Of a stretch of DNA of 64,000 bases, positions 1 through 64,000 are shown one piece after another. The stretch comes from Candidatus Omnitrophota bacterium (lineage in GTDB: Bacteria; Omnitrophota; Gorgyraeia; Gygaellales; Profunditerraquicolaceae), in contig JBHPGR010000004.1 of NCBI GenBank assembly GCA_042570405.1, forward strand, positions 4,474 to 68,473, read 5' to 3'. Numbering within the stretch: the stretch's first letter is position 1; each line of letters opens with the position of its first letter. Both the position numbers and the translations under genes were made by a program. The notes under the pieces are model-generated. The model saw nothing but the letters and a program-made list of their open reading frames with translations. It was not told the origin of the DNA and ran no database searches.

Positions 1-789
1 CGGAATAATCATTTCACCTTCTTTACTTTTGACTTTTGTGGTTATAAAATCTATTGATTCTACTTGACCAGATATTGAATCAAACGCTATTGTATCGCCT
101 TTTGTATAGATTCTCCTCAGTGCTCCACCTGCCAATACGCTTGCAATTATATCCCTACCTCCAACAACCAAAATCAAAGAAATAATCAAAGGTATTATTC
201 CAAAAATAACTACTCCATACTGAGCAATAAGAGTTGTTGCTACACCTAAGTATTCTAATGCTAACAGTATAGCTAAACCGATGATTACATATCTAGCCAA
301 TTTGCTTATCATACTATAAAAGGGTATATTCGCAAGACGAGCTGAAGTTTGAATAAATTTGCCGATAAACTGACTTAGGAATATACCGAGCCAAAGAAGG
401 ACTAGAGCAACAACGAGCTTTGGAATATAAAAAAGAGTCTGTTGTAAAAATTGAGAGGCTACTTTAAGCTCTAAGGTATTAAATACAATTGCCAAAGTGC
501 TAAAAATAATAATCCAATAAAAAACTAAACCAACCATAGAAGAAGGCTTTTTCTGGATACCTCCCCTTTCCAAAAAATGGGTTAAGCTTGTTTTCTCTAA
601 TAAAACATCCAATCCCAGGGCTTTTAAGATTTTTGAAATAATTTTCTTAAGTAAAAGAGCGCATATCCAACCGATTAACAAAATAATTATAGAAAGGACC
701 ATCTTGGGTGTGAACTGTATGGCAAATTGATGTATATCTTTAAGGGCTTTAACAACTAAATTCTCAAAAATTTCGGCGAAATTAGACAT
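1..789 (-). CDS. Mechanosensitive-channel-like membrane protein (MscS-like / conserved-TM-helix repeat type), 3' end runs off the window
   Basis: Not in the ORF track because it is truncated by the window edge. Reverse-strand ATG at 787-789 is preceded by AGGAGGG. My translation MSNFAEIFENLVVKALKD...LLIGWICALLLKKII... shows several TM helices followed by GDTIAFDSISGQVESIDFITTKV, typical of the MscS beta-domain entry. Confidence 0.55.
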   Translation of the reverse strand, partial: MSNFAEIFENLVVKALKDIHQFAIQFTPKMVLSIIILLIGWICALLLKKIISKILKALGLDVLLEKTSLTHFLERGGIQKKPSSMVGLVFYWIIIFSTLAIVFNTLELKVASQFLQQTLFYIPKLVVALVLLWLGIFLSQFIGKFIQTSARLANIPFYSMISKLARYVIIGLAILLALEYLGVATTLIAQYGVVIFGIIPLIISLILVVGGRDIIASVLAGGALRRIYTKGDTIAFDSISGQVESIDFITTKVKSKEGEMIIP

Positions 790-806
790 AATAATTCCCT
801 CCTTAT

Positions 807-2333
807 TTAATCATCGCTTTTTAAGAAATCTTTAAATTTGTTTAAAGGCTTTTTGATGATATCTTTGCCCTTATCTAATATCTTTTCAATTTTCTCTTCT
901 GACTTATCTGCTATCTCATCTGTAACTCTGTCTACTTCCTTTAGAATACCCTCTCCTCTTTTAAGCTCTACCATCACAAAATCAGTCGAGCTGGCAATAC
1001 CCGTCTGGAGATTAAGATCATTTTTTAACTGCATAATTACTGCAACAGGCGTAGAAGCAGCTGGCTCCCTGACTTTTAGAATAAAAAAGACAGTGAGTAT
1101 TTGCAACGCAGATGAAATAAGAAATATAAGGTGCAGATTCGATACGTTGTAAGTCAAAACTGTGAGATTAAATCCTTCAAATATTTTTGATAGGCCGCCT
1201 CCGACAATTGGTGCTATTGCTCCCACAAAACCTACAATAGCAGCAAATAAAGCCAAATACACCGAGCGGCCTTCTTTAGGAGACAGTTTTATCAAGATGT
1301 TAAACTGAGAAAGTGAAGCTCCTGCCATGAAAGCACCAGAAAGAATATGTGCAATTAAGACGGGTAAAAAATATTTACCGGGTAAAGCTAGAATCCAAAA
1401 AAACGGAATAATAATGAGGATCCATCCAGAGACAATAATTACTGGTTTATTGCCCAATTTATCCGAAATCGGTCCCCATATTTTCATCATAAAAAGAGTA
1501 GCAAAAGTGGCGAAGGCCCCAAAGATAGTTATGGTAGAGAAATCTATCTTCAAGTTTTCAATCATAAACACTCCGTAAAACGGAGCGGCGATCTGAATAG
1601 CAAACATCCAGGCTGAAACGAAAAGAATTAGTGTTAGGAAATTTTTATCTTTTAAGGGTTGGAGGAATACTGAGAAATTAAATCTTGTCTCTTTTTGCTT
1701 TTTTACACTTTCAACTTCCGGGATACGTGATAAAAACCAGGTAGCTGCAAGGCCAGCTATTAATCCTAATGCAAAAAGTATAATAAAGCCATGCGGGCTG
1801 CTTTCTGAAAAACGGCTTTCCCACATAGTGATAAGTTTACCGCCTAATAGAATTGCTATCATACCGCAGGCAGAGGCAATCATATTACGCTTACCGAAAT
1901 AGGTTCCTCGAATATCTTCGGGTACCAAATCGCTCATCCATGCAAGCCAAGCCACCCCTGATAATGAGCCGAATAGGCTCGAAAGAGCAATCACTATAAC
2001 TAAGACCCAAACCCGCAAATCCTGCAATGTAGAAAATATTGCCAGTGGAAGCATTATAATCAAGACCCAAAGCACGCGGCTTGCAACAACACAAAGAAAA
2101 CAAAGTATCTTTTTCTTGCCAGTCCTCTCGATAATGTATGAGCCGAAGATCTGTATAAGATTTGCAAACATAGGAAGCGCAGCTAATATTCCTATTTGTT
2201 GCGGTTGGGCTCCCAAAATTTTTAAGGCAAACCCCATCAAGAATATCCCACCGGCAAGAGAACCCATAATTGCAGAAAGGGCTCCGTCAATAACCGAAAA
2301 CTGCAGGGCTTTTGCTTGAGCTCTATTATCCAT
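807..2333 (-). CDS. MFS-type transporter with charged C-terminal extension
   Basis: 508-aa ORF with about 12 hydrophobic segments and an MFS-like loop (ERTGKKK after TM2). The C-terminal 70 aa are K/E/D-rich and soluble. Confidence 0.65.
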   Translation of the reverse strand: MDNRAQAKALQFSVIDGALSAIMGSLAGGIFLMGFALKILGAQPQQIGILAALPMFANLIQIFGSYIIERTGKKKILCFLCVVASRVLWVLIIMLPLAIFSTLQDLRVWVLVIVIALSSLFGSLSGVAWLAWMSDLVPEDIRGTYFGKRNMIASACGMIAILLGGKLITMWESRFSESSPHGFIILFALGLIAGLAATWFLSRIPEVESVKKQKETRFNFSVFLQPLKDKNFLTLILFVSAWMFAIQIAAPFYGVFMIENLKIDFSTITIFGAFATFATLFMMKIWGPISDKLGNKPVIIVSGWILIIIPFFWILALPGKYFLPVLIAHILSGAFMAGASLSQFNILIKLSPKEGRSVYLALFAAIVGFVGAIAPIVGGGLSKIFEGFNLTVLTYNVSNLHLIFLISSALQILTVFFILKVREPAASTPVAVIMQLKNDLNLQTGIASSTDFVMVELKRGEGILKEVDRVTDEIADKSEEKIEKILDKGKDIIKKPLNKFKDFLKSDD

Positions 2334-2336
2334 TGA

Positions 2337-3059
2337 TTATCCAGGAACTACACAAAGTTTCTTTCTTATATCTTCCAGCTTCCCAAAACACACAAGTTTA
2401 TCACCTAAAACGACTTTCATATCAGCTGACGGATTTGGGATAGTTGTTTCTTTCCTCTCAATAACCAAAATCGTAATATCAAGATTGCGCAAGTTTGCTT
2501 CACGAAGGGTCTTATCCAATATGGGGCTATCTTTACAGACCTCAATGCTTGAGACACCGTATCCCCCGGTTGAGACTACCAATTCTTCAAAGGACACGGA
2601 TCTAATGATATCTTTCTTTATCAACCGCCCCCTTAAGCTACGAGACAACTTTTTAACAAATTTTGCATTTGTAAAAACTTTATAAGTTGCAAATACAAAA
2701 ATCACGATAATTATTAGATTTATCAGAGGTAATAACCGCGATGGAAAAACTAAATGCACAAAGGGGATAGTAAATTGAGGCATAATGATAGCTGGTCTCA
2801 ATGAATTAGCGAATGTTGCGATAAGAGTAACAAGGCCTGCATGGCCAAAAACTATAAGTACCGAGGCGATACGTCGTCTTTGGGGACTGCCGGTAATCAA
2901 CTCAGCCTCTTTTGTCGTGAATCCTGTTCCCGTAAAACAAGACAGAGCCTGGAATTTAGCCAAGGACCATTCAAGACCTGTCAATTCAAACGCAATTGCT
3001 CCAATCCTTACCGCTATAAATGAAACCACGAGCGCCATAATGAACAATAATATATTCAT
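2337..3059 (-). CDS. TrkA-C (RCK_C) domain-containing membrane protein, putative cation channel/transport protein
   Basis: N-terminal TM helices with a pore-like SCFTGTGFTT segment. The C-terminal VCKDSPILDKTLREANLRNLDITILVIER...GDKLVCFG resembles the TrkA-C fold. Confidence 0.5.
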   Translation of the reverse strand: MNILLFIMALVVSFIAVRIGAIAFELTGLEWSLAKFQALSCFTGTGFTTKEAELITGSPQRRRIASVLIVFGHAGLVTLIATFANSLRPAIIMPQFTIPFVHLVFPSRLLPLINLIIIVIFVFATYKVFTNAKFVKKLSRSLRGRLIKKDIIRSVSFEELVVSTGGYGVSSIEVCKDSPILDKTLREANLRNLDITILVIERKETTIPNPSADMKVVLGDKLVCFGKLEDIRKKLCVVPG

Positions 3060-3079
3060 ACAACCTCCTTAATTTTTCT

Positions 3080-3277
3080 TTATTCCGAGCCCTTCTTGAT
3101 AAAAGAAATAATTAAGCCTATAATCATACCGGTAAAGAGTGATGAAAATATAATAATCGCTCTGCTTGTTGCAAACGACCAGAATAAAAGTTGCACTTTC
3201 ACTGTATCATGGTTTTGCAATGTAAAAATAAGCAATAACAGCAATAATATAAGTACAACTATCCATTTCCAATTCAT
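3080..3277 (-). CDS. LapA-domain (DUF1049-like) small inner-membrane protein
   Basis: Sequence LQNHDTVKVQLLFWSFATSRAIIIFSSLFTGMIIG matches the LapA-domain pattern. I moved the start to the internal ATG (MNWKWIVV) because it is preceded by GGGGAGG. Confidence 0.55.
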   Translation of the reverse strand: MNWKWIVVLILLLLLLIFTLQNHDTVKVQLLFWSFATSRAIIIFSSLFTGMIIGLIISFIKKGSE

Positions 3278-3301
3278 TTTCACGCCTCCCCGCACTATGT
3301 C

Positions 3302-4384
3302 TTAAAACCACCGTTTCCTTTTAAAATAAATCACCATCGTCAATACGATACTAAGCATTACTCCCCATGCAAATATATAGCCGAATTTCCAGTTTAGTTC
3401 AGGCATGTTTAAAAAAGATACATTGGGATTGAAATTCATTCCATATATCCCTGCAATAAAGGTAATGGGAATAAATATTGTCGCAATTATAGTAAGCACT
3501 TTCATCACTTCGTTCATTCTATTACTTACACTTGAAAGATAGATGTCAAGTATTCCCGACACCATGTCCCTGAACGTTTCGATAGTATCGATTACCTGAA
3601 TGGTATGATCGTATACATCGCGCAAAAAGATATGAGTAGTCTTTTTGATTAATTTCGATTCTCCGCGTTCCATGCCACTAATAACTTCTCTCAAAGGCCA
3701 AACTGACTTACGCAGGAAAATAGTATCTCTTTTTAAAATGTGTATTATTTGCAAGGTTTGGGGAATGGGATTTTTCACTAATTCTTCTTCTATGCCTTCT
3801 ATCTTTTCTCCGAGTCTTTCAAGAATTAGAAAGTAATTATCTACAATAGCATCGATTAATGAATATGCAAGATAATCGGCTCCCATTTTTCTTATTCGAC
3901 CTTTGGCATTTTTAATCCGTTCTCTAATTGGATTAAAAACATCTCCTTCTTTTTCCTGAAAGGATATTACGAAATTATTACCAAAAAGTAGGCTAACCTG
4001 CTCTGCTTTTATTTCTTTATCTTTTTCATCAAAATAAAGCATTTTCAAAACAATAAAGATATGGTCTTCAAAATCTTCATATTTTGGACGCTGCCCGGTA
4101 TTGAGTATGTCTTCCAAAACAAGAGGGTGTATGTCAAACTTTTTACCAATTTTTTCGATAATTTCAATATTATGAAGACCGTCAACGTTTACCCATGTAA
4201 CTGTTGGCGTATCTTTAAAAGGGAAACAATCCTCTGCTGTCTTTGCCATCTTTTCTTGAAACTGGCTTTCATCATAGTCAATAATTGTAATTCTCACTTT
4301 CTCATCTCTTTTTTCCCCCACATGAACAAGGGCCCCTGGAGCAAAACCAGCTGTCTTTGACATTTTCTTAATAAGTTTCGACAT
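3302..4384 (-). CDS. corA: Magnesium/cobalt transporter CorA
   Basis: 360 aa with a soluble N-terminal domain and two C-terminal TM helices carrying the CorA signature YGMNF. Confidence 0.85.
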   Translation of the reverse strand: MSKLIKKMSKTAGFAPGALVHVGEKRDEKVRITIIDYDESQFQEKMAKTAEDCFPFKDTPTVTWVNVDGLHNIEIIEKIGKKFDIHPLVLEDILNTGQRPKYEDFEDHIFIVLKMLYFDEKDKEIKAEQVSLLFGNNFVISFQEKEGDVFNPIRERIKNAKGRIRKMGADYLAYSLIDAIVDNYFLILERLGEKIEGIEEELVKNPIPQTLQIIHILKRDTIFLRKSVWPLREVISGMERGESKLIKKTTHIFLRDVYDHTIQVIDTIETFRDMVSGILDIYLSSVSNRMNEVMKVLTIIATIFIPITFIAGIYGMNFNPNVSFLNMPELNWKFGYIFAWGVMLSIVLTMVIYFKRKRWF

Positions 4385-4437
4385 ATTTAACTACCTCCGA
4401 AAAGTTATAATTTATTAAACTCTAAAATATAAGGTTA

Positions 4438-4617
4438 TTACCTTCTTTTCATTTTTGTTGTATTTTTCATCCACTCATCAATCTCTTCTTTCTTAAAACG
4501 CCAAAGATTACCTATCTTAGATGCAGGCATTTCGCCTTTTTGAGCAAGGCGGTAAATGGAATCCTTACTGACTTTTAGATATTGTGCTACTTCTTCTAAT
4601 GTCATCCACGCGTCCAT
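4438..4617 (-). CDS. Excisionase-family (MerR-superfamily) helix-turn-helix DNA-binding protein, 59 aa
   Basis: Below the ORF-track size cut-off; I translated it by hand: MDAWMTLEEVAQYLKVSKDSIYRLAQKGEMPASKIGNLWRFKKEEIDEWMKNTTKMKRR. This is the classic excisionase-type HTH_17 pattern (LT..E.A..L.vs...iy.l...g..p..kiG..wrf....i..wl). Confidence 0.6.
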   Translation of the reverse strand: MDAWMTLEEVAQYLKVSKDSIYRLAQKGEMPASKIGNLWRFKKEEIDEWMKNTTKMKRR

Positions 4618-4790
4618 ATCAACAACCTCTTTTCATAATACAAATATTGCCTAATACTGCCTAATTCTGCATAGCTTAGCATATTGCCAACCCAGTATCA
4701 AGGAAATTTTTCCTCTCTTAAGGGGAATCAGGCACACAAAGGGCGCTGCGGATTTGCCAACCACCTCTGCCACCATGAAAGATTCGGCTT

Positions 4791-4822
4791 CCCGCCTGCA
4801 GCCTGAGAAAGCTGCAGGCGGG
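4791..4822. other. Perfect 12-bp GC-rich hairpin (cccgcctgcagc / 8-nt loop / gctgcaggcggg) in a 272-nt intergenic region
   Basis: Read directly from the sequence. Neither side has a U-tract, so it is not a canonical intrinsic terminator. Confidence 0.5.
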
Positions 4823-4889
4823 GCGGGACCTTATAATTCATTTGATCTGAAAGAACGAAGAAAGAACATTGTAAAGCCTAAATATAAGG

Positions 4890-5192
4890 TCAGCCAAATG
4901 TCTGCATGTAAACTGTTGGGCATTGCTTCTTTTCTTCATATCGATTCACCAATTCTTCCTTCTGTTTTCTGTTCAACCTCTTAATTCTCTTATCCTCAAG
5001 AAATGCGGGTCTAAAATTCATATATTCCTTGCACCAGACCAGCTTCACAGGTCGCCTGTCTCTGGTATACTTTGCCCCCTTGCCCTGATTATGTTTTTCA
5101 ATTCGTTTCTCTAAGTTATTTGTATATCCGGTATAATACGTTCCATTCCTGCATTCAACCATATATACCCAATAATGCGCCCTAGGTTTCAT
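4890..5192 (-). CDS. GIY-YIG nuclease family protein (UPF0213-like)
   Basis: HYWVYMVECRNGTYYTGYTNNLEKRIEKHNQGKGAKYTR contains the GIY-YIG core (YxxG...YxG...R...H N). Confidence 0.8.
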   Translation of the reverse strand: MKPRAHYWVYMVECRNGTYYTGYTNNLEKRIEKHNQGKGAKYTRDRRPVKLVWCKEYMNFRPAFLEDKRIKRLNRKQKEELVNRYEEKKQCPTVYMQTFG

Positions 5193-5650
5193 TTTGTAAA
5201 GAACCGGCGGCTATCGGGAGGGGCTTTTTCGGTTAAAACTTTCTTTGAAAGATGAATCAGATAGATCGAAGCGCCGATTATAGCCGCTAAACCAAAAAAT
5301 AACACAAACTTCTCTATTGCGGGGTGCTTGGCAACATCTTCTACATAAGCGTATCGGGCAATATAGCCTAAATAAACGTACATCAGTGAAGTCGGCATCC
5401 TTCCGATAGCGGAAGCGACCACAAAATCCTTGAATTTCATCTTTGTTATTCCGCAAATATAATTAAGCAGCATGCTGTTGACTACTGGGACATTCCTTAA
5501 GATCATCAGCATCTTCCATCCGTCCTTTTCGATGATCTGATCGATCGCCTTTAACTTATCGTTTCGCTCGATCTTCCTGGTAATGCTCTCACGCAGGAGG
5601 TAGCGCGCCAAAAGAAACTTACTCGCAGAGGAGACCGTTGAGCCGATCAC
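5189..5650 (-). pseudogene. 5'-truncated copy of the DedA/TVP38-TMEM64 family gene found intact at 9109-9843
   Basis: It aligns with the C-terminal roughly half of the 9109-9843 product (KF.LARYLLRESITRKIERNDKLKAIDQIIEKDGWK...). It lacks the N-terminal TM helices, begins at a GTG with no SD, and contains a 77-nt block identical to 9452-9528. Confidence 0.6.
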
Positions 5651-5696
5651 TACAACTACAAGTCCCCCTGCCTAAATTATGTTCTTTGATCCGTTT

Positions 5697-5778
5697 TATA
5701 AATTGTTTGTGTATCCGGTGTAATATGTCCCATTTTTACATTCAACCATATATACGCAAAAATGTGCCCTACTTTCAT
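5697..5778 (-). pseudogene. Decayed N-terminal remnant of a second GIY-YIG gene
   Basis: The DNA aligns with 5106-5192 (ATGAAA-GTAGGGCACATTTTTGCGTATATATGGTTGAATGTAAAAATGGGACATATTACACCGGATACACAAAC...). It carries a 1-nt deletion after codon 2 and an in-frame TAA where the intact gene has GAG. Confidence 0.55.
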
Positions 5779-5827
5779 CATTATTATGTTAAAAGTTTTT
5801 TTACGATATACTTTTGACCTGATGGTA

Positions 5828-7633
5828 TTATAAATTTTTTATCGTTGAAGCGTCACTCCAGTTATAATTAGTTTCAAGAAGCAGGATCGTCTGTATTAAT
5901 GCCATATGCGAGTACCCCTGCGGAAAATTGCCCGTTAATCTGCCTGAATTTATTTCAATATCCTCTGCAAGCAGATTAAATCTGTTCAGGCAGCGCAAAA
6001 TGTTTGAGAGCATCTCTCTGCTCTTATCTTCTTCTCCGGTCAGATAAAGCGCATTTATCATCCAGAATGTGCAAACGATAAAAGCATTTTCCGGCCGGCC
6101 GAATCCGTCATCGCATAGATAACGGAAAGTAAAACCTTCTTTTGTCAATTCTTCATGTGTCCTACGCACAGTGTTTATCATCATCGGATCATCCCGGCTG
6201 AGAAATCCGTAATGAAGCATCAAAAGATTTGCTGCATCCAGCTCTGAAGAACCGTAATACATCACGAAAGACTTCCGCTTTTCATTCCAGCCGTTCTTAA
6301 GGATATCCTCCCTTATTTGCGAAGCTACTTTCTTCCACCTCTCCTCATTAGCGGGTTTTTTTATAAAAGTGGCTATTTTAGCGGCCCTGTCCATTGCAAC
6401 CCAGCTCATTAGCTTGGAGTGGACATAGTGCTCGGGGTTACCCCTGCGCTCCCATATCCCGTTATCCGGCTCCCTCCATTTCTTGATCACATTATTGGCA
6501 AGGTCTCTGACTACCGTCCATATCTCCTCGTCGATCACTGCGCTGCCCCTGCGGCTGACGATAAGGAATGTGTATATCGCCTCTATGAGATGGCCATAAA
6601 TGTCATTCTGTATCTGCTTATAGGCATTGTTGCCGATGCGTACCGGCTTAGAGCCCTGGTAACCTGCAAGATGGCCCAATATCTTTTCTTCCAACAATCT
6701 CTCACCGTTTATCCCGTACATGACAGAGATGTTTTCGTGTTTCAGTAATCTCCTGTTCAAGACAAAATTCATATAACGGCTTGCCGAACGCAAATGATTC
6801 ATCCTGGTGTAAAGATCCACGATCATTGAGGCATCGCGGATCCAGCAGTACCTGTAGTCCCAATTACGCTCTCTTCCTATGATCTCCGGCAGGGATGCCG
6901 TTGGCGCGGCGATAACAGCTCCTGAGCGCTGATATGTCAGCAGCTTTAGGGTTATAGCAGAGCGGATAAGCAGGTCTTTGTATCTGGAGGGGGCTCTTGT
7001 CCGGTATGCCCAGTCTAACCAGTATGTCTTCGTCTTTTCGTATTCGATGTATATTTTATCTGTATCGATGTCCTGTAATTTTTCATGGTAAGAAAAAAGG
7101 AGAAAGGAAGTACCCTTTAATTCGATAGGCTCGCCCCTGACTATTTTATTGACATCCAGATTACTGTATAAATAAAAACTTACATATTCCCCTGTCTTTG
7201 AGACGATCTTTAGAAGGTTTTGCTCAAATAAAAATTCCCCTTCGCTTGACGCATAGTTCGGCTTTGGTTTTAATTCGATTATTATCTTAGGGTTGCCGGA
7301 AATAAGAAGTATATCCCGATGCACTTCAGGAGGACAATAATATTCCTCCCGCGAAGTAAGAAAGCGAGGCATATAATCCCTTACTTCAAAAACCCCCTCT
7401 TTAGTCGTAAATACCGTCCTCAGTATCGGGGTATGGACCACATAATTCTGCTCTATCTTTATTATTTTCTCAGCGGATATCTTAAAATGCCCCCCGATAC
7501 CCGTATCCAGCATCTTTGCAAAAACCGAAGGCGAATCAAAAAAGGGAAGGCAAAGCCAATCAATGCTGCACTCCGATGAAATCAATGCTGCGCTGGTGCA
7601 GTTTCCTATAACCGCGTAATCATAATTTTTCAT
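5828..7633 (-). CDS. Glycoside hydrolase family 15 (glucoamylase/glucodextranase-like)
   Basis: 601 aa with GH15 catalytic-domain motifs NWDYRYCWIRDAS and EPDNGIWE. Confidence 0.85.
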   Translation of the reverse strand: MKNYDYAVIGNCTSAALISSECSIDWLCLPFFDSPSVFAKMLDTGIGGHFKISAEKIIKIEQNYVVHTPILRTVFTTKEGVFEVRDYMPRFLTSREEYYCPPEVHRDILLISGNPKIIIELKPKPNYASSEGEFLFEQNLLKIVSKTGEYVSFYLYSNLDVNKIVRGEPIELKGTSFLLFSYHEKLQDIDTDKIYIEYEKTKTYWLDWAYRTRAPSRYKDLLIRSAITLKLLTYQRSGAVIAAPTASLPEIIGRERNWDYRYCWIRDASMIVDLYTRMNHLRSASRYMNFVLNRRLLKHENISVMYGINGERLLEEKILGHLAGYQGSKPVRIGNNAYKQIQNDIYGHLIEAIYTFLIVSRRGSAVIDEEIWTVVRDLANNVIKKWREPDNGIWERRGNPEHYVHSKLMSWVAMDRAAKIATFIKKPANEERWKKVASQIREDILKNGWNEKRKSFVMYYGSSELDAANLLMLHYGFLSRDDPMMINTVRRTHEELTKEGFTFRYLCDDGFGRPENAFIVCTFWMINALYLTGEEDKSREMLSNILRCLNRFNLLAEDIEINSGRLTGNFPQGYSHMALIQTILLLETNYNWSDASTIKNL

Positions 7634-7657
7634 CTTGGTTTTATGCTCCTTAAAATA

Positions 7658-9064
7658 CTAGCCTGCCTTAAGATAGACCACCTCGTCCTTAGCGGGGATC
7701 TTTGGCTTTAGGTTAAGCTCGCGGCGCAGGTTCACCCTTAGCTCCTCTGCCTGCTCCGGCTCCCCATGTACGATAAAGACCTGCCTGAGCCCTTGCCGGA
7801 AACTACGGCAGTAATCTACAAGGCCGTTCTTATCCGCATGAGAGCTGAAAGCGTTGATCACCACTACTTCGGCGTTTAGATCATAAGGCCGGCCGAAGAT
7901 GCGTACCTGCCTGTTTTTCTCCACTATCCTTCTTCCCAGGGTATGCTTGGCCATAAAGCCGATGACGATGATAGCATTCTTCGGGTTTTCGATATTATTC
8001 TTAAGATGGTGCAGGATACGCCCGTTCTCGCACATCCCGGAGGCGGAGATTATTATTGCCGGCCTCGCGGAATCATTAAGCCTTTTTGATTCATCGGGAT
8101 TCTTTATGTAGGTTATATTATCGTAACCCAGGGGGTCGGTATGGTTAAGAAAGGCCGCCTGGGTGATATCGTCGAAATAATGGGCGTTATTCCGGAACAC
8201 CTCGGTGAGGTTGACGGCCAGGGGCCCGTCAACATAAATGGGAATCCTTTTAATCTTCTTTCTTTTTATCAGCTCGCTGATGAAAAAAACGATCAGCTGG
8301 GTCCTCTCCAGGGCAAAAGAGGGGATGATCACTTTACCCCCGCGCCTCTGCGTACGGTTGATCGCATCGGCAAGCTCCTTCTCAGCTTCTTTGATATCCG
8401 AATGCGCCCTTGAGCCGTATGTGCTCTCAATAATAAGATAATCGACATCCTCAGGGTTCTCGGGATCCCTTAATAAAGGCATGCCGAACCTTCCTAGATC
8501 GACCGCGTAGGCGATCCTTAAGTTGCCCTTTGCGGTCTTTATATCCAGCGCAGGGACCGTTGAGCCGAGGATATGGCCCGCTTCATAAAATGTAAGGAGT
8601 ATATCCTTGGCTATCTTAAACGGCTTGTGGTAATCTACCGGCCTGAAATATTTGAGGGATTTTTCCGCCTCAATTTTTGTATAAAGCGGTGAGCGCGGGG
8701 GGAGCCCTTTACGGCGGTTGATCTTATTTACGTATTTGACATCCTCTTCCTGGATATACCCCGAATCAGGAAGCATGTAATGGCAGAAATCCCGTGTTGT
8801 AGGGGTAGAGTAGATATTCGCCCGGAAGCCCTTCTTTATCAGCAAAGGGATATTCCCGCTATGGTCTATATGGGCATGCGAGAGGACGCAGGCATCAATT
8901 TTCTGGGGCACAAAAGAAAAATTCGAGTTCACCTCATAATATTCATCGCGCCGCCCCTGGAAAAGACCGCAATCCAGGATTATATCGGAGCGGTCCGTAG
9001 AGACCAGGTGCGTTGAGCCGGTCACTGTCCTGGCTGCTCCGCAGAATTTAATTGCCACAGTCAA
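7658..9064 (-). CDS. MBL-fold beta-CASP family RNA-metabolising hydrolase
   Basis: HAHIDHSG metallo-beta-lactamase motif, with beta-CASP-like motifs further on (ESTYG, SSHAD). Confidence 0.8.
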   Translation of the reverse strand: MTVAIKFCGAARTVTGSTHLVSTDRSDIILDCGLFQGRRDEYYEVNSNFSFVPQKIDACVLSHAHIDHSGNIPLLIKKGFRANIYSTPTTRDFCHYMLPDSGYIQEEDVKYVNKINRRKGLPPRSPLYTKIEAEKSLKYFRPVDYHKPFKIAKDILLTFYEAGHILGSTVPALDIKTAKGNLRIAYAVDLGRFGMPLLRDPENPEDVDYLIIESTYGSRAHSDIKEAEKELADAINRTQRRGGKVIIPSFALERTQLIVFFISELIKRKKIKRIPIYVDGPLAVNLTEVFRNNAHYFDDITQAAFLNHTDPLGYDNITYIKNPDESKRLNDSARPAIIISASGMCENGRILHHLKNNIENPKNAIIVIGFMAKHTLGRRIVEKNRQVRIFGRPYDLNAEVVVINAFSSHADKNGLVDYCRSFRQGLRQVFIVHGEPEQAEELRVNLRRELNLKPKIPAKDEVVYLKAG

Positions 9065-9108
9065 CTTCTATCTCCTTAGTCTCTTAGCTGATCGCGATCT
9101 GAAGATAC

Positions 9109-9843
9109 CTATTCAGCGCTCGCCTGCGCGACTACCGAAGGAGCCCTTCTGGCCAAAACTTTTCTGGAAAGATGGATTAGATAAACAGTGGCAGCGGTTA
9201 CAGCCGCTAATCCTATCAAAAGCGCGGCTTTCTCTACTACCGGATGCTTCATGCCATGCGCGGATAACTCTGTTATATAAGCATACCTTGCAACATATCC
9301 CAGATAAACACAAACCGCTGATAAAGGCAATCTTCCGATTACCGATGCTACCGTGAAATCCATGAACTTCATCCTGGTTATCCCACAGATATAATTAAGC
9401 AGCATGCTGTTGACCACGGGGACATTTCTTAGAATCAGCAGTATCTTCCAGCCGTCCTTTTCGATGATCTGATCGATCGCCTTTAACTTATCGTTTCGCT
9501 CGATCTTCCTGGTAATGCTCTCACGCAGCAGGTAGCGCGCCAGAAAAAACTTGATCGACGAAGAGACTGCCGAGCCGACAGTCACGATCATCATCCCCCA
9601 AAATATCCCGAATAATGTACCGGTAATAATATTCAGGATGACGGCCGGGATCACGACACCCGATATCAGGATATATATCAGGGTAAAAAACACCGGGGCC
9701 CAGAAACCAAGCCGCTCAACATACTGTAAGACTTGCGGGATGACCTCGCTTCCGCGCAAATACTTTCCGCTGATAAAAATTATGCCGACGATCAAAAGAA
9801 ATACTAGGGATTTGACTATTGCCTTTTTTTTAGAATTCTGCAT
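9109..9843 (-). CDS. TVP38/TMEM64 (DedA/SNARE-associated) family membrane protein
   Basis: Multi-TM protein with RYLLR...VPVVNSMLNYICG, typical of the family. I moved the start to the internal ATG (MQNSKKKAIV), which overlaps the upstream stop by 14 nt; the long N-terminal extension in the track has no support. Confidence 0.75.
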   Translation of the reverse strand: MQNSKKKAIVKSLVFLLIVGIIFISGKYLRGSEVIPQVLQYVERLGFWAPVFFTLIYILISGVVIPAVILNIITGTLFGIFWGMMIVTVGSAVSSSIKFFLARYLLRESITRKIERNDKLKAIDQIIEKDGWKILLILRNVPVVNSMLLNYICGITRMKFMDFTVASVIGRLPLSAVCVYLGYVARYAYITELSAHGMKHPVVEKAALLIGLAAVTAATVYLIHLSRKVLARRAPSVVAQASAE

Positions 9844-10672
9844 CCAATCCGCCTGATTCCGTATAGACGTCGAAGCCTTTTTTATGCTTGGACTCTGCAT
9901 ATTGCCTCTGTTTCCTCTGCAGATAGGCTTTGGCCAGTTCATAATCGCTTGCCTTGTCGACATCAACGCCCATCTCAGCATAGGGAGAAACGAAGACCTT
10001 AACCTTTGTCGATAATCTACTTGATAATTCGCTCTCGATCCCCGGAATATCTTTATCCTCGCAACCGATGTACTGGAGGATCTTCCCTGGCTCTTTGCGG
10101 TATTTACGTACTAAGCTTATCTCATTAAGTAGGCGCAACAATTTGGTAAAACTCTTTATGTAATAAATGACTGAGCCGGTATAGTGTTTTCCTGCCACGA
10201 GCATAAAACTACGGTTCTCCACCGGATGCCCGGCCCTGGAGATAGTCTCCTTTTGCACGTAATGCAGGGCGATCTCCGGATCGGATTCCGCTATATTCTT
10301 CAGCGTCGCGTCGATCACGCCGGTAGTCAAAAGAGCGGCATCGCAAAAAGAGACCACGTATCCGTTGTGATCACCGGCAAACCTGTATATCATTGCCTTG
10401 ATATAGAGGGCGGCAAAAAAGAGGTTCTGCGCAAATGAGTTTCGTTCAGACAGATGCTTGCGCGCCAGGCGTATCGAGTCAAGCTGGTTGAGCCCCTTTG
10501 GGCCGATTACAACGATATTATCGATGAATTTAGAACCGTGGAAGGCCTCTATTACCCGGGCAAGCATCGGCTTCCCCATGATCGGCAGGAAGGATTTCTT
10601 ATTAAACCCGTAATGCTGGCACCAGGCCTCCTCTTCCCCGCCGGCAAGGATGATAACGTTGTATTTCTTCAT
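9830..10672 (-). CDS. Nucleotidyltransferase (MobA-like NTP-transferase / GT-A fold) family protein
   Basis: MKKYNVIILAGGEEE... is the canonical N-terminal nucleotide-binding loop. I chose the start at 10672 (a TAATG junction with the upstream small ORF). Confidence 0.5.
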   Translation of the reverse strand: MKKYNVIILAGGEEEAWCQHYGFNKKSFLPIMGKPMLARVIEAFHGSKFIDNIVVIGPKGLNQLDSIRLARKHLSERNSFAQNLFFAALYIKAMIYRFAGDHNGYVVSFCDAALLTTGVIDATLKNIAESDPEIALHYVQKETISRAGHPVENRSFMLVAGKHYTGSVIYYIKSFTKLLRLLNEISLVRKYRKEPGKILQYIGCEDKDIPGIESELSSRLSTKVKVFVSPYAEMGVDVDKASDYELAKAYLQRKQRQYAESKHKKGFDVYTESGGLDAEF

Positions 10673-10806
10673 TATAGCCCTAGCATGCTCCATTGCCTTG
10701 CCTTTGACATTACGATAAAGGGGAGGTAGTGGTCCGGTCCGAAAAGCGTATGCAGAAAGCCGATACTCAAAGCCGTACCCGTCAAGATCACCATCTCCTT
10801 CGGCAT
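10672..10806 (-). pseudogene. 44-codon ORF resembling the N-terminus of a NicO/UreH-like metal transporter (possible gene remnant)
   Basis: Hand translation: MPKEMVILTGTALSIGFLHTLFGPDHYLPFIVMSKARQWSMLGL. The H-x4-PDH motif after a first TM helix is typical of that family, whose members are several-fold longer. Confidence 0.3.
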
Positions 10807-10822
10807 GATTCTTCCCCTGTTT

Positions 10823-12517
10823 TTATTGGCCTGATTCTAATAAATCCGCCTTTTTCTGCAGCTCAATGATCTTCGTAGAAATAGATTTATTAAAAGCCCT
10901 TCTTTCTATGAAACCGACAGTCCTGCCTTCTTTTGTCAGGACAGGCAAATATTCAATGCCCTGCCTGTCGAATATCTCCTTGACAGAAAAGAGCGGCGCT
11001 TCCGGGTTCACCGAGGCATGGGCCGGCTCCATCACGTCAACCGCCAAAAGCAAATTATCCAGGCCGGTCTCCATAAGAGTGTTTTTGATATTGTCGACTG
11101 TGATTATGCCTAAAAGCTGCTTCCGGGCATCCACTACCGGATAATATAGATTATTGCTCTGGCTGAATGTCTTTATGATCTTATCAAGATGCATATCGTT
11201 GTATATAAACGGGGGGTTTTGGTCCATGATCTCTTTTACCTGCATCTCCTGGAGCAGGTCTTCTTCGGTGATATTCAGGCCTAATTCCTGCGCCCTTGTT
11301 ACCGCGAACTTTGTAAAAGGAGGGCCGATGATCTGCAGTATAAAAGTAGTCGTAGTTATTACTACGACCAGGATATTTCCTAGTTCTCCTGGAAAGTACT
11401 GCGCTGCCAGTATGGAAAGGCCGATAGCTACTCCAGCCTGGCTAAAAAGGCTGAAAGGCAGATATCTCTGAACGCTCTTTGGCGCACCGCAGATGCGCGC
11501 CCCGAATAGCGAACCGGCGAACTTCCCGGCCATGGTGCCGAAAAGATAGATACCGATCAATATGAAGGTAGACGGCAGCATGTGGCGCAGGTTAAGCTTG
11601 GCGCCGATGAGCACAAAGAACAAAACATAGATCGGCGGAGTGAAAGCGCCGATCAATTTAAATACCTCTTTGCTCTTCTGGGTCATGTAATTGACTACGA
11701 CGATCCCCGCGGTCATGGTCACAAGCAGTAATTCCACGTTCAAAGCTAAAGAGATCCCTACGGCGATCAGGATACCTCCCAGGGAAAAAGCCAGCAATCT
11801 CTCTTTTTCCGAATACCGCTTAAGTATGGCGCTCAGTAGAAAACCTATTGCAGCTCCTACAATAAGCGAGCCAGTTATTTCAAGGACCGGGTGAATAAGG
11901 TTCTTTAAAATCCCGTGATTGGCCTTGCCGATTAGGACCCCGGCAACGCTGGAAGCGATAGCAAAAAGCATCAGCGCCAGGCCATCGTCCAGGGCAACGA
12001 TACCGGTTGCAGTTGTAGTCAGCGGCCCTTTAGTCCTATACTCCCTGAACACCTCGGTAGTGGTGGCAGGATCCGTAGCAGAGGCGATCGCCCCGAATAA
12101 CAGCCCCAACGACCAGGCAAGCCGCCAATCAAAAAAGAAGCTGCCGATGAATCCGGTCAATACGCTGACGAGCAAAAACGGCGTGACTCCCTCGCATAAA
12201 AGAATGGCCATAAACTGCCTGCCGTATTTTTTAAAAATACTTTTATGCAGCTCTCCCCCGACCATAAAGCCGATCAGCCCCAGGGCAAAATAATTAAAGG
12301 GCTGCAGCATCTGGATCACCTGCTGGTCTACAACCCTCAGCCCCGACTCTCCGATAAAAACCCCTATGGCGATATATCCGACGACTTGCGGGATCTTCAG
12401 CTTCTGGAAGAGGCGCCCGCCGACGGTACCGCCGAAAAGCGCTAAGCCCAAAAGCAAAAGCACGTTAAGATGCGGGATATGTACCCTGGTTAAAAAAACC
12501 CCTACTTGCTCGGTCAT
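10823..12517 (-). CDS. Cation:proton antiporter (CPA2-type Na+/H+ exchanger domain) with C-terminal CBS pair
   Basis: About 400 aa of TM helices are followed by two CBS-like repeats (VKEIMDQNPPFIY..., YYPVVDARKQLLGIITVDNI, YLPVLTKEGRTVGFIER). Confidence 0.8.
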   Translation of the reverse strand: MTEQVGVFLTRVHIPHLNVLLLLGLALFGGTVGGRLFQKLKIPQVVGYIAIGVFIGESGLRVVDQQVIQMLQPFNYFALGLIGFMVGGELHKSIFKKYGRQFMAILLCEGVTPFLLVSVLTGFIGSFFFDWRLAWSLGLLFGAIASATDPATTTEVFREYRTKGPLTTTATGIVALDDGLALMLFAIASSVAGVLIGKANHGILKNLIHPVLEITGSLIVGAAIGFLLSAILKRYSEKERLLAFSLGGILIAVGISLALNVELLLVTMTAGIVVVNYMTQKSKEVFKLIGAFTPPIYVLFFVLIGAKLNLRHMLPSTFILIGIYLFGTMAGKFAGSLFGARICGAPKSVQRYLPFSLFSQAGVAIGLSILAAQYFPGELGNILVVVITTTTFILQIIGPPFTKFAVTRAQELGLNITEEDLLQEMQVKEIMDQNPPFIYNDMHLDKIIKTFSQSNNLYYPVVDARKQLLGIITVDNIKNTLMETGLDNLLLAVDVMEPAHASVNPEAPLFSVKEIFDRQGIEYLPVLTKEGRTVGFIERRAFNKSISTKIIELQKKADLLESGQ

Positions 12518-12536
12518 TTTTCTAAGATGCTTTCGG

Positions 12537-13016
12537 TTATTTACCCTTTAATCCCTTTTTTAAACCCTGACCGCGCTGCTTTGCGTTTTCAATTCCTGTC
12601 TGCTTTGCCGCCTTTTCAACCTTTTCCTTTCTTTCTCTGACCTCTTCTCTGGCCCTTTGCTTAGCCCTTTCGGCTTTCTTCTCTGCTTTCTCCGCCTCTT
12701 TCTCTGCCAGGGCCTTTGCTTTCTCGGCCTCTTTCTCCGCTTTGACCTTTCCTTTTTCTTTCTGCGCCTTCTTCGCTTCTTGCTCTGCGCGCTTTGCTGC
12801 TCTGGACGCCTTACGCTCTTCCAAAGTCTTGGCTTTTTCCTCTCCGGACTTTCCTACCGTGGCAAACCAGTCAGAGACACGGTTGAATACCGCATTCTCA
12901 CTTGCATGCTCATAGCCTTGAGCGCTTGCTCCCTTCTTGTCCTTTGGCGCAGCAAATACCGAAGAACAAATCATCAAAAAAGAAAATGCTAACAATAAAA
13001 TGGTGAATCTTTTCAT
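12537..13016 (-). CDS. Secreted K/E/A-rich low-complexity protein
   Basis: Start moved to MKRFTILLLAFSFLMICSSVFA (a signal peptide) preceded by AAAGGAGGG. The mature part is dominated by KAEKEAEKAK-type repeats. Confidence 0.5.
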   Translation of the reverse strand: MKRFTILLLAFSFLMICSSVFAAPKDKKGASAQGYEHASENAVFNRVSDWFATVGKSGEEKAKTLEERKASRAAKRAEQEAKKAQKEKGKVKAEKEAEKAKALAEKEAEKAEKKAERAKQRAREEVRERKEKVEKAAKQTGIENAKQRGQGLKKGLKGK

Positions 13017-13062
13017 CCCTGCCCTCCTTTCAAGGTTATCTTTAAAAAATATTAAACCGCTA

Positions 13063-13674
13063 TTACCTGCTGAAGTGTTTTTTAATGTATTCGTTAAGAA
13101 GTAGATTGGCGTCATCCTTACACTGCCCGCACACCGTGCTGACCTTAGTCTTCTCCTGAAGCTCGATGAAGGTGCGCGCCCCGTCTAAAACCGCATGCTC
13201 GATCTCATGGTCGGTTACGTTCATGCACTGGCAGACTATGCGTACCTTCTCCTTTTTGATCTTATCCTGCATCCCGTTGCGGGTATAATAATCGTTTATT
13301 GCTGCGCGCAAGGCTTTATCACCTAACACCGAACAATGGATCTTGTGCTCCGGCAGGCCGCCAAGTTCTTTAGCCAGGTCCTTCGGAGAAAGATGATAGG
13401 CATCCTCCACCTTCATACCCTTGACCATCTCAGAGAGTATCGATGTGCTGGCGATGGCACTTGCACAACCATAGGTCTTCCATTTGCAGTCGCTGATTGT
13501 GCCCTTCTCCCTATCGACCTTGATCACAACGATCATCTCATCCCCGCATTTTATGTTGCCGACCACACCTTTACCGTCATGCGGGAAACCATCTATATCA
13601 TCAAGCACGTTGCGCGGATGGATGAAATGTTCCTTTAATTTATCTGAATAAACCCAGCGACCTTTAGTATCCAT
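13063..13674 (-). CDS. nifU: NifU-type Fe-S cluster scaffold (IscU-like N-domain plus BFD-like [2Fe-2S] domain)
   Basis: GNIKCGDEM...YGCASAIASTS carries the three scaffold Cys. CQCMNVTDHEIEHAV...CGQCKDD is the BFD-like domain. Confidence 0.8.
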   Translation of the reverse strand: MDTKGRWVYSDKLKEHFIHPRNVLDDIDGFPHDGKGVVGNIKCGDEMIVVIKVDREKGTISDCKWKTYGCASAIASTSILSEMVKGMKVEDAYHLSPKDLAKELGGLPEHKIHCSVLGDKALRAAINDYYTRNGMQDKIKKEKVRIVCQCMNVTDHEIEHAVLDGARTFIELQEKTKVSTVCGQCKDDANLLLNEYIKKHFSR

Positions 13675-14862
13675 TTATTTTGCCTTTTCTACGTAGGCCG
13701 AGGACATCCCCCGCAGCCTCTTCATCACCTTGGCAAGCGCCTTTACGGTGTATTTTACATCTACGAAAGTATTATCGCGTCCTAAGCTCATGCGTATCGA
13801 ACCATGTGCTTCCTCTGCCGGCAGGCCTGTAGCAAGCAGCACATGCGAAGGGTCAAGTGAACCTGAGGCGCAGGCAGAGCCGGTTGAAACCGCGATCCCC
13901 TCCAGGTCAAGATACAATAAAATAGCTTCACCTTCGGCTCCCCGGAAAGAAACATTCAGTGTCCCGGCCAGGCAATCTGTGGGATGGCCGTTAAATCTGA
14001 TGTCAGGAATATTCTCCTCTATGCCCTCCCGCAGCGCCGCCTTAAGCTTGAGCAGGCGCTTCTCTTCAGCCTTCATCTCCTTGGCGCGCATCTCGATCGC
14101 CTTACCCAGTCCGGTTATTCCGATCGTGTTCTCCGTCCCGGCGCGCCTGCCCCTCTCCTGATGCCCGCCGCGGATAAAAGGGCAAAAGGGCGTCCCTTTC
14201 TTGACATACAATGCGCCGATACCCTTAGGGCCGTAGATCTTATGCCCTGAAAGCGAAAGAAAATCTATGCCCAGATCCTTTACATCTACCGGGATCTTGC
14301 CGACCCCCTGGACAGCATCAGTATGAAACAACCCGCCGCGCTCATGCACAATCGCCGAGATCTTCTTAATATCCTGTGTCGTACCGATCTCGTTATTCGC
14401 CATCATCACCGATACAAGGCTGGACTTCTTCATCGGCATCTCTTTTAACTGGTCAAGTTTTAACTTACCGTACCGGTCTACATCAAGATAGCTGACGTTG
14501 ATACCCCTGTCCGTGAGGCATTTGGAAGTCTCCATAATGCAGGGATGCTCTATCTTGGTAGTGATCACATCCGCCCCGCCGCACTTATGCCCGCACTTCG
14601 TTGAATCGCATTGAAGGACATTGAGCACGGCATTATTCGCCTCAGAGCCGCTGCCGACAAAAATGATCTCTTCGGGGGATGCGCCGATAAATGATGCCAC
14701 CCTCTCCCGCGCCTCCTCCACCATCTGTTTCGCCCGCCTGCCAAAATCATGCAGGCTCGATGGGTTGCCAAACTCCTCCATAGCCGCAGATATCGCCTTC
14801 TTTACCTGCGGATGAAGCGGCGTGGTCGCGTTATGGTCTAAATATATGTGTTTCTTTGCCAT
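13675..14862 (-). CDS. nifS: Cysteine desulfurase NifS (class V aminotransferase)
   Basis: SLSGHKIYGPKGIGALYV is the PLP-Lys motif and STGSACASG is the active-site Cys loop. Confidence 0.85.
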   Translation of the reverse strand: MAKKHIYLDHNATTPLHPQVKKAISAAMEEFGNPSSLHDFGRRAKQMVEEARERVASFIGASPEEIIFVGSGSEANNAVLNVLQCDSTKCGHKCGGADVITTKIEHPCIMETSKCLTDRGINVSYLDVDRYGKLKLDQLKEMPMKKSSLVSVMMANNEIGTTQDIKKISAIVHERGGLFHTDAVQGVGKIPVDVKDLGIDFLSLSGHKIYGPKGIGALYVKKGTPFCPFIRGGHQERGRRAGTENTIGITGLGKAIEMRAKEMKAEEKRLLKLKAALREGIEENIPDIRFNGHPTDCLAGTLNVSFRGAEGEAILLYLDLEGIAVSTGSACASGSLDPSHVLLATGLPAEEAHGSIRMSLGRDNTFVDVKYTVKALAKVMKRLRGMSSAYVEKAK

Positions 14863-14888
14863 AAATATCTCCTGATTACTAGAATATA

Positions 14889-14897
14889 ATTATACCA
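14889..14897 (-). promoter_or_regulatory. Extended -10 promoter candidate (TGgTATAAT) for nifS-nifU
   Basis: The reverse strand reads TGGTATAAT about 27 nt upstream of the nifS ATG and its AGGAG SD. Confidence 0.4.
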
Positions 14898-14904
14898 CTG
14901 AAAT

Positions 14905-14928
14905 CAAAAAAATAAACCCCTTACGGGG
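14905..14928 (-). terminator. Weak intrinsic terminator candidate after the pilus operon
   Basis: The reverse strand reads GCCCCGTAAGGGGTTTATTTTTTTG: a short GC stem followed by a T-run, downstream of the 15035 stop. Confidence 0.35.
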
Positions 14929-15034
14929 CTTCTCTTATCAGGCTTAGGCACTTTCCCGATTGGCGCCAGAAACGTTTATACTTTTCCGCCGTAGGCGGAT
15001 CCGCCTTCGGCTCAGGAGTGAGAAACGCTTTGGA

Positions 15035-15481
15035 TTATTGCTTGAGGATTAAGTTATCCTTGCCGTCGTTTAAGATCACTTTATTCTGCTGTATTTCTAC
15101 TACGCTGTAACCTCCGATTTGATCTCCGACGCCGACTATGCGGGCATTGATCAACGCCTGCGGGTTTAATTCATCCCAAACTATGCCGCTAAGTTTTAGA
15201 TCTAAAGAGTCTGTTTCGCTGGCATAGATCTTGCCTGAGAACGGACAGCGCATCCAGTTGAGGCCTTTCACTTCCTGCTCAGCGGCTTTTACGGTATCGA
15301 CAGCGCTTACTGCAAGAGATCCCTCAACAGCACCCACAGGAACTGATACCGCTGCTGATGGTTGCGGCGCCGGCCGGGCCCTTCTTCTGATCATGCCGAT
15401 CGTCCTGGCCCAGGCAAGGATAAAAATCACTCCCAGGACCGAAGTTATGAGTATCTCAATACGCTTCTTATCCATATTCAT
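15035..15481 (-). CDS. PilP/GspC-like pilus assembly protein (membrane-anchored)
   Basis: It has an N-terminal TM anchor, then a Pro/Ala linker. The C-terminal ALINARIVGVGDQIGGYSVVEIQQNKVILNDG resembles the PilP/GspC beta-domain, and the gene sits directly after pilO. Confidence 0.4.
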   Translation of the reverse strand: MNMDKKRIEILITSVLGVIFILAWARTIGMIRRRARPAPQPSAAVSVPVGAVEGSLAVSAVDTVKAAEQEVKGLNWMRCPFSGKIYASETDSLDLKLSGIVWDELNPQALINARIVGVGDQIGGYSVVEIQQNKVILNDGKDNLILKQ

Positions 15482-15483
15482 CT

Positions 15484-16035
15484 TTAGTCGGCCAGATATG
15501 CAGAAAGATCCAACAATGCCTCTAATCGGGGATGCCCCTTGCCCTTACCCTCAAGCTCAAGCTGCCTGACTCTGATCAACACCGGAAAATCATTTCTTAG
15601 CATCTCCAGATACTTTCCTAAATCACTGAACTCGCAGACCAGCTTCATCGATACCGGAAGCTCATATACCGTATATCCGGCGACCTGACTATCAAGCTTC
15701 TGCTTAGCAGAGGGAGTTATACCCCTGACGTTAATATTTAATTTTCTTGCCTCTTCAGATAAATACGATATCACATCTTCATCCTCTGACAATAAAGTCT
15801 GCGAAATCCGGTTAAACTCTATACTAAGATCCTTCAATGTTTCAGGAAGCTCTTTCCCGCGCATGATCGCATCAATCTCTGAGATCTCTGCCTCTGCAGA
15901 CTGCAGCTCGTTCTTTATCAAAAGCAGCCTCCTGTTCTGCGGGGTATAGACCACCACCCAGAAGATGATCAAAAAGGCAACCACCGTTACGCTGATATAA
16001 ATGATCTTCTTCTGCTCCTTAGTTATCTTTATCAT
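15484..16035 (-). CDS. pilO: PilO-like pilus assembly protein
   Basis: Single TM helix, coiled-coil and C-terminal alpha/beta domain. The gene lies after the PilM-N fusion with a 4-nt overlap. Confidence 0.55.
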   Translation of the reverse strand: MIKITKEQKKIIYISVTVVAFLIIFWVVVYTPQNRRLLLIKNELQSAEAEISEIDAIMRGKELPETLKDLSIEFNRISQTLLSEDEDVISYLSEEARKLNINVRGITPSAKQKLDSQVAGYTVYELPVSMKLVCEFSDLGKYLEMLRNDFPVLIRVRQLELEGKGKGHPRLEALLDLSAYLAD

Positions 16036-17753
16036 GGCAGCTTAAAGGTTATATTAAACTGGACGACATCAAGCGTCTCTTTACCGTCTCTCTCAACCGA
16101 GGAAATGTTAACATCGGTAAAATAACTTGACCTCTCCATCATCCTGATAAAGCCGGTCAATACCGCATCCGAGTTCTGCGACTCACTCCTGGTGTAGCCC
16201 TTGATCTTACCGCTCCTGGATCCAAGATCTAGCAAGAGGCCCCTGATAAAGAGACCTGCTGGGGCGATATTGCTTAACTTCTTAAACATCGCTCCCAAAG
16301 GAGATTCCTTCTTCCTAACCTGCGCGATAAAACTGTTTATCCCGTCTGCCTTTACCTTGACCTCCCTGACATTGCTTAATGATTCCAGATGGAAGAGTGT
16401 GCTATCTAAGCGTTTCTGATAAGCAGCGATCCCGCCCATGGCCAGAAGATAGGATACTACCAGAAGCAAAGAGACGATGATCGCGATCCAGCGCAGAGAA
16501 ACTTTCTCAAGCTGCTCAAACTTCTCTGTCCGGAATTCATGAGGCAGGAGGTTTATGCCCCTTTCATAACCGATTGCCAATCCTAAAGTAGAAACATATT
16601 CAGAAAAACTCTTCGCGTCAGTGCCTGCTGGCAACTGGATCTTATCCGGCAGCGTGATATTAGAAAACTCAAGTGACAGCTGCTGCTTCAGGAAGCCATC
16701 CAGGCCCGGGATCATCGATGCCAGCCCTCCGATAATGATCTTCCTCACCTGTCCTCCGGAAAATTGCGAATCATAATAGGCAAAGGAGCGTTTTATCTCG
16801 ACAGCCAAGCGCTCCAGGACAGGGCGCAGCATCGAGATGATCTGGGTAGAGCTGAGTTTATCCTTGTAGCCGACTCCCTCCTTCGGCACTCCAATATTAA
16901 AAAGGACCTCATCCGCCTCTTGCGGTGATAATTCGATCCTCCCCTTATCTGAAACAAGCACCCCCTTGAGGGATTCCCTTAATTTATCTACTGAGACCGG
17001 CAGTTCGCGGTAAAACTGCAAGTTACTCTCCTTAAAGATCGTAAAATAACAGATCTCTCCTTCCATGTGCAGAATACCCACCGGCGCCACCTTATCCTGC
17101 TGGGTGAGGTAGCGCTCCATTAAATTGGTGTAACCAAAGGGAAGAAGATTTACCGAGAGACAAGTCAAGCCAGCCTCTTTTAAAAGCAGGACCTGCCTGC
17201 TGACCTCCTCCTCCAGGGCAGCCACAGAGATGACATCCTGCTCCTTTGAGCCGTCTTCTTTAGTCGTCTTCTTGATCACCGCAAAATCGATCACCGCATG
17301 CGACAGGTCAAAAGAGGCCTCCTCCTTAAGCTGCCATTTAACCGCCTCCAGGAGCTCCTCCCTGGGCACGAGATGCATAGTCAACCTCTTGATCAACGCA
17401 GATTTAAGGGATGGCTTCAGGATGGCATTCTTGTGCTCGATCTTATTCTCCTGGATAAAACTGCGCAGGGCCGCTAAAACCGATTCCTCTTTTTTATCGG
17501 GGGGTAACTTGACTGTTTTTGCGGCAGTGACCTTGATCTCGCCATTGAGTTCAACGTTTACGAGCCTTAAGGATGATCCGATATCGACGATGATCAGTGC
17601 ATCCGCCTTCTTTGCGCCGAACTTAAAGGCATTAAGCTTCAGGGCGCTAAGCTTCAACTCCTTAGGGAACTTAAACTTAGCAAGCTTCTCCTTGGCGGTA
17701 TTAATTTTCTCTAATATGCTATGTGTATCCATTTTTCTAATTATATCATACAA
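16032..17753 (-). CDS. Fused PilM (actin-like ATPase fold) and PilN pilus assembly protein
   Basis: The N-terminal roughly 400 aa are PilM-like (IIVDIGSSLRLVNVE...). They are followed by INLLPHEFR plus a TM helix and a PilN-like periplasmic part in one 573-aa ORF. Confidence 0.7.
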   Translation of the reverse strand: MYDIIRKMDTHSILEKINTAKEKLAKFKFPKELKLSALKLNAFKFGAKKADALIIVDIGSSLRLVNVELNGEIKVTAAKTVKLPPDKKEESVLAALRSFIQENKIEHKNAILKPSLKSALIKRLTMHLVPREELLEAVKWQLKEEASFDLSHAVIDFAVIKKTTKEDGSKEQDVISVAALEEEVSRQVLLLKEAGLTCLSVNLLPFGYTNLMERYLTQQDKVAPVGILHMEGEICYFTIFKESNLQFYRELPVSVDKLRESLKGVLVSDKGRIELSPQEADEVLFNIGVPKEGVGYKDKLSSTQIISMLRPVLERLAVEIKRSFAYYDSQFSGGQVRKIIIGGLASMIPGLDGFLKQQLSLEFSNITLPDKIQLPAGTDAKSFSEYVSTLGLAIGYERGINLLPHEFRTEKFEQLEKVSLRWIAIIVSLLLVVSYLLAMGGIAAYQKRLDSTLFHLESLSNVREVKVKADGINSFIAQVRKKESPLGAMFKKLSNIAPAGLFIRGLLLDLGSRSGKIKGYTRSESQNSDAVLTGFIRMMERSSYFTDVNISSVERDGKETLDVVQFNITFKLP

Positions 17754-17788
17754 GAATAATTAACATATCTTTTTTATTCAACCTGCGG

Positions 17789-18400
17789 CTAAAAACCCTT
17801 GATCTCAACGCTTGAAGTGATATCAGTAAAACCCTCAAAATTAGAGAAGCTGCCCGTGCCGCTAGTGAAACTAATACCCAGGATCAGGCGCCGGATGGCG
17901 GTAAGCGGATCGACTCCCGGGGTCCAATCTGAATCATCGGCTCTTTTATAGGTAAAGATAACTGAAGCGGCGTCTTTACCATCGATAGTAATAGAAGACG
18001 GCATATAATAAGGAACCACTGACCCTGAGGACCAGCTCGACCCGCCGTCAGTGCTGGTGCTGCGGTAAATATGTTTATCTGTCGCATCCCAGCGGAATCT
18101 TACTGACAGCTGATTAGCTACGGCAGGATAACCGTAGGTATATGAATACTGCGTGGCATCAGCATCGAGCACCTGGCGGCTATACCTTGCCCCGCGCACG
18201 TTTTCATCCCCCTCGATGATTATGTTGGCAAGCTCCTGGGCAATCTTCTGGGTATCCAGCTTGCGCGGGCCGTACATAAAAAGCTGGGCAAAGTAAAGTA
18301 CAGTCCCTGATATAGTGGCGCCGATAATCGCCAGCACCAGGATCATAATGATCAACTCTATTAAGGTAGCGCCCTTCTTGTGATCAGCAGGATTTACCAT
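17789..18400 (-). CDS. Prepilin-type N-terminal cleavage/methylation domain protein (minor pseudopilin)
   Basis: KKGATLIELIIMILVLAIIG is a class III signal peptide. Confidence 0.65.
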   Translation of the reverse strand: MVNPADHKKGATLIELIIMILVLAIIGATISGTVLYFAQLFMYGPRKLDTQKIAQELANIIIEGDENVRGARYSRQVLDADATQYSYTYGYPAVANQLSVRFRWDATDKHIYRSTSTDGGSSWSSGSVVPYYMPSSITIDGKDAASVIFTYKRADDSDWTPGVDPLTAIRRLILGISFTSGTGSFSNFEGFTDITSSVEIKGF

Positions 18401-19170
18401 AAATAGCCTTCTGTCTCCGAGGCATCGCTCATAATAAAGACCAGATCAGTAACCGCGCTGACATTCTTGCTAAACTCAAAGAGCCCTGCGTTAGTATAAA
18501 CTGTATTGCCGGTAAGGGTAAAGCTGGTATCTAAGGTTACGCTGGCCCCTGAAGCAACGTTCCCACTCCACCTTTCCACTGAGTCGATGGTGATTTTTTT
18601 AAGCTTTATGCCCGGCCCGCCGCTAAAGCTGATCCTTACCCCGGTAATAATTATGTTATTAGCTATAATATTCTCTAAGGTAATGTCTTGCAGGTTTTTT
18701 CCCGAGATGCTTCCCCCTGATGCTACCAGGTAATCCGCATCCCCGCCGCTCAATTTGCCGCCTGCACTCCCCGGGCCAAAGGAGGCATCAGCTATATAGG
18801 TGGATATATTGACTAAATGAGTGGCCGTCTCTCCGGCAAGATAGGCCCTGACCTGGACCTTCTTTAAGTTATTGTTCCACCCGGGGACGTAATTAACTGT
18901 GCGCCGTAGATCATAAGCATACCCCTCATAATTACTATAGGTATCGTCATCCCCGTCCTCTAAAGTACTGTGGTTATAGTCTAAGTTGCTGATCTTGGCC
19001 AGCTCTGTCTTAGCCAGGCCTTCAGCAACAGCTAGATCACGCGAATAGACTATCCCGCGCATATACTCCATAGAGATCAGGCCTAAAGGGATCATCACAA
19101 TCCCCATGATCACGATCGTGACGATCAACTCGATCAAAGTAAAACCTCTTCGCCGATCTCCTCTTCTCAT
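18394..19170 (-). CDS. Prepilin-type N-terminal cleavage/methylation domain protein (minor pseudopilin)
   Basis: RRGFTLIELIVTIVIMGIV. Start moved to the internal ATG (MRRGDRRRGFTLIEL) so that it no longer overlaps the upstream gene. Confidence 0.65.
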   Translation of the reverse strand: MRRGDRRRGFTLIELIVTIVIMGIVMIPLGLISMEYMRGIVYSRDLAVAEGLAKTELAKISNLDYNHSTLEDGDDDTYSNYEGYAYDLRRTVNYVPGWNNNLKKVQVRAYLAGETATHLVNISTYIADASFGPGSAGGKLSGGDADYLVASGGSISGKNLQDITLENIIANNIIITGVRISFSGGPGIKLKKITIDSVERWSGNVASGASVTLDTSFTLTGNTVYTNAGLFEFSKNVSAVTDLVFIMSDASETEGYLW

Positions 19171-19174
19171 CGCA

Positions 19175-19942
19175 TTATAGATGGTCCTGTGACTCCTCCC
19201 AGGAGATGATCTCGTTCGTCCCAACATCATAGCCGGCCTTGAGGGTGCGGATATATGTAAAGGGTGTTACTGCCTCGCCGGTGGAGGTGATGATGATCGC
19301 GTTGACGCTGCCTGCGCCTTCATCTAAGAGCATGATCTCGACCCCACTATTATCACTAAAGGTGATCATCGCGCTGATCGTCATAGGAAGTATATTACTG
19401 CCTATTTCCCAATCCAGCCAGACATCATTCTCGGTTACGCCCGCCGGTATCGTAAAATCACTCATATCTATATTAGTACCGCTGGAGGCAGAACCCGTCC
19501 ACTCGACAACGCCGCGCCCCAGGTCTATGCTGGTCAGATTCTCTCCCCCATCCGGGGTCCAGCTCACCTCCATATGGGTTATCGTGATATCATCTGCACT
19601 GTTAAGATTAGTCATGCTGATATCCTTTAACTTCCTGCCGGCGATTATCCTGGGGTTACTGCAATCGGCAAGAAAGAACATCCCTGAACCGCCTATTGAG
19701 AAAGAGAGATTATCCGCTAAGGAAACATCAGCCGCCTCGGTGATGCTCCCGTTATTGGCGTAATCCACGATCGCCTGCATCAGGCCTGCCTGGGCAGCGT
19801 AAAAGGCCTGGTCCCGGCCAAGGTTCATCACGTTAAAGCGAAGGCCTTCGCTGATATAAAAGACGATCCCAAAGGCGACGATCGCCAGAAGAACAATGAC
19901 CATGATCAATGCGATTAATACGATGCCCCGGTTACTCCTCAT
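19175..19942 (-). CDS. PilX/GspK-like pseudopilin lacking Glu5
   Basis: MRSNRGIVLIALIMVIVLLAIVAFG is a hydrophobic N-terminal helix without the conserved Glu, as in PilX-N-domain proteins. Confidence 0.5.
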   Translation of the reverse strand: MRSNRGIVLIALIMVIVLLAIVAFGIVFYISEGLRFNVMNLGRDQAFYAAQAGLMQAIVDYANNGSITEAADVSLADNLSFSIGGSGMFFLADCSNPRIIAGRKLKDISMTNLNSADDITITHMEVSWTPDGGENLTSIDLGRGVVEWTGSASSGTNIDMSDFTIPAGVTENDVWLDWEIGSNILPMTISAMITFSDNSGVEIMLLDEGAGSVNAIIITSTGEAVTPFTYIRTLKAGYDVGTNEIISWEESQDHL

Positions 19943-21410
19943 CCATCTCCTCCAATGCCTTTCGCGCAGGAAAATATTGCGCATCCACCTTCAGCGCCTC
20001 ATTATAGCACATTTTGGCCTGCTTGAGATCACCGATTTCTCTGTAAACCATGCCTAAATTGCACCAGATATGCGGCTGTTTGGGGTTGATCATCAGATTG
20101 ATCCAGGAGTAGCTTATTGCCTGGTCAAACCTACCTGAGGCGTAGTATGTACCGGCCAGATTATTGTAAGCCATATAGCCTTCGGGGAAATTATTGATGT
20201 TCGTCTCCCAGAAGGTAAAGAGATCCCGGTAATCCCGGTTGCGCATCACAGTAGATACGGCATAAGAAGACAAAAACAGGATCAGTACCGCAACCGCTAT
20301 TGGGCGGATCAGCTTCCTGCCTTTGCTCTTTCTATTTATGATCTCCCAGACCCTGACAAAGAAATAAGCCAGGATAATCGAGAAACCCACTGTCGGCAGA
20401 TAAACGTATCTCTCTGAGATTATATTACACACCGGGATGATATTGGAATACGGCAGATAGGTGGCGAAGAACCAGGCAATACCAAATGACAAAGGTTTAG
20501 CGCTCTTGCGGCAGCGCAAAAATGTTACAATCGATACGGCAATAATGAATAGGGAGACAAAAAAAGCCGGGGTGATCTTATCTGCATCAAGAGTATTGTA
20601 AGCAAAAGGATGATACAGGCCCCGGGCGACCGGCAGATAGATGATCTTCAGGTAATAGGTAAAAGCCTTCACTGCCACGATCAAATAACCTGGACTCCTG
20701 TATGAAAAGATAGTATGGACCAGTTCATTCCTTGCGGCGAAAAACATTGCACTTACACTGGCCACAATTAGAATAACGAAAGATAGAATGATGCGCCTTA
20801 ATCTGATCAGGGATATTTTGTCTGCCTCGCCCTTTCTTCTGAAAAATAAATCATAAACTGCAAAGATTATCGGCAGGGCAACGACAGTATTATTAGTCAA
20901 TAGGCAGAGAGAAAAGAAGAAAATTGAGAGCGCAAGATTTACAATCGTCCGGTCAGCTTTAATGTAGAATATTACCGCAAGCAGAAACCAAAAACTTGAG
21001 AACACATACGGCCCTGCGGAGATCCAGCTCACTGCCTCGGTATGGATCGGGTGTACTGCGAAGATAAGGCCGGCTAAAAATGAGATCGCCCTGTTGCCGA
21101 ATATGAGATTGCAGAGGATAAAAATCAGCAGAACGCAGGAGGCATGCAGTAATACGCTGAATAGATGAAAGGCAAAAGGCTTCCCCGCTCCTATCTGCCA
21201 GATAAGGGCGCGCGTTAATTCGGTGAGGATGCCCGGCCTGATGCTGAAATCCTGGGTAAAGAAGGTCTTTAAATCATGGATCTTCTCGTTCTTTAATATC
21301 CCGGTATAATCATCGATCAAGAACTCCCCCCATAAGGAGTTTATATAGACCGCAAGGCTTACCGCGATCAGAAATGAGATCAAAATCAGGTTTAATTTCT
21401 TTGCCCCCAT
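19932..21410 (-). CDS. Polytopic membrane protein with C-terminal TPR repeats (TMTC / GT-C-like putative glycosyltransferase)
   Basis: At least 10 TM helices; the N-terminal GEFLIDDY loop resembles GT-C/TMTC-type enzymes; the C-terminal TPR repeats read AYNNLAGTYYASGRFDQAISYS, NLGMVYREIGDLKQAKMCYNEAL. Start placed at ATG 21410, which has GAGGT 6 nt upstream. The track start is a TTG inside the pilin terminator. Confidence 0.55.
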   Translation of the reverse strand: MGAKKLNLILISFLIAVSLAVYINSLWGEFLIDDYTGILKNEKIHDLKTFFTQDFSIRPGILTELTRALIWQIGAGKPFAFHLFSVLLHASCVLLIFILCNLIFGNRAISFLAGLIFAVHPIHTEAVSWISAGPYVFSSFWFLLAVIFYIKADRTIVNLALSIFFFSLCLLTNNTVVALPIIFAVYDLFFRRKGEADKISLIRLRRIILSFVILIVASVSAMFFAARNELVHTIFSYRSPGYLIVAVKAFTYYLKIIYLPVARGLYHPFAYNTLDADKITPAFFVSLFIIAVSIVTFLRCRKSAKPLSFGIAWFFATYLPYSNIIPVCNIISERYVYLPTVGFSIILAYFFVRVWEIINRKSKGRKLIRPIAVAVLILFLSSYAVSTVMRNRDYRDLFTFWETNINNFPEGYMAYNNLAGTYYASGRFDQAISYSWINLMINPKQPHIWCNLGMVYREIGDLKQAKMCYNEALKVDAQYFPARKALEEMDEE

Positions 21411-21422
21411 CAGATACCTCAT

Positions 21423-21444
21423 AAAAAAAGAAAGCCGGCTTTTC
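21423..21444 (-). terminator. Intrinsic terminator/attenuator candidate after the pilin gene
   Basis: The reverse strand reads GAAAAGCCGGCTTTC followed by TTTTTTT. The stem is short and AU-rich. Confidence 0.4.
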
Positions 21445-21495
21445 AATAGTGATCGATAATGAAAAGTCAGCTTTCTTCTATAATCACGCTAACGA

Positions 21496-21900
21496 TTAAT
21501 ACCCGGAACCCTGTGTCTCCGGAGCTGAGCTCCAGATCATACCGGTGCCGCTATCATAGATCCAGCCGGCAGCTGAATTGCCGGTCTCTGAGGTGCCGCT
21601 TACGATATCGTTTGAGCCGGTGTATGGGTTTTCGGGAATGCCTAAATTCATCGGTCCGCCCGGAGAAGACTCCATCTCTGCTAATGTCGGATAAGACGCA
21701 CTCCCGGAAGATGCTGTCTTGGCATACCAGATACCGACCCCGCTGCGCAGGCCCCCCAGAGCACCCTGAACAGCTGCCCTCCTGGCATCAGCCTGCAGAT
21801 TAAAGAATGTCGGTATGGCAACTGCCGACAAAATTCCCAAGATCACGATCACCATCACCAATTCGATCAATGTAAAGCCGCCTATCCTTCTCTTTTCCAC
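21496..21900 (-). CDS. Type IV pilin / T2SS GspG-like major pilin
   Basis: IGGFTLIELVMVIVILGILSAVAIPTF is a prepilin leader with Glu5. Confidence 0.75.
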   Translation of the reverse strand: MEKRRIGGFTLIELVMVIVILGILSAVAIPTFFNLQADARRAAVQGALGGLRSGVGIWYAKTASSGSASYPTLAEMESSPGGPMNLGIPENPYTGSNDIVSGTSETGNSAAGWIYDSGTGMIWSSAPETQGSGY

Positions 21901-21967
21901 ACCCGCCCCCTTCTACTCCGTTTTCATAACCTTTAGTAGATGAACTTACTGTACCATTATTGCTTTC

Positions 21968-21996
21968 ATAATAATATCTATTACGGAAAGTGTCAA
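21968..21996 (-). promoter_or_regulatory. Sigma70-type promoter candidate TTGACA-N17-TATTAT for the pilin gene
   Basis: Hexamers read on the reverse strand: -35 at 21991-21996 and -10 at 21968-21973, about 65 nt upstream of the pilin ATG. Confidence 0.45.
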
Positions 21997-22036
21997 GCAG
22001 ATTTTCCTTATTATTCCCCCTACGGGTACCGAGGAT

Positions 22037-23251
22037 CTAGGACGGATTAAACACCTTGATCAGATTCCACATCGGCATAAATATCCCCAATGCCATCAAC
22101 AGGACCATCATCCCAAGGACAAAGATCAATACCGGCTCGATGTAAGTAGTCAGATTCTTGATCATATAGCCGCTCTCGCGGTCATAGTAATCAGCAACGC
22201 TAAAGAGCAGTTCATCGACCTTCCCGGTCTGCTCACCGATAGCGACCATCTGCACCACTACCGGAGGAAAAAGAGCAGTCACTTTCATCGGCTCAGAGAT
22301 ACCTTTACCCTGGCTGACGCTGGAGCGGATATTAGCGACCGCCCTGGCGATGATCACGTTCCCTAAGGTTCTACCCACCAAATCAAAGACCTCCAGTATC
22401 GGGATGCCGCTTTTGATCAACATCGCGGTGATCCTGGTAAAGCGAGCCATAATAAACATCGATAGCAGCGGGCCCAAGACAGGCAGCTTTAGTTTAAAGT
22501 TATCCCAGACCGGCCGGCCGAACTGCGAATGAATAAAATGGATGAAGGCATAGCTGGATACGCCTAGCGCGATAAAAAATATGTACCAAAACCTGCTGAT
22601 CACTATATTTAAACCGATCAAGATCCGCGTAGGCAGCGGCAGCACAGCATTAAATTGTCCGTAAAGCGCTGCAAAGCGCGGAATCACAAAGGTGACGACG
22701 ATCAAGAAACCAGCGCACAAGACAAAGAATGCAATTAACGGATACCTGGTAGCTGCCTTGATCTGCTGCTGCGTATCGATCTCCTGTTCGATCAACCCGT
22801 TCAGGCGCTCTAAGACCCCGACCATCGCCCCTCCCCGCTCTGCAGCGGCGATCATATTAGTGTAGATCTCGTCAAATACCTGCGGGTGCTTCTTAAGGGC
22901 ATCCGAAAAACTTAACCCTCCCCTGACATCACGGGCGATCTCCTCGATCACCAGTTTAAAATATGCGTTATTCATCTGTCCGGCTATGGCCTGAAAACTG
23001 GAGAGCAGCGGCACTCCGGCTTTTTGCATAGAATACAACTGGCGGGTAAAGGCATTGAGATCCTGCGGCTTTACACGTTTGAGCTTTCGCAGGAACTTCT
23101 CTGCACCGATCTCCTTAGCCTGCGAGATAGAGACCGGGGTATAATCCATACTTTTAAGCTTCTTTGCCGCATCATCCTTATCCTTAGCAACAATGGTGCC
23201 GGATACTGCTTTTGCGAATTTATCGCGTGCCTTATATTTAAAATTTGCCAT
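22037..23251 (-). CDS. pilC: Type IV pilus / T2SS platform protein (GspF/PilC family)
   Basis: 404 aa with two T2SSF repeats and three TM helices. Confidence 0.85.
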   Translation of the reverse strand: MANFKYKARDKFAKAVSGTIVAKDKDDAAKKLKSMDYTPVSISQAKEIGAEKFLRKLKRVKPQDLNAFTRQLYSMQKAGVPLLSSFQAIAGQMNNAYFKLVIEEIARDVRGGLSFSDALKKHPQVFDEIYTNMIAAAERGGAMVGVLERLNGLIEQEIDTQQQIKAATRYPLIAFFVLCAGFLIVVTFVIPRFAALYGQFNAVLPLPTRILIGLNIVISRFWYIFFIALGVSSYAFIHFIHSQFGRPVWDNFKLKLPVLGPLLSMFIMARFTRITAMLIKSGIPILEVFDLVGRTLGNVIIARAVANIRSSVSQGKGISEPMKVTALFPPVVVQMVAIGEQTGKVDELLFSVADYYDRESGYMIKNLTTYIEPVLIFVLGMMVLLMALGIFMPMWNLIKVFNPS

Positions 23252-23257
23252 CTTATC

Positions 23258-24925
23258 CTATGCCTCTTCAGTCACCCGCAAGACTTCATCTATAGTAGTG
23301 ATCCCGCTCTTGACCTTCTCTACTCCGTCAGTATAAAGCAGGCGCATCCCTGACTCAATTCCCTTTTTCTTGATCTCTTCAGCAGAGCGCTTTGCCGTGA
23401 CCATATTTTTGACTTCATCATCGATCAGGAGCAGTTCATAGATGCCGATCCTGCCCCCAAAGCCTGTATTCCTGCACTTCTGGCAACCCTTACCGCGGTA
23501 GAACTCTACTTTTTCTGTCAATTGAAGGTTTTTAAGCACTTCATCGGAGGGAGTATATTTATCCTTGCACTTCGGGCAGATCACCCGTACCAGCCGCTGC
23601 GCAAGGATCGCAATCACTGAACTTGAGATAAGGTACGGCTCGATCCCCATATCCAGAAGCCTGGTCAAGGCGCTTGCCGCATCATTAGTGTGCAGGGTCG
23701 AAAAGACCAGATGACCGGTAAGCGATGCCTGGATCGCGATCTCTGCAGTCTCCTTATCGCGGATCTCACCCACCATTACCATATCCGGATCCTGACGCAG
23801 GATACTGCGCAGGCCATTGGCAAAAGTAAGCCCGGCCTTAGGATTGACCTGTGTCTGGCGTATTAAAGGGATCTGGTATTCAACGGGATCCTCAATGGTG
23901 ATGATGTTCTTCTCTATAGAGTTTATCGCGGATAAAGCCGCGTATAAAGTGGTGGTCTTTCCGGAGCCGGTCGGTCCGGTGACCAGGACTATCCCGTTGG
24001 GATTTCTGATGATCTTATCAAACCCCTTAAGGGTTTGCTCTGAAAAACCCAGCTCAGCTAATCCCAGGATCACCGAAGACTTATCCAGGATCCTCAAGAC
24101 CAGGTTCTCCCCATGCACGGTGGGAAATGATGAAACCCTCAGGTCCAGGTTCTTACTCTCCATCTTCAGCTGTATCCTGCCGTCCTGGGGGAGACGTGTC
24201 TCAGAGATATCCATCTTTGACATCACCTTGATTCTTGAAGCCAGGGCGCTCTGCAGATGCTTGGGTATCTCCTGTACTTCATGCAGGATACCGTCTACGC
24301 GGTAACGAATCAACACTTTATCCTCCCCGGGCTCGATATGGATATCACTGGAGCGTTCCTTTACTGCCTGCATAATGATCAGATTCACCAGTTTGATTAC
24401 CGGCGCCTCCTCCGCGACCTCGGCTAAACCTTTAGCGTCCTTCGCCTCCATTTTCTCCTTAGTCAGCCCCTTTACCAGCTCTTTAGCATCGCCGATCGCC
24501 CCGTAATACTGTTCGATCGTCTTCTTGATCATCTCCGCAGTGGATAATACCGGCTCGATCGTCCCGACCTTACTTTTATCTCTGATGTCATCGATTGCAT
24601 TGATATCCTGAGGATCTTCCATAGCCACGGTAAGGCTATCGCCGATCTTAAATAAAGGCACAGCCCTGTGCTTCTTTGCCACCGCTTCCGGGATAAGCTT
24701 GATCACCTCTGCATCGATCAGATAATCCGTAAGGTCCATAAAGGGGACGCCTATTGACTCGGCCACTGCCTGGGTGATATCGTTTTCAGAGATAAAACCT
24801 AACTTCTCCAGGGCCTTTTCAACAGGCATCCCGGTCTTATTAGCCTCCTGCTGGGCTTGGGCGAGCTGATCAGGGGTGATGATCCCTTTTTTTATCAGTA
24901 AATCAAGATTTGACCTTTTAGCCAT
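23258..24925 (-). CDS. pilB: Type IV pilus / T2SS assembly ATPase (GspE/PilB family)
   Basis: Walker A GPTGSGKTT, Asp/His boxes, and a tetracysteine motif CPKC...CQKC. Confidence 0.9.
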   Translation of the reverse strand: MAKRSNLDLLIKKGIITPDQLAQAQQEANKTGMPVEKALEKLGFISENDITQAVAESIGVPFMDLTDYLIDAEVIKLIPEAVAKKHRAVPLFKIGDSLTVAMEDPQDINAIDDIRDKSKVGTIEPVLSTAEMIKKTIEQYYGAIGDAKELVKGLTKEKMEAKDAKGLAEVAEEAPVIKLVNLIIMQAVKERSSDIHIEPGEDKVLIRYRVDGILHEVQEIPKHLQSALASRIKVMSKMDISETRLPQDGRIQLKMESKNLDLRVSSFPTVHGENLVLRILDKSSVILGLAELGFSEQTLKGFDKIIRNPNGIVLVTGPTGSGKTTTLYAALSAINSIEKNIITIEDPVEYQIPLIRQTQVNPKAGLTFANGLRSILRQDPDMVMVGEIRDKETAEIAIQASLTGHLVFSTLHTNDAASALTRLLDMGIEPYLISSSVIAILAQRLVRVICPKCKDKYTPSDEVLKNLQLTEKVEFYRGKGCQKCRNTGFGGRIGIYELLLIDDEVKNMVTAKRSAEEIKKKGIESGMRLLYTDGVEKVKSGITTIDEVLRVTEEA

Positions 24926-25013
24926 AGCCTCTTTATTCTTAAGAGCGTTTACCTCTTAAATCCTTAGGTAAACTTACGATAAACCTGCTCCCCTTGCCTA
25001 CCTCCGTATTTAG

Positions 25014-25379
25014 CTACCCGAGCAACTCCTTGATCCTAGAGACCAATTCCCCCGAGTCGCAGGGTTTTCTTAGCGCATAGTTTACGCCCAGATCCAGACA
25101 CTTCTTTTCAAAGTTTACCGACCCCGAACCGCTTAAAACAATGATTGGAATTTTATTTAGCTCGCGGCTTGCCTTCATCGTCCTGATGATAGCATAACCG
25201 TCAATCTTGGGAAGAATCAGATCTAGAATGACTAAATCCGGCTTCTGGTTAGTCAGCTTATCCAGCCCCTCCTCGCCGTCCTCGGCTGAAATGAACTCTA
25301 ATCCCTCCTTCTCAAACCTTATCCTGTACATATCCACCAGCTCTGGTTCATCTTCGATGAACAGCACCTTCTTGCCCAT
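25014..25379 (-). CDS. Single-domain response regulator (CheY-like receiver)
   Basis: KVLFIEDE...DLVILDLILPKIDG...LSGS...KP. Confidence 0.85.
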   Translation of the reverse strand: MGKKVLFIEDEPELVDMYRIRFEKEGLEFISAEDGEEGLDKLTNQKPDLVILDLILPKIDGYAIIRTMKASRELNKIPIIVLSGSGSVNFEKKCLDLGVNYALRKPCDSGELVSRIKELLG

Positions 25380-25380
25380 A

Positions 25381-27726
25381 TCAGCCTCCTGTCAAAATTA
25401 ATATCTTCTTATATAACTCCTCTTCGTTTTCACCGTCATCAGGAAATGTGACAAAATGGACCTCTGATTTGACCTTATCGGCTATTTGCTGCTCTGCAAA
25501 AAATCTATCTAGCGCCTTTGCAAACCCCTTCTTTACCGCAAGCATGTTTCCCTTGTCGCAATCCTCAAGGATCACCAGGCACTGATTAGCGCCCTCTGCC
25601 GTCAGGTCCTCTCTTTTGCCCAAGGTATTCCTGACGACCTTCTTAAGCTCTGTCAATACAGAGCTTAACTTTATCCGGGGGATCTGCTTACGTATTTTAT
25701 CAAGCCCGCTGAAGGAGATGATCACTGCTGACATCTTTGAATCAGTAGTCTGCGCCAGCTTTATGCCTTTAGCGATGATCTGCTTAAAGAGTGTTTCCCA
25801 TGGATGTTTAGAGAGAGTAAAGCTGATCTTTGTGCCTTTACCTAATTCACTCTCTGCCTGAATTTTTCCTCCGTGCATCTGGATGATCCCCTTGGAGATG
25901 GAAAGGCCCAGGCCGGTACCCTTCTCTCCGGGGCCGGCGGTGCGGCCAAACTGTTGAAACTTACCAAAAAGCTTCGGTATATCCTCTTTAGAGATTCCTA
26001 TTCCGCTATCTACGACAGAACAGGTTACCTCGCCAGGCGCATCCTGCAGCGAGACCTCGACATACCCTTCTTTTGTAAATTTCATGGCGTTGCTGAGCAG
26101 ATTCGTCAAGACCTGAACTATTCTGTCCTTATCAATGAATACCACTACCGGATTAAGGGGCAAGTTGCTGCGCAATCTAATGCCCTTCTGCTTAAAGCGT
26201 ACATCAAAGGAAAGAATCACGACTCTTAACAGTTCTTTTAAGTCAGCCATATCTCTTTCAAGTTCGATCCTCCCGGCCTCGATCTTGGAGACATCAAGGA
26301 GATCATTAATAATCCGCGCTAATCTATCGATACTACTTCTAGCCGTACTTAAAATATTCTGCTGCTTCTCATTTACCTCTCCGGGGACACCATCTAAGAT
26401 CAGGCTAATGCCTTCCTTGGTGATAGCCAGCGGAGTGCGTAGCTCATGGGAGACTACGCTGATAAATTCACTCTTTAATTCATCGATCTTCCTCAACTGC
26501 TTATTCTTACCTTCCAACTCTTTATTCAAAAGCCTGATCCCAGCATTTGCCTTCTTCAGGCCCAAGGTCTGGTTCTCTAGTTCCCTCCTTGTCTGCTCCA
26601 ATATATTCTCTGCCCTCTTCCGATTAGTAATATCCCTGATGATATGCACGGAAGCCACCACCTTACCTTGCTCGTTAAGCACAGGTGAAGTGCTCACGTC
26701 AAGAAAAGGCCCCGAATCCGAAACCGCAAGTTCCGCCGTAGATACCTTTTTATTCCTCAGCGTTTGCCTGTGCGGACACAGGTCTATCGGCCCATTTGTT
26801 TTATGGACAAGCTTATAGCACTTCTTGCCGATTATCTCTTCAGGCTTAAGCTTCAGGAAATCAGCAAAAGCCCTGTTCACCCTGATAATATTAAAATTCT
26901 TATCCATAATTGAAACACAATCGACTATGGAATCAAATGTCCGGCTCCATTCTTTGGCCGCCTCACCGATCCGCAGCTCTGACTCTTTTTGCAGGGTGAT
27001 GTCTCGGACCGTTGCCTGCAAAAGATTAGCATCCTCGAATTCCATCCGGGTCAACAGAACCGTAGCCGGAAATTCAGTGCCATCGGTTCGCTTATGCCTC
27101 CATTCAAAATAGTGTGAACCTTTCTTCATGGCAATCGCCATCATCTTTCTAGCCTTTTCTGAGGATAGCTTACCGTCACTCTGATACCTAGGGGATAATC
27201 GTGCCGGAGTATGTCTTATAAAGTCTGCTTCATCCTTGCAAGCGAACAGCTTTATCGTCGCAGGATTTCCGGAGATAAACCTTCCTTGAGGAATAAGGAC
27301 CATTATCGCATCCCGGGAAGTATCGTAGAGCCCCCTATATTTTCTCTCGCTCACACGCAGTTCATCTTCAATAATCTTTTGTTCGGTAACTTCTAAACCA
27401 TAGATATTGACATATTGCCCCTCCGGAACAGGGATAAAGTTATAGGCAAAGACTTTACCGCCTATGATTACCTCTTGATTACGAAAAGAGAATTTATTCT
27501 TTATACTCTGCGATATTATTTGTTTGCTGTTACGGGGAAGGATCCCAAAAATACTCCTCGCCGATAATCCGCTTCTCTTCAAGAGAAGATCGGCTGCTGG
27601 GTTCTTATAAAGAACCTCGCCGTTTTTCCGTATCCTTAAAACCGGGTTAGGGTTCTCCGAAGGGAATCTGGAGAGGTTGACTGTCTCTTCTTCTGAATTC
27701 TTTTGAATATTCTTCTTACTCGTCAT
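25381..27726 (-). CDS. Multi-PAS sensor histidine kinase with extra C-terminal domain (degenerate GGDEF-like)
   Basis: PAS repeats, an H-box (SHELRTPL) and HATPase_c motifs (N, G1, G2 boxes). About 135 further residues have GGDEF-like topology but lack the GGDEF motif. Confidence 0.85.
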   Translation of the reverse strand: MTSKKNIQKNSEEETVNLSRFPSENPNPVLRIRKNGEVLYKNPAADLLLKRSGLSARSIFGILPRNSKQIISQSIKNKFSFRNQEVIIGGKVFAYNFIPVPEGQYVNIYGLEVTEQKIIEDELRVSERKYRGLYDTSRDAIMVLIPQGRFISGNPATIKLFACKDEADFIRHTPARLSPRYQSDGKLSSEKARKMMAIAMKKGSHYFEWRHKRTDGTEFPATVLLTRMEFEDANLLQATVRDITLQKESELRIGEAAKEWSRTFDSIVDCVSIMDKNFNIIRVNRAFADFLKLKPEEIIGKKCYKLVHKTNGPIDLCPHRQTLRNKKVSTAELAVSDSGPFLDVSTSPVLNEQGKVVASVHIIRDITNRKRAENILEQTRRELENQTLGLKKANAGIRLLNKELEGKNKQLRKIDELKSEFISVVSHELRTPLAITKEGISLILDGVPGEVNEKQQNILSTARSSIDRLARIINDLLDVSKIEAGRIELERDMADLKELLRVVILSFDVRFKQKGIRLRSNLPLNPVVVFIDKDRIVQVLTNLLSNAMKFTKEGYVEVSLQDAPGEVTCSVVDSGIGISKEDIPKLFGKFQQFGRTAGPGEKGTGLGLSISKGIIQMHGGKIQAESELGKGTKISFTLSKHPWETLFKQIIAKGIKLAQTTDSKMSAVIISFSGLDKIRKQIPRIKLSSVLTELKKVVRNTLGKREDLTAEGANQCLVILEDCDKGNMLAVKKGFAKALDRFFAEQQIADKVKSEVHFVTFPDDGENEEELYKKILILTGG

Positions 27727-27842
27727 ATCTTCTTTATCACCTCAAGTATGTGGAGAAGATCGTCGGTATTCACGCAATAGTCATCCGCGCCCATCTCCAT
27801 CGCCTTTACCGCATCTATGCCATCGATTGAGCCGATGCAGAC
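27723..27842 (-). pseudogene. C-terminal remnant of a response-regulator receiver gene
   Basis: Hand translation after an in-frame TAG: VCIGSIDGIDAVKAMEMGADDYCVNTDDLLHILEVIKKI*. The GADDY block is typical of the receiver alpha4-beta5 region. Its stop overlaps the kinase ATG (ATGA). Confidence 0.4.
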
Positions 27843-27899
27843 CTAAAAAGCATCGAAGTCAGGACTTAAACCTGCTCCTTAGCTCAAAAGGTAAGGCCT

Positions 27900-29456
27900 T
27901 CATCTAGTCCTGCGCTCAGCAATCGGCAATATAAAACTGAAGGTAGACCCTTTACCTAACTGCGAATCGGCCCAGATCTTTCCATTGTGGCCCTCGACGA
28001 TCTCCTTAGAGATCGCCAGGCCCAATCCGATTCCCTTTTGGCCCAGCTGCTGCTTGCGTTCCAGCTGCTCAAATTCTTTAAAAAGTCTTCCTTGCTCTGG
28101 CAAACTGATCCCGCTCCCCGTATCCCTTACGCTTACCTTGAGAGAATTATCTCCTTTTGCACTGCTGATCGTAATAATCCCCTTGCTTGTAAATTTTAAC
28201 GCGTTATTTATTAAATTGACGATCACCTGAATAATTTTTTCCTTATCAAATATGATCCTGGGAAGGTCCTTCTCCAGATCTAACTTGAAATCTAAACCCT
28301 TCTGCTCTGCCAGTGAATGCATCGTGTTGTAGACTTCGATGAGCGTTTCATTGATATCGTTTTCCACAAGATCAAAACGCACCCTTCCGGAATTCAATTT
28401 TTGAAAATCCAGTATATCCCCTACCAGGTGTCCCAGCCTGTCTGCGCTCTTCTTCGATAAAGCTAAATATTCCCTTTGTTTTTCGTTAATCTCTCCATAA
28501 TTTCCTTCTAAAAGAACATTTAGGCCTTCCCGTATAGTGGCTAAAGGCGTCCTTATCTCGTGTGAAGCCTCAGCGAGAAACTTCGACTTTAAATCTACCT
28601 GCTCCTTTAGATCTTTCTCTGTCTTCGTGCGTTCGCTGAATGACTTTCGGATTAAGGAAAGTATCATCTGATAATCACGGCTAACGAAAAATATCAATAT
28701 TAAATAGCCTGCAAAACGCATGGAATGCCAGATCCACCATTCATCACACCAGATAGTAGAATACTTGAGGGTCAGGCCAGGGAAGGCAAATAATAAAAAT
28801 AGGCAGCCAAATATAAAATCCTCAACGTGAAGATGGCGATGAAAAGTAATGATAAATCGTAGTGTAGCCAACGAAAATAAAACGCTGGCGAGCAGATTGA
28901 TGTTTGCCGCCAACAAGCTGAACTCAGTACCGGTTACCATATTAGGCAGCGACTCCGGGTAAACCAAGGCCCAGACCCCGACTAATAGGCTAAATAACGC
29001 TGTATTCCATAACATCCAAGCATTGCTTGTTACATTGCCCTTGGGGCGGGCCACCAAAAGAGAGCTGAAAAAAAACGCACCTGTGAGCATAGCCAGGCTA
29101 TGCAAGAATACGAAACCATCTCCTCCCGGCGGGGATACCGCATGAAAGCCATCGAGTATCCCCATATTGATAAAGCCCAACGCTAATAGAAAAATATGGT
29201 TATTGTTATCCCTAAGGGACCTTTGAAAAAAGATTATCCCTATGAACAAGGCCATAAACGACCCGAATGCCTCCAGGCCCGCATGAAAAGCAATATTCAC
29301 CCATAAATAATGAGGAAATACAGCAAAAATGCTGCGTTCCAATATTAAAAAAACGGGCAAGGCGGCAAGCAAAAAAAATGTCAGATAATACAACCAGAGC
29401 TTCTTCCTGTGCGCAGCGATATACCTTCTGATTCTCTTTACCATCCCATCCTCCAA
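27900..29456 (-). CDS. Sensor histidine kinase with polytopic N-terminal membrane sensor domain
   Basis: Roughly 7 TM helices, then an H-box (SHEIRTPL) and HATPase_c. Confidence 0.8.
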
Positions 29457-29537
29457 AACGTTTCTGGAGCCAAAGCCCGCCTTGCCGAAAGGTAAACAAG
29501 AATGTCGGCGAGGCAGGCAAGAACGTTTCTCATGTTA

Positions 29538-29927
29538 TTATTCCGCAAGCTTTACGCGGGGGGATTTTCTACGTTCGCGTCCGGCAATAAACGTTTCGAT
29601 CTTCTTAACGTAATCTGCCGGCGGATTCAAAAATTTAAAACCGCACCTGTATTTTAAGGTTCCGGCGCTCCTTGAATAACGTACCTCTCCCCTTAACTCC
29701 ATCGTCTTCTCTATGCCAAGAGGCGCTCCGTTTATCTCAAGCAGCAAGATCAGCCCTTTGGGGAGGAAATATTTGGAAAGAAGCCCAAGGCCTGTAATGC
29801 TGATATCCGTGGCAGTGACCTCGAAATCATCTTTCTCTGCCAGGCTGAATTTCTGCTCCGAGTCCTCGGGTATCCTGGCGAGGACCTTTAGATCTATCTG
29901 TTTTCGGGGGGCTAATCTTGTTTCCAT
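29538..29927 (-). CDS. PilZ domain protein
   Basis: RLAPRK (RxxxR) and DISITGLGL (DxSxxG). Confidence 0.6.
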   Translation of the reverse strand: METRLAPRKQIDLKVLARIPEDSEQKFSLAEKDDFEVTATDISITGLGLLSKYFLPKGLILLLEINGAPLGIEKTMELRGEVRYSRSAGTLKYRCGFKFLNPPADYVKKIETFIAGRERRKSPRVKLAE

Positions 29928-30253
29928 AAGTTGATAAGCACCAGGCGCACCGCATGCCTGCGTTCGATTCTCGACATAAACTTCTCTAATCCCTGCTTCT
30001 GCTTCCCGGTAAGAGAGGTAAATCCCACACCTAGCCTGAATTTATAGGTCTTTCTGTGCCTGGGGGAGGCAGCTACTACCCTGCCCTTCATCGGCAGGAG
30101 GATCTTTTTGTGCGTGATGATCTCGATCTTCGTGTCCTTGCCGACCTTGTGGGAGCAGGCGATACTCATCCCGCCCCTGCTGATATCAAGGATATAGCCG
30201 GTGGCACGCTTATCCCTGCCGTATTTGAGATCCAAATAATAGATGTTTGTCAT
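29912..30253 (-). CDS. PilZ domain protein
   Basis: GRDKRA and DISRGGMSI (DxSxxG). It overlaps the next PilZ gene by 16 nt. Confidence 0.6.
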   Translation of the reverse strand: MTNIYYLDLKYGRDKRATGYILDISRGGMSIACSHKVGKDTKIEIITHKKILLPMKGRVVAASPRHRKTYKFRLGVGFTSLTGKQKQGLEKFMSRIERRHAVRLVLINLWKQD

Positions 30254-30258
30254 CGCAA

Positions 30259-31206
30259 TCAGCTATAAGCGAATCCGAAAATGTAAAAGATGTAGCCTGC
30301 ATATATAAGTAAAAGGACTGACCCCTCGGCCCTGGTTAATCTGAATCCTGAACGCGCGAATAATAGCACTAATGCCCCGATTAAAAGCACAACCGGCATA
30401 GTAAATGATAAAGTCTGGAAATCAACATTTAAGGACCTGATCATCGAAGCGCCCCCTAACACCCAAAGTATATTCAAGATATTGGCGCCGATTACGTTGC
30501 CGACTGCCAATTCCCCCATCTTCTTAAAGCTTGCCACCCCGGCAGCAGCCAGCTCAGGAAGCGAAGTTCCCAGAGCGACTATTGAGAGGCCGATCACGAT
30601 CTCCGGAACGCCCAAAAAATGGGCGATGTTGATGCCAGATGGAATTATAGCATATTTAGCGGATAATACAACTCCTGCTGCACCGGCAAGAAATTTAATC
30701 GCGCAGGCTCTGATATTGATATCCCTTAACCTCTCCTGGTCGCTGCCTTCTCTTGCCTTCAGCTCCCTTTTAATTATAAATACAAAAAAGGCTGCCAGTA
30801 AAAGAATAAGCAACAGGCCCTCCCAGCGAGCCAGCCTTCCGTCTAATATAAACAGATACAAAATCAGCACTGAACTGATAAAAAAGATTATCTCCGGCTT
30901 TACCGAGCGCGACTTAAGGCGCAGGGGACTGATCAGCGCGGCGACAGCCAGGATCAAGGCCATATTGCAGATACATGAACCAAGCGCATTACCGATCGCC
31001 ATCCCTGATGAACCCATATAGGAAGATATTGAGGATACGGTAAATTCGGGGAAGGTAGTTGCAAGACTGACGATAGTAAGGCCGATGACGAGGCGCGGGA
31101 TGTGAAAGGCGGCGGCAATCCCTTCAGCGCCCTCCGTGAAGAAATCAGCGCTCTTGATGATCACCGCAAACCCAATAATAAAAATCAAGACTTCTTTATA
31201 TATCAT
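30259..31206 (-). CDS. Ca2+/Na+ antiporter (CaCA / YrbG family)
   Basis: Two alpha-repeat motifs (GLTIVSLATTFPEF and GLSIVALGTSLPEL). Start moved to ATG 31206 (MIYKEV), outside the palindrome. Confidence 0.8.
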   Translation of the reverse strand: MIYKEVLIFIIGFAVIIKSADFFTEGAEGIAAAFHIPRLVIGLTIVSLATTFPEFTVSSISSYMGSSGMAIGNALGSCICNMALILAVAALISPLRLKSRSVKPEIIFFISSVLILYLFILDGRLARWEGLLLILLLAAFFVFIIKRELKAREGSDQERLRDINIRACAIKFLAGAAGVVLSAKYAIIPSGINIAHFLGVPEIVIGLSIVALGTSLPELAAAGVASFKKMGELAVGNVIGANILNILWVLGGASMIRSLNVDFQTLSFTMPVVLLIGALVLLFARSGFRLTRAEGSVLLLIYAGYIFYIFGFAYS

Positions 31207-31212
31207 TATACA

Positions 31213-31296
31213 GGGACACCCAATCAACTAATCGGGAGGGTGTCCCCCTCCCCCTTATATAGGGGACACCCCCAGCTTCAACTGATTGGGTGTCCC
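31213..31296. repeat. Nested palindrome built from four copies of GGGACACCC/GGGTGTCCC
   Basis: The outer 14-bp inverted repeat is gggacacccaatca (31213-31226) / tgattgggtgtccc (31283-31296). The inner 10-bp inverted repeat is gggtgtcccc (31238-31247) / ggggacaccc (31262-31271). Confidence 0.7.
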
Positions 31297-33155
31297 TAAT
31301 CCCTGCGGCGTTCGGCAAGAAGGACGAGGTGGCGCAACTCATCCACGTTCTTTGCCGCAAGCCACTCCTTATCAAAGTCCGGGTGTTGGGTGATCTGGGC
31401 GATCGCTGCCAGGGTCTTCAGGTGGAAATTACGCTGGTCAGCTGATCCGACGAGGATAAATATCGCATGCGCCACCTGATCGTTAGGAAAGATGATCCCG
31501 GCCTTTGCCCTTACGATCAGCAATTTAAAGATCCCCTCCCCGTCGATAACGATGTGCGGGATGGCCAGGCCGTGGCGTAAGACCGTACTGGTCTCCTTCT
31601 CCCTCTCCATCAGCCTCTTAACTAAGATCTCAGGCCAAAGCCCCAGATCCTCACCCAGCGCCTCGGAGATCTTCTTGAAGAAATACTCTGCCTCGTGCGG
31701 CTCCTCCATATCGATAATCTGGCACTGCTCAACCAGCTTATGGAACCTGTCTTCGATCATATCGTCGCGCTTAACCACGATCTCCCTTAACTCCGAAAGC
31801 AGATTATCCGATGCTAATGCCTTATCCTTTGCGATCATCCTCTCCAATACATAGATCAGCGCCGAATCCTGCCCGGCCCTTTTCTGGGCGTAGATCTTGT
31901 ACCAGATAAAGCCAAAAAGCAGAAAGATCGCAGTCATCAGAATGATCAATGAGCCCATCTCGACCAGAAGAAAAAGACCACCAAGGATGCCGACGACCTG
32001 CATATAGGGATATAATGGCGAGCGGAACTTAGGCCGGTAGCTTAAGATCTTACTCTCTCTGAATAAGATCACCGTAAGGTTTGCAAAGATAAAAAGCAGG
32101 ATCAGGACGCTGGAGGCGATCTTGACCAGCAACTCCAGAGGCAGAAATAATATCGCACCGATCATAAAGCCGCCGGTAAAAAGAATTGAGACATAAGGCG
32201 TCTTGAGATGCTTGCCGATCCTCTGAAAGACCTTGGGCAAGAGTTTATCCCGGCTCATCCCAAAGGGGTAGCGTGAGGCAGACATGATCCCGGCGTTTGC
32301 CGTGGAGATAAAGGCAAGGAAGGCGGCGACACTGATCAGGATCTTAAGGTTAGCACCGCCGAAAACACCTGCGGCGTCAGAGATCGGGGTAAGCGATCCT
32401 CCCAGGCTCTGCGGGCTGGAGACGCCGACGGTGACAAAGATCACCAGTCCGTAGAGGATCGAAGTGACAGCCAGTGATAGGATCATCCCCAGCGGTAAGA
32501 CTCTCCCCGGATCCTTTACCTCCTCGGCTAAAGATGCCACCTTAGTCAGGCCGCCGTAAGAGATAAAGACAAAACTGGCTGTGGCAAATAGAGAGCCGGC
32601 ACCGCGAGGCAGAAATGGCGAGAAGTTCACCAGCGCGACTGATCTTATACCGATTGCGATATAAGCCAGGAGTATCCCAATAAGCCCGACGACAAGAAAA
32701 ACCTGGAATCTGCCCGCCTTCTTTACCCCGACTAGATTCAAGAGGATGAAAAAAAGACACAGACATAGTGCGATCATATTAAGCGGCAGGTCAGTGAGTA
32801 GGCGCAGATACGCCCCCATACCAATAAGCGCAAAGGCTCCCTTTAAACTCAAAGAAAACCATGAGCTAAAACCCGCCATCGTCCCGACCAAGGTGCCAAA
32901 TCCGCGCATGATGTAGAAATAATCACCTCCGGCCTTAGGCATGGCAGTGGTAAGCTCGGCCTTACTTAAAAGCGTAGGGATACAAAGTACTGCAGCCAGA
33001 AGATACGATAAGATCACTGCAGGGCCTGCCTTGGCGAATGCCAGGCCGGGTAATATAAATAAACCGGAGCTGATCATCGCTCCGGTAGCCACACAAAAAA
33101 CATCCAAAAGACCGAGTTCTTTCTTCAGGTCCTTCATCCTAAAGGGTCCCCCCAA
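31296..33155 (-). CDS. APC-family amino acid/polyamine permease fused to a C-terminal PTS EIIA(Ntr/Fru)-type domain
   Basis: About 12 TM helices are followed by a soluble domain with VLRHGLAIPH, the EIIA type-2 active-site His context. Confidence 0.7.
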   Translation of the reverse strand: MGGPFRMKDLKKELGLLDVFCVATGAMISSGLFILPGLAFAKAGPAVILSYLLAAVLCIPTLLSKAELTTAMPKAGGDYFYIMRGFGTLVGTMAGFSSWFSLSLKGAFALIGMGAYLRLLTDLPLNMIALCLCLFFILLNLVGVKKAGRFQVFLVVGLIGILLAYIAIGIRSVALVNFSPFLPRGAGSLFATASFVFISYGGLTKVASLAEEVKDPGRVLPLGMILSLAVTSILYGLVIFVTVGVSSPQSLGGSLTPISDAAGVFGGANLKILISVAAFLAFISTANAGIMSASRYPFGMSRDKLLPKVFQRIGKHLKTPYVSILFTGGFMIGAILFLPLELLVKIASSVLILLFIFANLTVILFRESKILSYRPKFRSPLYPYMQVVGILGGLFLLVEMGSLIILMTAIFLLFGFIWYKIYAQKRAGQDSALIYVLERMIAKDKALASDNLLSELREIVVKRDDMIEDRFHKLVEQCQIIDMEEPHEAEYFFKKISEALGEDLGLWPEILVKRLMEREKETSTVLRHGLAIPHIVIDGEGIFKLLIVRAKAGIIFPNDQVAHAIFILVGSADQRNFHLKTLAAIAQITQHPDFDKEWLAAKNVDELRHLVLLAERRRD

Positions 33156-33224
33156 TTCAGCCTAACCCAAACTTAAAACTAGGGTTATATTATCATAAGG
33201 GAAGGCCGAAAACAAACATTTTTA

Positions 33225-33260
33225 AAAAGAAAAACCCGGTATCCAGAACCGGATACCGGG
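33225..33260 (-). terminator. Rho-independent terminator
   Basis: 10-bp stem cccggtatcc / ggataccggg with a 6-nt loop, followed on the reverse strand by TTTTTCTTTT. Confidence 0.65.
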
Positions 33261-33296
33261 CTCAAAACTTCACTAAACAGTGCAGTAATCCTTCTT

Positions 33297-33455
33297 TTAT
33301 TTCAGCGCAATCGCAAAAAGCAGTAATAACGCTGCGCCACCTACTAAGGCACGCGCCTCGATGCCGGATAAGGGTGTAAGAGTCAACCTGGAATAAACCG
33401 CTAATACTGCAAGTACTGCCGCTGCACCTACTAAAACCTTGCCAATATTCTTCAT
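33297..33455 (-). CDS. 52-aa hydrophobic two-helix membrane peptide
   Basis: Alternative frame to track ORF 33262-33462. An ATG is preceded by AAAGGAGGTGGAGT. Translation: MKNIGKVLVGAAAVLAVLAVYSRLTLTPLSGIEARALVGGAALLLLFAIALK. It has its own promoter-like hexamers and terminator. Confidence 0.5.
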   Translation of the reverse strand: MKNIGKVLVGAAAVLAVLAVYSRLTLTPLSGIEARALVGGAALLLLFAIALK

Positions 33456-33510
33456 ACTCCACCTCCTTTTTTAAAATTTACCCTTTTTATAAGTCCTAAA
33501 TTCTAGTTAT

Positions 33511-33538
33511 ATTTTATATCAACCTGCCCCTTTGTCAA
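33511..33538 (-). promoter_or_regulatory. Promoter candidate TTGACA-N16-TAAAAT for the small membrane peptide gene
   Basis: Hexamers read on the reverse strand. Confidence 0.35.
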
Positions 33539-33555
33539 TGATTCTTTTCATAGAT

Positions 33556-35076
33556 CTAAAAATCTTCAAATTGCCGATTATAACTTGAAACAGGATTTAC
33601 AAATACCGGATTACTGATTATTATCCTCCTGGGCGAGTAGATCTCCAGGCGGTAAAAAGTCTTTTTCCCGACGGTAGAATGTCCGTCCTGGTATTCGATC
33701 TCAAAGGGGCTTTCGGCCTCAAACTCTTTGATCACTACCCCCTCCCTGATCAGCTTGATCTTCAATGCGCCTTCAGCCTCACCCTGGGCGCCTGAAAGAT
33801 GCCCCCTGACCTTAATCACGGGATCGCCCTCTAAATCTATCTGATCGCCCATACCGGCTTCAGCATCTGAAAGGCTATCCTTGACCGTAAATTCATCCAG
33901 TATCAGCTCTAACTCTCCTCCCCCCGTAACGACATACATCTTACCCTGCCCTAATGCCTTTATTACCTCTTTCTTGCCCAGCCGGGGGACTAAGATCATA
34001 GTACGCAGGTCTTTGATGTATTCGGCAAGGTCCCCCTGCTGGTCAAAACCCAATCCGCCGATCGCCCATACCGGCTTCTTTCTTTCTCCCCGGCAGTATT
34101 CCTTAAGGGCCTGGTCCCATATACCTGCGGGGATGCCGACCCTGCTATAGCCCCCGTAGTGTACAGTGTAGCCCGTATAACCACGGGTCTCTAAAAGCAG
34201 ATGCTGGTATGGCTTTGTCTCTATAGCTACCCTACCCTGCCTTCTTATGTTCTCCACCTCCGGATGGGCCCAAAAGACCATCCCTCCCTTCTTGCCCACA
34301 TAATCAATAAGGTCCTGGTAAGGCCCCTTTCCCTGATCTGCGTGATACTGGTCGTATTTTAAGGAACGGAAAGGAAAATTATTAAAGAAAAATATCAGGC
34401 CGATCGCGGTCAGGATGATTCCTAATACGCGCCAGACCCTTGAATAAGGGCCCAGTGCATGCCCGGCAAGGTCTCTATAATGAAAACTCCTCTTCCTCAG
34501 CGACAGGAAACCTGCCACTAATAACAGGGCAGGAACCAGGATCAGATAAAAATCCCCCTTGAAATCAAATCGGGAGAGCGGACTGTGCCTGTTGGCGACA
34601 GAGGGCAGCCCCCTATAGTCGCTTACCCCTTCCAAACCGATGATCAGAAGATGCCTGTGCCAATCATTTATCCGAAAATCATCTCCGAAAGGGCTACCGC
34701 TCCAGTAATAAAACGGCGCAGATTCTACCCCCGCAATCAAAACCATGTCCGGATTATCTTTCCCTGCCCGCTCTATACTTTTTAGATAATTCTTTATCCC
34801 GTAGGTGGCGATCGAATTTGCCTCAACCGTCTTCTTGACTACTTTACGCAGAGGCAAGAGCCCGTATTCCCAGCGCATATAATCGCGCTCATTCAGAATC
34901 AGGACCTTGATCCCGCTCTTCCTGGCGATATCGATTATCTGCTGGATAGAATGCTTCCCGTCGCTGACTATAGAACTGACCTGTATGGCAGCCGGAGCCT
35001 GGATCAATTCTTCGGCCGGAGAGATCCCAAAAGATAGGATCAGAATAAGCAATGACAGGCTAAGTACTCTGATCAA
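33556..35076 (-). CDS. Exported/membrane protein with degenerate PHP (CehA/McbA-like) domain
   Basis: Signal peptide. IQVSSIVSDGKHSIQQIIDIARKSGIKVLILNERD follows the PHP motif-1 pattern (HxHS..SDG......A...G......TDH), but the His positions are substituted. Later FWAHPE is present, plus an internal TM pair. Confidence 0.35.
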   Translation of the reverse strand: MIRVLSLSLLILILSFGISPAEELIQAPAAIQVSSIVSDGKHSIQQIIDIARKSGIKVLILNERDYMRWEYGLLPLRKVVKKTVEANSIATYGIKNYLKSIERAGKDNPDMVLIAGVESAPFYYWSGSPFGDDFRINDWHRHLLIIGLEGVSDYRGLPSVANRHSPLSRFDFKGDFYLILVPALLLVAGFLSLRKRSFHYRDLAGHALGPYSRVWRVLGIILTAIGLIFFFNNFPFRSLKYDQYHADQGKGPYQDLIDYVGKKGGMVFWAHPEVENIRRQGRVAIETKPYQHLLLETRGYTGYTVHYGGYSRVGIPAGIWDQALKEYCRGERKKPVWAIGGLGFDQQGDLAEYIKDLRTMILVPRLGKKEVIKALGQGKMYVVTGGGELELILDEFTVKDSLSDAEAGMGDQIDLEGDPVIKVRGHLSGAQGEAEGALKIKLIREGVVIKEFEAESPFEIEYQDGHSTVGKKTFYRLEIYSPRRIIISNPVFVNPVSSYNRQFEDF

Positions 35077-36496
35077 AATCGATTTCCTTTCCTGGCGGCG
35101 TGACGGCCTCAGGCGCAGAAGTCTCGGCGGGTTTATCCAATCTGGGGATCATCATCACTATCGCAGCCAGAAACCAGAAAGGCTCCATGATCCGCACGAT
35201 AATAAAGCTTGCGGCGCCGATACTGTGCACCAGGAGCCCGATCAGCCCGGCCAAAAATCCTAGGGTCAGCCCGCTCCACCACTCGTCTTCAGTATCCTTA
35301 TAGATCCTAAGCGCTCCCTTTAAGATTACCGTGATCAGCCAGAAGAACACCCAAAGGCCGACCAGGCCGGTCTCGGCCAGGACGAGAGGATATTGGGCAT
35401 CAACTACGCCCAATGACGATACTCCGTATCCGATCAGGGGACTTTCCTTCCATTTATCCATGATCGTTTTCCAGCCCTCGATCCTTTCCGAAGTAGAGGT
35501 ATCAAGGTAATACTTACGGCCTAAGGTTTCATATTCTACGCCGGGGACGAATGTGAACTTCACCCTTTCCATAACCCTATCAGGCATCAGGGGGATGACT
35601 ATGAAGAGACTTAATATTAAAACCGAGATGAAAAAAAGCCTCCTCCTCTTAGTCAGGATGATCAATGCCAGGCAAATAGGCATAAAAGCTAAGTAGCTTG
35701 TGCGCGAAAGTGTCTGCAGCAGAACAATAAAGGTGAGGCAGCTTAAGGCTGCGCTGAAGAAACGCCAGGGCCTTGAAGAGAGGTTTAATAAAAGAGCGGT
35801 GGAAAATGCAAATAAAAAAATCACATAGCCACCAAGGGTATTGGGTTCAGCCTGACTCCCCTCGAAGGGTGCTGTCGCCCTCCCCATGGGCCCGCTAGTT
35901 AGTAACGCATATGCACAGGTCAAGGCACAGGTAATAAAAAATGCTGCGATAAAGAACTTCACCTGCCTTTTACTGCGCAGGTTATTTGTCACCAGAAAAT
36001 AAAGCATAAAATACTCTATATATTTAAGAAGATAAAAAAAACTCCCTAATGCGCGCACCCGGCCGACGATTATCCCTATGGCGGTAGCGGATACGCAAAC
36101 CAGAATGTACAAGCTTATAATGGAATTAATGCGGGTGTAGCGGAATAGCCCCAGCTGCTTATTTATCGCCAGTTTAGCCAACCAGCTGAAGAATATCACG
36201 ATCAGCAGGATATCGTCTATGCGCACCACCACCGCCCTCTGGGGGGTGCCGGCTAGCTCTATCTCCGGGGAGAGAAGCATCGAGAAGATCAAAATGATCA
36301 GCGCGATATCCGTATTGATAAAGGTGATCGTAAATGTGATCGCCATCAGGACAAAAATGAAGAAACGGGTCTGCGGGAAGGCTCTGGAGACGCTGATCGC
36401 TGCGATAAAGGCGATAAATAAAACAGGAATTAAAATACTGGCAACAGACTGCCCCTTTTCTTTGAGTCTAAACATAGGCCGCTCTTTCGGAGTCAA
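35060..36496 (-). CDS. O-antigen ligase/polymerase family (Wzy_C) membrane protein
   Basis: At least 10 TM helices with a central LLQTLSRTSYLAF loop, typical of Wzy_C. Confidence 0.7.
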   Translation of the reverse strand: MTPKERPMFRLKEKGQSVASILIPVLFIAFIAAISVSRAFPQTRFFIFVLMAITFTITFINTDIALIILIFSMLLSPEIELAGTPQRAVVVRIDDILLIVIFFSWLAKLAINKQLGLFRYTRINSIISLYILVCVSATAIGIIVGRVRALGSFFYLLKYIEYFMLYFLVTNNLRSKRQVKFFIAAFFITCALTCAYALLTSGPMGRATAPFEGSQAEPNTLGGYVIFLFAFSTALLLNLSSRPWRFFSAALSCLTFIVLLQTLSRTSYLAFMPICLALIILTKRRRLFFISVLILSLFIVIPLMPDRVMERVKFTFVPGVEYETLGRKYYLDTSTSERIEGWKTIMDKWKESPLIGYGVSSLGVVDAQYPLVLAETGLVGLWVFFWLITVILKGALRIYKDTEDEWWSGLTLGFLAGLIGLLVHSIGAASFIIVRIMEPFWFLAAIVMMIPRLDKPAETSAPEAVTPPGKEIDFDQST

Positions 36497-36549
36497 GATC
36501 TTGGGATTGGATATTTGTTGGTGACACAGTGAAGTTACCGCTTGCCTGA

Positions 36550-38469
36550 TCAGCCCTTCTTTGACTTATTATTCTTGGAACCTTCTGCCTCTTCGCGGTA
36601 ATATCTATACTTGTATTTGTGGTAATACGGATAAGGCGACAGCGTCTCGCTCTGAGGGGCAATATGGTTCAGGACTACCCCCAGCATCTTAGCGCCTACC
36701 GTCTGTAATTGCATTTTGGCGCGTAAAAGGGCATCCCGGGAGGTCCTGCCCATCTCGTAGCACAAAACTACACCGTCAAGCTTAGGGGCGAGCAGGCTGG
36801 CATCGGTCACCGGAAGTATCGGCGGGGAATCAAAAAAGACAAAATCAAAACGCTTCTTAAGTTCTTCGATCATGCCATGCATCTTCTCCGATTCTAAGAT
36901 CTCTGCGGGGTTATTCGGCAGCTGCCCGCTGGGAAGGACCGAGATATTGCCAAGGCCCGGGGACTTGATTATATGATCTACCCCGAGACTGCCCAGCATG
37001 ATATCCGTAACATTCCTTAAGGCATCCTCCAGCTTTACCGCTCCGATCAAGGCTTCACTAAGCCCGGGCTCCCTTTCTATGCCGAAAGTCTTAGCCAGGG
37101 CAGGCCGCCTGAGGTCAGTAGATACCAGGAGGGTCTTTGCCCCGGTTTGGGCAACGGTCAGCCCCAGGTTTACCAAGACCGTAGTCTTACCCTCACGGGG
37201 TGCGGCGCTGGTAACAAGGATGCTCCTTCTCGTTGGGCCAAGTTTAAGATTGGTGCGGATGTTCCGGAAGGCCTCAGACACGGGAGATGCAGACTCGTAA
37301 TGCGAGATCATGCGCACATAAATCTCGTCCTCAGGGTCTTTCTGCGAGGGGAAAAATCTATTTTTGACCCTGGTAAAGATATTACTTCCTCTGGCAATTT
37401 TATGGATTATGGAGGGAACTATCCCCAGGACCGGCAACTTTACTAATCCCTCTACATCTTCTATCGTACCGATCGATGTATCCATACTCTCCCTGACAAA
37501 GGCCAAAGCTATCCCCAGGATCAGCCCTAACAATGCTCCGATCATCATCCCGGTCTCTTTCTGGGTACCTATCGGCCCGCCGGGAAATACCGCAGGATTG
37601 ACTATAGAGACATCATTGATCCTCTGCGCTTCGGTTATCCGCGCCTCTTCCAGCTTCTCCTTAAGCATCATGTAAAGTTTCTTATTTACCTCTGCCTCGC
37701 GGCTAAGGCGCGAATACTCCAGCTCATTCCCTGAAAAACCCTTAAGCTGCATCTCCAGATCCTTGATCTGTCCGCTGACCTTCTTGACCAGGGGGTGCTT
37801 TTTAGTATACCTCTGTAAATAAGCAAGCAATTCGAATTGCAGATCCATCAATTTATCCTGGATCGCAGGAGTGATCCGGATATCTTCCACCTCATTACTT
37901 AAGGCCCTGAGCCTCTCCTCTACCTCCTTTAGCCTCCCCTCAAGAGACAATAGCTGCTCCTCGATGAATATACGTACAGTCCTGGACTCTTTATTCCTCT
38001 CCAGAAGATTCTCCTCTACATAGACCTCTGCCACGGTATTGGCCAGAAGCATCGCCCTCTCGGGGTCATTACTTACAGCCGTGATCCCGATGATATTAGT
38101 ATTCTTGACCGGCGTGGCGCTTATACCGCCAAGTCCCGCCACGGCAGCCTGGATTTTAGAGATAGGGTCGCCCTCTTCGGCCAGGCCTAAACGAAAGGCG
38201 ACTTTCTTTAGCACCGGGAATCCGGTGATCAGGGCGGACGCAGAATGCATTACATTCCCGGGGATATACATGATTGATTCGGTCAGCAGGCCGGCGATAG
38301 TCTTACGCTCCGCTATCTTGATCGTGGCCCTGGCTTCATACATCGGGATCTGGCGCGAAGAATAACGATAACTCAAAACGGCGATCACCACAAAGGTAAA
38401 CAAGATCACCAGCTTTCTCTTGCGGAGAATACGTACGTAATCCTTTAAATTCAACTCATACTGCGCCAA
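36550..38469 (-). CDS. Polysaccharide co-polymerase (Wzz domain) fused to BY-kinase (tyrosine autokinase)
   Basis: N-terminal Wzz/GNVR region, coiled-coil and a second TM helix. Walker A is SAAPREGKTT, and the C-terminal tail is Tyr-rich (YPYYHKYKYRYY). Confidence 0.85.
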   Translation of the reverse strand: MAQYELNLKDYVRILRKRKLVILFTFVVIAVLSYRYSSRQIPMYEARATIKIAERKTIAGLLTESIMYIPGNVMHSASALITGFPVLKKVAFRLGLAEEGDPISKIQAAVAGLGGISATPVKNTNIIGITAVSNDPERAMLLANTVAEVYVEENLLERNKESRTVRIFIEEQLLSLEGRLKEVEERLRALSNEVEDIRITPAIQDKLMDLQFELLAYLQRYTKKHPLVKKVSGQIKDLEMQLKGFSGNELEYSRLSREAEVNKKLYMMLKEKLEEARITEAQRINDVSIVNPAVFPGGPIGTQKETGMMIGALLGLILGIALAFVRESMDTSIGTIEDVEGLVKLPVLGIVPSIIHKIARGSNIFTRVKNRFFPSQKDPEDEIYVRMISHYESASPVSEAFRNIRTNLKLGPTRRSILVTSAAPREGKTTVLVNLGLTVAQTGAKTLLVSTDLRRPALAKTFGIEREPGLSEALIGAVKLEDALRNVTDIMLGSLGVDHIIKSPGLGNISVLPSGQLPNNPAEILESEKMHGMIEELKKRFDFVFFDSPPILPVTDASLLAPKLDGVVLCYEMGRTSRDALLRAKMQLQTVGAKMLGVVLNHIAPQSETLSPYPYYHKYKYRYYREEAEGSKNNKSKKG

Positions 38470-38498
38470 TGAGAACCTCTTCTTTTTTTACGGTTATC

Positions 38499-39458
38499 CT
38501 ACCAGCGCTGATCCCTTAACCCCTGCAAAGTATAAGTATCCTGCGCGCCGCTGGATATCGGGCTGATCACCTGACTTATAAAATAATTCAGATTGGCGAT
38601 GAACTTCTTAGGCACGTAGACTATATCCTGTGCATTCAAAACCAGGTTCTGGGACATATCCGCCCTCATGATCGCCCGGTTTAAGTTCACCCTCACTCCC
38701 TTAGGCTCTCTAAGCCCGCCCTGGATGACGATCACGCTGGAGAGCACCGCATCGTCAGTAAAGCCTCCTGCCAGGGCGATCGCCTCCAAAACCGTGGGAC
38801 GGCCGGGAAGAGAATACGCCGCCGGAAAATTCACCTCGCCCAGGATCACTACCTTCAGGCCGCCGAATTTCTTGATCAATACCGATACCTCAGGATACTT
38901 GATATATTCTTTCAGCCTTTCGGTGAGCTCTAGATCTAATCGGGTCAGGGTCGATCCCGCAGCTACCAGATCCCCCACTAACGGAAAAGAGATCACCCCG
39001 TCCGGACGCACGATCACTTCCTCATCCAGCTCCTCCTGCCAGACAGAAATATCCAAAACATCGCCTGGGCCGATGACGTATTCTAAGACCTTCGGGACCT
39101 CGGGGGCATCGGTGTCTTCTTCGCTGATCAGTTTTGGTTTTTCTGTTTCCGGTATGCTCTTAGGATTGGTTTCGGGTGCGGCCTGCCCGGAGATCTGCTC
39201 ATCCTGGCCTCTGGAGGCAGCGGAAAGGGTGGCTTCCTGTAATTTACCCCGCACCTCGCTCTCTAATTGAGCCGAATTCCCGCCCGACTGGGAGAGTACC
39301 GAGAGTGACTTCTTAAACTCCCGTTCTGCTTTTTTATACTCTCCCTGATTATAGAAGCGCTGCCCCCTTTCATAGTAACGGTCTGCATCGGAGGGAAGCT
39401 CCTGGCTGAATCCCGGTACGCGCAGGCAAAGGAGAAAAGATAAAAGCAAAAGGATCAA
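38499..39458 (-). CDS. Polysaccharide export protein (Wza-like Poly_export plus SLBB) with N-terminal TPR-like segment
   Basis: YVIGPGDVLDISVW...VRPDG.ISFPLVG is the Poly_export signature. The start is uncertain: TTG in the track, or an in-frame ATC at 39486-39488 five nt after GGAGG. Confidence 0.75.
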   Translation of the reverse strand: MILLLLSFLLCLRVPGFSQELPSDADRYYERGQRFYNQGEYKKAEREFKKSLSVLSQSGGNSAQLESEVRGKLQEATLSAASRGQDEQISGQAAPETNPKSIPETEKPKLISEEDTDAPEVPKVLEYVIGPGDVLDISVWQEELDEEVIVRPDGVISFPLVGDLVAAGSTLTRLDLELTERLKEYIKYPEVSVLIKKFGGLKVVILGEVNFPAAYSLPGRPTVLEAIALAGGFTDDAVLSSVIVIQGGLREPKGVRVNLNRAIMRADMSQNLVLNAQDIVYVPKKFIANLNYFISQVISPISSGAQDTYTLQGLRDQRW

Positions 39459-39553
39459 GAAAATTCGCCTTGTATGCGGATTTTCGATATTAACCTCCGT
39501 TTTGTTAAAACCCTGCTAAGACATTGCCAAAGTTAAAGTTATACTTTATATAT

Positions 39554-39582
39554 ATAATAAAAGATTAACCCGTAAATGTCAA
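39554..39582 (-). promoter_or_regulatory. Sigma70-type promoter candidate TTGACA-N17-TATTAT for the Wza/BY-kinase operon
   Basis: Hexamers read on the reverse strand: -35 at 39577-39582 and -10 at 39554-39559. Confidence 0.4.
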
Positions 39583-39605
39583 GGATTAAGCTCAAGCTTT
39601 TCCCT

Positions 39606-41384
39606 TCACCGCAACTGCGCCTCTTCTCTGCTAAAGATCCCCTCCTGGCCGCTGAAAAGCCGGCTAAATTCGCTGTTTTTCCCCTTTAGATCCTGCGGCT
39701 TACCCACGATCATCTCGCCCGGCCTGAAGAAGCAATAGGCCAGGCCTGCTTTCATCACCGTAGATAAGCGGTGGGATACGGTAATTAATGTTAGAGCTTC
39801 TTGCGAACTCTTTATATTGGAGATAATCTTCTCCTCGCTAGCAGAATCCATCGAAGACATCGCTTCATCAAGGATCAGGATCTTGGGCTGTTTGATCAGG
39901 GCGCGGGCGATGGCGATCTTCTGCTTCTGCCCTTCAGAGATCTTACAGGCATCTTCACCGATCACGGTCTGATAGCCTTGCGGCAGAATCCGGGTGAATT
40001 CATCTACGCCTGCTATCTCTGCTACCTTGAGTATCTCGTCTTTCGTGGCTCTGGGTTTGGCGTAGCTGATATTATTCTCTATAGTATCGTTCCACAGTAA
40101 TGCCTCCTGTAGGGCAAAGCCTATTTGGCCCTTTAGGCAACGAAACTTTAAATCCTTGATATTATGCCCGTCGATTAAAATCTCACCCTCCCAGGGGTCA
40201 TAGAGCCTGGCGATTAAATTCAAAAGCGTGGTCTTGCCGCAACCCGAAGGCCCGGCAATAGCAATATGGCTTCCTCCCTCAATAGAAAAAGACATCTTCT
40301 TTAAGATCAGTTCTTGGGGCTTATACCCGAAATTGACATTACTAAAGGATACCTGTCCTTTTGTAAAGAGTATATTTTTTGCTCCCTTTGCCTCTCTGAC
40401 CTTGGGCTTCTGGTCTAAAACCTCAGCAATCCTGCGGCAGGAGACCAAACCGATGGTAACGGTATGGAAGAAAGAGGCGAATTGGTTCTGCAGGCCGATT
40501 AACTGATACAAGTAAATCATAATCGCTGCCAGGCTGCCTATGGTTAGTTGCCCCTTGATCACCTGATATCCGCCGTAAAGGCTGAGCAGGCCGATAATCG
40601 CCTTGGTAGTTACTTGGATGATCGTCGAATTAATCATCCCCATCCTAACCGTCTTGACATTTATGCGTATATTTACAATTACCTTCTTAAGATACTCCCT
40701 GATACTACTGATCTCTTTTCCGAAGACCTTGATTAATTTGATGTGTGAAAGCGTCTCATCTAAATTAGTGAATATGCTCTCGGAATTTCTCAAAAGGCTC
40801 TCATAGACCTTTTTTATCTTTCGGCTAAAATAGTAAGGCGGGATATATAAAACCGGAGCCAGGCACAAGGCAACCAGAGCCATCCTCCACTGAAGATAAA
40901 ATACGATGACTAAAATAAAGAGCAACTTGGTGAATATAAAAAACGCCTGGGGCAAAGTATTAGTGATAAATCCGGTGATCGCGCTTAAATCGTTCTCTAT
41001 CTTATAGATCTGTTCTCCGGTGGATTGCTCGAGAAACCAACTAAAGGAGAGATTCTGGGTATGCTTAAACAACTTTTTCTGTAGGTCAAAATTTACCCTT
41101 CTTTTGATATACTGCTCTAAAAATTGCTTTGTCACCGCCAGCAGCTCGTTGATTAAAAAAATACCTCCTGCAATAAGGCCGAGTAAAATAAATCTTCTTA
41201 AGTCTTTATTCAGGAACCCTTGGTCAATCACGAGTTTGGTTAGATACGGATTAAGCAGGGCAAGCAGGGCCGTAGCATTACTTAAGATAATTATCACCAG
41301 CCACTTTTTGCGGTAGGGGAAAAGGTGCTTGAGAAACCTAAGGATCAAATTGATCTGCGCCTTAAACATCTGTTTTCTTTTCAA
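39606..41384 (-). CDS. ABC exporter, fused permease and ATPase (MsbA/bacteriocin-exporter type), no C39 peptidase domain
   Basis: Six TM helices, then Walker A GPSGCGKTT, signature ISEGQKQKIAIARAL and Walker B ILILDEA. Confidence 0.85.
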   Translation of the reverse strand: MKRKQMFKAQINLILRFLKHLFPYRKKWLVIIILSNATALLALLNPYLTKLVIDQGFLNKDLRRFILLGLIAGGIFLINELLAVTKQFLEQYIKRRVNFDLQKKLFKHTQNLSFSWFLEQSTGEQIYKIENDLSAITGFITNTLPQAFFIFTKLLFILVIVFYLQWRMALVALCLAPVLYIPPYYFSRKIKKVYESLLRNSESIFTNLDETLSHIKLIKVFGKEISSIREYLKKVIVNIRINVKTVRMGMINSTIIQVTTKAIIGLLSLYGGYQVIKGQLTIGSLAAIMIYLYQLIGLQNQFASFFHTVTIGLVSCRRIAEVLDQKPKVREAKGAKNILFTKGQVSFSNVNFGYKPQELILKKMSFSIEGGSHIAIAGPSGCGKTTLLNLIARLYDPWEGEILIDGHNIKDLKFRCLKGQIGFALQEALLWNDTIENNISYAKPRATKDEILKVAEIAGVDEFTRILPQGYQTVIGEDACKISEGQKQKIAIARALIKQPKILILDEAMSSMDSASEEKIISNIKSSQEALTLITVSHRLSTVMKAGLAYCFFRPGEMIVGKPQDLKGKNSEFSRLFSGQEGIFSREEAQLR

Positions 41385-42432
41385 TCATCCTCTGCAGCCG
41401 GGCCAATTCACAGTAATATTCTATGGGCTCCTCCTCTTTATCCTTCTCTAGATATGCCCTTCCCGGACACCAATTACATAATCTCTTTAGACTACAATCC
41501 CTGCATGCCGAATCGGTTAAAAAGCTCTTTTCTCTTACCTGAGATATTAATCCATCTAAAGCATATCCCAGATCCGTTTTAAGCAGATTAAAATCCGTTT
41601 TGCGCATCAGGTTGCAAAGGAAGATATTCCCCAAAGGGTCGATATGAAAACCATCCCCGCCTCCGATGGCGCAGGTAAATAAGTTAACGGTGGGGGGGTG
41701 GGGGTTGGAATCCTGTAATCGCCAATCATCGCAAGCTGATAGCCGTCTATCATCTGCGTCTAAACCCAAAATCTCTTTTGGTGAAATCCTTAAATTACAG
41801 GGAGTTTTGTCGCCGTTAAGCCGCGGATACAAAATATGGCTGGGCCTAAACTCTAAGCCTAAACCCTCGACAAGCTTCTTGATCTTAGTCAACTCTTCTA
41901 AATTATCCTTGGTGACCTGGGTCTTGATTTTCAAGGGGATTCTTTCTTTTATAAGCAAATTAATCCCCTTCATGAGCCTTAAAAAAGAACCTTTAACCCC
42001 GGAGATCTTCTCATATAGTTGCTCGGTAACCGCGTTCAAGGTCAGCTCAATCACAAAGGGAGGTTTGCTTTTCAAAAATTTAACTATTTTCTTATCTAAT
42101 AAATAGCCGCTGGTAAAGACACTGACAATAAAACCTTTTTGCTTAGCATAAGAATAGATCTCCAAGAAATCAGCCCGCGCCAGGGGATCCCCTCCGGTCA
42201 GGCAGAGCCAGATTACCCCGGCCTGATAAACCTTATCTAAAATAGTTTTTACTTCCTGAGTCTTAAGTTCTTCTTTAAAATAGGCAGGCTGATTATAGCA
42301 ACCTGTGTAGCAATGTCGGCAGTACAGGGGGCATCTAAAGGTCAGCTCAAACTGGCAGACATTGGATCTTTTGATGCGCAAGTTTTTCTTATGCGTCCTT
42401 AAACTAAAAATTCTATATTGGATTTCTTTCAT
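41362..42432 (-). CDS. Radical SAM/SPASM domain peptide-maturase-like enzyme (paralog 3)
   Basis: FRCPLYCRHCY is the CxxxCxxC motif and the C-terminal Cys cluster is CRDCSLKRLCNWCPGRA. Start moved to MKEIQY, which gives the same N-terminal length as the two paralogs and removes a 104-nt overlap. Confidence 0.8.
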   Translation of the reverse strand: MKEIQYRIFSLRTHKKNLRIKRSNVCQFELTFRCPLYCRHCYTGCYNQPAYFKEELKTQEVKTILDKVYQAGVIWLCLTGGDPLARADFLEIYSYAKQKGFIVSVFTSGYLLDKKIVKFLKSKPPFVIELTLNAVTEQLYEKISGVKGSFLRLMKGINLLIKERIPLKIKTQVTKDNLEELTKIKKLVEGLGLEFRPSHILYPRLNGDKTPCNLRISPKEILGLDADDRRLSACDDWRLQDSNPHPPTVNLFTCAIGGGDGFHIDPLGNIFLCNLMRKTDFNLLKTDLGYALDGLISQVREKSFLTDSACRDCSLKRLCNWCPGRAYLEKDKEEEPIEYYCELARLQRMIEKKTDV

Positions 42433-42445
42433 ATTCACAGGGCTT

Positions 42446-44065
42446 TTATAAAAGTGGCTTGCTTCTCGGGATGAGGTCCGGGGGTTGCTGGCCAACAATG
42501 TCAACAATTGTTCTATGTTTTTTAAAGGAATATTCAAGGATTTTATCATAAATTTTAAGCATCTTTATCGCTTTAGGTTTATCTATATTTCCCAGGGTAT
42601 GTTTAAACGGATAAAAAAATCTGAAGGGCAGTCTTTTATCATAAATAATCTCTATACCATAATTTCCCGGGTTTAAGAATGCGGGGTTTTTAGGGACCTG
42701 ATAATATACATTGAAGATGCCGCAATCTGTGTTTAGTGCTTTTGAATGGTTTGCCAGGAAAGAAATCGTATCAAATGCCTCTTCAACAGTTTCAGAGGGC
42801 AGGGCGATTATCGATTGAAAATAAACATTTAATTTCAAATTACGGCTATCTTTTATAATCCTTTTGATCACCTCTACCCTGGTTCCCTTGCCTATAAAAT
42901 CAAGGACCCTTTGGTTTATGGATTCCAAACCAAATCCCAGCATCGAACAGCCTGCCCGCTTGGCTAAGCTAAGGGTCTCTTTATCAAATCCATCGTCAAA
43001 ACGCGCCCAGGCCCACCAAGATAGCTTTATCTTTTCTTTTAAGATTTTCTTTGATATTTGCCTCATTTGTGATGGAGAAAATACGGCATTTGATATCATC
43101 AGATGTCTTATCCGATATTTTCTAATGAGTTTTTTTATATCTTTTATAACCAGGCCCGGCGATTTCTCCCTGTATCTTGATTTAGGCAGCGGCAAATCCA
43201 CGCAAAATATGCATTTATTCCAGTAACAACCGCGTGAAGTTTCAAAGGAAGCGGTTAGTTTTCTTTTTGAATTAAAGTATTTTCTAAGATTTAAGCCGTC
43301 GAAGTCCGGGGCGGGAAGCATGTCCATATCTTCTTGGGTGATTCTTGAGCTAAGCTTCCAACTCCCCTTATCTTGATAGATGAGATTTGGGACCCTGGAT
43401 AACGCCTTATTATTTCTAATCGCATTTATCAGCTTAAATAGCGGTGTTTCGCCTTCAAAATAAATAAGGTAGTCATAAAAACTATTAAAATCATTTCTTT
43501 TTTGAAGTTCTTCGCGATAGTAGGAAACCCACTGCCCTCCAATGACTATTTTTGTTTCGGGGAAATATTTCTTAATCAAATATCCGAAGGTGAAGCTCGC
43601 CATGACCTGAGAAGGGCAGATTATTGAAAATCCTATAAGAGAAAAATCTTGCTTTTTTATTTTTAGGAAAACCTGTTTATAAAAAAAATCAACAAAGGGG
43701 TTTTCTTTTTGATCAGCGATGTAACGATGCAGAAATTTTGCTGAAAGCATCATTTCCGTAAAGGCAAAAGACGAGCCCGGATTAACCTCGAAATCATAAT
43801 CAGACGAAATTTCTGCTCCTTTATATTGTAAGATTTTATGATAATAAACCTTTTTTTTAATTTTATTCTTCCTATATCCTGAAGTAAATATCTTCTCCAG
43901 CCTATTTTTTTTTATATAATCAAAATAACATATATTAAGATCGCCCTGCGCTACATTTATTCCTTTTGACTTTAAAAAACCGGCAAGGGCAGGAGTCCCT
44001 AAGGGCGGAACAGCTCTGTCGTAAGTAGGGGGAATAAATAGAGCTATTTTTTCTTCTTTGGCCAT
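42446..44065 (-). CDS. B12-binding domain radical SAM protein
   Basis: N-terminal Rossmann-like B12-binding region plus RGCYWNKCIFC (CxxxCxxC). Confidence 0.8.
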   Translation of the reverse strand: MAKEEKIALFIPPTYDRAVPPLGTPALAGFLKSKGINVAQGDLNICYFDYIKKNRLEKIFTSGYRKNKIKKKVYYHKILQYKGAEISSDYDFEVNPGSSFAFTEMMLSAKFLHRYIADQKENPFVDFFYKQVFLKIKKQDFSLIGFSIICPSQVMASFTFGYLIKKYFPETKIVIGGQWVSYYREELQKRNDFNSFYDYLIYFEGETPLFKLINAIRNNKALSRVPNLIYQDKGSWKLSSRITQEDMDMLPAPDFDGLNLRKYFNSKRKLTASFETSRGCYWNKCIFCVDLPLPKSRYREKSPGLVIKDIKKLIRKYRIRHLMISNAVFSPSQMRQISKKILKEKIKLSWWAWARFDDGFDKETLSLAKRAGCSMLGFGLESINQRVLDFIGKGTRVEVIKRIIKDSRNLKLNVYFQSIIALPSETVEEAFDTISFLANHSKALNTDCGIFNVYYQVPKNPAFLNPGNYGIEIIYDKRLPFRFFYPFKHTLGNIDKPKAIKMLKIYDKILEYSFKKHRTIVDIVGQQPPDLIPRSKPLL

Positions 44066-44075
44066 TATTTTCTTA

Positions 44076-45005
44076 TCAGAGCTTTCTTACAAAACTTATA
44101 ATCTTTTTATTATTCAGAAACCCCAGATTATAACAGTTTACTTCTTTAAGCAAATCCTGACAAAAGGAAACTATATTCTCTAAATTCTGCTTATCCCAGA
44201 AAGTAGGAAAAAGTGCAGGATAAAGCTGATTAAAGGCCGCTTTTTGAGAGATCTGTCTTGTATTATTATTTGGGGAGTGGTGAATAAAAAACAGTCTTTC
44301 AAGCGGGGCTGCCTCCATCTTTGAGTAAAGATAATCGCTGAAATCACCGTACCAGGGACAACCATAGATAAAATATCTGCCGTTAAGCCTGCGCACAATA
44401 ATCCGGTCGTCATTTAAGATCATTGCCCGGCTGAACCGGTTCCAGATCCTGGCAGTGGTAGATTTTCCTGCGCCGGATTTCCCGGCGAAGAGCAGGCCCC
44501 TGCCGTTAATATCTTTTAATCCTATCCCGTGCACAATGATCCCCTTTTTGTGCAGGGCTAAATAGCTGATTAAAAGCACCTGGATAAAATCATAAATCAG
44601 ATCATCCGGCCTCCAGGCCTTGCCTTTTTCATCCTTAGGTATAAGATAGGCAGTTACTCGGTCAAAATTTTTATTTACCAGCATCAGTTGTTGCTTGCTT
44701 TTTAAAGGACTTTTATAGATGTAGCTATCGCGTTTTTTAAGTAAGCGCCAGTTTTCGTTGCCGTCCTGAAAGTGTCGGGTAATGAATATCGGCTTTGCAT
44801 TCTGTACTTTGGGTAATTGATCCACTATCTTTACCTTGATTCTGATCTGCGGTCTTGCTCTGCCGTGATAGAAAAAGTTTTTAAAACGCTCGGGGATACG
44901 CTGCCTCTCTTCCTTTTTGGTGTAGGGCTTGAGCCTAAACTTACTTTGCATCCGGATGATGATATCGGAAATCTTCAGCCTCACTGTCACATTCTTCATT
45001 TTCAT
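44076..45005 (-). CDS. HPr kinase-related P-loop protein (HprK C-terminal-domain-like)
   Basis: GIIVHGIGLKDINGRGLLFAGKSGAGKSTTA. Start moved to MKMKNV because the 17 upstream codons in the track are the heptamer repeat array. Confidence 0.6.
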   Translation of the reverse strand: MKMKNVTVRLKISDIIIRMQSKFRLKPYTKKEERQRIPERFKNFFYHGRARPQIRIKVKIVDQLPKVQNAKPIFITRHFQDGNENWRLLKKRDSYIYKSPLKSKQQLMLVNKNFDRVTAYLIPKDEKGKAWRPDDLIYDFIQVLLISYLALHKKGIIVHGIGLKDINGRGLLFAGKSGAGKSTTARIWNRFSRAMILNDDRIIVRRLNGRYFIYGCPWYGDFSDYLYSKMEAAPLERLFFIHHSPNNNTRQISQKAAFNQLYPALFPTFWDKQNLENIVSFCQDLLKEVNCYNLGFLNNKKIISFVRKL

Positions 45006-45014
45006 ATGCCTTAT

Positions 45015-45045
45015 ACTTACGACTGAAAACTTACGACTTACGACT
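45015..45045. repeat. Heptamer array A (acttacg act gaaa acttacg acttacg act), solo arm
   Basis: Read directly from the sequence. It overlaps the last codons (SRKS*) of the 45031-46083 gene. Confidence 0.8.
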
Positions 45046-46083
45046 GAATAAGTCACTCACTAGCTGCGCCTTAGCGCGGCTCTCAGGTGCACAGGAAGTA
45101 AAGCTGCGGTTATAAAGCCAACTCCTTGCCGGGCAACGTTTACAATAAGCTTTCAGGCTGCAACTGCTGCATTGATAATCCTTATCTAGCGCGATACCTC
45201 TCTGGAATCTATTTAATCTCTGCCAGCATTCTTTTAAAGAAGACTCCAATATATTATATCTGGGATGATCGATCATCAGGCATAGCTTCAATTCTCCCTG
45301 AGGGGTAATTGCTGCCTGGGTCAAACCTGCCCCACAGGCAAATAGATTGCCGTTATTATTTTCGTAGCCTGTGATTTTTAAATCACAAGCGTCAGAAAAA
45401 TCCTCTTTCAGCCCTGATTGTTTTACCATTCTGGCTATAGTCTTGCCTCTATAACGATACGGCTCTTCAGAACCATCCAGGCGCCGGAAAAGTGAATCAT
45501 CCAATCGGTGCGGGGCGCCTAAGGAGGTAGAAAAATCTTCGATTTCTTTGATCTCGGATGCGTTATCTTTCAAGACGCAGGTCTTAAACCCTAAATTGAC
45601 CCTGTTTTTGTGTAAAATATCAATGGTTTTAAATACACGATTACGGGAACCTGCGACACCGCTAATACGTTCAAAACTCTTTTTTCTCATTGCCGGAATA
45701 GTAATATCCAGCTTATTTATTTTTAAGCGATGTAACTCTTGAGCGATCCCTTGATTAATCAGTGAGCCATTAGTATATACGATCATCTGGAAGCCCTTTT
45801 CTCTGGCATAGCGCAATATCTCTATTATATCATTTCTAATAAAGGGTTCGCCTCCGGTAAAACCTAAATAAAAACAACCTATATCTTTCAACTGGTCTAA
45901 AATAGAGAATATCTCCTTAGTCTTAAGTCCTCCTTTTCTTCTATAGCTTTGCGGCAGATAACAGTGTTTACACTTAAAATTACACCTGTAGGTGAGCTCA
46001 AACATTACCCGCAGCGGGAAGTTTTCTTCCTTTGCGGAATCGTGGATCTGCTTCCAGAAACTATTATACGATCGAGTTCTCAT
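45031..46083 (-). CDS. Radical SAM/SPASM domain peptide-maturase-like enzyme (paralog 2)
   Basis: YRCNFKCKHCY, and C-terminal CSSCSLKAYCKRCPARS. Confidence 0.8.
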   Translation of the reverse strand: MRTRSYNSFWKQIHDSAKEENFPLRVMFELTYRCNFKCKHCYLPQSYRRKGGLKTKEIFSILDQLKDIGCFYLGFTGGEPFIRNDIIEILRYAREKGFQMIVYTNGSLINQGIAQELHRLKINKLDITIPAMRKKSFERISGVAGSRNRVFKTIDILHKNRVNLGFKTCVLKDNASEIKEIEDFSTSLGAPHRLDDSLFRRLDGSEEPYRYRGKTIARMVKQSGLKEDFSDACDLKITGYENNNGNLFACGAGLTQAAITPQGELKLCLMIDHPRYNILESSLKECWQRLNRFQRGIALDKDYQCSSCSLKAYCKRCPARSWLYNRSFTSCAPESRAKAQLVSDLFSRKS

Positions 46084-46089
46084 TATTTT

Positions 46090-46120
46090 AGTCGTAAGTT
46101 ATAAGTCGTAAGTTGTAAGT
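46090..46120. repeat. Heptamer array B (agt cgtaagt tataagt cgtaagt tgtaagt), inverted partner of array C
   Basis: Read directly from the sequence. By hand alignment 27 of 31 positions match the reverse complement of 46471-46501. Confidence 0.85.
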
Positions 46121-46464
46121 TTCTTCTGAAATCCAAAAAGCATTCTTCCTATCTCATCGCACATCTCATTTAAGTTCTTGGAATCTCCTTCTTTAAGATA
46201 GCCTAAATCTTTGGCAAGCAGGATATGATATTTAGTCTCCTCTAAAGATCCGTCGGCTATACTGATAAAATATGCATACTCTTTTTTACTTTTCCTTTTA
46301 AAGCCTTCGACTACATTTGTCGGTATTGAGGCGGCTGACCTTCTTATGTTTGCTACAAGGCCGAATCTTTCTTCTCTTGGAAAATCTTTAGTGACTTTAT
46401 AAATCTCAAGAACCAATCCGTGTGCTTTTTGCCAAACCTTTAAATCCCTAAAAGTTTTTATCAT
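46099..46464 (-). CDS. Four-helix-bundle protein of the 23S rRNA intervening-sequence (IVS) protein family
   Basis: FRDLKVWQKAHGLVLEIYKVTKDFPREERFGLVANIRRSAASIPTNVVEGF.R.S.KEY..F..IA.GSL.E is the family signature. Confidence 0.8.
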   Translation of the reverse strand: MIKTFRDLKVWQKAHGLVLEIYKVTKDFPREERFGLVANIRRSAASIPTNVVEGFKRKSKKEYAYFISIADGSLEETKYHILLAKDLGYLKEGDSKNLNEMCDEIGRMLFGFQKKLTTYDL

Positions 46465-46470
46465 CTTTTT

Positions 46471-46501
46471 ACTTACGACTTACCACTTACGACTTACGAC
46501 T
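46471..46501. repeat. Heptamer array C (acttacg acttacc acttacg acttacg act), inverted partner of array B
   Basis: Read directly from the sequence. It overlaps the last codons (SRKS*) of the 46487-47560 gene. Confidence 0.85.
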
Positions 46502-47560
46502 CATCTCTTTAGCCGTCGCCTCAGCCAGCTGGCAATAATAGGGGACCGGCGCCTCTTGATCCCCAGTCTCTAGATACGCCCTTGCCGGGCAGTAATAACA
46601 GAGCGGCCGCAGGCGGCAGGTCCTGCATTTAGAATCAGTTTTAAAGCGCGCATTTAAAACTTGGGGAAATACCTTATAGAAGCCTTTTTTAAAGGATTGG
46701 ATCTTTAAATCAACGCTGAATCTATCGGATAAATCACAGAATCTTAACCGGCCGTAAGGATTGATAAAAAATTCCTGCCGCCAGGCAGTGCAGTTATAGA
46801 GGTAATCAGCTCTTCTTTTCAAGCGGGGAAACTTACAATCAAGGCTACTTTTATACTCCTCCCAAAAATCCGGGTCCTGCTTTTTTACTTTTAATATTTC
46901 GCTAAAGGACAGCCTGTAATTTGTAGGCGTTTTATCCCGGTTAAACTTAGGATAGATCAGCGGGTCGTATTTAAAATGATACTTGCCGTTTTGCTTACCT
47001 AAAAAATCATCAGCAAAGGCCTTGATCTTGCCGATCTCATGCTTGTTCTGCTTAAGGCAATTAGATTTCAGGATCAAAGGGAGTTTTTTCTCCTTTAAGG
47101 CCTGAATCGCCTTCATCGCTTTTAAAAAAGAGCCGGGAACCCGTGTAATCGATTCGTAGGTTTTTTTAGTGATACCATTTAAAGTGATCTCTATAGAAAA
47201 GGGGGGGAATTTTAGTAAAAAATCGATGACTTCGCTCGTCAATGCCTGAGCGTTAGTAAAAAGAGTGACCATAAAACCCTTTTTTTTGGCATAGGCATAA
47301 ATCTCTAAAAAATCATCTCTTACCAGCGGCTCTCCGCCGGTAAAGCATAAACTAAAGCATCCCTGTTTTTGCAGTAAATCAAGGATCCTTTTCCATTCGC
47401 TGGTACTTAATTCCTTTTCTTTTTCCTCCAGCCCTTTAGAATAGCAATGGATGCAGTTTAAGTTGCATCTATAGGTAAGCTCAATATGGCCGGAAAAAGG
47501 ATGGCTTTCTCTTTTATTCAGCAGCCGGTAAAAAAAACGGCCCGATTGTAGCTTTTTCAT
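46487..47560 (-). CDS. Radical SAM/SPASM domain peptide-maturase-like enzyme (paralog 1)
   Basis: YRCNLNCIHCY, and C-terminal CRTCRLRPLCYYCPARA. Confidence 0.8.
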   Translation of the reverse strand: MKKLQSGRFFYRLLNKRESHPFSGHIELTYRCNLNCIHCYSKGLEEKEKELSTSEWKRILDLLQKQGCFSLCFTGGEPLVRDDFLEIYAYAKKKGFMVTLFTNAQALTSEVIDFLLKFPPFSIEITLNGITKKTYESITRVPGSFLKAMKAIQALKEKKLPLILKSNCLKQNKHEIGKIKAFADDFLGKQNGKYHFKYDPLIYPKFNRDKTPTNYRLSFSEILKVKKQDPDFWEEYKSSLDCKFPRLKRRADYLYNCTAWRQEFFINPYGRLRFCDLSDRFSVDLKIQSFKKGFYKVFPQVLNARFKTDSKCRTCRLRPLCYYCPARAYLETGDQEAPVPYYCQLAEATAKEMSRKS

Positions 47561-47578
47561 TTCATACCGCTGATACTG

Positions 47579-47839
47579 CTAAGTTTGTGTCCCTGAGGAA
47601 ACTGCCAGATAGCCGACACTCCCTGAGCTGCCGCAGGCATCAATCAAGGTCCTCGCTGACTCCACACCAGGTTTTACAGCTTCCATACAATAAGTTGGTA
47701 AATTTAGAAATCTTCCTTTCCGGTTACCAGCCAGCCAAACCCAACCGTGATTTCCAAAACACTCACAGGCTAATACTGCCTGTTCAGGGTTAAGTCTTAT
47801 GCGGGCGATCTCTGGTCTAAATCTTGGTTTTCTTGGCAT
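47579..47839 (-). CDS. Candidate RiPP precursor peptide (86 aa, 4 Cys, Ser/Gly/Thr-rich C-terminal tail)
   Basis: It lies between the PqqD-like gene and the first SPASM maturase. It has a strong SD (AAGGAGGAGAA-ATG), no recognisable enzyme motifs, and the sequence MPRKPRFRPEIARIRLNPEQAVLACECFGNHGW...CGSSGSVGYLAVSSGTQT. Confidence 0.5.
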   Translation of the reverse strand: MPRKPRFRPEIARIRLNPEQAVLACECFGNHGWVWLAGNRKGRFLNLPTYCMEAVKPGVESARTLIDACGSSGSVGYLAVSSGTQT

Positions 47840-47856
47840 TTCTCCTCCTTTTTTTC

Positions 47857-47935
47857 AGTTGTAAGTCGTACGTCGTAAGTCGTAAGTAAAAGCAGATACA
47901 TACCACTTACGACTTACTACTTACCACTTACGACT
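47857..47935. repeat. Heptamer arrays D1/D2 forming a 31-bp imperfect hairpin with a 17-nt loop
   Basis: D1 is 47857-47887 (agt tgtaagt cgtacgt cgtaagt cgtaagt) and D2 is 47905-47935 (acttacg acttact acttacc acttacg act). 27 of 31 positions are complementary by hand alignment. Confidence 0.85.
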
Positions 47936-48216
47936 TAAACTACCGCTTTAATCTCTTTTAGGTCCTTAAGTAACTTTTCCAGCTCCTTATCCGCTTGCCT
48001 TGGCGTCGTGTCAAACTCCTTAAGCACCTGCTTCTTGACTTGGGATAGCGGTTTTTTCCCGTCAAACATCTCCCAGACGCGCGCTGCGACTTTATTCAGG
48101 GAATAGATACAGCTTATATCATCGGATGTCTTATAAATAGGCACCAGTATCCTTTCATCGCCGATTACGCGGGTGACCATATTAGGGTTTTTGCGAATTA
48201 CAGCACTTGCCTCCAT
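47935..48216 (-). CDS. PqqD-family peptide chaperone (RiPP recognition element)
   Basis: 93 aa with the PqqD pattern: RVIGDERILV...IYSLNKVAARVWEMFDGKKPLSQVKKQVLKEFD...ADKELEKLLKDL. Confidence 0.8.
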   Translation of the reverse strand: MEASAVIRKNPNMVTRVIGDERILVPIYKTSDDISCIYSLNKVAARVWEMFDGKKPLSQVKKQVLKEFDTTPRQADKELEKLLKDLKEIKAVV

Positions 48217-49697
48217 CAGTATTTACCTCCTTTCAGCTGTTTTTCCAAAATTAACATCTTCTTCTTAAGACTAATTAGCCTACTCTTCCCCTCTTGCTTT
48301 AAGTGTAATTTATTTAAGCGGTTTAATCGCCTTTTAAAGAATTTATAATGAATCCTTACATATTTGATCATTTCGTCTTTATCAGCAATCTTTCTGGAAA
48401 CCCGCAAAAGGCCGATCAGCGGTTCTAACGTGCCCCAACCTAATCTTAAGGTATCTTTGTAAAAAATAGCGGCTTGAGAAAATTCTCCCTCCTTTTCAAA
48501 AATTCTGCCTAAAAGATAGTAGCCTTCAGGGTCTAAAGGTACCCTTCGCCTGTAAGAAAGCAGCCTTTCTTTGGCGCTTTTAAAATCTCCTGAATTGAAT
48601 TCTGCCTTTGCCAGGTTGAATAAAACCTGCGGTTTTACTTTTTTAAATGCCCCATTATTACCGCAGTAGTTTAATGCTGAACCTAAGAGATTTTTTGCCT
48701 TCTTAAGTTCTCTTCTTCCTAAGGCAATCGTCCCTAAGCCTGAAAGCGCTCCGGGATTATTTTTATCTACCCTTAAAATCCGAAAGAACTCTTTTTGCGC
48801 CAAAGAAAACTTCCTGAGCGACAGATAAAGCGCTCCATAATTGTTATCCTGGCTGCGGTAGGCAGGGTTAAGCCTGGCGGCTTTCTGGTAGTAAGCCTTG
48901 CTTCCTGTTGATTCAAAGAGATTGAAATATTTTGCTGCGCGATGACTGATTGCAAGTCTGCCTTTGAATTTGGAGTGCGAGAAACAAGCAGCGACCTCAT
49001 CCCCTAGATACCTGTATTTCATCGGCGTGAAACCACCGTTGACTGAATAGGCGATGGTAGTAATCTTAGGGGATTTAATCTTTTTCTTGAGGATACTTGT
49101 TAAATCTTTTGGTGAAATCCAGACCCTTCTCTTGCTGATATTCCGGGTATTCTCTGCGCTCAAAAGGCTGTCAATCACTAGAAAATCAGTATCGATATCA
49201 AGGAGTACATCCCTGCCTAAAACTGGTAGACTATCCAGAGTGCAGACCACAAAATTCCTCCCCAGGCACCTCATAGAGATCGAATCATTACTACTTTCTT
49301 TTAAAATAACCTTGCCGTTATTCTGAGGCCTAGTTAATCTTTTTAGAGTATTTTTGATTATCTTCCGGGATTTTTTGAACTCCTTGGCGCCTCCGGGGAT
49401 AACCCAGTAAAAATTATTAACTATCCCCTCCTCCATCGCCGGGTAGATGTAATTGCCGATGTTAGTCTGTTTATTGAAATCCTTTTCGTAGTGTAAGAAA
49501 TTAAGCGAATGTTCTAATTTTGCCTTTAGCTCTTTAATACTTCTTGCTTCGCTGACAACCTTTTCTATTGGCCTGGCCGGATAAACCACAAAATCAATGT
49601 GGGCATCCAGGTGTACCAAATCTAACCCCAAAACCTTGTGTCTGCGCCAGATCTTTAGAACCTCATCGTGATCTTCTACCAGAAATACATTCTTCAT
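48216..49697 (-). CDS. UPF0489-like (arginase/deacetylase-fold-like) N-domain fused to TPR repeats
   Basis: N-terminal VFLVEDHDEVLKIWRR...LVHLDAHIDF resembles the UPF0489 signature. The C-terminal half has several TPR-like repeats (YYQKAARLNPAY, ALYLSLRKFSLAQKEF, LLGRIFEKEGEFSQAAIFYKDTL). Confidence 0.45.
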   Translation of the reverse strand: MKNVFLVEDHDEVLKIWRRHKVLGLDLVHLDAHIDFVVYPARPIEKVVSEARSIKELKAKLEHSLNFLHYEKDFNKQTNIGNYIYPAMEEGIVNNFYWVIPGGAKEFKKSRKIIKNTLKRLTRPQNNGKVILKESSNDSISMRCLGRNFVVCTLDSLPVLGRDVLLDIDTDFLVIDSLLSAENTRNISKRRVWISPKDLTSILKKKIKSPKITTIAYSVNGGFTPMKYRYLGDEVAACFSHSKFKGRLAISHRAAKYFNLFESTGSKAYYQKAARLNPAYRSQDNNYGALYLSLRKFSLAQKEFFRILRVDKNNPGALSGLGTIALGRRELKKAKNLLGSALNYCGNNGAFKKVKPQVLFNLAKAEFNSGDFKSAKERLLSYRRRVPLDPEGYYLLGRIFEKEGEFSQAAIFYKDTLRLGWGTLEPLIGLLRVSRKIADKDEMIKYVRIHYKFFKRRLNRLNKLHLKQEGKSRLISLKKKMLILEKQLKGGKY

Positions 49698-50125
49698 TTT
49701 CTTACAAATAAGAATTGATAGGCCTTAATGACCAAGCGCCATAAAGGCAAAATAAGTAAAATAATGCGATTGATCAACCTCTGCCCTACTCCATCAACAT
49801 AGGCTATCCTATTTTCTTTCATCACGCCGATGACCTTGCCTAAAACTCTCTCCTGATTTATGGCTTCCGGCTGACTCCAAGATGCATCTCCCCGGGTATA
49901 GATCGAACATTGGCCGTTTGATTTGCTCTTTCTGACCAGACGGTGGCAGACTAATGAGCTATTGGACCTATGCAATACCAGGTCTCCTACTTCCAATCGA
50001 GATAAAGGCGTTTTTTTAACAAGCAGTTTATCCCTTTCCTTTAGAAATGGCCACATGCTAAAACCCCGGGCCTCAAAAAAAGACAGGTCTTGAGCTTGCT
50101 CTGCAACTTTAATCGCCTGATCCAT
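49694..50125 (-). CDS. S24/S26-family (signal-peptidase-I/LexA-like) serine peptidase
   Basis: ARGFSMWPFLKERDKLLV (GxSMxP), GDLVLHRS, HRLV, RGDAS. Confidence 0.6.
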   Translation of the reverse strand: MDQAIKVAEQAQDLSFFEARGFSMWPFLKERDKLLVKKTPLSRLEVGDLVLHRSNSSLVCHRLVRKSKSNGQCSIYTRGDASWSQPEAINQERVLGKVIGVMKENRIAYVDGVGQRLINRIILLILPLWRLVIKAYQFLFVRK

Positions 50126-50151
50126 TTTTTTGCTCTAAGAAAATACCGAGG

Positions 50152-51303
50152 TTAAGATTTAAAAAAAATATGCACTAATCGCCTGTAATAATGGCCGCTG
50201 TTTATCTGGGATAAAGGAAGCGTGAGTTTATGCGCCATTATATCAGGCGGCGGAAAAACTGTCCTTGCGATAAATCTTAATTTGCCAAAAAACCATCCCT
50301 GCATCGAAAGATAGGTCAAATAGGAAAGCTTCTGCGAACGTATACCGCGGCTAATAAAATAACTGAGCATTCTCTCGAAGAGGCTGAAGTGAACCGGCCT
50401 TAGCCTATTTAAAGCAGGAATATCGTAATCCAGAAGCCTTGAGGTAAGCCTCAGGGAACAATACAAAATCTGGGACAGGTTAAAACGCTGCGCTTCCTGG
50501 ATCACCAGATCCCAATCAAGTTGTTCTTGATATGTCCTTAAAACCTGCGCAATATCATAGATCAGGATCAATCTTTTAAAGCCGTGGGCAAAAGCGTGTT
50601 GACAGAGGTAAATCAATTGGTGCTCGGGTAAAAGCTTCCAGGTATTGCTCCCCTCTATTTTCAATGGCAGGGCAGCAGACCAGATCCTTTGCATATCGAT
50701 TGCGCTCACCAGACGGCCCAGGGGCCAGGTAGTATTGATCAGGTGCCAGTGCAGATGGATGAAGAAAGTAGCGGTGCGGCCTCCTCCATAAACAAGGGTA
50801 TTGATAGAAGAATCAGGGGAACTGACAAGAGAATCTTCGTAGTTTGCCGGGGAAAGATATCCTAAGGAGATCAAAACTTGATTTGCCGCAGGAAGATCCT
50901 CTCTTCTAACCAGAATATCGATATCATCCATGGGGCGTAAGGCTATGTTGGGGTAAACCGTATGGGCTAAGGCTATGCCCTTAAGCAAAATTAGCTTGAT
51001 TCCTGCCTGGTTAAAGGCGCTTAAAAGCTTCTTTAATTGTTCACTCAGCAGGCTGTTGCGGGCAGCAACCGTATAATAAAAACTCTTCATTTGTTTCCGG
51101 GTCTCTTCAGGAATAAGGCGATCGGCTGACTCTATCCGGGAGAGATTATTAAAGGCTAGCGCAAGGACTCCCTCTCTGCGGGCCTGATTAAAAAAATAAG
51201 CCCAGTCTAACTCTGGGCCTATCTCTTCCACAAGGTGCTTAAGAGAATCCGGCGTAATATCAGCACTCGCCAGGCAGCGCAATAACCGGTCCTGATTCTG
51301 CAT
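50152..51303 (-). CDS. Uncharacterised nucleotidyltransferase family protein (NTP_transf_5-like)
   Basis: LLKGIALAHTVYPNIALRPMDDIDILVRREDLPAANQVLISLGY is the family core. Confidence 0.65.
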   Translation of the reverse strand: MQNQDRLLRCLASADITPDSLKHLVEEIGPELDWAYFFNQARREGVLALAFNNLSRIESADRLIPEETRKQMKSFYYTVAARNSLLSEQLKKLLSAFNQAGIKLILLKGIALAHTVYPNIALRPMDDIDILVRREDLPAANQVLISLGYLSPANYEDSLVSSPDSSINTLVYGGGRTATFFIHLHWHLINTTWPLGRLVSAIDMQRIWSAALPLKIEGSNTWKLLPEHQLIYLCQHAFAHGFKRLILIYDIAQVLRTYQEQLDWDLVIQEAQRFNLSQILYCSLRLTSRLLDYDIPALNRLRPVHFSLFERMLSYFISRGIRSQKLSYLTYLSMQGWFFGKLRFIARTVFPPPDIMAHKLTLPLSQINSGHYYRRLVHIFFKS

Positions 51304-51330
51304 ATTTATTTTCTATTATACGGTTATTAT

Positions 51331-52377
51331 CTATTCCTCTTTATCCTGCAGAATTTTTTCGATAGAGGCAGTGGGATTTTGGGCCAGGTCGACTACTTTG
51401 GCATCTTTTAACTTACGGCCATAGATATCATGAGTCAATTCGACCACCGGCCTCATAGAATTTACAAGATTTCTGCCTATAATTCTGCCTCTCTCTCCTG
51501 AAGTCAGTTTCACATGGGTGCCGAGGCAATACGGACAGCCGAACCGCTGGATCAGGATCTTGATTATATCTTTGGCAAAGTCGGTCTTTTCCTTTAACAG
51601 CTGCCTAAGAGATTCCAGCGGATCGATCCTTCCCCGATAGGGCCTGGCATGAGTCATTGCCTCGAATACGTCCGAGATCCCGATTATCTGGGCGAATTTA
51701 TCTATATTGCTGCCCTTTAAACCGCGGGGATAACCGGAGCCTCTGAGCCTCTCATGCTCCTGGGCGACGATAGCAGAAAATCTTTTATCTATGTTTTTAA
51801 ACTTCTGCAGGATCTGGGCGCTGAGTGCGGGGTGATTCTTTATCTGATCATATTCTTCGGCGGTGAGGATACCCTTTTTGGAATATATCCCGCGGAATTT
51901 CACCATGCCGATATCATGCAGGATCGCTACTGTGGCTAATTCGATCATTTGCCCGCGCTCTAACTTCAGGCCGATGCCTATCTCGATACTGATAATGCAT
52001 ACATTTACCACATGCTCATATATGTAGTTGTTGGCTTCATCCTTTTGATCTGTGATAAACTTAAGGATATTATCATTTGCAAGCAGCTGCTGATCGACAA
52101 ACTTCTCTACGCAGGCCGTGATCCTTCCTACCCCGTCAATAAGCTCCTGGTTATTTTGCGCCCGGTCATAGATATCCTTTACCAGGGCCAGGGCATCTGC
52201 GTATAACTTCAGGCACTGCTCTGAATCGAATGACCTGACCCCCATTGATACAAATTTAGAGACCTCGATCCCGCCCTCTGCCTGCTGATCCTGCTTAGGC
52301 GAAGCAGAATCACCTGAGCCCGGCTGATCTACCGGGTCAGTATTATCTTTATTTAATATATCCGATATGCTAACCAC
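51331..52377 (-). CDS. HD-GYP domain protein (putative c-di-GMP phosphodiesterase)
   Basis: HDIGM, EHERLRGSGYPRGL (HHExxDGxGYP-like) and ISDVFEAMTHARPYR. Confidence 0.75.
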   Translation of the reverse strand: MVSISDILNKDNTDPVDQPGSGDSASPKQDQQAEGGIEVSKFVSMGVRSFDSEQCLKLYADALALVKDIYDRAQNNQELIDGVGRITACVEKFVDQQLLANDNILKFITDQKDEANNYIYEHVVNVCIISIEIGIGLKLERGQMIELATVAILHDIGMVKFRGIYSKKGILTAEEYDQIKNHPALSAQILQKFKNIDKRFSAIVAQEHERLRGSGYPRGLKGSNIDKFAQIIGISDVFEAMTHARPYRGRIDPLESLRQLLKEKTDFAKDIIKILIQRFGCPYCLGTHVKLTSGERGRIIGRNLVNSMRPVVELTHDIYGRKLKDAKVVDLAQNPTASIEKILQDKEE

Positions 52378-53215
52378 TGGCCAGGGCCTCTTCTTCTAGG
52401 TCTGTCTCTAGCGGTGACTCTTCCATGTCCTGCGCGACTTTCCAGATCACCTCTTGAGTGATCCGCTCCTTCTTCTCTCCGTAGCCCACCAACAAAGCCA
52501 TATCACAGATATTATTTATCCTGCGGGGAATACCTGCTGAAAACCTGTAGATCTCGCCAAAGGAATCCTCGGAGAATATCTCCTCCTGCGCCCCGGCTAC
52601 CAAGAGGCGGTGCTGGACATAAGCCTTTACCTGGTCTGCGGCAAGGCCGATGAGATGATACCTGATCGCCAGCCTCTGCCTTAACTGAGGCATCTTATTT
52701 ATCCTCTCTCTTAATTCAGGCTGACCTAAAAGTATCAGGCTCAAAAGGAAACTTTCGTCCAATTGAAAGTTTAAGAGCAGGCGTAATTCCTCGAAGCTCT
52801 CCTCTGATAGCGATTGCGATTCATCTACCATGATCACGGTGCTTTTGTTCTCACTCCTGTTCCTGATCAGGACATCATTCAGGTAATGCAGTAAATCGAT
52901 CTTGGAAGATAAAAAAGAGGCATCCCTGCCCAACTGATAAATGATCTCCTTGATCAGCTCCAGCGGCGGAAGGGTAGGATTAAAGACCAGTGCGGTCTTA
53001 TATTGCTCCCTAGAAAGCTCCTTCAGGAGTACCCGGCTAAGAAGAGTCTTTCCGCTGCCGTATTCTCCGGTCAGGACAGCTCCGCCCTTTTGCTCCCGCA
53101 CTACGTAAAGCATCCTCGAGAGCGCCTCATCGTGTTTTTTGGAATGATAGATGAAACGCGGGTTAGGAGCATTTTCAAAGGGCTTCTCCAGCAACTTCCA
53201 GTATTCTCTATACAT
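52370..53215 (-). CDS. ExeA/MshM-like AAA ATPase (T2SS protein A / PEP-CTERM-locus ATPase type)
   Basis: FENAPNPRFIYHSKKHDEAL..., Walker A GEYGSGKT, Walker B VIMVDESQ, and LILLGQPEL. Confidence 0.75.
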   Translation of the reverse strand: MYREYWKLLEKPFENAPNPRFIYHSKKHDEALSRMLYVVREQKGGAVLTGEYGSGKTLLSRVLLKELSREQYKTALVFNPTLPPLELIKEIIYQLGRDASFLSSKIDLLHYLNDVLIRNRSENKSTVIMVDESQSLSEESFEELRLLLNFQLDESFLLSLILLGQPELRERINKMPQLRQRLAIRYHLIGLAADQVKAYVQHRLLVAGAQEEIFSEDSFGEIYRFSAGIPRRINNICDMALLVGYGEKKERITQEVIWKVAQDMEESPLETDLEEEALASG

Positions 53216-53217
53216 GG

Positions 53218-53454
53218 CTAATCTATCCTCCCTCCGTTAATGACCTTTTTGATCTCAAGAAGAGTCATACCCTTGGACTGAAGCGTTTTTATCCTTTTGA
53301 TCCGCTTAAATACATCCTCTTTGTAAAGCCGGTGCCCCGCAGGCGTACGCCGGGCCTCATTGATCAGGCCCAACTGCGTATAATAATGCACCATCTGCCG
53401 GGATAAGCCGGAATTCTCGATCAGCTCGCCGACCTTAAACAACTTCCTTATCAT
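53218..53454 (-). CDS. MerR-family HTH transcriptional regulator (short, 78 aa)
   Basis: KVGELIENSGLSRQMVHYYTQLGLI...RTPAGHRLY. Confidence 0.75.
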   Translation of the reverse strand: MIRKLFKVGELIENSGLSRQMVHYYTQLGLINEARRTPAGHRLYKEDVFKRIKRIKTLQSKGMTLLEIKKVINGGRID

Positions 53455-53537
53455 GACCTCTTCCCCTTAACTGATACTCAAAATCTTAAGATACTGCCCT
53501 CAAGTACTTACAACAAAGTATAAAGTACATTTTATAT

Positions 53538-53565
53538 AGTATATTATAGAATATGTATCTGTCAA
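53538..53565 (-). promoter_or_regulatory. Promoter candidate TTGACA-N16-TATACT upstream of the MerR gene
   Basis: Hexamers read on the reverse strand in an AT-rich 217-nt intergenic region. Confidence 0.35.
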
Positions 53566-53589
53566 GCATTTAATTTTTACTCTTCCCAA

Positions 53590-53630
53590 TAAAAAACCCA
53601 GCATCAAAATCTTTTTACTTAATGCTGGGC
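53590..53630 (-). terminator. Rho-independent terminator candidate
   Basis: 8-bp stem cccagcat / atgctggg with a 17-nt loop, followed on the reverse strand by TTTTTTATT. Confidence 0.55.
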
Positions 53631-53671
53631 GGAATTCTGGATTGTTTATCTTGCGCTAACTCTTCCTTTAC

Positions 53672-54469
53672 CTACAAGCGCTCCCTTCTTCTTTTGCCGA
53701 TCTTACCTATCTCGCCGCTGGTCAGCGACCTGGTAATATAGATCACCTTATTCCCGTTTGTCACAAGGTCCACTTCCTTGGCTTCCTTTAAATATTCTCC
53801 GTCCCTGTCCATGATCACCTTGACCTTAGGCCTAAGCATGGAGTCCTTATTGATCTGGGCAACGCGTCCGATCTCCTTGCTGGAAAGCTGTACCCAACTC
53901 CCCTCAGGATAAAGACTTACCTCATCTAAAAGGATCTTTAACAAGTCCCGGTCAAAGGAAGGATCAGTATTTATCATCGAAGATATTGCATCATAAGCTG
54001 TCATCTCGATTCTGTAGGATGGAGGATGGGTCATCGAATCGTAGATATCCGCCAACCCCACTACCCTTTCGATCTCCTGGTCCAACTCTTTCCCCCCGGA
54101 AAGCTTAATACGAAACTTAGCGTCTCCCTTGGCATGACTCAAGGCTTTCAGCCCCAGAGACTTAAGGCGCTTATTTTCAAAATCAAGCTTTAAGCCGATC
54201 TTTATGGATATAATAGTAACGTTAAGCGAGTGGGCAAAGATATAGTCTTTTTCAAAGACCTTACTGGTATAAAGCAGGAGGGGATTATCTTTCTTAGAGA
54301 GGGTATCAATAATAAAATCCACAAGACTGCTTGCGAAATCAAAAGCCGGACCTTCCCCTGCTATACCGGAAAGCTCTTTTACCTTCGTAAACAGGCCATC
54401 ATAGATCTCTTCGATCTTCTGCGCTTGTTCCTGGCTCATGATCGTCTCATGGTGATCGTATCCGGTCAT
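53672..54469 (-). CDS. Degenerate HD-GYP-like domain protein
   Basis: It aligns with the 51331-52377 protein (AHSLNV..., LADIYDSMTHPPSYR, C-terminal YPEGSWVQLSS.EIGRV). However, the HD dyad reads HA and the GYP segment is absent. Confidence 0.55.
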   Translation of the reverse strand: MTGYDHHETIMSQEQAQKIEEIYDGLFTKVKELSGIAGEGPAFDFASSLVDFIIDTLSKKDNPLLLYTSKVFEKDYIFAHSLNVTIISIKIGLKLDFENKRLKSLGLKALSHAKGDAKFRIKLSGGKELDQEIERVVGLADIYDSMTHPPSYRIEMTAYDAISSMINTDPSFDRDLLKILLDEVSLYPEGSWVQLSSKEIGRVAQINKDSMLRPKVKVIMDRDGEYLKEAKEVDLVTNGNKVIYITRSLTSGEIGKIGKRRRERL

Positions 54470-54837
54470 TTATTCAGCGCCCCGTCTACCTTGGTTACCA
54501 GCTCTTTCATGTCAGAGGACTTCTTGAAATAATCTACGACATTTAAGTTCCGCGTCAGGACCTGCGCGTCATCGTCTTCGATTCCCGTGCACATAATGAT
54601 CGGTATCTTGCTCGTAGCAGGCGATGCCTTAAGCTTAAACGCAGTGGCGATACCGTCTAGTTCTGGCATCTTGATATCCAGGACTATAATATCCGGAAGT
54701 GATACCTTTGCCTGCTCAATGCATTGCTTCCCGTTAAAAGCGATATCAACGCTGTAACCGGCGCTCTTGAGCCGGTAAGAGACCATTTTAGCGAATTCCG
54801 GCTCGTCGTCTACGGCCAAAACCCTACCCTTAGACAT
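54466..54837 (-). CDS. Single-domain response regulator (receiver)
   Basis: RVLAVDDE...DIIVLDIKMPELDG...TG. A 4-nt ATGA overlap joins it to the degenerate HD-GYP gene. Confidence 0.85.
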   Translation of the reverse strand: MSKGRVLAVDDEPEFAKMVSYRLKSAGYSVDIAFNGKQCIEQAKVSLPDIIVLDIKMPELDGIATAFKLKASPATSKIPIIMCTGIEDDDAQVLTRNLNVVDYFKKSSDMKELVTKVDGALNK

Positions 54838-54942
54838 ACTCCTTCACCCCTCCAGCTAGATAGTCCAAGACCATTCTACTCAACTACGTATTGTACCACA
54901 ATTAATTAAGAATAAATAGATTTATTTTCCGGCACCCTAATA

Positions 54943-56022
54943 TTACCTGGAAGCAATCTTCCTGTATCTCCTGAGGGTCACCGTCCTTCTCTCGATAAAA
55001 CCTATCGCTCTTACTGCCAGGTATATTCCGATCCCCAAAAGTAATAATAATAATAGGGCGTATTGATTGGGGATCAGCACGAAGAGGAAAGCGATGATCC
55101 CAAAATATACCGCTGCCATATAAAGGGCGGATACTATCTGTCTCTGGGTAAGGCCGAGGTCCAGCAGCCGGTGATGCAGATGTTTTTTATCAGCGATGAA
55201 TATCGAACCCTTGCGGATCAGCCTGCGGTATATCACCAGGAAGACATCGGATATTGGTATGGCCAGGGCGCAGATCGGGATGATCAGGGCTGTGGCGGTG
55301 ACTATCTTATATTGCAGGCCGGCAAGTCCGGTCACCGCCAGAATAAACCCCAGGAACATACTTCCGGTATCACCCAGGAAGATCTTTGCCGGGGGAAAAT
55401 TATAATAAAGGAACCCCAGCGTACTCCCGCAGAGGATACTTAGGATCGTCACGCTGACCAGCGTCTTAAGATAAAGCCCCACGAATAAAAGGCTGGCTGC
55501 GGATATGAAGACGATCCCCGGGGCAAGGCCGTCTATCCCGTCGATCAGGTTTATGGCGTTGATCATCCCCAGCACCCAGAAGACAGAAAAGAACATACTT
55601 AACAAAAACGGTATCTGCACCTCCTGGCCGTTAAAGGGGTTAGTCAATAGCTCTATGCGGAAACCATAGTGGAAAAGGACCAGGGCAACGACCATCTGCC
55701 CGGAGAGCTTGATCAGCGGCCTTATCCCCTTTATGTCATCCCAAAGCCCCAGGATGATCAGTAAAATCAGCGCGATCAGGACCCCGGAGAAACGGGGGGA
55801 AAAAAGTTCGTAAAAATCGCGGTAAAAGAACATCGCATAAGATAAGACCGCCATAAAAGAGATGATCACTGCTATACCCCCCAGGCGGGGCAGGGGTTTT
55901 TTATGGATCTTGCGCCTTTGCGGATTATCAAGGAAACCGAACTTAAGGCAGAATCTGCGCGTCAGTGGAGTAAGAAGAAAGGAAAGGATAAAGCCAAATA
56001 AGAACAAGAATATTACATTCAT
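54943..56022 (-). CDS. Glycosyltransferase family 4 polyprenyl-phosphate HexNAc-1-phosphate transferase (WecA/MraY family)
   Basis: About 11 TM helices with motifs DD.KG, NAINLIDGIDGLA and FLGDTGS. Confidence 0.85.
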   Translation of the reverse strand: MNVIFLFLFGFILSFLLTPLTRRFCLKFGFLDNPQRRKIHKKPLPRLGGIAVIISFMAVLSYAMFFYRDFYELFSPRFSGVLIALILLIILGLWDDIKGIRPLIKLSGQMVVALVLFHYGFRIELLTNPFNGQEVQIPFLLSMFFSVFWVLGMINAINLIDGIDGLAPGIVFISAASLLFVGLYLKTLVSVTILSILCGSTLGFLYYNFPPAKIFLGDTGSMFLGFILAVTGLAGLQYKIVTATALIIPICALAIPISDVFLVIYRRLIRKGSIFIADKKHLHHRLLDLGLTQRQIVSALYMAAVYFGIIAFLFVLIPNQYALLLLLLLGIGIYLAVRAIGFIERRTVTLRRYRKIASR

Positions 56023-57176
56023 CCCGCAGCCCCTTTCGCCTTTAATAGATCCCCGTAAACTTCCTCGACCTTCTCGACCATGCGCGACACCGAAAACTCC
56101 TCCCCTATATGATGCCTGGCCGCTTCCCCCAATCTTTTTGCCATGGCGCTATCAGTGAGCAGCCTGATTATAGCCAAAGCCAAAGCATCACTGTCTGCAG
56201 GCTCGATCAGCAGGCCGGTTTCGTTATCCTTGACGATCTCGACGATCCCTCCGACCTTCGTTGCCACTACAGGCCTGCCCATGATCTGGGCCTCAAGCAG
56301 GACCCTGCCCATACCTTCGAATAACGAAGGAAGGCAGGCGATATCAAAAATGGAAGTGATCTCCGGGATATCTTCCCTGAAACCGGTAAAGATCACATGG
56401 TCAAGGACCCCTAATTCCTCTGCCTGTTCCTTTAGATTATCGCGCAGATATCCGTCGCCTACAAGCATAAATCTTACCCTGGGGACCCTCTGGATGATCT
56501 TTACTGCCGCCTGCAGGAGGTATTTATGCCCCTTCCCCTCCCAGAGCTTAGAGACCATCCCTACGACTAGCTCATCATCCTCGATCCCGAATCCTCTCCT
56601 GATCTTCTCCCGGTCAAAATCCCTGCGGAATTTATCGAATTCTATACCGTCATAATTTATTACGTACTTTCCCGGGTCCCCGATCCCCTCGCTTAACCCC
56701 CATTCCCTTAAGGGCTTTGAGATAATCAGCAGTTTATCGGTAAGGCCAGCGGTAAACCTCTCGATGGATTTAAAGAGCCAGCGCCTGAAGGGGCTTTCAA
56801 AGCGGTGAAAGGAAAAGCCGTGGAAGGTATGTATGATTATCGGGACACCGCTGATCTTTGCCGCGAGCCTGCCGATCACTCCTGCCTTGGAATTATGCGT
56901 ATGGACTATGGTGTATTTACGGCGGCGGGTCAACAAGACCATCTCGATCAGGGCCAGAATGTCTTTGATTATATGGACCTCCTGTACAAAATGCTTTACC
57001 GGCCTCACCGTGATCCCGGTCGAAGCGATTTTCTCTATCAATGGCCCGCCCGGTGCACAGGCAAACTCTACATCATACTTATCCTTATCCAGCCCTTTGA
57101 TCATATAGTAGACCGCAAGCCCGGAGCCGCTGACTACCGGCAATGTATGTACGAAGAGTACTTTGATCTTATCCAT
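56019..57176 (-). CDS. Glycosyltransferase, GT4 family (GT-B fold)
   Basis: The C-terminal half has PSLFEGMGRVLLEAQIMGRPVVAT..GG..E (EX7E region). Confidence 0.8.
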   Translation of the reverse strand: MDKIKVLFVHTLPVVSGSGLAVYYMIKGLDKDKYDVEFACAPGGPLIEKIASTGITVRPVKHFVQEVHIIKDILALIEMVLLTRRRKYTIVHTHNSKAGVIGRLAAKISGVPIIIHTFHGFSFHRFESPFRRWLFKSIERFTAGLTDKLLIISKPLREWGLSEGIGDPGKYVINYDGIEFDKFRRDFDREKIRRGFGIEDDELVVGMVSKLWEGKGHKYLLQAAVKIIQRVPRVRFMLVGDGYLRDNLKEQAEELGVLDHVIFTGFREDIPEITSIFDIACLPSLFEGMGRVLLEAQIMGRPVVATKVGGIVEIVKDNETGLLIEPADSDALALAIIRLLTDSAMAKRLGEAARHHIGEEFSVSRMVEKVEEVYGDLLKAKGAAG

Positions 57177-58248
57177 TTTTTTTAAGTAAGCTCTGCGCTG
57201 CTCTCAGGACTTCATCCGTCGAGATCTCTTCCATGCAGCGCATATCGCTACAGCGCCTCCTGTAGCAGGGGCTGCACCTGACGTCCTTTTTTATCACCCT
57301 GAAATTTTCGGCATCGCCGTAGGGGAAATACCTGCTGGGCGCAGGCCCGAAGACCGCGACCAGTGGTGTGCCGACTGCGGCTGCGATGTGCATCGGCCCT
57401 GCGTCAGTCGAGATATAAAGACCGCACCTTTTTATCAGGGCGACTAGTTGCGGGATAGTCAAAAGGCCGGCACTGATCACTGGCTCAGACTTCATGAACG
57501 AGGCTATCTTCTCACAGGGCCCTTTATCCTTCAGCGAACCGGTAATGATTATCTTCGCCCCGTATTTGTCAACCAGCGCATCCGCCACCTCTGCAAAGCG
57601 CCCCGGGCGCCATCTGCGCGTCAGCCTCCAGGCTGAACCGGGATTTATGCCTACCAGAAGGTCCTTAGCGCCGATATTGCGCTCTGAAAGAAAACCGGCA
57701 ATAAAATCCAGGTCCTTCCTTTCGGTCTCCAGGAATAAAGCGTCGCTATCCGCCTCTGCCCCGATCGCGCGCGCTAAACGCAGATTGCTTGCTACCTCAT
57801 GATCGTCTCTTTTGTCTGACTCTGCGGACCGAAGATCAAAGAAGAATCCCCTGCCCTGCGTATTCCTGCCGGCGGTAAACCCGACACCCGCTGCCTTAAG
57901 CAACAGCCAGACCCTAAACGCCCCACTTAAAGAAAATAGCTGAAGCAGGTTCACGGCCAGATCAAACTTCTGATTACGTAAATCCCTGATCGTCGACCAA
58001 TTGCTCCGGCTAAAGAAGAGGCCGGGGCTTAGTCTTCCGCCGTAATCCAGGCTGTAGATACTATCCAGATCCTGTGAGTTTTCCAGTAGACCTTTAGCCC
58101 TTGCGCTAGTAAGCAGGGCGATCTGCGCCTCGGGAAAGTGCTGCCTTATCGCCTTGATCGCCGGCGTAGCCATGACTAAATCACCTATGCCGGCTAACTG
58201 TACAAGCAGGATCTTGTCAATCTTATCCGGTAACGGATTGTTTTTCAT
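57169..58248 (-). CDS. Glycosyltransferase family 9 (heptosyltransferase-like)
   Basis: ILLVQLAGIGDLVMATPAIKAIRQHFPEA and C-terminal DAGPMHIAAAVGTPLVAVFGP. Confidence 0.8.
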   Translation of the reverse strand: MKNNPLPDKIDKILLVQLAGIGDLVMATPAIKAIRQHFPEAQIALLTSARAKGLLENSQDLDSIYSLDYGGRLSPGLFFSRSNWSTIRDLRNQKFDLAVNLLQLFSLSGAFRVWLLLKAAGVGFTAGRNTQGRGFFFDLRSAESDKRDDHEVASNLRLARAIGAEADSDALFLETERKDLDFIAGFLSERNIGAKDLLVGINPGSAWRLTRRWRPGRFAEVADALVDKYGAKIIITGSLKDKGPCEKIASFMKSEPVISAGLLTIPQLVALIKRCGLYISTDAGPMHIAAAVGTPLVAVFGPAPSRYFPYGDAENFRVIKKDVRCSPCYRRRCSDMRCMEEISTDEVLRAAQSLLKKNG

Positions 58249-58260
58249 CTTTACCCTGGC

Positions 58261-59394
58261 CTATTGTCCTTGCAAAATATTATCGTAGATACCCTCTGCC
58301 TTGACAATCATTTGTTCAACCCTATAATCCCGTTCAACCAGCTTGCGGCCGGACCCACCGATCGCTTCCCGCCTTTGGGGAGCTTCTAATAAGCCTTTAA
58401 CCGCTCTGGCAATTGCCGAGGCATCACCCGGAGCAACTAAAAGTCCGTTCTTTCCATCCTCGATCAACTCGGTTACGCCCCCGATGCGAGTGGCTACAAT
58501 CGCCTTGCGCATAGCCATCGCCTCCAGTAAGATCAATGGGAAACCTTCTGAAAAGGAAGGCAAAACCAAGACTTCTAAAAGGGCAAGCAGCTGCGGCACA
58601 TCCTTTCTATTCCCGAGAAATCTACAATTTCCGGATATGCCCAGCTGACCAGCTAGACTTTCAAGCCGCAAGCGCATCGGCCCGTCGCCGACGATCAGGC
58701 ATACAAGATGCGGAAAGGAAACTGATAATTCTTTGACTGCCCGCAGGAGGTACCGGTGGCCTTTATGCTCTGCCAATCTGCAGATCGCCCCGATCACCGG
58801 CTGCGAATCCAATTCTAACTCTTTTCTTAAATTGTCAGCAATCTGCACAGAGGAAAATCTATCCAGATCTATACCGTTTTGAATCACCGTGATCTTCTTT
58901 GGATCTAAGGAGGCCTTAGCGGTTAATTCTTGCGCTAACGCGCCAGAGACGCAGATGATCTTATCACACAGACGCAGGCTCAGGTTATCTAATAAAAGAT
59001 AAAACCATTTGATCCAGCCTGCTGTCGGATACCGGTAAAGTGAGATGTGAATCGTTGAAATAATTACCGGGGTCTTGGCCCACTTACCTGCAAGCCGGCC
59101 GTAAAATCCCAGACGGTGGCCGTGGGTATGTATTATATCGATCCGATTATCCCTGAGAAATCTCTTAAGTTGCAGCAACACCTTGAATTTAAATTTTGTC
59201 TTCATCCTTAAGACCAGGGGGTTAAAACCCCGCTTTCTTAACTCTCCGGAAAATTCGGCTTCGTAAGGGCAGGCAAAAAAGAGGTTATATTTGTCTTTAT
59301 CCAGCCGATCCGCTAAATATAGCAGGTGTTCCTCACCGCCCCCGACGCCGGCAGTAGAGATTATAATAAGGATGTTTGTCTTATTCATTATCAA
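58261..59394 (-). CDS. Glycosyltransferase, GT4 family
   Basis: PSFSEGFPLILLEAMAMRKAIVATRIGGVTELI. Confidence 0.8.
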   Translation of the reverse strand: MIMNKTNILIIISTAGVGGGEEHLLYLADRLDKDKYNLFFACPYEAEFSGELRKRGFNPLVLRMKTKFKFKVLLQLKRFLRDNRIDIIHTHGHRLGFYGRLAGKWAKTPVIISTIHISLYRYPTAGWIKWFYLLLDNLSLRLCDKIICVSGALAQELTAKASLDPKKITVIQNGIDLDRFSSVQIADNLRKELELDSQPVIGAICRLAEHKGHRYLLRAVKELSVSFPHLVCLIVGDGPMRLRLESLAGQLGISGNCRFLGNRKDVPQLLALLEVLVLPSFSEGFPLILLEAMAMRKAIVATRIGGVTELIEDGKNGLLVAPGDASAIARAVKGLLEAPQRREAIGGSGRKLVERDYRVEQMIVKAEGIYDNILQGQ

Positions 59395-59401
59395 AAATAG
59401 C

Positions 59402-60184
59402 CTATTTTCCGGCGCTTAAAATCAGGGAGCGCGCAAAATAATCATCCAGAATAGTAGGTATCTCCAAAAGATCGTCTCTTAACCTGATCCTCCGGCCGAA
59501 AAGCTTTCTAACCGGGCAAAAGAGCATAAAGTGATAAAAATCATGTAAAAAAGATGTGCTGAGGATCCGGCAGTCTTTAAGCCTTAGGCTTTCTGCTAGA
59601 CCTGACAATTCCCGCCGCGAAAAAGGAATCTCTAAACCCACCTTCCAATAACCTAACCATTGGGCGAGTATCTTGAATATCCTATAGGGCAGGCACCAGG
59701 CATTAGGCACGCCGATCAAAAGCATCCCGCCTTCTTTTATCAGCGAATAATGGACTTGGAATATTCTGCGCCGCTTAGGATAGCGGAAATGTTCAGCAAG
59801 CCCGTAAGACATCGCAATGTCAAAACGCTCAAGCAAGTCCTGCGGAAGATTAAATATATCGCATTGCAAGAATGTGGCCTTAAGATTAAAATAGCGAAAG
59901 AATGATTCTGCCTCTTCTAGGGCCTTGGTGCTATAGTCTACAACCGTAACCTCTGCTCCCTCCCGGGCAAAAAGCAAAGACTTTTCTGCCATCCCGCAGC
60001 CGATCTCCACTGTCTTCAGTCCCCTGAATGCGCCGAATTTACTCAATACCCTCGTCTTTATCTTCTTCCAGCCTACAGAAACAAGGTCCTCTCTAGTAAT
60101 CCTTTCGTAACCTTGCGGTGAAAAATCTCCCTTTTGCCAAAAATCTTCCCAGAGCGCTTCTTTATTATTCAAGGATTCCTTCAC
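59402..60184 (-). CDS. Class I SAM-dependent methyltransferase
   Basis: VEIGCGMAEKSLLFAREGAEVTVVDYS (motif I, post-I). Confidence 0.75.
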   Translation of the reverse strand: MKESLNNKEALWEDFWQKGDFSPQGYERITREDLVSVGWKKIKTRVLSKFGAFRGLKTVEIGCGMAEKSLLFAREGAEVTVVDYSTKALEEAESFFRYFNLKATFLQCDIFNLPQDLLERFDIAMSYGLAEHFRYPKRRRIFQVHYSLIKEGGMLLIGVPNAWCLPYRIFKILAQWLGYWKVGLEIPFSRRELSGLAESLRLKDCRILSTSFLHDFYHFMLFCPVRKLFGRRIRLRDDLLEIPTILDDYFARSLILSAGK

Positions 60185-61212
60185 TCAAGTGCCTCTTTAA
60201 TAAAATCGGCCAATATCCCGGCGGCATGACTATGCCCTTCTTTAGTCCAATGTATATCCTTCAGATAATAAAACCCCATGACCTCCTCTTGATTTAGTTT
60301 TTCGTAATGATCTAAAAAATCCAGATAGGGAATATTATTATCCCGGCAAAAATCTTTAATTATCTGATTAGGATTCCTGTAATAATATTTGCGCTTATCA
60401 AAAAGTTCCCTTTTGAATACCTGCGGCTTATCGGGGATATTTATAAGCAGCATCTTGATATTGTTTTCTTTGCAGATGGTAAGCAGTGACTCCAGGCAAT
60501 TTAGCTGGGAAGCCACAGCAGATCTTTCTAATTCGGGCAATGCTTTTAGATATATCGCTTTATTACTATACCTTATATTGCAGCGGAAGAGTAAGTCGTC
60601 TATGTAATCGATCTGGATCAAGCGGTTCCAGATAAAGTCCAGGAAGTAGATCTTTTTAGAGAGGCTTTGTTTGACCGTATCGATCCCGGGTAACTGCCCC
60701 CGGAATCCTGGGTCGGTATAGGCGAGTGCGTCATAAAAATCATTACCGATAAATGTTTGTACGATTATCGCATCCGGCTCAAGGCCTATGCCTTTCTGGA
60801 TCAGGAAATCGCGATTCTTGCAAGCCGATGTCGGCCCTCCCGCGTTGATCAGGCTAAACCTCAGCCTGACACCGTTATGCTCATTCAGCAACTCCTCGGT
60901 AAGCGTAACGAATGCATCATCGATATCGACACCCAGGCCAAAGGTATAGGAATCCCCCAGGCAGAGGATCCTGAATTCATTATCTCTTTTGGCGCTGATC
61001 TCATCGTCTCTGATATTAAGGCTATTTGTGTATACTAGCGTCTTAAACTCAAGATCATCCAACCTGTACATGGAGTTTGGTCCGGGAGACTTTCGGTAGC
61101 GGGGAAAATTATACACTGTAAGCCTCAAGGTCAATTCGAGCGCAAGAAAGACCAACGCTAAGGCAAAAAAGATAAGGGAAATATTTATAATAATACTTTT
61201 ATTGAGGCGCAT
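60181..61212 (-). CDS. SGNH/GDSL-type hydrolase or acyltransferase family protein (membrane-anchored)
   Basis: N-terminal TM helix, ILCLGDSYTFG (block I) and DIHWT..GH near the C-terminus. Confidence 0.6.
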   Translation of the reverse strand: MRLNKSIIINISLIFFALALVFLALELTLRLTVYNFPRYRKSPGPNSMYRLDDLEFKTLVYTNSLNIRDDEISAKRDNEFRILCLGDSYTFGLGVDIDDAFVTLTEELLNEHNGVRLRFSLINAGGPTSACKNRDFLIQKGIGLEPDAIIVQTFIGNDFYDALAYTDPGFRGQLPGIDTVKQSLSKKIYFLDFIWNRLIQIDYIDDLLFRCNIRYSNKAIYLKALPELERSAVASQLNCLESLLTICKENNIKMLLINIPDKPQVFKRELFDKRKYYYRNPNQIIKDFCRDNNIPYLDFLDHYEKLNQEEVMGFYYLKDIHWTKEGHSHAAGILADFIKEALE

Positions 61213-62383
61213 CTCTCTTTCTACTGGCCATTATATTCTCATTTAGAGCGATAATTTTGTCTTTAAATTTATCCCAACCAAAAGACTTCTCAACCCTTGC
61301 CCGCGCCCTTTTACCCATTGTTGCGGCCAGTTCTTTATCCCTGAGTAATTTTAAAATCGCTGCCGCAACTTCATCCGGATCAAGCGGGTCATTGATTAAA
61401 ATCCCGGTGCTGCCGTCCTCTACGCTCTCTATAACGCCTCCGGATCTGCCTCCGATAACCGGCTTCTTGAAAGCCGCTGCCTCAAGGAAAACCAGCGCAA
61501 ATCCTTCCACATCTCCTCGCTCCGGGATCTCGCGGTTGACCATAATAAATATATCCGCAAGATTATAATAATTGTGTATTTCCCCCAGGGGTATCTCACC
61601 TGTAAAAATAACCTGCTGCTTCAAGCCCAACTCTTCGATCAACATCCTTAATTTTTTCTCGGTGGGGCCGCTTCCCGTTATTACATAGGCACAATTAGGG
61701 AATTCTTCTAAAACCCTCGGCAGGGCCCTAAGCACAACCTGGTGGTTTTTTCTTTCCGCTAGTCTTGCTACGGTAAGCAAAACCACTTTGCCCTCAAGCC
61801 CAAGCTGTTCTTTAGTGACTGCATCCTTGTCCGCGCGGAACTCCTTTAAATCAACTCCCGGGGGTATCTTGAATATTTTTTCTCTTTCCACTCCCAGGCC
61901 AACGAGCATATTTACCGTATAATCGCATATCGATATGACTGCCTCGGCGTTTCTCAAAACCTTAGCAATAATGAATCTTTTCAAGCGGCTTCTATTAAAA
62001 TGGCCGATTTCTTCCGCAAAGGTATAAACGATATAGGGCATACCGAAAAACTTCTTGATGATCAATGCGCACTCACCAGAGGGATGCACCGTCCCGCAAT
62101 GCAGGATATCCGGCTTTTGCTTAAAGATCTGCCTGATAACGCCGCAGAGAAGCCAAAAGGGACCGATGATGCTGGTAGGATGTAATAGAGAAAAAGATTT
62201 CTCCCATATCCAATGCCGGCTGATCTTAATTTTCTGTTTTTTATCGAACTCTTCGCTGCCGGGTCTTTTCATGGTATAGACTGCGACCTCATGAGAGCCC
62301 ATCCGGCTATAGAGATTGTATAGATGAAAAGCCGCGCCGCCGACTAAGGGTGGGAATTGCTCTGTAATCAACAGGAATTTCAT
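61199..62383 (-). CDS. Glycosyltransferase, GT4 family
   Basis: EGFALVFLEAAAFKKPVIGGRSGGVIESV. Confidence 0.8.
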   Translation of the reverse strand: MKFLLITEQFPPLVGGAAFHLYNLYSRMGSHEVAVYTMKRPGSEEFDKKQKIKISRHWIWEKSFSLLHPTSIIGPFWLLCGVIRQIFKQKPDILHCGTVHPSGECALIIKKFFGMPYIVYTFAEEIGHFNRSRLKRFIIAKVLRNAEAVISICDYTVNMLVGLGVEREKIFKIPPGVDLKEFRADKDAVTKEQLGLEGKVVLLTVARLAERKNHQVVLRALPRVLEEFPNCAYVITGSGPTEKKLRMLIEELGLKQQVIFTGEIPLGEIHNYYNLADIFIMVNREIPERGDVEGFALVFLEAAAFKKPVIGGRSGGVIESVEDGSTGILINDPLDPDEVAAAILKLLRDKELAATMGKRARARVEKSFGWDKFKDKIIALNENIMASRKRDAPQ

Positions 62384-62389
62384 CTCTAT

Positions 62390-63820
62390 TTACCTCGGTA
62401 TTAAGATACGCTTTACTTTTCGCAGGGCTATTTTTATAAAAGGGACGTATACTAACTTATTCCGTACCAGATCTGTTGCCGCTAGAAAACTGACCAGCTC
62501 CCCAAAGAGGCCATAGCGCCTTAAAATCCTGCGGTAGTATCTTTGAGTTACCCTCCTAGAGATGAGATCAGCGTAGGCTAGCGCCTTTCTTCTCTGCCTG
62601 AGCGGTAATTCCGGAGTTACAAATACCGGCCTTCTGTCATTGACGCGGGAAAAATTCAGATAGCGCGCTGGGGGCACGATAAAAAGATTGTTCTCTTTTA
62701 TCCAATCAAATAATTCGCTATTCGGAATAGGTAAGATATTATACATCCTTGCCTGATAGATAGGATAACGTAAGGCCAGCCTGAAGGAAGCATTTAAGTC
62801 TTCCCAGGTCTCATAGGGAGAGCCGATCAAAAAAAATAAAGTCACCTGATAACCTAATTCGCAGGCGTCTTTTATAGCTGATTCTATTTGAAGAACTGTC
62901 TCCTGCTTCTTCAACACTTTCAATATCTTATCGGAGCCGGATTCCACACCGAAAGCGAGCGCTTTAAAACCGACCTCCCTCATCCTCGCCAGCAATTTCC
63001 TGTCTACTCTATCCGCCCGCACCCCATTGGTACACCTGAATTCAAGTTTGTTTAGGCCCCTTTTTTGAATCTCTGCGCAGATCAAATATACCCTCTCGAC
63101 ATCAAGAGTAAAGTTGTCATCTAAGAAATCAAAAACAGAACGTCCGCGGTTATGCCAATACTCAATCTCATCTGCTACGTCTTCTGCGCTGCGCGCATAA
63201 AACCTGTTGCCGTATGCAATCCGGGATATACAAAAGGTGCATTGGCTTGGGCAGCCTCTTGAGGAAACAATCGCTACCGGAACATCTAAAGCAAACCAAT
63301 ATTTACTCAACTCAAACCCATTATACTTGGGAAAGGAGTAGTTTTGAATTTTATATATACCTTCAACGTTAAATATGATTTTGTTATTTTCTCGATAAAT
63401 AAGTCCTTCAATCTCTTCAAATGGCCTTCCTCTACACAGCCCGGTAATGGGCTCCTCTCCATACATGATTATACCGTAATCGATATCCCGGCATTCCTCT
63501 AATACCCCTTTCTTTAGAGTCGAAAGGTGCGGTCCGCCGGCGGCAATTTTTAGAGAAGGAAAACATCTCTTAATATAATTTATTAGCTGATATCTTTTTT
63601 TGTGACCTAAGGTCTGCAGGGAGATCCCCACCAGATCCGGCTTAAAACTTCTGATCCTGGATCTAATATCGCGCCGATTATATCCTAAGGACATGTCCAG
63701 AACTTGATATTCTATGCCGGCACCCAAGAGAGCCTGGGCAATATAGGCTAGGCCGATAGGAAGAAAGGGATCAGGAGATCCGTATGATGGATTGATTAGT
63801 AATACCCGCGAAAACCTCAT
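62390..63820 (-). CDS. B12-binding domain radical SAM protein
   Basis: N-terminal B12-binding-like region plus SRGCPSQCTFC. Confidence 0.75.
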   Translation of the reverse strand: MRFSRVLLINPSYGSPDPFLPIGLAYIAQALLGAGIEYQVLDMSLGYNRRDIRSRIRSFKPDLVGISLQTLGHKKRYQLINYIKRCFPSLKIAAGGPHLSTLKKGVLEECRDIDYGIIMYGEEPITGLCRGRPFEEIEGLIYRENNKIIFNVEGIYKIQNYSFPKYNGFELSKYWFALDVPVAIVSSRGCPSQCTFCISRIAYGNRFYARSAEDVADEIEYWHNRGRSVFDFLDDNFTLDVERVYLICAEIQKRGLNKLEFRCTNGVRADRVDRKLLARMREVGFKALAFGVESGSDKILKVLKKQETVLQIESAIKDACELGYQVTLFFLIGSPYETWEDLNASFRLALRYPIYQARMYNILPIPNSELFDWIKENNLFIVPPARYLNFSRVNDRRPVFVTPELPLRQRRKALAYADLISRRVTQRYYRRILRRYGLFGELVSFLAATDLVRNKLVYVPFIKIALRKVKRILIPR

Positions 63821-64000
63821 CTTCGATCTTCCTTTTCCCTGATCATTTCTCTGATCATATCCGCTAACCTTTTCGTCGCCCTTCCGTCAAAGTGCTGGAT
63901 ATGTTCTGGAATAAACTTTTCCCGTGCGGCTTTTAACCTCTGCTGAAGGGATTTATTATTTAAAATATCCCTTACGGCAATGGCGATATCCTCCTGCCTG
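63817..64000 (-). CDS. 3' end of a CDS entering from outside the window (possibly glycosyltransferase/epimerase C-terminus)
   Basis: Hand translation: ...RQEDIAIAVRDILNNKSLQQRLKAAREKFIPEHIQHFDGRATKRLADMIREMIREKEDRR*. Its stop overlaps the next ATG (ATGA). The function is not determinable from 60 aa. Confidence 0.35.
   Translation of the reverse strand, partial: RQEDIAIAVRDILNNKSLQQRLKAAREKFIPEHIQHFDGRATKRLADMIREMIREKEDRR

Follow-up and report, generated by a model that had tools for sequence, protein, structure and literature searches.

A Probable RiPP Cassette of an Uncharacterised Family with SynChlorMet-Like Architecture in an Exopolysaccharide Locus of an Omnitrophota Bacterium

Introduction

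The locus presented here resembles the SynChlorMet (Scm) cassette in architecture and shares with it a PqqD homologue, an HPr-kinase-like "ScmC" protein, and PqqE-like SPASM enzymes. A second point of comparison is offered by lasso peptides, in which phosphorylation has been shown on Ser. In the case of the lasso peptide pseudomycoidin, an equivalent pair of kinase and nucleotidyltransferase leads to phospho-glycosylation and not to nucleotidylation, and PsmN-type enzymes attach hexoses to Ser-phosphate. The window, that is, the whole analysed stretch of 64,000 nt from an Omnitrophota bacterium, carries a cassette with likenesses to both.

Gene Content and Recurrence of the Cassette

The minus strand of positions 39606–51303 holds 12 non-overlapping, co-directional, and tightly packed ORFs. 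The "thirteen-gene" title of the first-pass annotation was a miscount, its own gene list also amounting to 12, while its domain assignments are borne out by profile matches and readable motifs, some of them below cut-off. The spacing it described (0–30 nt or overlaps) holds for most junctions, which overlap or are separated by ~10–26 nt, but not for the 95-nt gap between the PqqD and precursor genes, the sole exception, which contains a repeat hairpin. With an internal ATG taken as the start (45005 or 44999 for ScmC, 42432 for rSAM3), the two apparent long overlaps at these ORFs vanish.

The same gene set was found again in more than 40 independent loci, and therefore it is not due to chance. 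These loci come from Omnitrophota, Elusimicrobia, and other MAGs. Six components co-occur, namely PqqD, the precursor, three orthologous radical SAM/SPASM enzymes, and the ScmC/HPr-kinase-like P-loop protein. In detail, PqqD, rSAM1, rSAM2, ScmC, and rSAM3 are each present in 30–34 of the 37 loci with a length of 6 kb or more, on which all counts out of 37 are based. The ABC exporter, the NTP_transf_5 protein (in many cases a fusion with an S26-type peptidase), the B12 radical SAM enzyme, and the UPF0489-TPR protein are variable accessories. All six loci picked via ScmC alone carry a precursor of the same family. As a gene cluster the cassette is real, and it is widespread among uncultured Omnitrophota.

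An intervening-sequence-like insert (46090–46501, minus strand) carries a four-helix-bundle gene (46099–46464; PF05635, 137 bits; TIGR02436, 124.6 bits) within inverted heptamer-repeat arms, which are 31 nt long, 87% complementary, and paired in the RNA fold (z = −2.96). This gene is lacking in most related loci and sits at the same spot in four of them; it is an rRNA-intervening-sequence-like element with flanking heptamer-repeat stems. The PqqD–precursor gap holds an "empty" (CGTAAGT)n heptamer hairpin (47853–47939), immediately 5′ of the ribosome-binding site of the precursor, with 35-nt arms (86% complementary), a 17-nt loop, and an RNA MFE of −36.2 kcal/mol (z = −5.1). At the rSAM2 stop and ScmC start, there is a one-armed remnant of the repeat (45015–45048), for which RNA folding gives no hairpin (z = 0.37). 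The remnant is oriented like the array at 46471–46504.

The Precursor Peptide

The 86-aa ORF (47579–47839, minus strand) contains four Cys and is preceded by a strong ribosome-binding site (AAGGAGGAGAA-ATG). Its leader occupies approximately residues 1–24 (MPRKPRFRPEIARIRLNPEQAVLA), whereas the core begins with C25-E-C27-F, has further Cys at positions 51 and 69, and ends in Thr. The peptide showed no match to curated families; it has 16 homologues, and the wider family comprises 787 clusters at 50% identity. Throughout the family, the leader of 24–27 residues is invariant (…LNPEQAVLxCxC, …RIRLNPEQAVLA) and the core is hypervariable with fixed Cys spacing. CxC follows the leader in 131 of 131 strict-motif members of an independent set and is replaced by CC in 7 of the 107 locus-derived peptides. 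An aromatic residue directly after CxC is found in 89% of the members, and the remaining Cys are spaced by 23 residues (IQR 21–24) and then by 13 (IQR 12–15). The peptides end in Ser or Thr in ~99% of cases (105/107 locus-derived, 136/136 in the independent set, and 8/8 in a further set), against a Ser plus Thr content of 21% in the cores overall. Four loci (L010, L026, L081, and L106) encode several differing copies each. Only ~76% of the members have a small residue in front of the first Cys, which leaves the cleavage site of the leader uncertain.

The 86-aa ORF genuinely encodes a precursor peptide. The reading of the cassette as a RiPP pathway is strongly supported, since a peptide with conserved leader and hypervariable core lies beside PqqD and SPASM genes in every related locus examined. 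A small ORF that is never kept next to PqqD, the pattern named by the first-pass annotation as evidence against its own reading, is the opposite of what was found, as the ORF is kept in all of these loci.

Peptide Binding, Processing, and Export

The PqqD-type peptide-binding protein (RRE, 93 aa; 47935–48216, minus strand; PF05402, 41.9 bits) is, in most loci, encoded immediately upstream of the precursor and shows weak matches to the ScmD, lasso PqqD, and PQQ PqqD models. The S26B/SipW-like serine peptidase (143 aa; 49694–50125, minus strand) is proposed as the candidate leader peptidase. It scores below the cut-offs of Pfam Peptidase_S24 (21.7 vs. 23.3 bits) and TIGR02228 (46.6 vs. 51.85 bits), and 11 orthologues carry its Ser, His, and Asp boxes (G-x-S-M-x-P, C-H-R, and R-G-D-x-S) without variation. 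A hydrophobic helix is located at its C-terminus and none at its N-terminus. The ABC exporter (39606–41384, minus strand; 23/37 loci; ABC_membrane, 129 bits over residues 28–297; ABC_tran, 110 bits) lacks a C39 peptidase domain, as initially described, its transmembrane domain already beginning at residue 28.

The Predicted Peptide Arginase

The gene product first described as a UPF0489-like/TPR protein (48216–49697, minus strand) retains both of these domains, and its assignment can be sharpened to a predicted PF12640 peptide arginase (Arg to ornithine). The arginase domain (PF12640/UPF0489, residues ~1–240; 39.9 bits, cut-off 27; NF052474, 48.5 bits) precedes the TPR region (~250–450), and the protein aligns motif by motif with the OspR structure 8brp. 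The six metal ligands H10, D31, H33, D35, D167, and D169 are invariant and agree with published arginase motifs. Arg makes up 6.9% of the cores in loci with the arginase gene and 2.7% in those without it (Mann–Whitney per locus, p = 2e-4, shared ancestry ignored). Conversion of core Arg to ornithine is proposed for the arginase-TPR protein.

The Kinase-Like Protein and the Nucleotidyltransferase

The HPr-kinase-like P-loop protein of the ScmC family (~307 aa) is encoded at 44076–45005 (minus strand). It retains a Walker A motif with N-D-D-R after it. In 26 ScmC homologues, the motifs GKSGAGKS, N-D-D-R, and P-W-H-G are invariant or nearly so, and D197 and D198 are invariant. Its likeness to HPr kinase is weak, with 20.9 bits in Hpr_kinase_C, where the cut-off is 33.3, and E ~0.04 in the PDB. 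The AlphaFold model has a pLDDT of 59 overall and below 50 over the P-loop domain, and with this poor model the best Foldseek match is the HPr kinase 1knx (E = 0.02). D197/D198 are likened, by an assumed and not an aligned correspondence, to D158/D159 of PsmK, whose D158A/D159A mutant, altered at the site predicted to bind metal, is inactive.

The "uncharacterised nucleotidyltransferase" (NTP_transf_5, 383 aa; 50152–51303, minus strand; PF14907, 200 bits) has orthologues in 20 of the 37 loci. In six loci it is fused to the S24/S26 peptidase, in parallel to the nucleotidyltransferase–B2 protease fusions of lasso clusters, and it is likened here to PsmN of pseudomycoidin. By this analogy, the kinase and nucleotidyltransferase pair most likely acts on the invariant C-terminal Ser/Thr. 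Speaking against it, the 86-aa precursor ends in Thr and not in the Ser on which lasso peptides are phosphorylated.

Polysaccharide Context

The cassette is embedded in an exopolysaccharide (EPS) locus and is elsewhere mixed with polysaccharide genes. Upstream and co-directional are genes for a MerR regulator, a PEP-CTERM-type (ExeA-like) ATPase (TIGR03015, 248.6 bits), and an HD-GYP-type HD protein (HD_5, 85.8 bits; 51331–53454, minus strand); the ATPase–HD pair also precedes the cassette in three other loci. Downstream and co-directional are genes for a Wza-like polysaccharide export protein, a Wzc-like chain-length determinant/tyrosine kinase, and a Wzy_C/O-antigen-ligase-like protein (35060–39458, minus strand), and these genes adjoin the cassette also in 14 related loci. 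Altogether, glycan genes flank it not only in the window but also in 14 or more other loci, shared ancestry ignored. A second B12 radical SAM gene is located among glycosyltransferases at 62390–63820.

These surroundings bear on the explanation, regarded by us as unlikely, that the peptide functions within the polysaccharide system and is no free natural product. Its C-terminal Ser/Thr would be phosphorylated and glycosylated (by ScmC, NTP_transf_5, and glycosyltransferases of the cassette), and it would serve as an EPS primer, anchor, or carrier or as a co-exported matrix peptide. The position of the cassette between priming/glycosyltransferase genes and Wza/Wzc/Wzy genes, on one strand throughout, speaks for this explanation, and the association outlasts rearrangement, the EPS genes of L053 lying on the opposite strand. 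In L109–L112 glycan genes even lie within the cassette, with a GT1 gene (519–551 aa) directly after ScmC in L109, L111, and L112 and a Wzy_C gene in L110. Polysaccharide genes are located at most 10 kb away in all six ScmC-selected loci. The hexose transfer of PsmN-type enzymes and the likeness of the peptidase to SipW, the biofilm-matrix signal peptidase of Bacillus, point in the same direction. On the other hand, a hypervariable core is unexpected in a structural primer, the dedicated ABC exporter suggests that the peptide exits the cell alone, and L004, L011, L013, and L025 show no glycan genes in the available sequence. Moreover, GC3 is 0.33–0.57 in the cassette against 0.55–0.65 in the flanks, and the cassette, possibly acquired horizontally, may have been inserted into the EPS locus without being a functional part of it. 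To our knowledge, there is no peptide-primed bacterial exopolysaccharide of such kind.

Relation to the Scm Cassette

If the cassette were the Scm system itself, the 86-aa family would be its long-missing precursor. Besides the common architecture, ScmD and ScmC are the top NCBIfam matches of the PqqD and P-loop proteins, respectively, and PF27840 (ScmC) is the precomputed Pfam match of the P-loop protein and of more than 100 homologues. On the contrary, the Scm equivalogs remain far below cut-off (ScmC, TIGR04249, 29.6 vs. 125 bits; ScmD, 27.9 vs. 100; ScmE, ≤87.6 vs. 400; ScmF, ≤72 vs. 400), and three conserved SPASM orthologues are present here against two in Scm. Identity with Scm is thus judged very unlikely.

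Radical SAM Enzymes

The three radical SAM/SPASM maturases are rSAM1 (357 aa; 46487–47560; Radical_SAM, 83.6 bits; group in 34/37 loci), rSAM2 (350 aa; 45031–46083; 78.5 bits; 30/37 loci), and rSAM3 (41362–42432; 64.5 bits; 30/37 loci), all on the minus strand, the last probably starting at Met40 of a 395-aa ORF. Read from the translations, each has CX3CX2C and a complete seven-Cys SPASM motif; the Pfam SPASM model matched rSAM2 only, below cut-off (20.3 vs. 21.5 bits). Among solved structures, the sactipeptide enzyme SkfB (60 bits) is nearest to rSAM1, and rSAM2 is missing from the closest relatives, L006 and L030. None of the three reaches the cut-off of a curated maturase model and their best NCBIfam matches are the heme/cofactor enzymes AhbD and NirJ2 (110–130 bits), so that they cannot be assigned to a peptide clade from sequence alone.

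These matches would suit SPASM enzymes acting as cofactor or glycan modifiers of the polysaccharide locus, the small ORF being a regulatory or structural mini-protein, as would the glycan-rich surroundings and the additional B12 radical SAM gene among the glycosyltransferases. However, the AhbD and NirJ2 scores are all far under cut-off, the enzymes accompany PqqD and the peptide even at loci showing no glycan genes (L004, L011, and L025), and an N-terminus that is invariant, followed by a hypervariable remainder and combined with a conserved Cys framework, is the pattern of a maturase substrate, which makes this explanation highly improbable. The weakest alternative, a precursor of an excised redox cofactor or small molecule in the PQQ or mycofactocin style and not an exported modified peptide, shares the logic of PqqD with a PqqE-like SPASM enzyme and has MftC and PqqE among the better NCBIfam matches of the three enzymes (89–107 bits, far under their cut-offs), but it is hardly credible given that cofactor precursors have an invariant core and not a hypervariable one as here, that several different precursors occur per locus, and that the cassette includes an ABC exporter and a leader peptidase.

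The B12-binding radical SAM protein (539 aa; 42446–44065, minus strand; TIGR03975, 134 bits, cut-off 282; Radical_SAM, 47.5; B12-binding, 23.2) is proposed as a putative peptide C-methyltransferase. It is a variable accessory with orthologues in four loci, and its gene has the lowest GC3 of the cassette maturase genes (0.37).

Proposed Pathway and Comparison with Known Systems

The cassette would be transcribed inside the exopolysaccharide locus, and its products appear to be heavily modified small peptides of a family so far uncharacterised. We infer every chemical step, crosslinks, methylation, and phosphorylation included, from homology or co-occurrence. The PqqD-type protein would bind the invariant leader and hand the peptide to the three distinct radical SAM/SPASM enzymes, which may place crosslinks, most likely thioethers formed from Cys or bonds to the aromatic residue, on the framework of CxC-aromatic, ~23 residues, C, ~13 residues, and C. 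The ScmC/HPr-kinase-like protein would phosphorylate the C-terminal Ser/Thr, and the NTP_transf_5 protein would extend this phosphate, by analogy to PsmK and PsmN on pseudomycoidin. In the window, the accessory arginase-TPR protein may turn the three core arginines into ornithine and the accessory B12 enzyme may methylate the peptide. Finally, the membrane-tethered S26B-type peptidase would cut off the leader and the ABC transporter would export the product, which is probably a surface, matrix, or competition factor tied to glycan production and may itself be glycosylated.

No published mention of the cassette was found in the literature search, and none of the NCBIfam and Pfam models of characterised RiPP maturases reached its cut-off, in agreement with the original view that the cassette fits no characterised RiPP class. 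From the SynChlorMet likeness also suggested at that time, the architecture and the PF27840 match stand, whereas all four curated Scm models failed. Taking the proposed pathway and its context together, the locus is probably a RiPP cassette of an uncharacterised, Omnitrophota-centred family with an architecture akin to that of Scm.

Organization of the Cassette

The window lies within a 72.8-kb contig of a Candidatus Omnitrophota metagenome-assembled genome (MAG), and all of its sizeable ORFs are carried on the minus strand. Between positions 39606 and 51303, the ORF listing contains 12 non-overlapping genes on this strand, and not 13 as counted in the first-pass annotation. In the order of transcription, they encode an NTP_transf_5 nucleotidyltransferase (51303-50152), an S24/S26-like peptidase (50125-49694), a UPF0489-TPR protein (49697-48216), a PqqD homolog (48216-47935), a product of 86 aa (47839-47579), the radical SAM/SPASM enzyme rSAM1 (47560-46487), a four-helix-bundle protein (PF05635/TIGR02436; 46464-46099), rSAM2 (46083-45031), the HPr-kinase-like P-loop protein ScmC (about 45005-44076), a B12-binding radical SAM enzyme (B12-rSAM; 44065-42446), rSAM3 (about 42432-41362), and an ABC exporter (41384-39606). 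The tight packing that had been claimed for this operon holds for junctions which overlap or leave gaps of 10-26 nt, but not for the 95 nt that precede the 86-aa ORF.

The domain scans reproduced every domain call of the first-pass annotation. The hits to the Pfam SPASM model, the B12-binding domain, Hpr_kinase_C, and the S24 peptidase are under the curated cut-offs, but with catalytic motifs that are intact in all of these cases. As read from the translations, rSAM1, rSAM2, and rSAM3 all contain the CX3CX2C motif and the seven-Cys SPASM pattern (C-X12-G-X4-C … CX2CX5CX2C … C). In a scan for promoters and terminators, the counts did not rise above chance, and the only two good sigma-70-like matches are found upstream of the gene for a MerR regulator and in the gap between the ABC exporter and Wza-like genes.

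The Precursor Peptide Family

The 86-aa product is identical to the NCBI protein ACFL1K_01555, its gene is preceded by a strong Shine-Dalgarno sequence, and no Pfam or NCBIfam model matches it. A word-indexed search returned 16 homologs of 67-86 aa. When 1.84 billion cluster representatives were searched with a profile of the family, 787 clusters matched at E ≤ 1e-3, of which 571 also reached E ≤ 1e-10.

The N-terminus of these peptides is invariant in the alignment, M-P-(R/K)-K-P-(K/R)-F-(R/K)-P-x-(I/V)-x-R-(V/I)-(K/R)-L-N-P-E-Q-A-V-L-x-C-x-C, and the sequence beyond this CxC is not alignable. Despite this variability, a framework is kept in the core across 229 nonredundant members. A Tyr, Trp, or Phe directly follows the CxC in 89% of them, the third Cys is located 23 residues after the CxC (interquartile range [IQR] 21-24), and the fourth, which is usually present, lies 13 residues past the third (IQR 12-15), followed by a tail of ~18 residues. 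The core has a median length of 58 aa and contains 3-4 Cys.

Of the 107 peptides extracted from the fetched loci, 105 end in Ser or Thr, as do all 136 peptides of an independent set of representatives; the last residue is Ser in all eight peptides of the loci picked through ScmC, and Thr in the window's own precursor. Ser and Thr together make up 21% of the core overall, compared with ~99% at this position. A conserved recognition leader, a diversifying core, and fixed reactive positions are the classic signature of a maturase substrate, and for these reasons the 86-aa ORF is read as the putative substrate of the cassette.

A Sec or lipoprotein signal was also considered for the leader, as its end (…AVLA-C) resembles a lipobox, but was rejected: there is no hydrophobic core, Glu and Gln are placed just upstream, and the residue before the Cys varies (A, S, T, Q, V, L). 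A literature search for the motif "NPEQAVL" found no description of it.

Several related loci (L010, L026, L081, and L106) carry two to five different copies of the precursor. Orphan precursor genes, with no maturase genes within 10 kb, are located in L009 (10001-10261) and L017 (9989-10192). Precursors can thus be encoded away from the cassette.

Conservation of the System across Loci

Scans with the leader located 23 loci in species-representative genomes (Omnitrophota, Elusimicrobia, MAGs labelled Planctomycetales, Verrucomicrobiota, NPL-UPA2, and Clostridia) and 267 further stretches in JGI metagenomes. The window's proteins were mapped onto the ORFs of the 37 loci with a length of at least 6 kb. 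The precursor is present in 35 of these 37 loci, rSAM1 in 34, ScmC in 31, and PqqD, rSAM2, and rSAM3 in 30 each. The remaining genes are less constant, that is, the ABC exporter (23/37), NTP_transf_5 (20/37), the S24 peptidase (19/37), UPF0489-TPR (15/37), and the B12-rSAM (9/37).

Among the locus proteins, the three SPASM enzymes form three separate orthologous groups, with a score against their own orthologs about twice that against their paralogs, which implies three different and conserved jobs.

Six loci on long contigs (among them L109-L112 and L114) were picked through ScmC homologs, without reference to the peptide, and all six contain at least one NPEQAVL-type ORF. The first-pass annotation had made its RiPP proposal depend on the retention of a small ORF beside PqqD. 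Such an ORF is kept in the related loci, and the idea that homologous loci never keep one fails decisively. The proposed RRE-dependent SPASM pathway is likewise supported by a small precursor gene next to the maturases, a conserved leader with a variable core, a PqqD-type recognition element (PF05402, 41.9 bits), and SPASM enzymes with the CX3CX2C and seven-Cys patterns. The RiPP nature of the cassette is thus well supported at the level of sequence; the individual reactions of its enzymes we infer.

Some loci showed further particularities. In L113 (938-7541), a standard PqqD-precursor-rSAM core is preceded upstream by four PqqD-domain genes alternating with additional radical SAM genes. Three of the four encode ~180 aa, which is double the normal size, and the locus gives the impression of an expansion or duplication of the system. 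AbiEii-type toxin genes are found inside or beside the cassettes of L109 (6953-7744) and L111 (1625-3862), the latter also with a Transposase_mut gene; it seems that mobile and toxin-antitoxin genes accumulate in these loci. In L004 (1461-9171), which is a related Omnitrophota contig, both DNA gyrase subunits directly upstream of the cassette contain inteins, with an Intein_splicing domain in GyrB and Intein_splicing plus LAGLIDADG domains in GyrA.

The Putative Kinase and Nucleotidyltransferase

An exact database look-up of the ScmC ORF with its upstream GTG start was empty because the real start is located downstream; a homology search then found the protein. Clustered at 90%, its homologs number at least 440. 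Identity is 59-74% among the best 120, all of them named "hypothetical" and nearly all assigned to PF27840. The motifs GKSGAGKS, N-D-D-R, and P-W-H-G are invariant or nearly so in 26 homologs.

Hpr_kinase_C matches ScmC with 20.9 bits (cut-off 33.3), and a profile comparison against the PDB gave E = 0.04. An AlphaFold2 model based on the 26 homologs was of poor quality, as its pLDDT averaged 59 and stayed below 50 in the P-loop domain, and the top Foldseek match of this poor model was 1knx (E = 0.02, TM 0.18). From the Foldseek and PDB-profile results, an HPr-kinase/PEPCK fold is weakly favored for ScmC.

ScmC shows the features of PadeK/PsmK-like kinases, that is, a Walker A loop followed by the acidic pair in N-D-D-R, together with peptides of which ~99% end in Ser or Thr. 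The Asp pair is assumed to correspond to the predicted D158/D159 metal-binding site of PsmK. In pseudomycoidin, PsmN adds one or two hexoses to the phosphate; it was described as a member of an uncharacterized nucleotidyltransferase family, and such enzymes are sometimes fused to the B2 leader protease in lasso clusters (PMC6993621, PMC8498205). Based on this description, PsmN would belong to PF14907. In six of the loci studied here, NTP_transf_5 is fused to the S24/S26 peptidase. By analogy, the near-universal C-terminal Ser/Thr, the Walker A and Asp-Asp motifs, which are both intact in ScmC, and these fusions would fit a phospho-glycosylation logic.

Proposed Tailoring Enzymes

PF12640 is the peptide arginase family, which hydrolyzes Arg to ornithine in RiPP cores, and its motifs EEH(N/H)EAF, DXHXD, and LDIDLDYFSC together bind two Mn ions (PMC12703449). 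UPF0489-TPR passes the threshold of this family (39.9 bits, cut-off 27) and has the respective motifs EDHDEVL, DAHID, and LLDIDTDFLV. Each motif finds its counterpart in the alignment with the OspR structure 8brp, and the six Mn ligands are invariant in 11 orthologs. The protein remains below the FlmR/OhkR subfamily model NF052474 (48.5 bits vs. 350). Arg makes up 6.9% of the core in loci with the UPF0489-TPR gene, where every core has at least one Arg, and 2.7% in loci without it (per-locus Mann-Whitney p = 2e-4, a test which ignores kinship). The window's core has three Arg. The protein resembles the known members of PF12640 (OspR, FlmR, OhkR, and PbsE) in its Pfam score, its three motifs, its six ligands, and the Arg-containing RiPP cores that accompany it, but differs from them by a C-terminal TPR domain of ~250 aa. 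The precursor type of the cassette is absent from those listed in the 2025 survey of peptide arginases (PMC12703449). This young family would thus gain a new precursor type and a TPR-fused form.

The Ser/His/Asp boxes of the peptidase are of the S26B/SipW type and are kept in 11 orthologs, and its only hydrophobic helix is C-terminal. These two features suggest a membrane-tethered cytoplasmic leader peptidase, placed beside the ABC exporter. A cut of the leader after …AVL(A/S/T) is plausible from the alignment, although the residue before the first Cys is small in only ~76% of the precursor members. The B12-rSAM is closest to the RiPP C-methyltransferase subfamily TIGR03975 but falls under its cut-off. 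A second B12-binding radical SAM gene (62390-63820, minus strand, 476 aa), at the head of the upstream glycosyltransferase block, is not an ortholog of it; its nearest models are HpnJ, BchE, and ladderane-type enzymes, all below cut-off.

The Four-Helix-Bundle Insert and the Heptamer Elements

The four-helix-bundle gene is flanked by 31-nt inverted arms (46090-46120 and 46471-46501), which consist of CGTAAGT heptamers in tandem and are paired with each other in the RNA fold prediction. Arrays of this heptamer are found at 45015-45048, 46087-46120, 46471-46504, and 47853-47939. They are confined to the cassette (19 matches vs. 0.7 expected) and appear nowhere else in the 64 kb. The array at 47853-47939 forms an empty hairpin (-36 kcal/mol, z = -5.1) just 5′ of the ribosome-binding site of the precursor, and a one-armed remnant is located at the rSAM2/ScmC junction.

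The arrangement resembles the intervening sequences of 23S rRNA, in which a PF05635 ORF is likewise placed in the loop of a long inverted-repeat stem. It differs in its position between the protein-coding rSAM1 and rSAM2, in stems made of tandem heptamers, and in the empty and one-armed copies in two other intergenic gaps. Rfam has no match anywhere in 38000-54000; accordingly, the hairpins do not belong to a known RNA family, and the insert is not within a 23S rRNA gene. The heptamer structures look like a small mobile element of the intervening-sequence type which lives in the gaps of the operon. If the stems are cleaved, the polycistronic mRNA could be severed beside the precursor gene.

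Both the insert and rSAM2 are missing from the closest related loci, L006 and L030. A GTAAGTgGTAAGT remnant is placed exactly at their rSAM1/ScmC junction (11325-11345 in L006, 2447 in L030), which fits a deletion by recombination between two same-orientation heptamer arrays such as those seen in the window. PF05635 genes recur between the precursor, rSAM1, and rSAM2 in four order-mapped loci, that is, L040 (3922-4314), L051 (1839-2267 and 3718-4077), L111 (7017-7382), and L112 (1902-2303 and 3754-4113). Two others were found outside these loci, in L033 (2334-2634) and L075 (1376-1768). In L051, the flanking inverted arms are 45 nt long and made of a different heptamer (CGTATCA/CGTAGCA).

The four-helix-bundle protein was also compared with the Avd protein of diversity-generating retroelements (DGR), an assignment rejected at 51 bits against a cut-off of 80 (NF033474). 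No reverse transcriptase was found among the scanned ORFs of the window, a scan which left about a dozen ORFs of at least 110 aa in 5189-21900 outside.

The Polysaccharide Context

Upstream of the cassette and codirectional with it are genes for three GT1/GT4-type and one GT9 glycosyltransferases, a methyltransferase, an SGNH hydrolase, the second B12-rSAM, a WecA-like priming transferase, a response regulator, the MerR regulator, a PEP-CTERM-type ExeA-like ATPase, and an HD-GYP-type protein. Wza-like, Wzc-like, and Wzy_C genes follow downstream. With glycan genes on both sides, the cassette lies in the middle of an exopolysaccharide (EPS) locus, a setting which is added here to the picture of the first-pass annotation. 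An exosortase/PEP-CTERM system was considered and rejected, as the ORFs that were scanned include no exosortase and the scores of the flanking EPS models are under the equivalog cut-offs.

Genes for EPS export, chain length, the ATPase, or HD proteins are also found beside the cassette in other loci (L001, L006, L008, L012, L016, L021-L024, L028, L053, L060, L074, L099, and L105), with L053 as a rearranged case where the EPS genes are on the opposite strand. In the loci picked through ScmC, glycan genes are located inside the cassette. For instance, a GT1 gene of 519-551 aa directly follows ScmC in L109, L111, and L112, Wzy_C follows it in L110, and two GT4 genes, a WecA-like gene, and Wzy are found after the ABC gene in L114.

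The GC3 of the cassette genes (0.33-0.57) is below that of the flanking EPS genes (0.55-0.65), with the lowest values in the four-helix-bundle gene (0.33) and the B12-rSAM (0.37). This difference suggests a horizontal arrival of the cassette, and especially of these two genes. Both the lower GC3 and the absence of glycan genes in some related loci count against a purely functional link with the EPS. The link itself is taken as real, and its nature may be peptide glycosylation, coregulation, or a shared surface function. A covalent bond between the modified peptide and the exopolysaccharide is conceivable, but very improbable. In that case, the C-terminal Ser/Thr of the peptide would be phosphorylated by ScmC and phospho-glycosylated by NTP_transf_5 and the glycosyltransferases of the cassette, and the peptide would serve as a primer or anchor when the glycan is polymerized and exported through Wzy/Wzc/Wza. 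The result would be a surface glycan primed by a ribosomal peptide, with a hypervariable crosslinked peptide head which might serve in cell-cell recognition.

Two PilZ-domain proteins are encoded downstream of the EPS genes (15000-30300, minus strand), as are two histidine kinases, accompanied by a receiver protein, and a block for type II/IV secretion or a pilus (T2SSE, T2SSF, PilM/PilN, and a prepilin-type N-methylation protein). Together with the HD-GYP-type gene beside the cassette, these genes suggest that surface structures are under the control of c-di-GMP throughout the region.

The repeated embedding among polysaccharide genes suggests a role of the peptides in surface or matrix biology, and not one as classical antibiotics. 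The Omnitrophota, host-dependent nanobacteria, are an uncultured phylum of very small cells; a surface or matrix role, if true, would be one of few functional handles on them.

Comparison with Known Systems

The cassette had been likened to the SynChlorMet (Scm) cassette, of which we know of no characterized product. The likeness stands as far as the architecture is concerned. Both systems combine a PqqD homolog, an HPr-kinase-like P-loop protein, and several PqqE-like SPASM proteins in one operon, and the P-loop protein of the window and its homologs belong, by precomputed assignment, to the Pfam ScmC family PF27840. It does not extend to the four curated Scm models, all of which failed. ScmC reached 29.6 bits against 125 for its equivalog TIGR04249, with only residues 164-279 aligned, and the PqqD homolog 27.9 against 100 for ScmD (TIGR04248), although this is its best match. 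The scores of rSAM1, rSAM2, and rSAM3 were 87.6, 75.9, and 74.3 bits for ScmE (TIGR04250) and 57.5, 68, and 72 bits for ScmF (TIGR04251), against 400 in each case. The cassette further differs by three, and not two, conserved SPASM orthologs, an identifiable precursor family, its accessory genes (NTP_transf_5, an S26-type peptidase, an ABC exporter, an arginase, and a B12 radical SAM enzyme), and its distribution in Omnitrophota, Elusimicrobia, and relatives, which is not that of Scm. Because all four equivalog models fail, the cassette can be taken as a sister system of Scm and not as a member of it.

The Scm-like combination of PqqD, SPASM, and HPr-kinase-like proteins has been without a precursor since it was first catalogued. 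A family of ~790 clusters, with a sharp leader, a fixed Cys framework, and a near-invariant C-terminal Ser/Thr, is now supplied for such a system, and through it the chemistry of the three conserved SPASM enzymes and ScmC becomes testable. The literature searches found no description of the cassette system, either under HPr kinase, PqqD, nucleotidyltransferase, and radical SAM in combination or in surveys of Omnitrophota biosynthetic gene clusters, and under SynChlorMet or ScmC with radical SAM neither Scm nor the cassette system is described.

Phosphorylated and phosphoglycosylated lasso peptides (paeninodin with PadeK, pseudomycoidin with PsmK/PsmN) share with the cassette an HPr-kinase-like protein, a nucleotidyltransferase, a PqqD-type RRE, and an ABC exporter. 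Their substrates end in Ser, and their nucleotidyltransferase is sometimes fused to the leader protease, as it is in the cassette loci (PMC6993621, PMC8498205). On the other hand, maturation in the cassette would proceed through three SPASM enzymes and an S26-like leader peptidase, and the last residue of the window's peptide is Thr. The domain scans of the 12 cassette proteins showed neither an Asn-synthetase-like lasso cyclase nor a transglutaminase-like B2 protease, and thus this is not a lasso pathway. To our knowledge, the module of kinase and nucleotidyltransferase was previously restricted to lasso peptides; by analogy, it would now extend to a different RiPP scaffold.

With sactipeptides and ranthipeptides (AlbA, SkfB, StsB; SCIFF-type), the cassette has in common Cys-bearing cores and SPASM maturases with an RRE, and SkfB is the solved structure nearest to rSAM1. 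The conserved Cys framework is compatible with Cys sulfur-to-carbon thioether crosslinks, without being proof of them. In contrast to these systems, the RRE is a separate protein and not part of the enzyme, each peptide has three different maturases, and the core is much longer. The curated sactipeptide models (AlbA, SkfB, StsB, and others) gave 64-80 bits against cut-offs of 300-850. Judged by these scores and features, the cassette is no curated sactipeptide or ranthipeptide system.

A cofactor pathway of the PQQ or mycofactocin type is ruled out by the hypervariable core, and the three SPASM enzymes score 85-94 bits for PqqE (cut-off 381) and 89-107 bits for MftC (cut-off 265).

In conclusion, neither the lasso class, nor the curated sactipeptides and ranthipeptides, nor the PQQ/mycofactocin pathways accommodate the cassette, in agreement with the first-pass annotation, which had found no characterized RiPP class to fit. 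By the evidence of its sequences, the cassette resembles an RRE-dependent SPASM RiPP pathway in the way it works, and the Scm cassette in its construction.

Follow-up and report, generated by a model that had tools for sequence, protein, structure and literature searches.

A gene of a protein family first seen in rRNA intervening sequences (IVSs) lies between two maturase genes of a biosynthetic operon, in a stretch of DNA from a Candidatus Omnitrophota MAG. Why is it located there, and what are the inverted arrays of heptamers that enclose it? We regard the feature as one copy of a dispersed, transposase-less hitch-hiker cassette, composed of a PF05635/TIGR02436 gene within two inverted arrays of about four heptamers each, and give this reading a probability of about 0.7. 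Here, the window means the whole 64-kb stretch of DNA that was analysed.

The gene and its two arms

The cargo gene (46099-46464, minus strand) encodes a four-helix-bundle protein of 121 aa. The initial annotation assigned it to the 23S-IVS protein family, and profile searches confirmed the assignment: the protein matched PF05635 (23S_rRNA_IVP) over residues 6-110 with an E-value of 2.8e-40 and 137.3 bits (cut-off, 33.8), and TIGR02436 (four helix bundle protein) with 124.6 bits (cut-off, 24). The conserved family motif, (G)xxRxxxSxxxNxxE (Zhang 2013; Lin 2006), is present as R42-x3-S46-x3-N50-x2-E53, so both profile score and motif are those of a PF05635/TIGR02436 member. The leading G of the motif is replaced by N39 in the window protein and by Q in most relatives, and S46, N50, E53 and E76 are invariant in alignment A1. 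Among PDB chains, the nearest solved structure was 2GSC (XCC0516; E-value, 2.2e-20). Exact-protein look-ups returned no record matching the window protein or P0122.

Avd of diversity-generating retroelements (DGRs) has a homologous four-helix-bundle fold, and pentameric relatives are known (2GSC; bAvd). We give almost no credence to the idea that the gene encodes the Avd subunit of a DGR. The protein did match bAvd (PF22296, 43 bits) and NF033474 (51 bits) weakly, but the latter score is below the Avd equivalog cut-off of 80, the neighbours are radical-SAM, PqqD and ScmC-like genes with neither a reverse transcriptase nor a template/variable repeat pair adjacent, and repeat analysis returned heptamer arrays only. 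The DGR Avd identity was rejected on these grounds.

The gene is bracketed by two arrays. Array C (46471-46501), the upstream arm, consists of four NNTAAGT units in the minus-strand transcript; on the plus strand it reads ACTTACG, ACTTACC, ACTTACG and ACTTACG followed by ACT. Array B (46090-46120), the downstream arm, consists of four ACTTANN units in the transcript, and on the plus strand reads AGT followed by CGTAAGT, TATAAGT, CGTAAGT and TGTAAGT. Tandem Repeats Finder gave a period of 7 and 4.4-4.6 copies for each array. In the repeat search the two arms, 31 nt each and spaced by 350 nt, were complementary at 27 of 31 positions (87%). The initial annotation had described the gene as bracketed by two 31-nt heptamer arrays and had counted the same 27 positions by hand; the former agrees with the sequence, with Tandem Repeats Finder and with the position of the ORF, and the latter with the computed repeat comparison. 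Its four 7-nt copies per array also stand, but its unit, YGTAAGT, fits only six of the eight units, and the general unit is NNTAAGT.

It had further been proposed that the arms pair in the transcript and loop out the ORF, and that folding the minus-strand transcript of 46060-46530 would be a way to check this. The C/B stem was present in both the MFE and the centroid folds of this 471-nt transcript (-111 kcal/mol, z -2.5), and pairing over 23 nt survived when the entire 2,981-nt polycistronic stretch was folded. The looped-out ORF is thus predicted by all three folds.

The arms are joined closely to the genes on both sides. Radical-SAM gene 1 takes its final codons and its TAA stop from array C (...AKEM-SRKS*), and the cargo ATG is 6 nt past this array, with no clear Shine-Dalgarno sequence. 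The cargo stop codon arises from a variant unit within array B, and the start codon of radical-SAM gene 2 is 6 nt past array B. The outward-facing NNTAAGT orientation gives a TAA in each of the three frames. In a promoter/terminator scan, no promoter-like or terminator-like site was found at any of the five arrays of the operon. Thus, the stems are not intrinsic terminators, and the cargo gene has no obvious promoter of its own.

The host operon and its other arrays

The host cluster (window 39606-50125) is a SynChlorMet-like RiPP cluster. It contains genes for an S24-type peptidase, a TPR/UPF0489 protein, a PqqD/ScmD-like peptide chaperone (47935-48216, minus strand), a putative precursor peptide (47579-47839, minus strand), the radical-SAM/SPASM maturases 1 (rSAM1; 46487-47560, minus strand) and 2 (rSAM2; 45031-46083, minus strand), a ScmC-like protein, a B12-radical-SAM protein, a further radical-SAM protein and an ABC exporter. 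The matches to ScmC/ScmD/ScmE/ScmF-type proteins are weak. The 86-aa precursor (MPRKPRFRPEIARIRLNPEQAVLACEC...) is homologous at its N-terminus to a 65-aa ORF of the syntenic cluster L202. The additional B12-binding radical-SAM gene (42446-44065), whose best match is a RiPP C-methyltransferase, is absent from L202.

Arrays B and C of the initial annotation are real, but three more arrays of the same operon (A, D and E) had been overlooked. Each of the five lies at a gene junction of one minus-strand operon, and their orientation alternates along the transcript: E sense, D antisense, C sense, B antisense and A sense. The two-unit heptamer pattern had 13 matches in the 64-kb window against 0.22 expected, a number reached in none of 100 shuffles, and all 13 are confined to 45029-47939.

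Array E (47897-47937, minus strand), which reads as about five NNTAAGT units in the transcript, and array D (47857-47887, minus strand), with ACTTANN units, are the 5' and 3' arms of an empty hairpin (47857-47937) between the PqqD-like gene and the precursor gene. The hairpin has a loop of about 8-17 nt and a predicted energy of -36.8 kcal/mol (z -5.45), and E pairs with D in the 2,981-nt fold. Array E holds the stop codon of the PqqD-like gene. Array D lies upstream of the precursor gene, about 17 nt (47856-47840) from its start codon at 47839, and the Shine-Dalgarno sequence falls in this gap. Array A (45015-45045, minus strand), at the junction of radical-SAM gene 2 and the ScmC-like gene, is a solo arm whose NNTAAGT units are broken by TTTTCAG; in the 2,981-nt fold it had no array partner. 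Radical-SAM gene 2 ends inside it (...SRKS*), and the likely ATG of the ScmC-like gene (45005) follows 9 nt downstream. The PqqD-like gene, rSAM1 and rSAM2 all have their stop codons within sense arrays, and ...SRKS* is the C-terminus of both maturases.

Syntenic clusters in relatives, which the initial annotation had named as the comparison to make, were found in L201, L202 and L203; in these clusters the four-helix-bundle gene is absent and period-7 arrays are missing throughout. Three pairs of neighbouring genes overlap there: rSAM1 with rSAM2 (by 23 nt, or GTGA), rSAM2 with ScmC (ATGA), and PqqD with the precursor gene (L202 included). Since the genes overlap at these three junctions in the relatives, all three array sites interrupt formerly coupled junctions. 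In the window, the conserved C-terminus of rSAM1 runs to ...AKEM, after which the array encodes SRKS*, and the rSAM2 N-terminus, MRTRSYNSFW, aligns with MKSQSYNDFW of a relative. By this comparison the cassette is an insertion between radical-SAM genes that overlap in relatives, in agreement with the earlier claim that it was inserted between the two maturase genes, and two more junctions of this operon have received copies of the repeat, one as an empty hairpin and the other as a solo arm.

Five arrays exactly at the junctions of one operon and none elsewhere in the 64 kb, with one hairpin just upstream of the precursor gene, would also be expected of a host-adaptive device, in which the RiPP operon recruited the stems for processing sites and for precursor/maturase stoichiometry, and the protein is an RNA-binding regulator of the cluster. 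We consider this quite improbable, because the syntenic clusters of the relatives work without arrays or gene, the same cassette is present in cas operons, par loci, transporter pairs and rRNA, and close relatives of the cassette have unrelated flanks, as described below.

Several other features of these sequences were recorded. Directly upstream of the array-free radical-SAM cluster of L201, a 168-aa gene (5334-5840) has a weak match to Y1 transposase (PF01797). Coding over the 64 kb of the window is extremely biased to the minus strand, which has 46 of the 48 ORFs that reach 180 aa; the two on the plus strand both overlap minus-strand ORFs. Inside the minus-strand ORF 12537-13115 there is a 33-nt tandem repeat (12684-12755) of 2.2 copies that has a 12-nt period within it.

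Relatives of the gene and of the arrays

Relatives of the gene were collected from 80 metagenomic loci, which gave 74 non-redundant genes; this main sample is one clade with at least 49% identity. Alignment A1 was too diverse for the locus scan, and A2 was used instead. An array was called when at least two TAAG upstream, or CTTA downstream, of a gene occurred at period 7, and 335 ORFs served as controls. The upstream TAAG array was found at 54 of the 74 relatives (73%) against 13 of the 335 control ORFs, the downstream CTTA array at 55 against 6 (2-4% of controls), and both arms at 45 against 2.

The typical arm is about 25 bp with two mismatches, and the commonest count is four units. The units vary among loci (TAAGTCG, TAAGCTN, TAAGGAT, TAAGTGG and others), and within a locus they are matched: in 38 of 45 loci units are common to both arms, with a mean Hamming distance of 1.36 versus 2.02 after permutation. 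Most arrays of the gene-first loci (120 of 143) are within 100 nt of the four-helix-bundle gene, and the remaining ones are mostly empty hairpins of the same unit family. Unit class and protein tree agree: nearest neighbours belong to the same class in 35 of 56 cases versus 14 expected (p < 0.0005). Of the 63 cassette pairs whose proteins are 70% or more identical, 53 have unrelated 1-kb flanks on both sides. The median dN/dS among the genes is 0.16, and the four-helix-bundle protein is under purifying selection. A Shine-Dalgarno sequence precedes 24 of the 74 genes. These data show that gene and arms are a unit that recurs across bacteria, diversifies together and is present in unrelated contexts. 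The small mobile cassette, which the initial annotation had offered as its second choice, is well supported by the association with the arms, the shared units, the tracking of unit class and the unrelated flanks.

The longest direct word at the arm boundaries averaged 3.66 versus 3.60 after permutation, and profile searches of the window cluster found no transposase or integrase; the target-site duplication and cognate transposase that characterise an IS or a MITE were thus not seen, which leaves mobility without a mechanism. In the arms, G.U and C.A mismatches were counted at 37:27 (p = 0.26), so that this test for RNA-level selection was not significant and arm pairing could matter at the DNA level instead.

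It is conceivable that the arrays are REP/REPIN-like ssDNA hairpins copied in trans by a Y1 (RAYT or IS200/IS605-type) transposase or another host enzyme, with the gene as a passenger and RNA processing irrelevant. Y1 transposition is expected to leave no target-site duplication, the mismatches show no strand-specific G.U bias, many empty hairpins and solo arrays have no gene, and a weak Y1_Tnp match lies beside the related cluster in L201. We think this explanation unlikely. No Y1 transposase is near the arrays in the window, the unit class of the arms co-diversifies with the protein, purifying selection acts on the protein across dispersed copies, and arms on 73% of the genes are hard to square with a mere passenger.

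In an Rfam search, none of 40 loci of the clade was in rRNA. Intergenic or operon-junction insertion is the usual habitat of this clade, and members of the family inside cas operons were already noted by Zhang et al. (PMC3936711). To the knowledge of the initial annotation, an IVS-like cassette inside a biosynthetic operon was undescribed; the placement is no oddity, such junctions being the norm for the clade. In L124/L125 (2101-4147), three tandem four-helix-bundle genes lie within 2 kb, with a further pair of inverted arrays in F..R order about 1.5 kb upstream. In L181 (1140-1634), an F..R pair encloses a 153-aa gene for a LigT-like 2'-5' RNA ligase and no four-helix-bundle gene.

More distant homologs (32-47% identity) are on annotated plasmids of cultured organisms, where they are wedged in operons: between cas6 and cas4, between cas10 and cmr3, in a parA-like/parB pair and in a transporter pair. 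Culturable carriers include Anabaena sp. 90 (cas6/cas4 junction), Picosynechococcus PCC 7003 (cas10/cmr3 junction) and Nostoc punctiforme PCC 73102, whose gene is NPUN_RS35280 on pNPUN02. Most of the homologs lie between inverted period-7 arrays that are composed of other units, namely TCAGGAG in Nostoc, TCAGAAT in Trichormus, ACAGGTG in Anabaena, AAAAGGG in Geminocystis and GGTTCAA in Riemerella. There are exceptions to the inverted-arm rule. At the cas6/cas4 junction of Pseudanabaena galeata pPg_01 (L204), the arrays are direct, with (AAAGCTA)x14 upstream and (AAAAGCC)x10 downstream; Calothrix has an array on one side only, and the period in Gemmatirosa is 8.

One homolog connects the family with rRNA. 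The copy of Azospirillum lipoferum lies within a complete 23S rRNA gene and is therefore a true IVS, and its arms, of 4-5 C[AG]GA[GT]GA units, pair around the ORF. The IVS-type label of the initial annotation is apt, as this 23S IVS has the same gene family and the same inverted heptamer-array arms.

Stop codons in all frames were considered as a universal rationale for the design. This was rejected, because GGGAATC, AAAAGGG and ACAGGTG contain no stop codon, and stops in all frames cannot universally explain the design when such units exist.

The arrays were also searched for in their own right, with the pattern AGTCGTAAGTCGTAAGTNNTAAGT and one genome per species, which gave at least 120 loci. 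Those listed include cyanobacteria, Bacteroidota, Gammaproteobacteria, Planctomycetota, Patescibacteria, Chloroflexota and others, with cultured isolates among them. A first, narrow HMM under-detected the gene beside arrays (it missed L109), and iteration brought the number of array loci with a four-helix-bundle gene, among the matches listed, to 8 of 120. Counted by array, 3-4 of 148 among the matches listed have an adjacent gene; genes directly abut arrays, again among the matches listed, in L037, L109 and, frameshifted, L076. Heptamer arrays alone thus appear far commoner than the gene. Since most CGTAAGT arrays have no adjacent gene, arrays can spread or persist without it. Host ORFs of at least 100 codons end within 32 of 132 arrays in other genomes, versus none in controls.

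Arrays of the identical CGTAAGT unit are present in no fewer than eight phyla, with cultured isolates among the carriers (L001-L120); examples are L001, L020, L022 and L078 of Chroococcidiopsis, L012, L019 and L039 of Lewinellaceae, and L044 of Thiohalophilus. This distribution reflects either horizontal transfer of the repeat or convergent origin. The longest array among the matches listed, with 25 NNTAAGT units, is at the end of a Bacteroidia contig (L018, 4-178), and arrays of 12-16 units are present in several further loci. In L008 (3428-3635) and L016 (3999-4160), different heptamers (GGTTACA, GGTTCCT, CCCTAGT, ACTTATT) are nested side by side; these sites look like a preferred landing place for such repeats.

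These data also bear on plain slippage, by which the arrays would be ordinary simple-sequence repeats (SSRs) from polymerase slippage that are incidental to the gene. Heptameric SSRs are over-represented in bacterial genomes, for which slippage was proposed as the cause (PMC4692102), and strains of Coxiella differ in heptamer copy number (PMC4990558). Slippage is nonetheless strongly disfavoured, and we judge it very improbable: all 13 matches of the window are in one 3-kb stretch against 0.22 expected, arrays accompany 73% of the genes versus 2-4% of controls, the arms are matched within each locus, and adjacent arrays of opposite orientation, among the matches listed, are arranged F..R in 25 cases and R..F in 2.

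Known repeats and the possible action of the cassette

The rRNA IVSs with an S23p/PF05635 ORF (Leptospira, Coxiella burnetii, Brucella, Haemophilus, Azospirillum lipoferum) encode the same protein family, enclose the ORF in a stem of terminal inverted repeats about 28-31 bp long, and carry no transposase. In Coxiella, tandem GACAGAT heptamers precede the ORF, the terminal stem is 28 bp, and excision by RNase III is proven (PMC4990558). In the window, too, terminal inverted repeats give a long predicted stem enclosing the ORF, and the arms are of about 4-5 tandem heptamers, as in the Coxiella and Azospirillum IVSs. The classical 23S rRNA IVSs have the same design as the window cassette. There are also differences. 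The window copy lies between two radical-SAM CDSs of a protein-coding operon and not inside a 23S or 16S rRNA helix, and the Rfam search of the 64-kb window gave no family match. The TAAG core of its unit puts a stop codon in every frame. Whereas the ORF of Coxiella is in decay, purifying selection acts on the clade of the window gene.

Knowledge of heptameric tandem repeats in bacteria goes back to 1990, and the quantification of their excess to 2007. MacGregor (2015) described TAACTGA arrays with stops in three frames in Beggiatoaceae, cyanobacteria and Bacteroidetes, with 'no mechanism evident' for their spread (PMC4679880). The arrays of STRR (cyanobacteria), TAACTGA and GGGAATC (Xanthomonas) resemble those of the window in that 7-nt tandem units, in about 2-6 copies, lie at gene junctions. 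In both, the forward orientation stops three frames, upstream ORFs end in the repeat, arrays often end right before a start codon, and the phylogenetic distribution is patchy; convergent inverted pairs, as in the window, are common for GGGAATC. The papers on these repeats treat them as stand-alone elements whose origin is unknown and connect them with no protein family, whereas the window arrays are the arms of a gene cassette. The table of Rehm (2015) gives XCC0516 a GGGAATC array of 28 nt that lies on its start codon (PMC4692102); since XCC0516 is itself a PF05635-family member, this is further support for the generality of the design. Apart from one observation in Coxiella, our literature search found no publication that makes a general connection between the PF05635 family and heptamer arms.

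The five arrays of the operon can be compared with mobile hairpins as well. Neisseria Correia elements, which are processed by RNase III, and REP/REPIN hairpins are small inverted-repeat elements that lie at operon junctions and fold in the transcript. As with these elements, empty hairpins coexist with fuller copies. Unlike them, the window type has arms of tandem heptamer arrays and not unique terminal inverted repeats, shows no target-site duplication, and in its full version carries a four-helix-bundle gene instead of a transposase.

The hitch-hiker cassette may act as follows. It would be carried on, and co-transcribed with, the operon transcript. The outward-facing TAAG arm would halt incoming ribosomes in all three frames, and the next ORF would start a few nt past the arm, often without a Shine-Dalgarno sequence. 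In predicted folds, the arms form a duplex of about 27 bp in the transcript. By analogy with the rRNA IVSs (Coxiella, PMC4990558), for which RNase III excision is proven, the C/B stem is probably an RNase III substrate, as the initial annotation had proposed; its cleavage would excise the cargo mRNA and separate the transcripts of maturase 1 and maturase 2, which would then be uncoupled. The Avd-like pentamer probably binds the repeats or takes part in their maintenance.

A wider proposal is that the four-helix-bundle pentamer is the dedicated factor of a new transposase-less mobile element with heptamer-array ends, that it recognises RNA or DNA stretches of about 4-5 tandem units, and that it promotes the copying or maintenance of both the cassette and the empty hairpins. 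The rRNA IVSs, STRRs, GGGAATC and TAACTGA repeats and the heptamer excess would then be one phenomenon. This proposal is tentative, and we hold it to be possible at rather less than even odds.

The origin and function of bacterial heptameric repeats are stated as open in the literature, and the cassette ties these repeats to the IVS gene family. Because heptamer arrays and gene occur together as one cassette, both in a true 23S IVS and at operon junctions, the two puzzles share one testable hypothesis. For annotation, genes of this family that are read as having cas- or cluster-associated functions are probably hitch-hikers. The arms rewrite the ends of host genes, as in the SRKS* tails, and uncouple overlapping genes, and they may thereby alter operon expression in RiPP and CRISPR loci. 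The main interest of the cassette is that it joins two long-unexplained features of bacterial genomes.

Follow-up and report, generated by a model that had tools for sequence, protein, structure and literature searches.

The closest described systems

In lasso peptide precursors, the C-terminal Ser is phosphorylated by HPr-kinase homologues, and in the case of pseudomycoidin the nucleotidyltransferase PsmN then attaches one or two hexoses to the resulting phospho-Ser (PMC6993621, PMC8498205). The cassette described here, which lies in a window of 64,000 nucleotides (the whole stretch of Omnitrophota DNA that was analysed), is most like a hybrid between a radical SAM/SPASM, RRE-dependent RiPP pathway and the module for C-terminal phospho(glyco)sylation known from paeninodin-type lasso peptides. 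Like the paeninodin and pseudomycoidin systems, it encodes a PqqD-type RRE, an HPr-kinase-like kinase, a nucleotidyltransferase of the uncharacterised type and an ABC exporter, and fusions of protease and nucleotidyltransferase genes occur in both systems. In both, the precursor ends in a hydroxyl residue, which in the lasso peptides is a Ser that is phosphorylated and then hexosylated (PMC6993621, PMC8498205). The pairing of a C-terminal Ser with an HPr-kinase homologue, by which paeninodin-type lasso systems are recognised, is thus found here as well, on the basis of peptide sequence and kinase fold. In contrast to the lasso systems, however, neither a lasso cyclase (the Asn-synthetase-like C protein) nor a B2 transglutaminase-type protease was found among the 20 proteins scanned between 35060 and 54469, and therefore the family is not one of lasso peptides. 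The cassette has three radical SAM/SPASM enzymes in their stead, its precursor, with conserved Cys residues, is roughly double the length of a lasso precursor, and its kinase, a member of the ScmC family (PF27840), resembles HprK only remotely.

The same parts list is found in the SynChlorMet (SCM) cassette (TIGR04248-TIGR04251), which comprises an ScmC-like protein, a PqqD homologue (ScmD) and PqqE-like radical SAM/SPASM paralogues (ScmE and ScmF), and the RiPP-specific weak matches of the window proteins fall on SCM models. Because all equivalog cut-offs are missed (27.9 vs. 100, 29.6 vs. 125, 87.6 vs. 400 and 57.5-72 vs. 400 bits), we regard our system as a distant relative and not as a canonical SCM cassette; the broader Pfam family ScmC (PF27840) alone is matched. 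It differs further in having three radical SAM paralogues together with a peptidase, an arginase-like protein, a nucleotidyltransferase and an exporter. To our knowledge, the TIGRFAM descriptions identify no precursor for SCM, and a search of the open-access literature found no paper mentioning the cassette.

Sactipeptides and ranthipeptides (subtilosin, SKF, SCIFF) share with our system a Cys-containing precursor, RRE recognition, which is predicted here, and SPASM-type maturases. Their maturases, however, carry a fused N-terminal RRE, whereas the PqqD protein is separate here; leader, Cys spacing and the rule of a C-terminal hydroxyl differ as well, thioether chemistry is only predicted for the enzymes of our cassette, and no known precursor model of this class matches. 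The peptide-arginase pathways of OspR, FlmR and OhkR have a counterpart in a UPF0489-type domain with the same three signature motifs, but this domain scores 48.5 bits against a cut-off of 350 bits and is fused to a long TPR region, and the precursor has neither the DD(I/V)LF motif nor a conserved core Arg. In peptide-derived cofactor precursors such as PqqA and MftA an invariant core is expected, whereas here the core is hypervariable and none of their models matches.

The probable precursor gene and its family

The precursor peptide gene, identified by its translation, the family alignment and selection on the leader codons, occupies 47579-47839 on the minus strand. Its 86-residue product is MPRKPRFRPEIARIRLNPEQAVLACECFGNHGWVWLAGNRKGRFLNLPTYCMEAVKPGVESARTLIDACGSSGSVGYLAVSSGTQT, followed by the stop codon, and is identical to an NCBI entry named ‘hypothetical protein ACFL1K_01555 [Candidatus Omnitrophota bacterium]’. 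As originally predicted, the gene is located between that of the RRE (the PqqD protein, 47935-48216) and that of the first radical SAM/SPASM maturase (46487-47560), and the translation contains the four Cys residues (a CxC pair at 25/27, C51 and C69) and the tail GSSGSVGYLAVSSGTQT. The leader extends over approximately residues 1 to 24 (47768-47839, minus strand), and the core from C25 to T86 and the stop codon (47579-47767, minus strand). The segment ITRVKLNPEQAVL is part of the leader of the window peptide. C27 and C51 are 24 residues apart and C51 and C69 18 residues apart.

The start codon is preceded by a Shine-Dalgarno site, AGGAGG (47844-47849, minus strand), with a 4-nt spacer to the ATG (AAAAAAAGGAGGAGAA-ATG). 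The site is strong, as had been noted, and none was found at the starts of the genes for the three SPASM enzymes, the B12-binding radical SAM enzyme and the four-helix-bundle protein. It is not unique in the cassette, however, because the PqqD gene carries AAGGAGG 9 nt 5' of its start.

A word-indexed search with the window peptide returned 17 homologues, all small proteins of 67-86 residues, and a profile built from their alignment retrieved 787 cluster representatives (E ≤ 1e-3), for 571 of which the E-value is 1e-10 or lower. The representatives, which stand for clusters at 50% identity, span 63-98 residues (median 82 residues) with a sole exception of 115 residues. The original prediction considered 86 residues long for a RiPP precursor; against the family median this length is ordinary. 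The 115-residue representative resembles a gene call that has been over-extended at its N-terminus.

The family statistics were derived from 153 representatives, which are mutually less than 50% identical by construction. Residues 1 to 23 are nearly invariant (M[PS][RK]KPKF[KR]PxITR[VI]KLNPEQAVL), C25 and C27 are present in every sequence, and position 28 is occupied by Tyr, Trp, Phe or His in 96%. The conservation of RLNPEQAVL, on which the prediction could be checked, thus holds: this segment and the CxC pair are kept in all but a few representatives. A third Cys follows 17-32 residues past C27, most often 22-24 residues, and a further Cys stands about 13 residues after the third in 77%, so that 35 sequences have three Cys residues, 101 have four and 17 have five or more. 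The core is hypervariable in sequence and in length and is composed largely of Gly (13.8%), Ser (13.1%), Thr (9.5%) and Ala (8.7%); no Arg is conserved in it among the 153 representatives. Of the C-terminal residues 147 are Ser and six are Thr, the window peptide with its terminal Thr being in the minority state, and 88 sequences end in Ser-Ser. What had been described as a Ser/Thr/Gly-rich tail is therefore not conserved in its richness as such, but its last residue is. In summary, an almost invariant leader of about 24-27 residues is followed by a fast-evolving core on a fixed scaffold. A classical signal-peptidase site, AVLA|C, was ruled out, position 24 being too variable for a -1 residue.

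The family appears to be undescribed. Scans of the window peptide against Pfam and NCBIfam, the SCIFF precursor model included, gave no match, and precomputed Pfam annotations, in which PF27840 is already included, list nothing for the family peptides, which NCBI labels as hypothetical. A search of the open-access literature found no paper that mentions the NPEQAVL motif, this peptide or its cassette, and the family is not mentioned in a general survey of Omnitrophota biosynthetic gene clusters (PMC9902471).

Across 27 leader codons in seven loci (21 pairs), pS was 0.49-0.95 and pN 0.03-0.19. Synonymous change is saturated while nonsynonymous change is small, and therefore the frame is translated, which settles the check on codon-level conservation in favour of the prediction. 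The core, on the other hand, evolves far faster than the neighbouring genes. Between the window and its closest cassette (locus L010) the leader is 78% identical and the core 23%, compared to 55-76% for the PqqD protein, rSAM1, the kinase, the arginase-TPR protein and the ABC exporter, and 32% for rSAM2. Across the comparisons made, the core is 23-31% identical where the neighbouring enzymes are mostly 54-89% identical. A very close pair of loci, L001 and L012, shows 78% identity in the core vs. 88-96% in the enzymes. In this pair the leader has no nonsynonymous and four synonymous changes (pN/pS 0), the core 15 nonsynonymous and three synonymous changes (pN/pS 1.45), and the PqqD protein and rSAM1 have pN/pS values of about 0.2. 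A core value of 1.45, from 18 substitutions in one pair, fits both diversifying selection and mere lack of constraint and cannot separate the two.

Synteny, cassette proteins and genomic setting

Homologous loci were fetched via the peptide (L001-L032, among which are several duplicates or short fragments) and, as a reciprocal test, via the kinase (L033-L035); the former were compared by tblastn with the window proteins. About 25 independent loci have a common gene order: S26-type peptidase, arginase-like/TPR protein, PqqD protein, peptide, rSAM1, rSAM2, ScmC/HprK-like kinase, rSAM3, ABC exporter and NTP_transf_5 nucleotidyltransferase. Among the 40 family ORFs in non-duplicate loci, 17 have the exact arrangement PqqD, peptide, rSAM1; the PqqD gene is directly upstream in 19, nine lie directly downstream of the kinase gene, and only two have no cassette, one of these orphans (L013) being far from any. 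Conserved counterparts in syntenic loci, on which the prediction depended, therefore exist, and an RRE/PqqD and maturase neighbourhood in conserved synteny, as generally expected of an RRE-dependent precursor, is present. The last residue is Ser or Thr in 38 of the 40. Several loci carry two to five precursor paralogues, and a sub-type in L030 and L032 has CC in place of CxC. All three kinase-selected loci contain family peptides, some of which had been missed by gene callers, and the cassettes examined showed no second type of conserved small ORF. As deposited, the metagenome-assembled genomes are labelled mostly as Omnitrophota, and some as Elusimicrobia, Planctomycetales, Verrucomicrobiota or NPL-UPA2.

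The stand-alone PqqD-family protein (47935-48216, minus strand; 93 residues) scores 41.9 bits against the Pfam PqqD model (cut-off 23.4) and has weak matches to the ScmD and lasso PqqD models; it is presumed to be the leader-binding RRE chaperone. The adjoining gene (48216-49697, minus strand) encodes 493 residues with a peptide-arginase-like (UPF0489/FlmR_OhkR_N) domain and TPR repeats. In an alignment with OspR (8BRP), it has EDHDEV, DAHID and LDIDTDF at the positions of the three peptide-arginase signature motifs (listed in PMC12703449), and orthologues are found in 13 or more loci. A small homologue of S26/S24-type (archaeal/SipW-like) signal peptidases (49694-50125, minus strand; 143 residues) matches TIGR02228 with 46.6 bits (E = 3e-12) and Peptidase_S24 weakly, contains the motifs GFSMWP and HR, and is a candidate for the leader peptidase. 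The NTP_transf_5 nucleotidyltransferase (50152-51303, minus strand) scores 200 bits against PF14907, which we take to be the family of PsmN, and recurs in the cassettes. Peptidase and nucleotidyltransferase are fused in L001, and the same order of matches suggests such a fusion also in L012 and L025.

The three radical SAM/SPASM maturases, rSAM1 (46487-47560), rSAM2 (45031-46083) and rSAM3 (41362-42549, the coordinates of the maximal ORF), are all encoded on the minus strand, the latter two being assigned by family scans and tblastn. They are paralogues, each with its own orthologues, and SPASM-type Cys motifs are present in all three; those of rSAM1 are Cx12Gx4C and Cx2Cx5Cx2C. The nearest solved structure to rSAM1 is that of the thioether synthase SkfB (residues 21-179 vs. 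SkfB 108-265), and CteB was also matched. Because the alignment begins only at SkfB residue 108, rSAM1 has no fused N-terminal recognition domain, and therefore the discrete PqqD protein is needed. All three enzymes are far below every curated family cut-off, those of AlbA, StsB and SkfB included, and an assignment of their chemistry from family models failed, the matches being generic and the similarity to PDB entries confined to the core domain.

The P-loop kinase of the ScmC family (44076-44999, minus strand) has a PEPCK/HPr-kinase-like fold, and an identical NCBI protein of 307 residues carries PF27840; its start is likely the Met at 44999 and not the GTG at 45056. The kinase has 440 homologues, and among the 120 matches listed all but three carry the Pfam ScmC domain. 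By sequence, the PDB yielded no more than P-loop matches to ABC transporters, together with marginal ones to HprK. The predicted model (pLDDT 79), in turn, matched only PEP carboxykinases and HPr kinase/phosphatases among the PDB matches listed (E ≤ 0.001), with modest TM-scores of 0.3-0.48. A B12-binding radical SAM enzyme (42446-44065, minus strand), whose best NCBIfam match is TIGR03975, a subfamily of RiPP C-methyltransferases, is an accessory found in only some loci. The ABC exporter (39606-41384, minus strand; family scans, tblastn) consists of permease and ATPase and has no peptidase domain.

Two further features of the window probably do not belong to the system. A hairpin (47853-47939, minus strand) lies in the gap from the PqqD stop codon to the Shine-Dalgarno site of the peptide gene, and its 35-nt arms are inverted arrays of the heptamer ACTTACG (ΔG -37.5 kcal/mol, z -4.8). 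It represents one of the four occurrences of a local heptamer-repeat element. Homologous loci do not contain the hairpin, and in most of them the gap between PqqD and peptide genes is only 14-50 nt; the hairpin is an insertion specific to this genome. A role as intrinsic terminator or attenuator was ruled out, since no U-run follows on the coding strand and the homologous loci have no such hairpin. The four-helix-bundle gene (23S rRNA IVP/TIGR02436; 46099-46464, minus strand) likewise stands between inverted arrays of ACTTACG heptamers. At the rSAM1-rSAM2 junction of most loci the gene is missing, L035 having an unrelated copy there, and it is an inserted element as well.

The cassette is bracketed on both sides by genes of exopolysaccharide (EPS) type. 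On one side lies a gene for an XrtA/PEP-CTERM-type ATPase (52370-53215), which at 248.6 bits remains below the model cut-off of 324.5 bits, and on the other are Poly_export (38499-39458), Wzz/GNVR tyrosine-kinase (36550-38469) and Wzy_C (35060-36496) genes. In at least 14 of the approximately 25 independent loci (a raw count), EPS genes stand beside the cassette or among its genes, and in L033 and L035 glycosyltransferase genes stand between the cassette genes. Given its position within exopolysaccharide loci, the cassette probably yields a product that acts at the cell surface, in the matrix or in cell-cell interactions.

Proposed maturation and alternative readings

The evidence supports the prediction of a RiPP precursor, and neither of the two in silico tests that could have gone against it, synteny and codon conservation, did so. 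We therefore consider it likely that the product of the ORF is a true RiPP precursor, made by the ribosome and belonging to a large family still without a name, and we propose that it matures along the following lines. The stand-alone PqqD protein would bind the leader and present the core to the three paralogous radical SAM/SPASM enzymes, which would form cross-links at the conserved Cys residues or close to them, most likely thioether bridges. In this genome the B12-radical SAM enzyme would add C-methylation, and the arginase-like/TPR protein may turn core Arg into ornithine. The ScmC/HprK-like kinase would phosphorylate the hydroxyl of the C-terminal Ser/Thr, and the NTP_transf_5 enzyme would then decorate this phosphate, probably with a sugar. 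Finally, the S26-type peptidase would cut off the leader and the ABC transporter export the product. We infer all of these chemical steps (cross-linking, phosphorylation, glycosylation, cleavage and export) from homology and context. Since the terminal hydroxyl is invariant and the cassette encodes both a kinase of HprK fold and a PF14907 nucleotidyltransferase, C-terminal phospho(glyco)sylation is the most economical proposal; the C-terminal hydroxyl as the target of the two enzymes thus has indirect support.

Could the peptide instead be a re-usable scaffold or carrier, on which chemistry takes place at the invariant ends only, chiefly at the C-terminal Ser/Thr, while the middle is an unconstrained spacer and the product a small molecule or a glycan primer? 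The only invariant parts are indeed the leader, the CxC pair with its aromatic residue and the last residue, the core has a linker-like composition (Gly, Ser, Thr, Ala), and its pN/pS near 1 is compatible with neutrality. The interleaved glycosyltransferases in L033 and L035, the EPS genes at no fewer than 14 loci and the placing of sugar on phospho-Ser by PsmN-type enzymes also agree with such a role, and, if it were true, the cassette would be functionally tied to the surrounding polysaccharide genes. A spacer, however, would not require further Cys residues, and yet a third and in most sequences a fourth are kept at favoured distances (modes 22-24 and 13); three separately conserved radical SAM/SPASM paralogues also exceed its needs. 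Two to five divergent precursor paralogues per locus are typical of diversified end-product peptides, and the cassette has its own ABC exporter and a peptidase. On balance, we consider a carrier unlikely. A more speculative proposal, which we hold to be quite improbable, is that Omnitrophota have taken RiPP-type machinery into their EPS loci for the making of a peptide-glycan conjugate, in which the phosphate on the last Ser/Thr of the cross-linked, hypervariable peptide would serve to attach or prime a sugar or polysaccharide, so that the product would be a strain-specific ‘barcode’ of surface or matrix and not a classical secreted antibiotic.

It is very unlikely that the peptide is a small folded accessory protein with Cys-ligated metal or Fe-S that serves the maturases, the true substrate being encoded elsewhere. 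The three to four conserved Cys residues with their CxC pair would suit such a protein, as would a length of 86 residues, which exceeds that of many RiPP precursors, and the orphan copy in L013, distant from any cassette. Yet AlphaFold finds no fold for the peptide alone (pLDDT 50, pTM 0.17, from an alignment of only 17 sequences), which argues against a small structural protein, and the stretches between the Cys residues vary extremely in sequence and length, which a structural protein would not be expected to do. The lack of a match in Pfam and NCBIfam and of any further conserved small ORF in the cassettes examined speaks against it as well. The small scaffold protein put forward as an alternative in the original prediction is disfavoured likewise, by the missing fold, the hypervariable core and a size that is ordinary for the family.

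That the ORF arose by chance or is untranslated, or that its variable region is the target of a diversity-generating retroelement, is scarcely credible. The former is contradicted by strong purifying selection on the leader codons and by hundreds of homologues. The latter, to which the hypervariable core and a bAvd-like/23S_rRNA_IVP gene two genes away might point, was rejected as the cause of core variability: a search of the whole 64-kb window found no repeat of the core that could serve as a template, and the four-helix gene scores 51 bits against the 80-bit Avd cut-off and is absent from most homologous cassettes.

Taking the peptide as a RiPP precursor, we see the novelty in an unnamed precursor family whose enzyme set and genomic setting are both unusual. 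If correct, this large family (at least 787 clusters at 50% identity) is a candidate for a new RiPP class. The peptide would supply the missing substrate for a family of ScmC/PqqD/radical SAM-SPASM cassettes and make their enzymes directly testable, namely the three radical SAM enzymes, the peptide kinase, the PF14907 nucleotidyltransferase and the arginase-TPR fusion. C-terminal phospho(glyco)sylation is so far known to us only from a few lasso peptides, and the invariant C-terminal hydroxyl suggests that this modification is much more widespread. Omnitrophota have been described as ultra-small, possibly host-dependent bacteria; we know of no cultured representatives and of almost no natural-product chemistry from them. 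For these organisms, the constant embedding of the cassette in polysaccharide-export loci hints at a link between a ribosomal peptide and the cell envelope.

Genomic surroundings of the cassette

The RiPP-like cassette around the 86-aa precursor peptide (47579-47839, minus strand) is enclosed by an XrtA/PEP-CTERM-type exopolysaccharide (EPS) locus, which occupies 35060-39458 and 52370-63820 of the window. Its genes include those for a pepcterm ATPase, Poly_export, a Wzz/tyrosine kinase and Wzy_C. It also contains putative glycosyltransferase genes, GT4 among them, and, at 62390-63820, a second gene for a B12-radical SAM enzyme. At lower coordinates than the EPS locus, downstream on the minus strand, the stretch 15000-25000 carries type IV pilus/T2SS genes (a PilM/PilN fusion, a T2SSE ATPase and T2SSF) and two histidine kinases.

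The window also carries repeats outside the cassette. A small-ORF region contains a direct repeat of 300 nt with 82% identity (5337-5636 vs. 9269-9568) and a 78-nt repeat (5107-5184 vs. 5694-5771), both of which may represent paralogous genes. Flanked by a Na/Ca-exchanger gene and an amino-acid permease/EIIA gene, 31212-31297 forms a strong hairpin whose arms, AGGGACACCC...GGGTGTCCCT, are 36 nt long.

Variation among homologous loci

Among the loci fetched through the peptide, L030 (five copies) and L032 (9974-10141) define a sub-family of shorter precursors of 48-62 aa, in which the leader is followed by CC in place of CxC and up to five paralogues occur per locus. An orphan family member of 86 aa is present in L013 (10001-10261), between birA-like and bioB/bioF-like genes; on this 303-kb contig, no cassette genes were found within 10 kb of the peptide.

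In L001, a single 565-aa protein (14533-16230) consists of an S26-type peptidase fused with an NTP_transf_5 nucleotidyltransferase. The hits follow the same order, S26 and then nucleotidyltransferase, in L012 and L025, where the sequences probably encode this fusion too. Protease-nucleotidyltransferase fusions have been reported in lasso clusters, to which the L001 protein is a parallel.

Heptamer arrays and the rSAM1/rSAM2 junction

The heptamer ACTTACG (19 matches vs. 0.5 expected) forms tandem arrays that are confined to the cassette, at 44999-45051, 46087-46127, 46455-46504 and 47853-47939. They bracket the four-helix-bundle (23S rRNA IVP) gene (46099-46464) as inverted repeats and also build one stand-alone hairpin with 35-nt arms. 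The repeat encodes the residues “SRKS” with which the maturases rSAM1 and rSAM2 end, the final “LTTYDL” of the four-helix protein and the extra N-terminal stretch that spuriously lengthens the kinase ORF. The longest ORF of this kinase (44076-45056) has its GTG start inside the repeat element, and the deposited 307-aa protein and homologues indicate Met at 44999 as the true start. The arrays resemble a mobile or IVS-like element of small size.

In L035, a locus fetched through the kinase, another four-helix-bundle gene (6960-7440) is inserted at the rSAM1/rSAM2 junction as in the window. Compared position by position without gaps, the two genes share only ~14% identity, and that of L035 has its own heptamer-like flanking repeats, AGCAGGT... 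and ...ACCTGAT, unlike those of the window. The occurrence of different four-helix-bundle genes at the same junction suggests that this site is an insertion hot-spot, or that the association with four-helix-bundle genes recurs.
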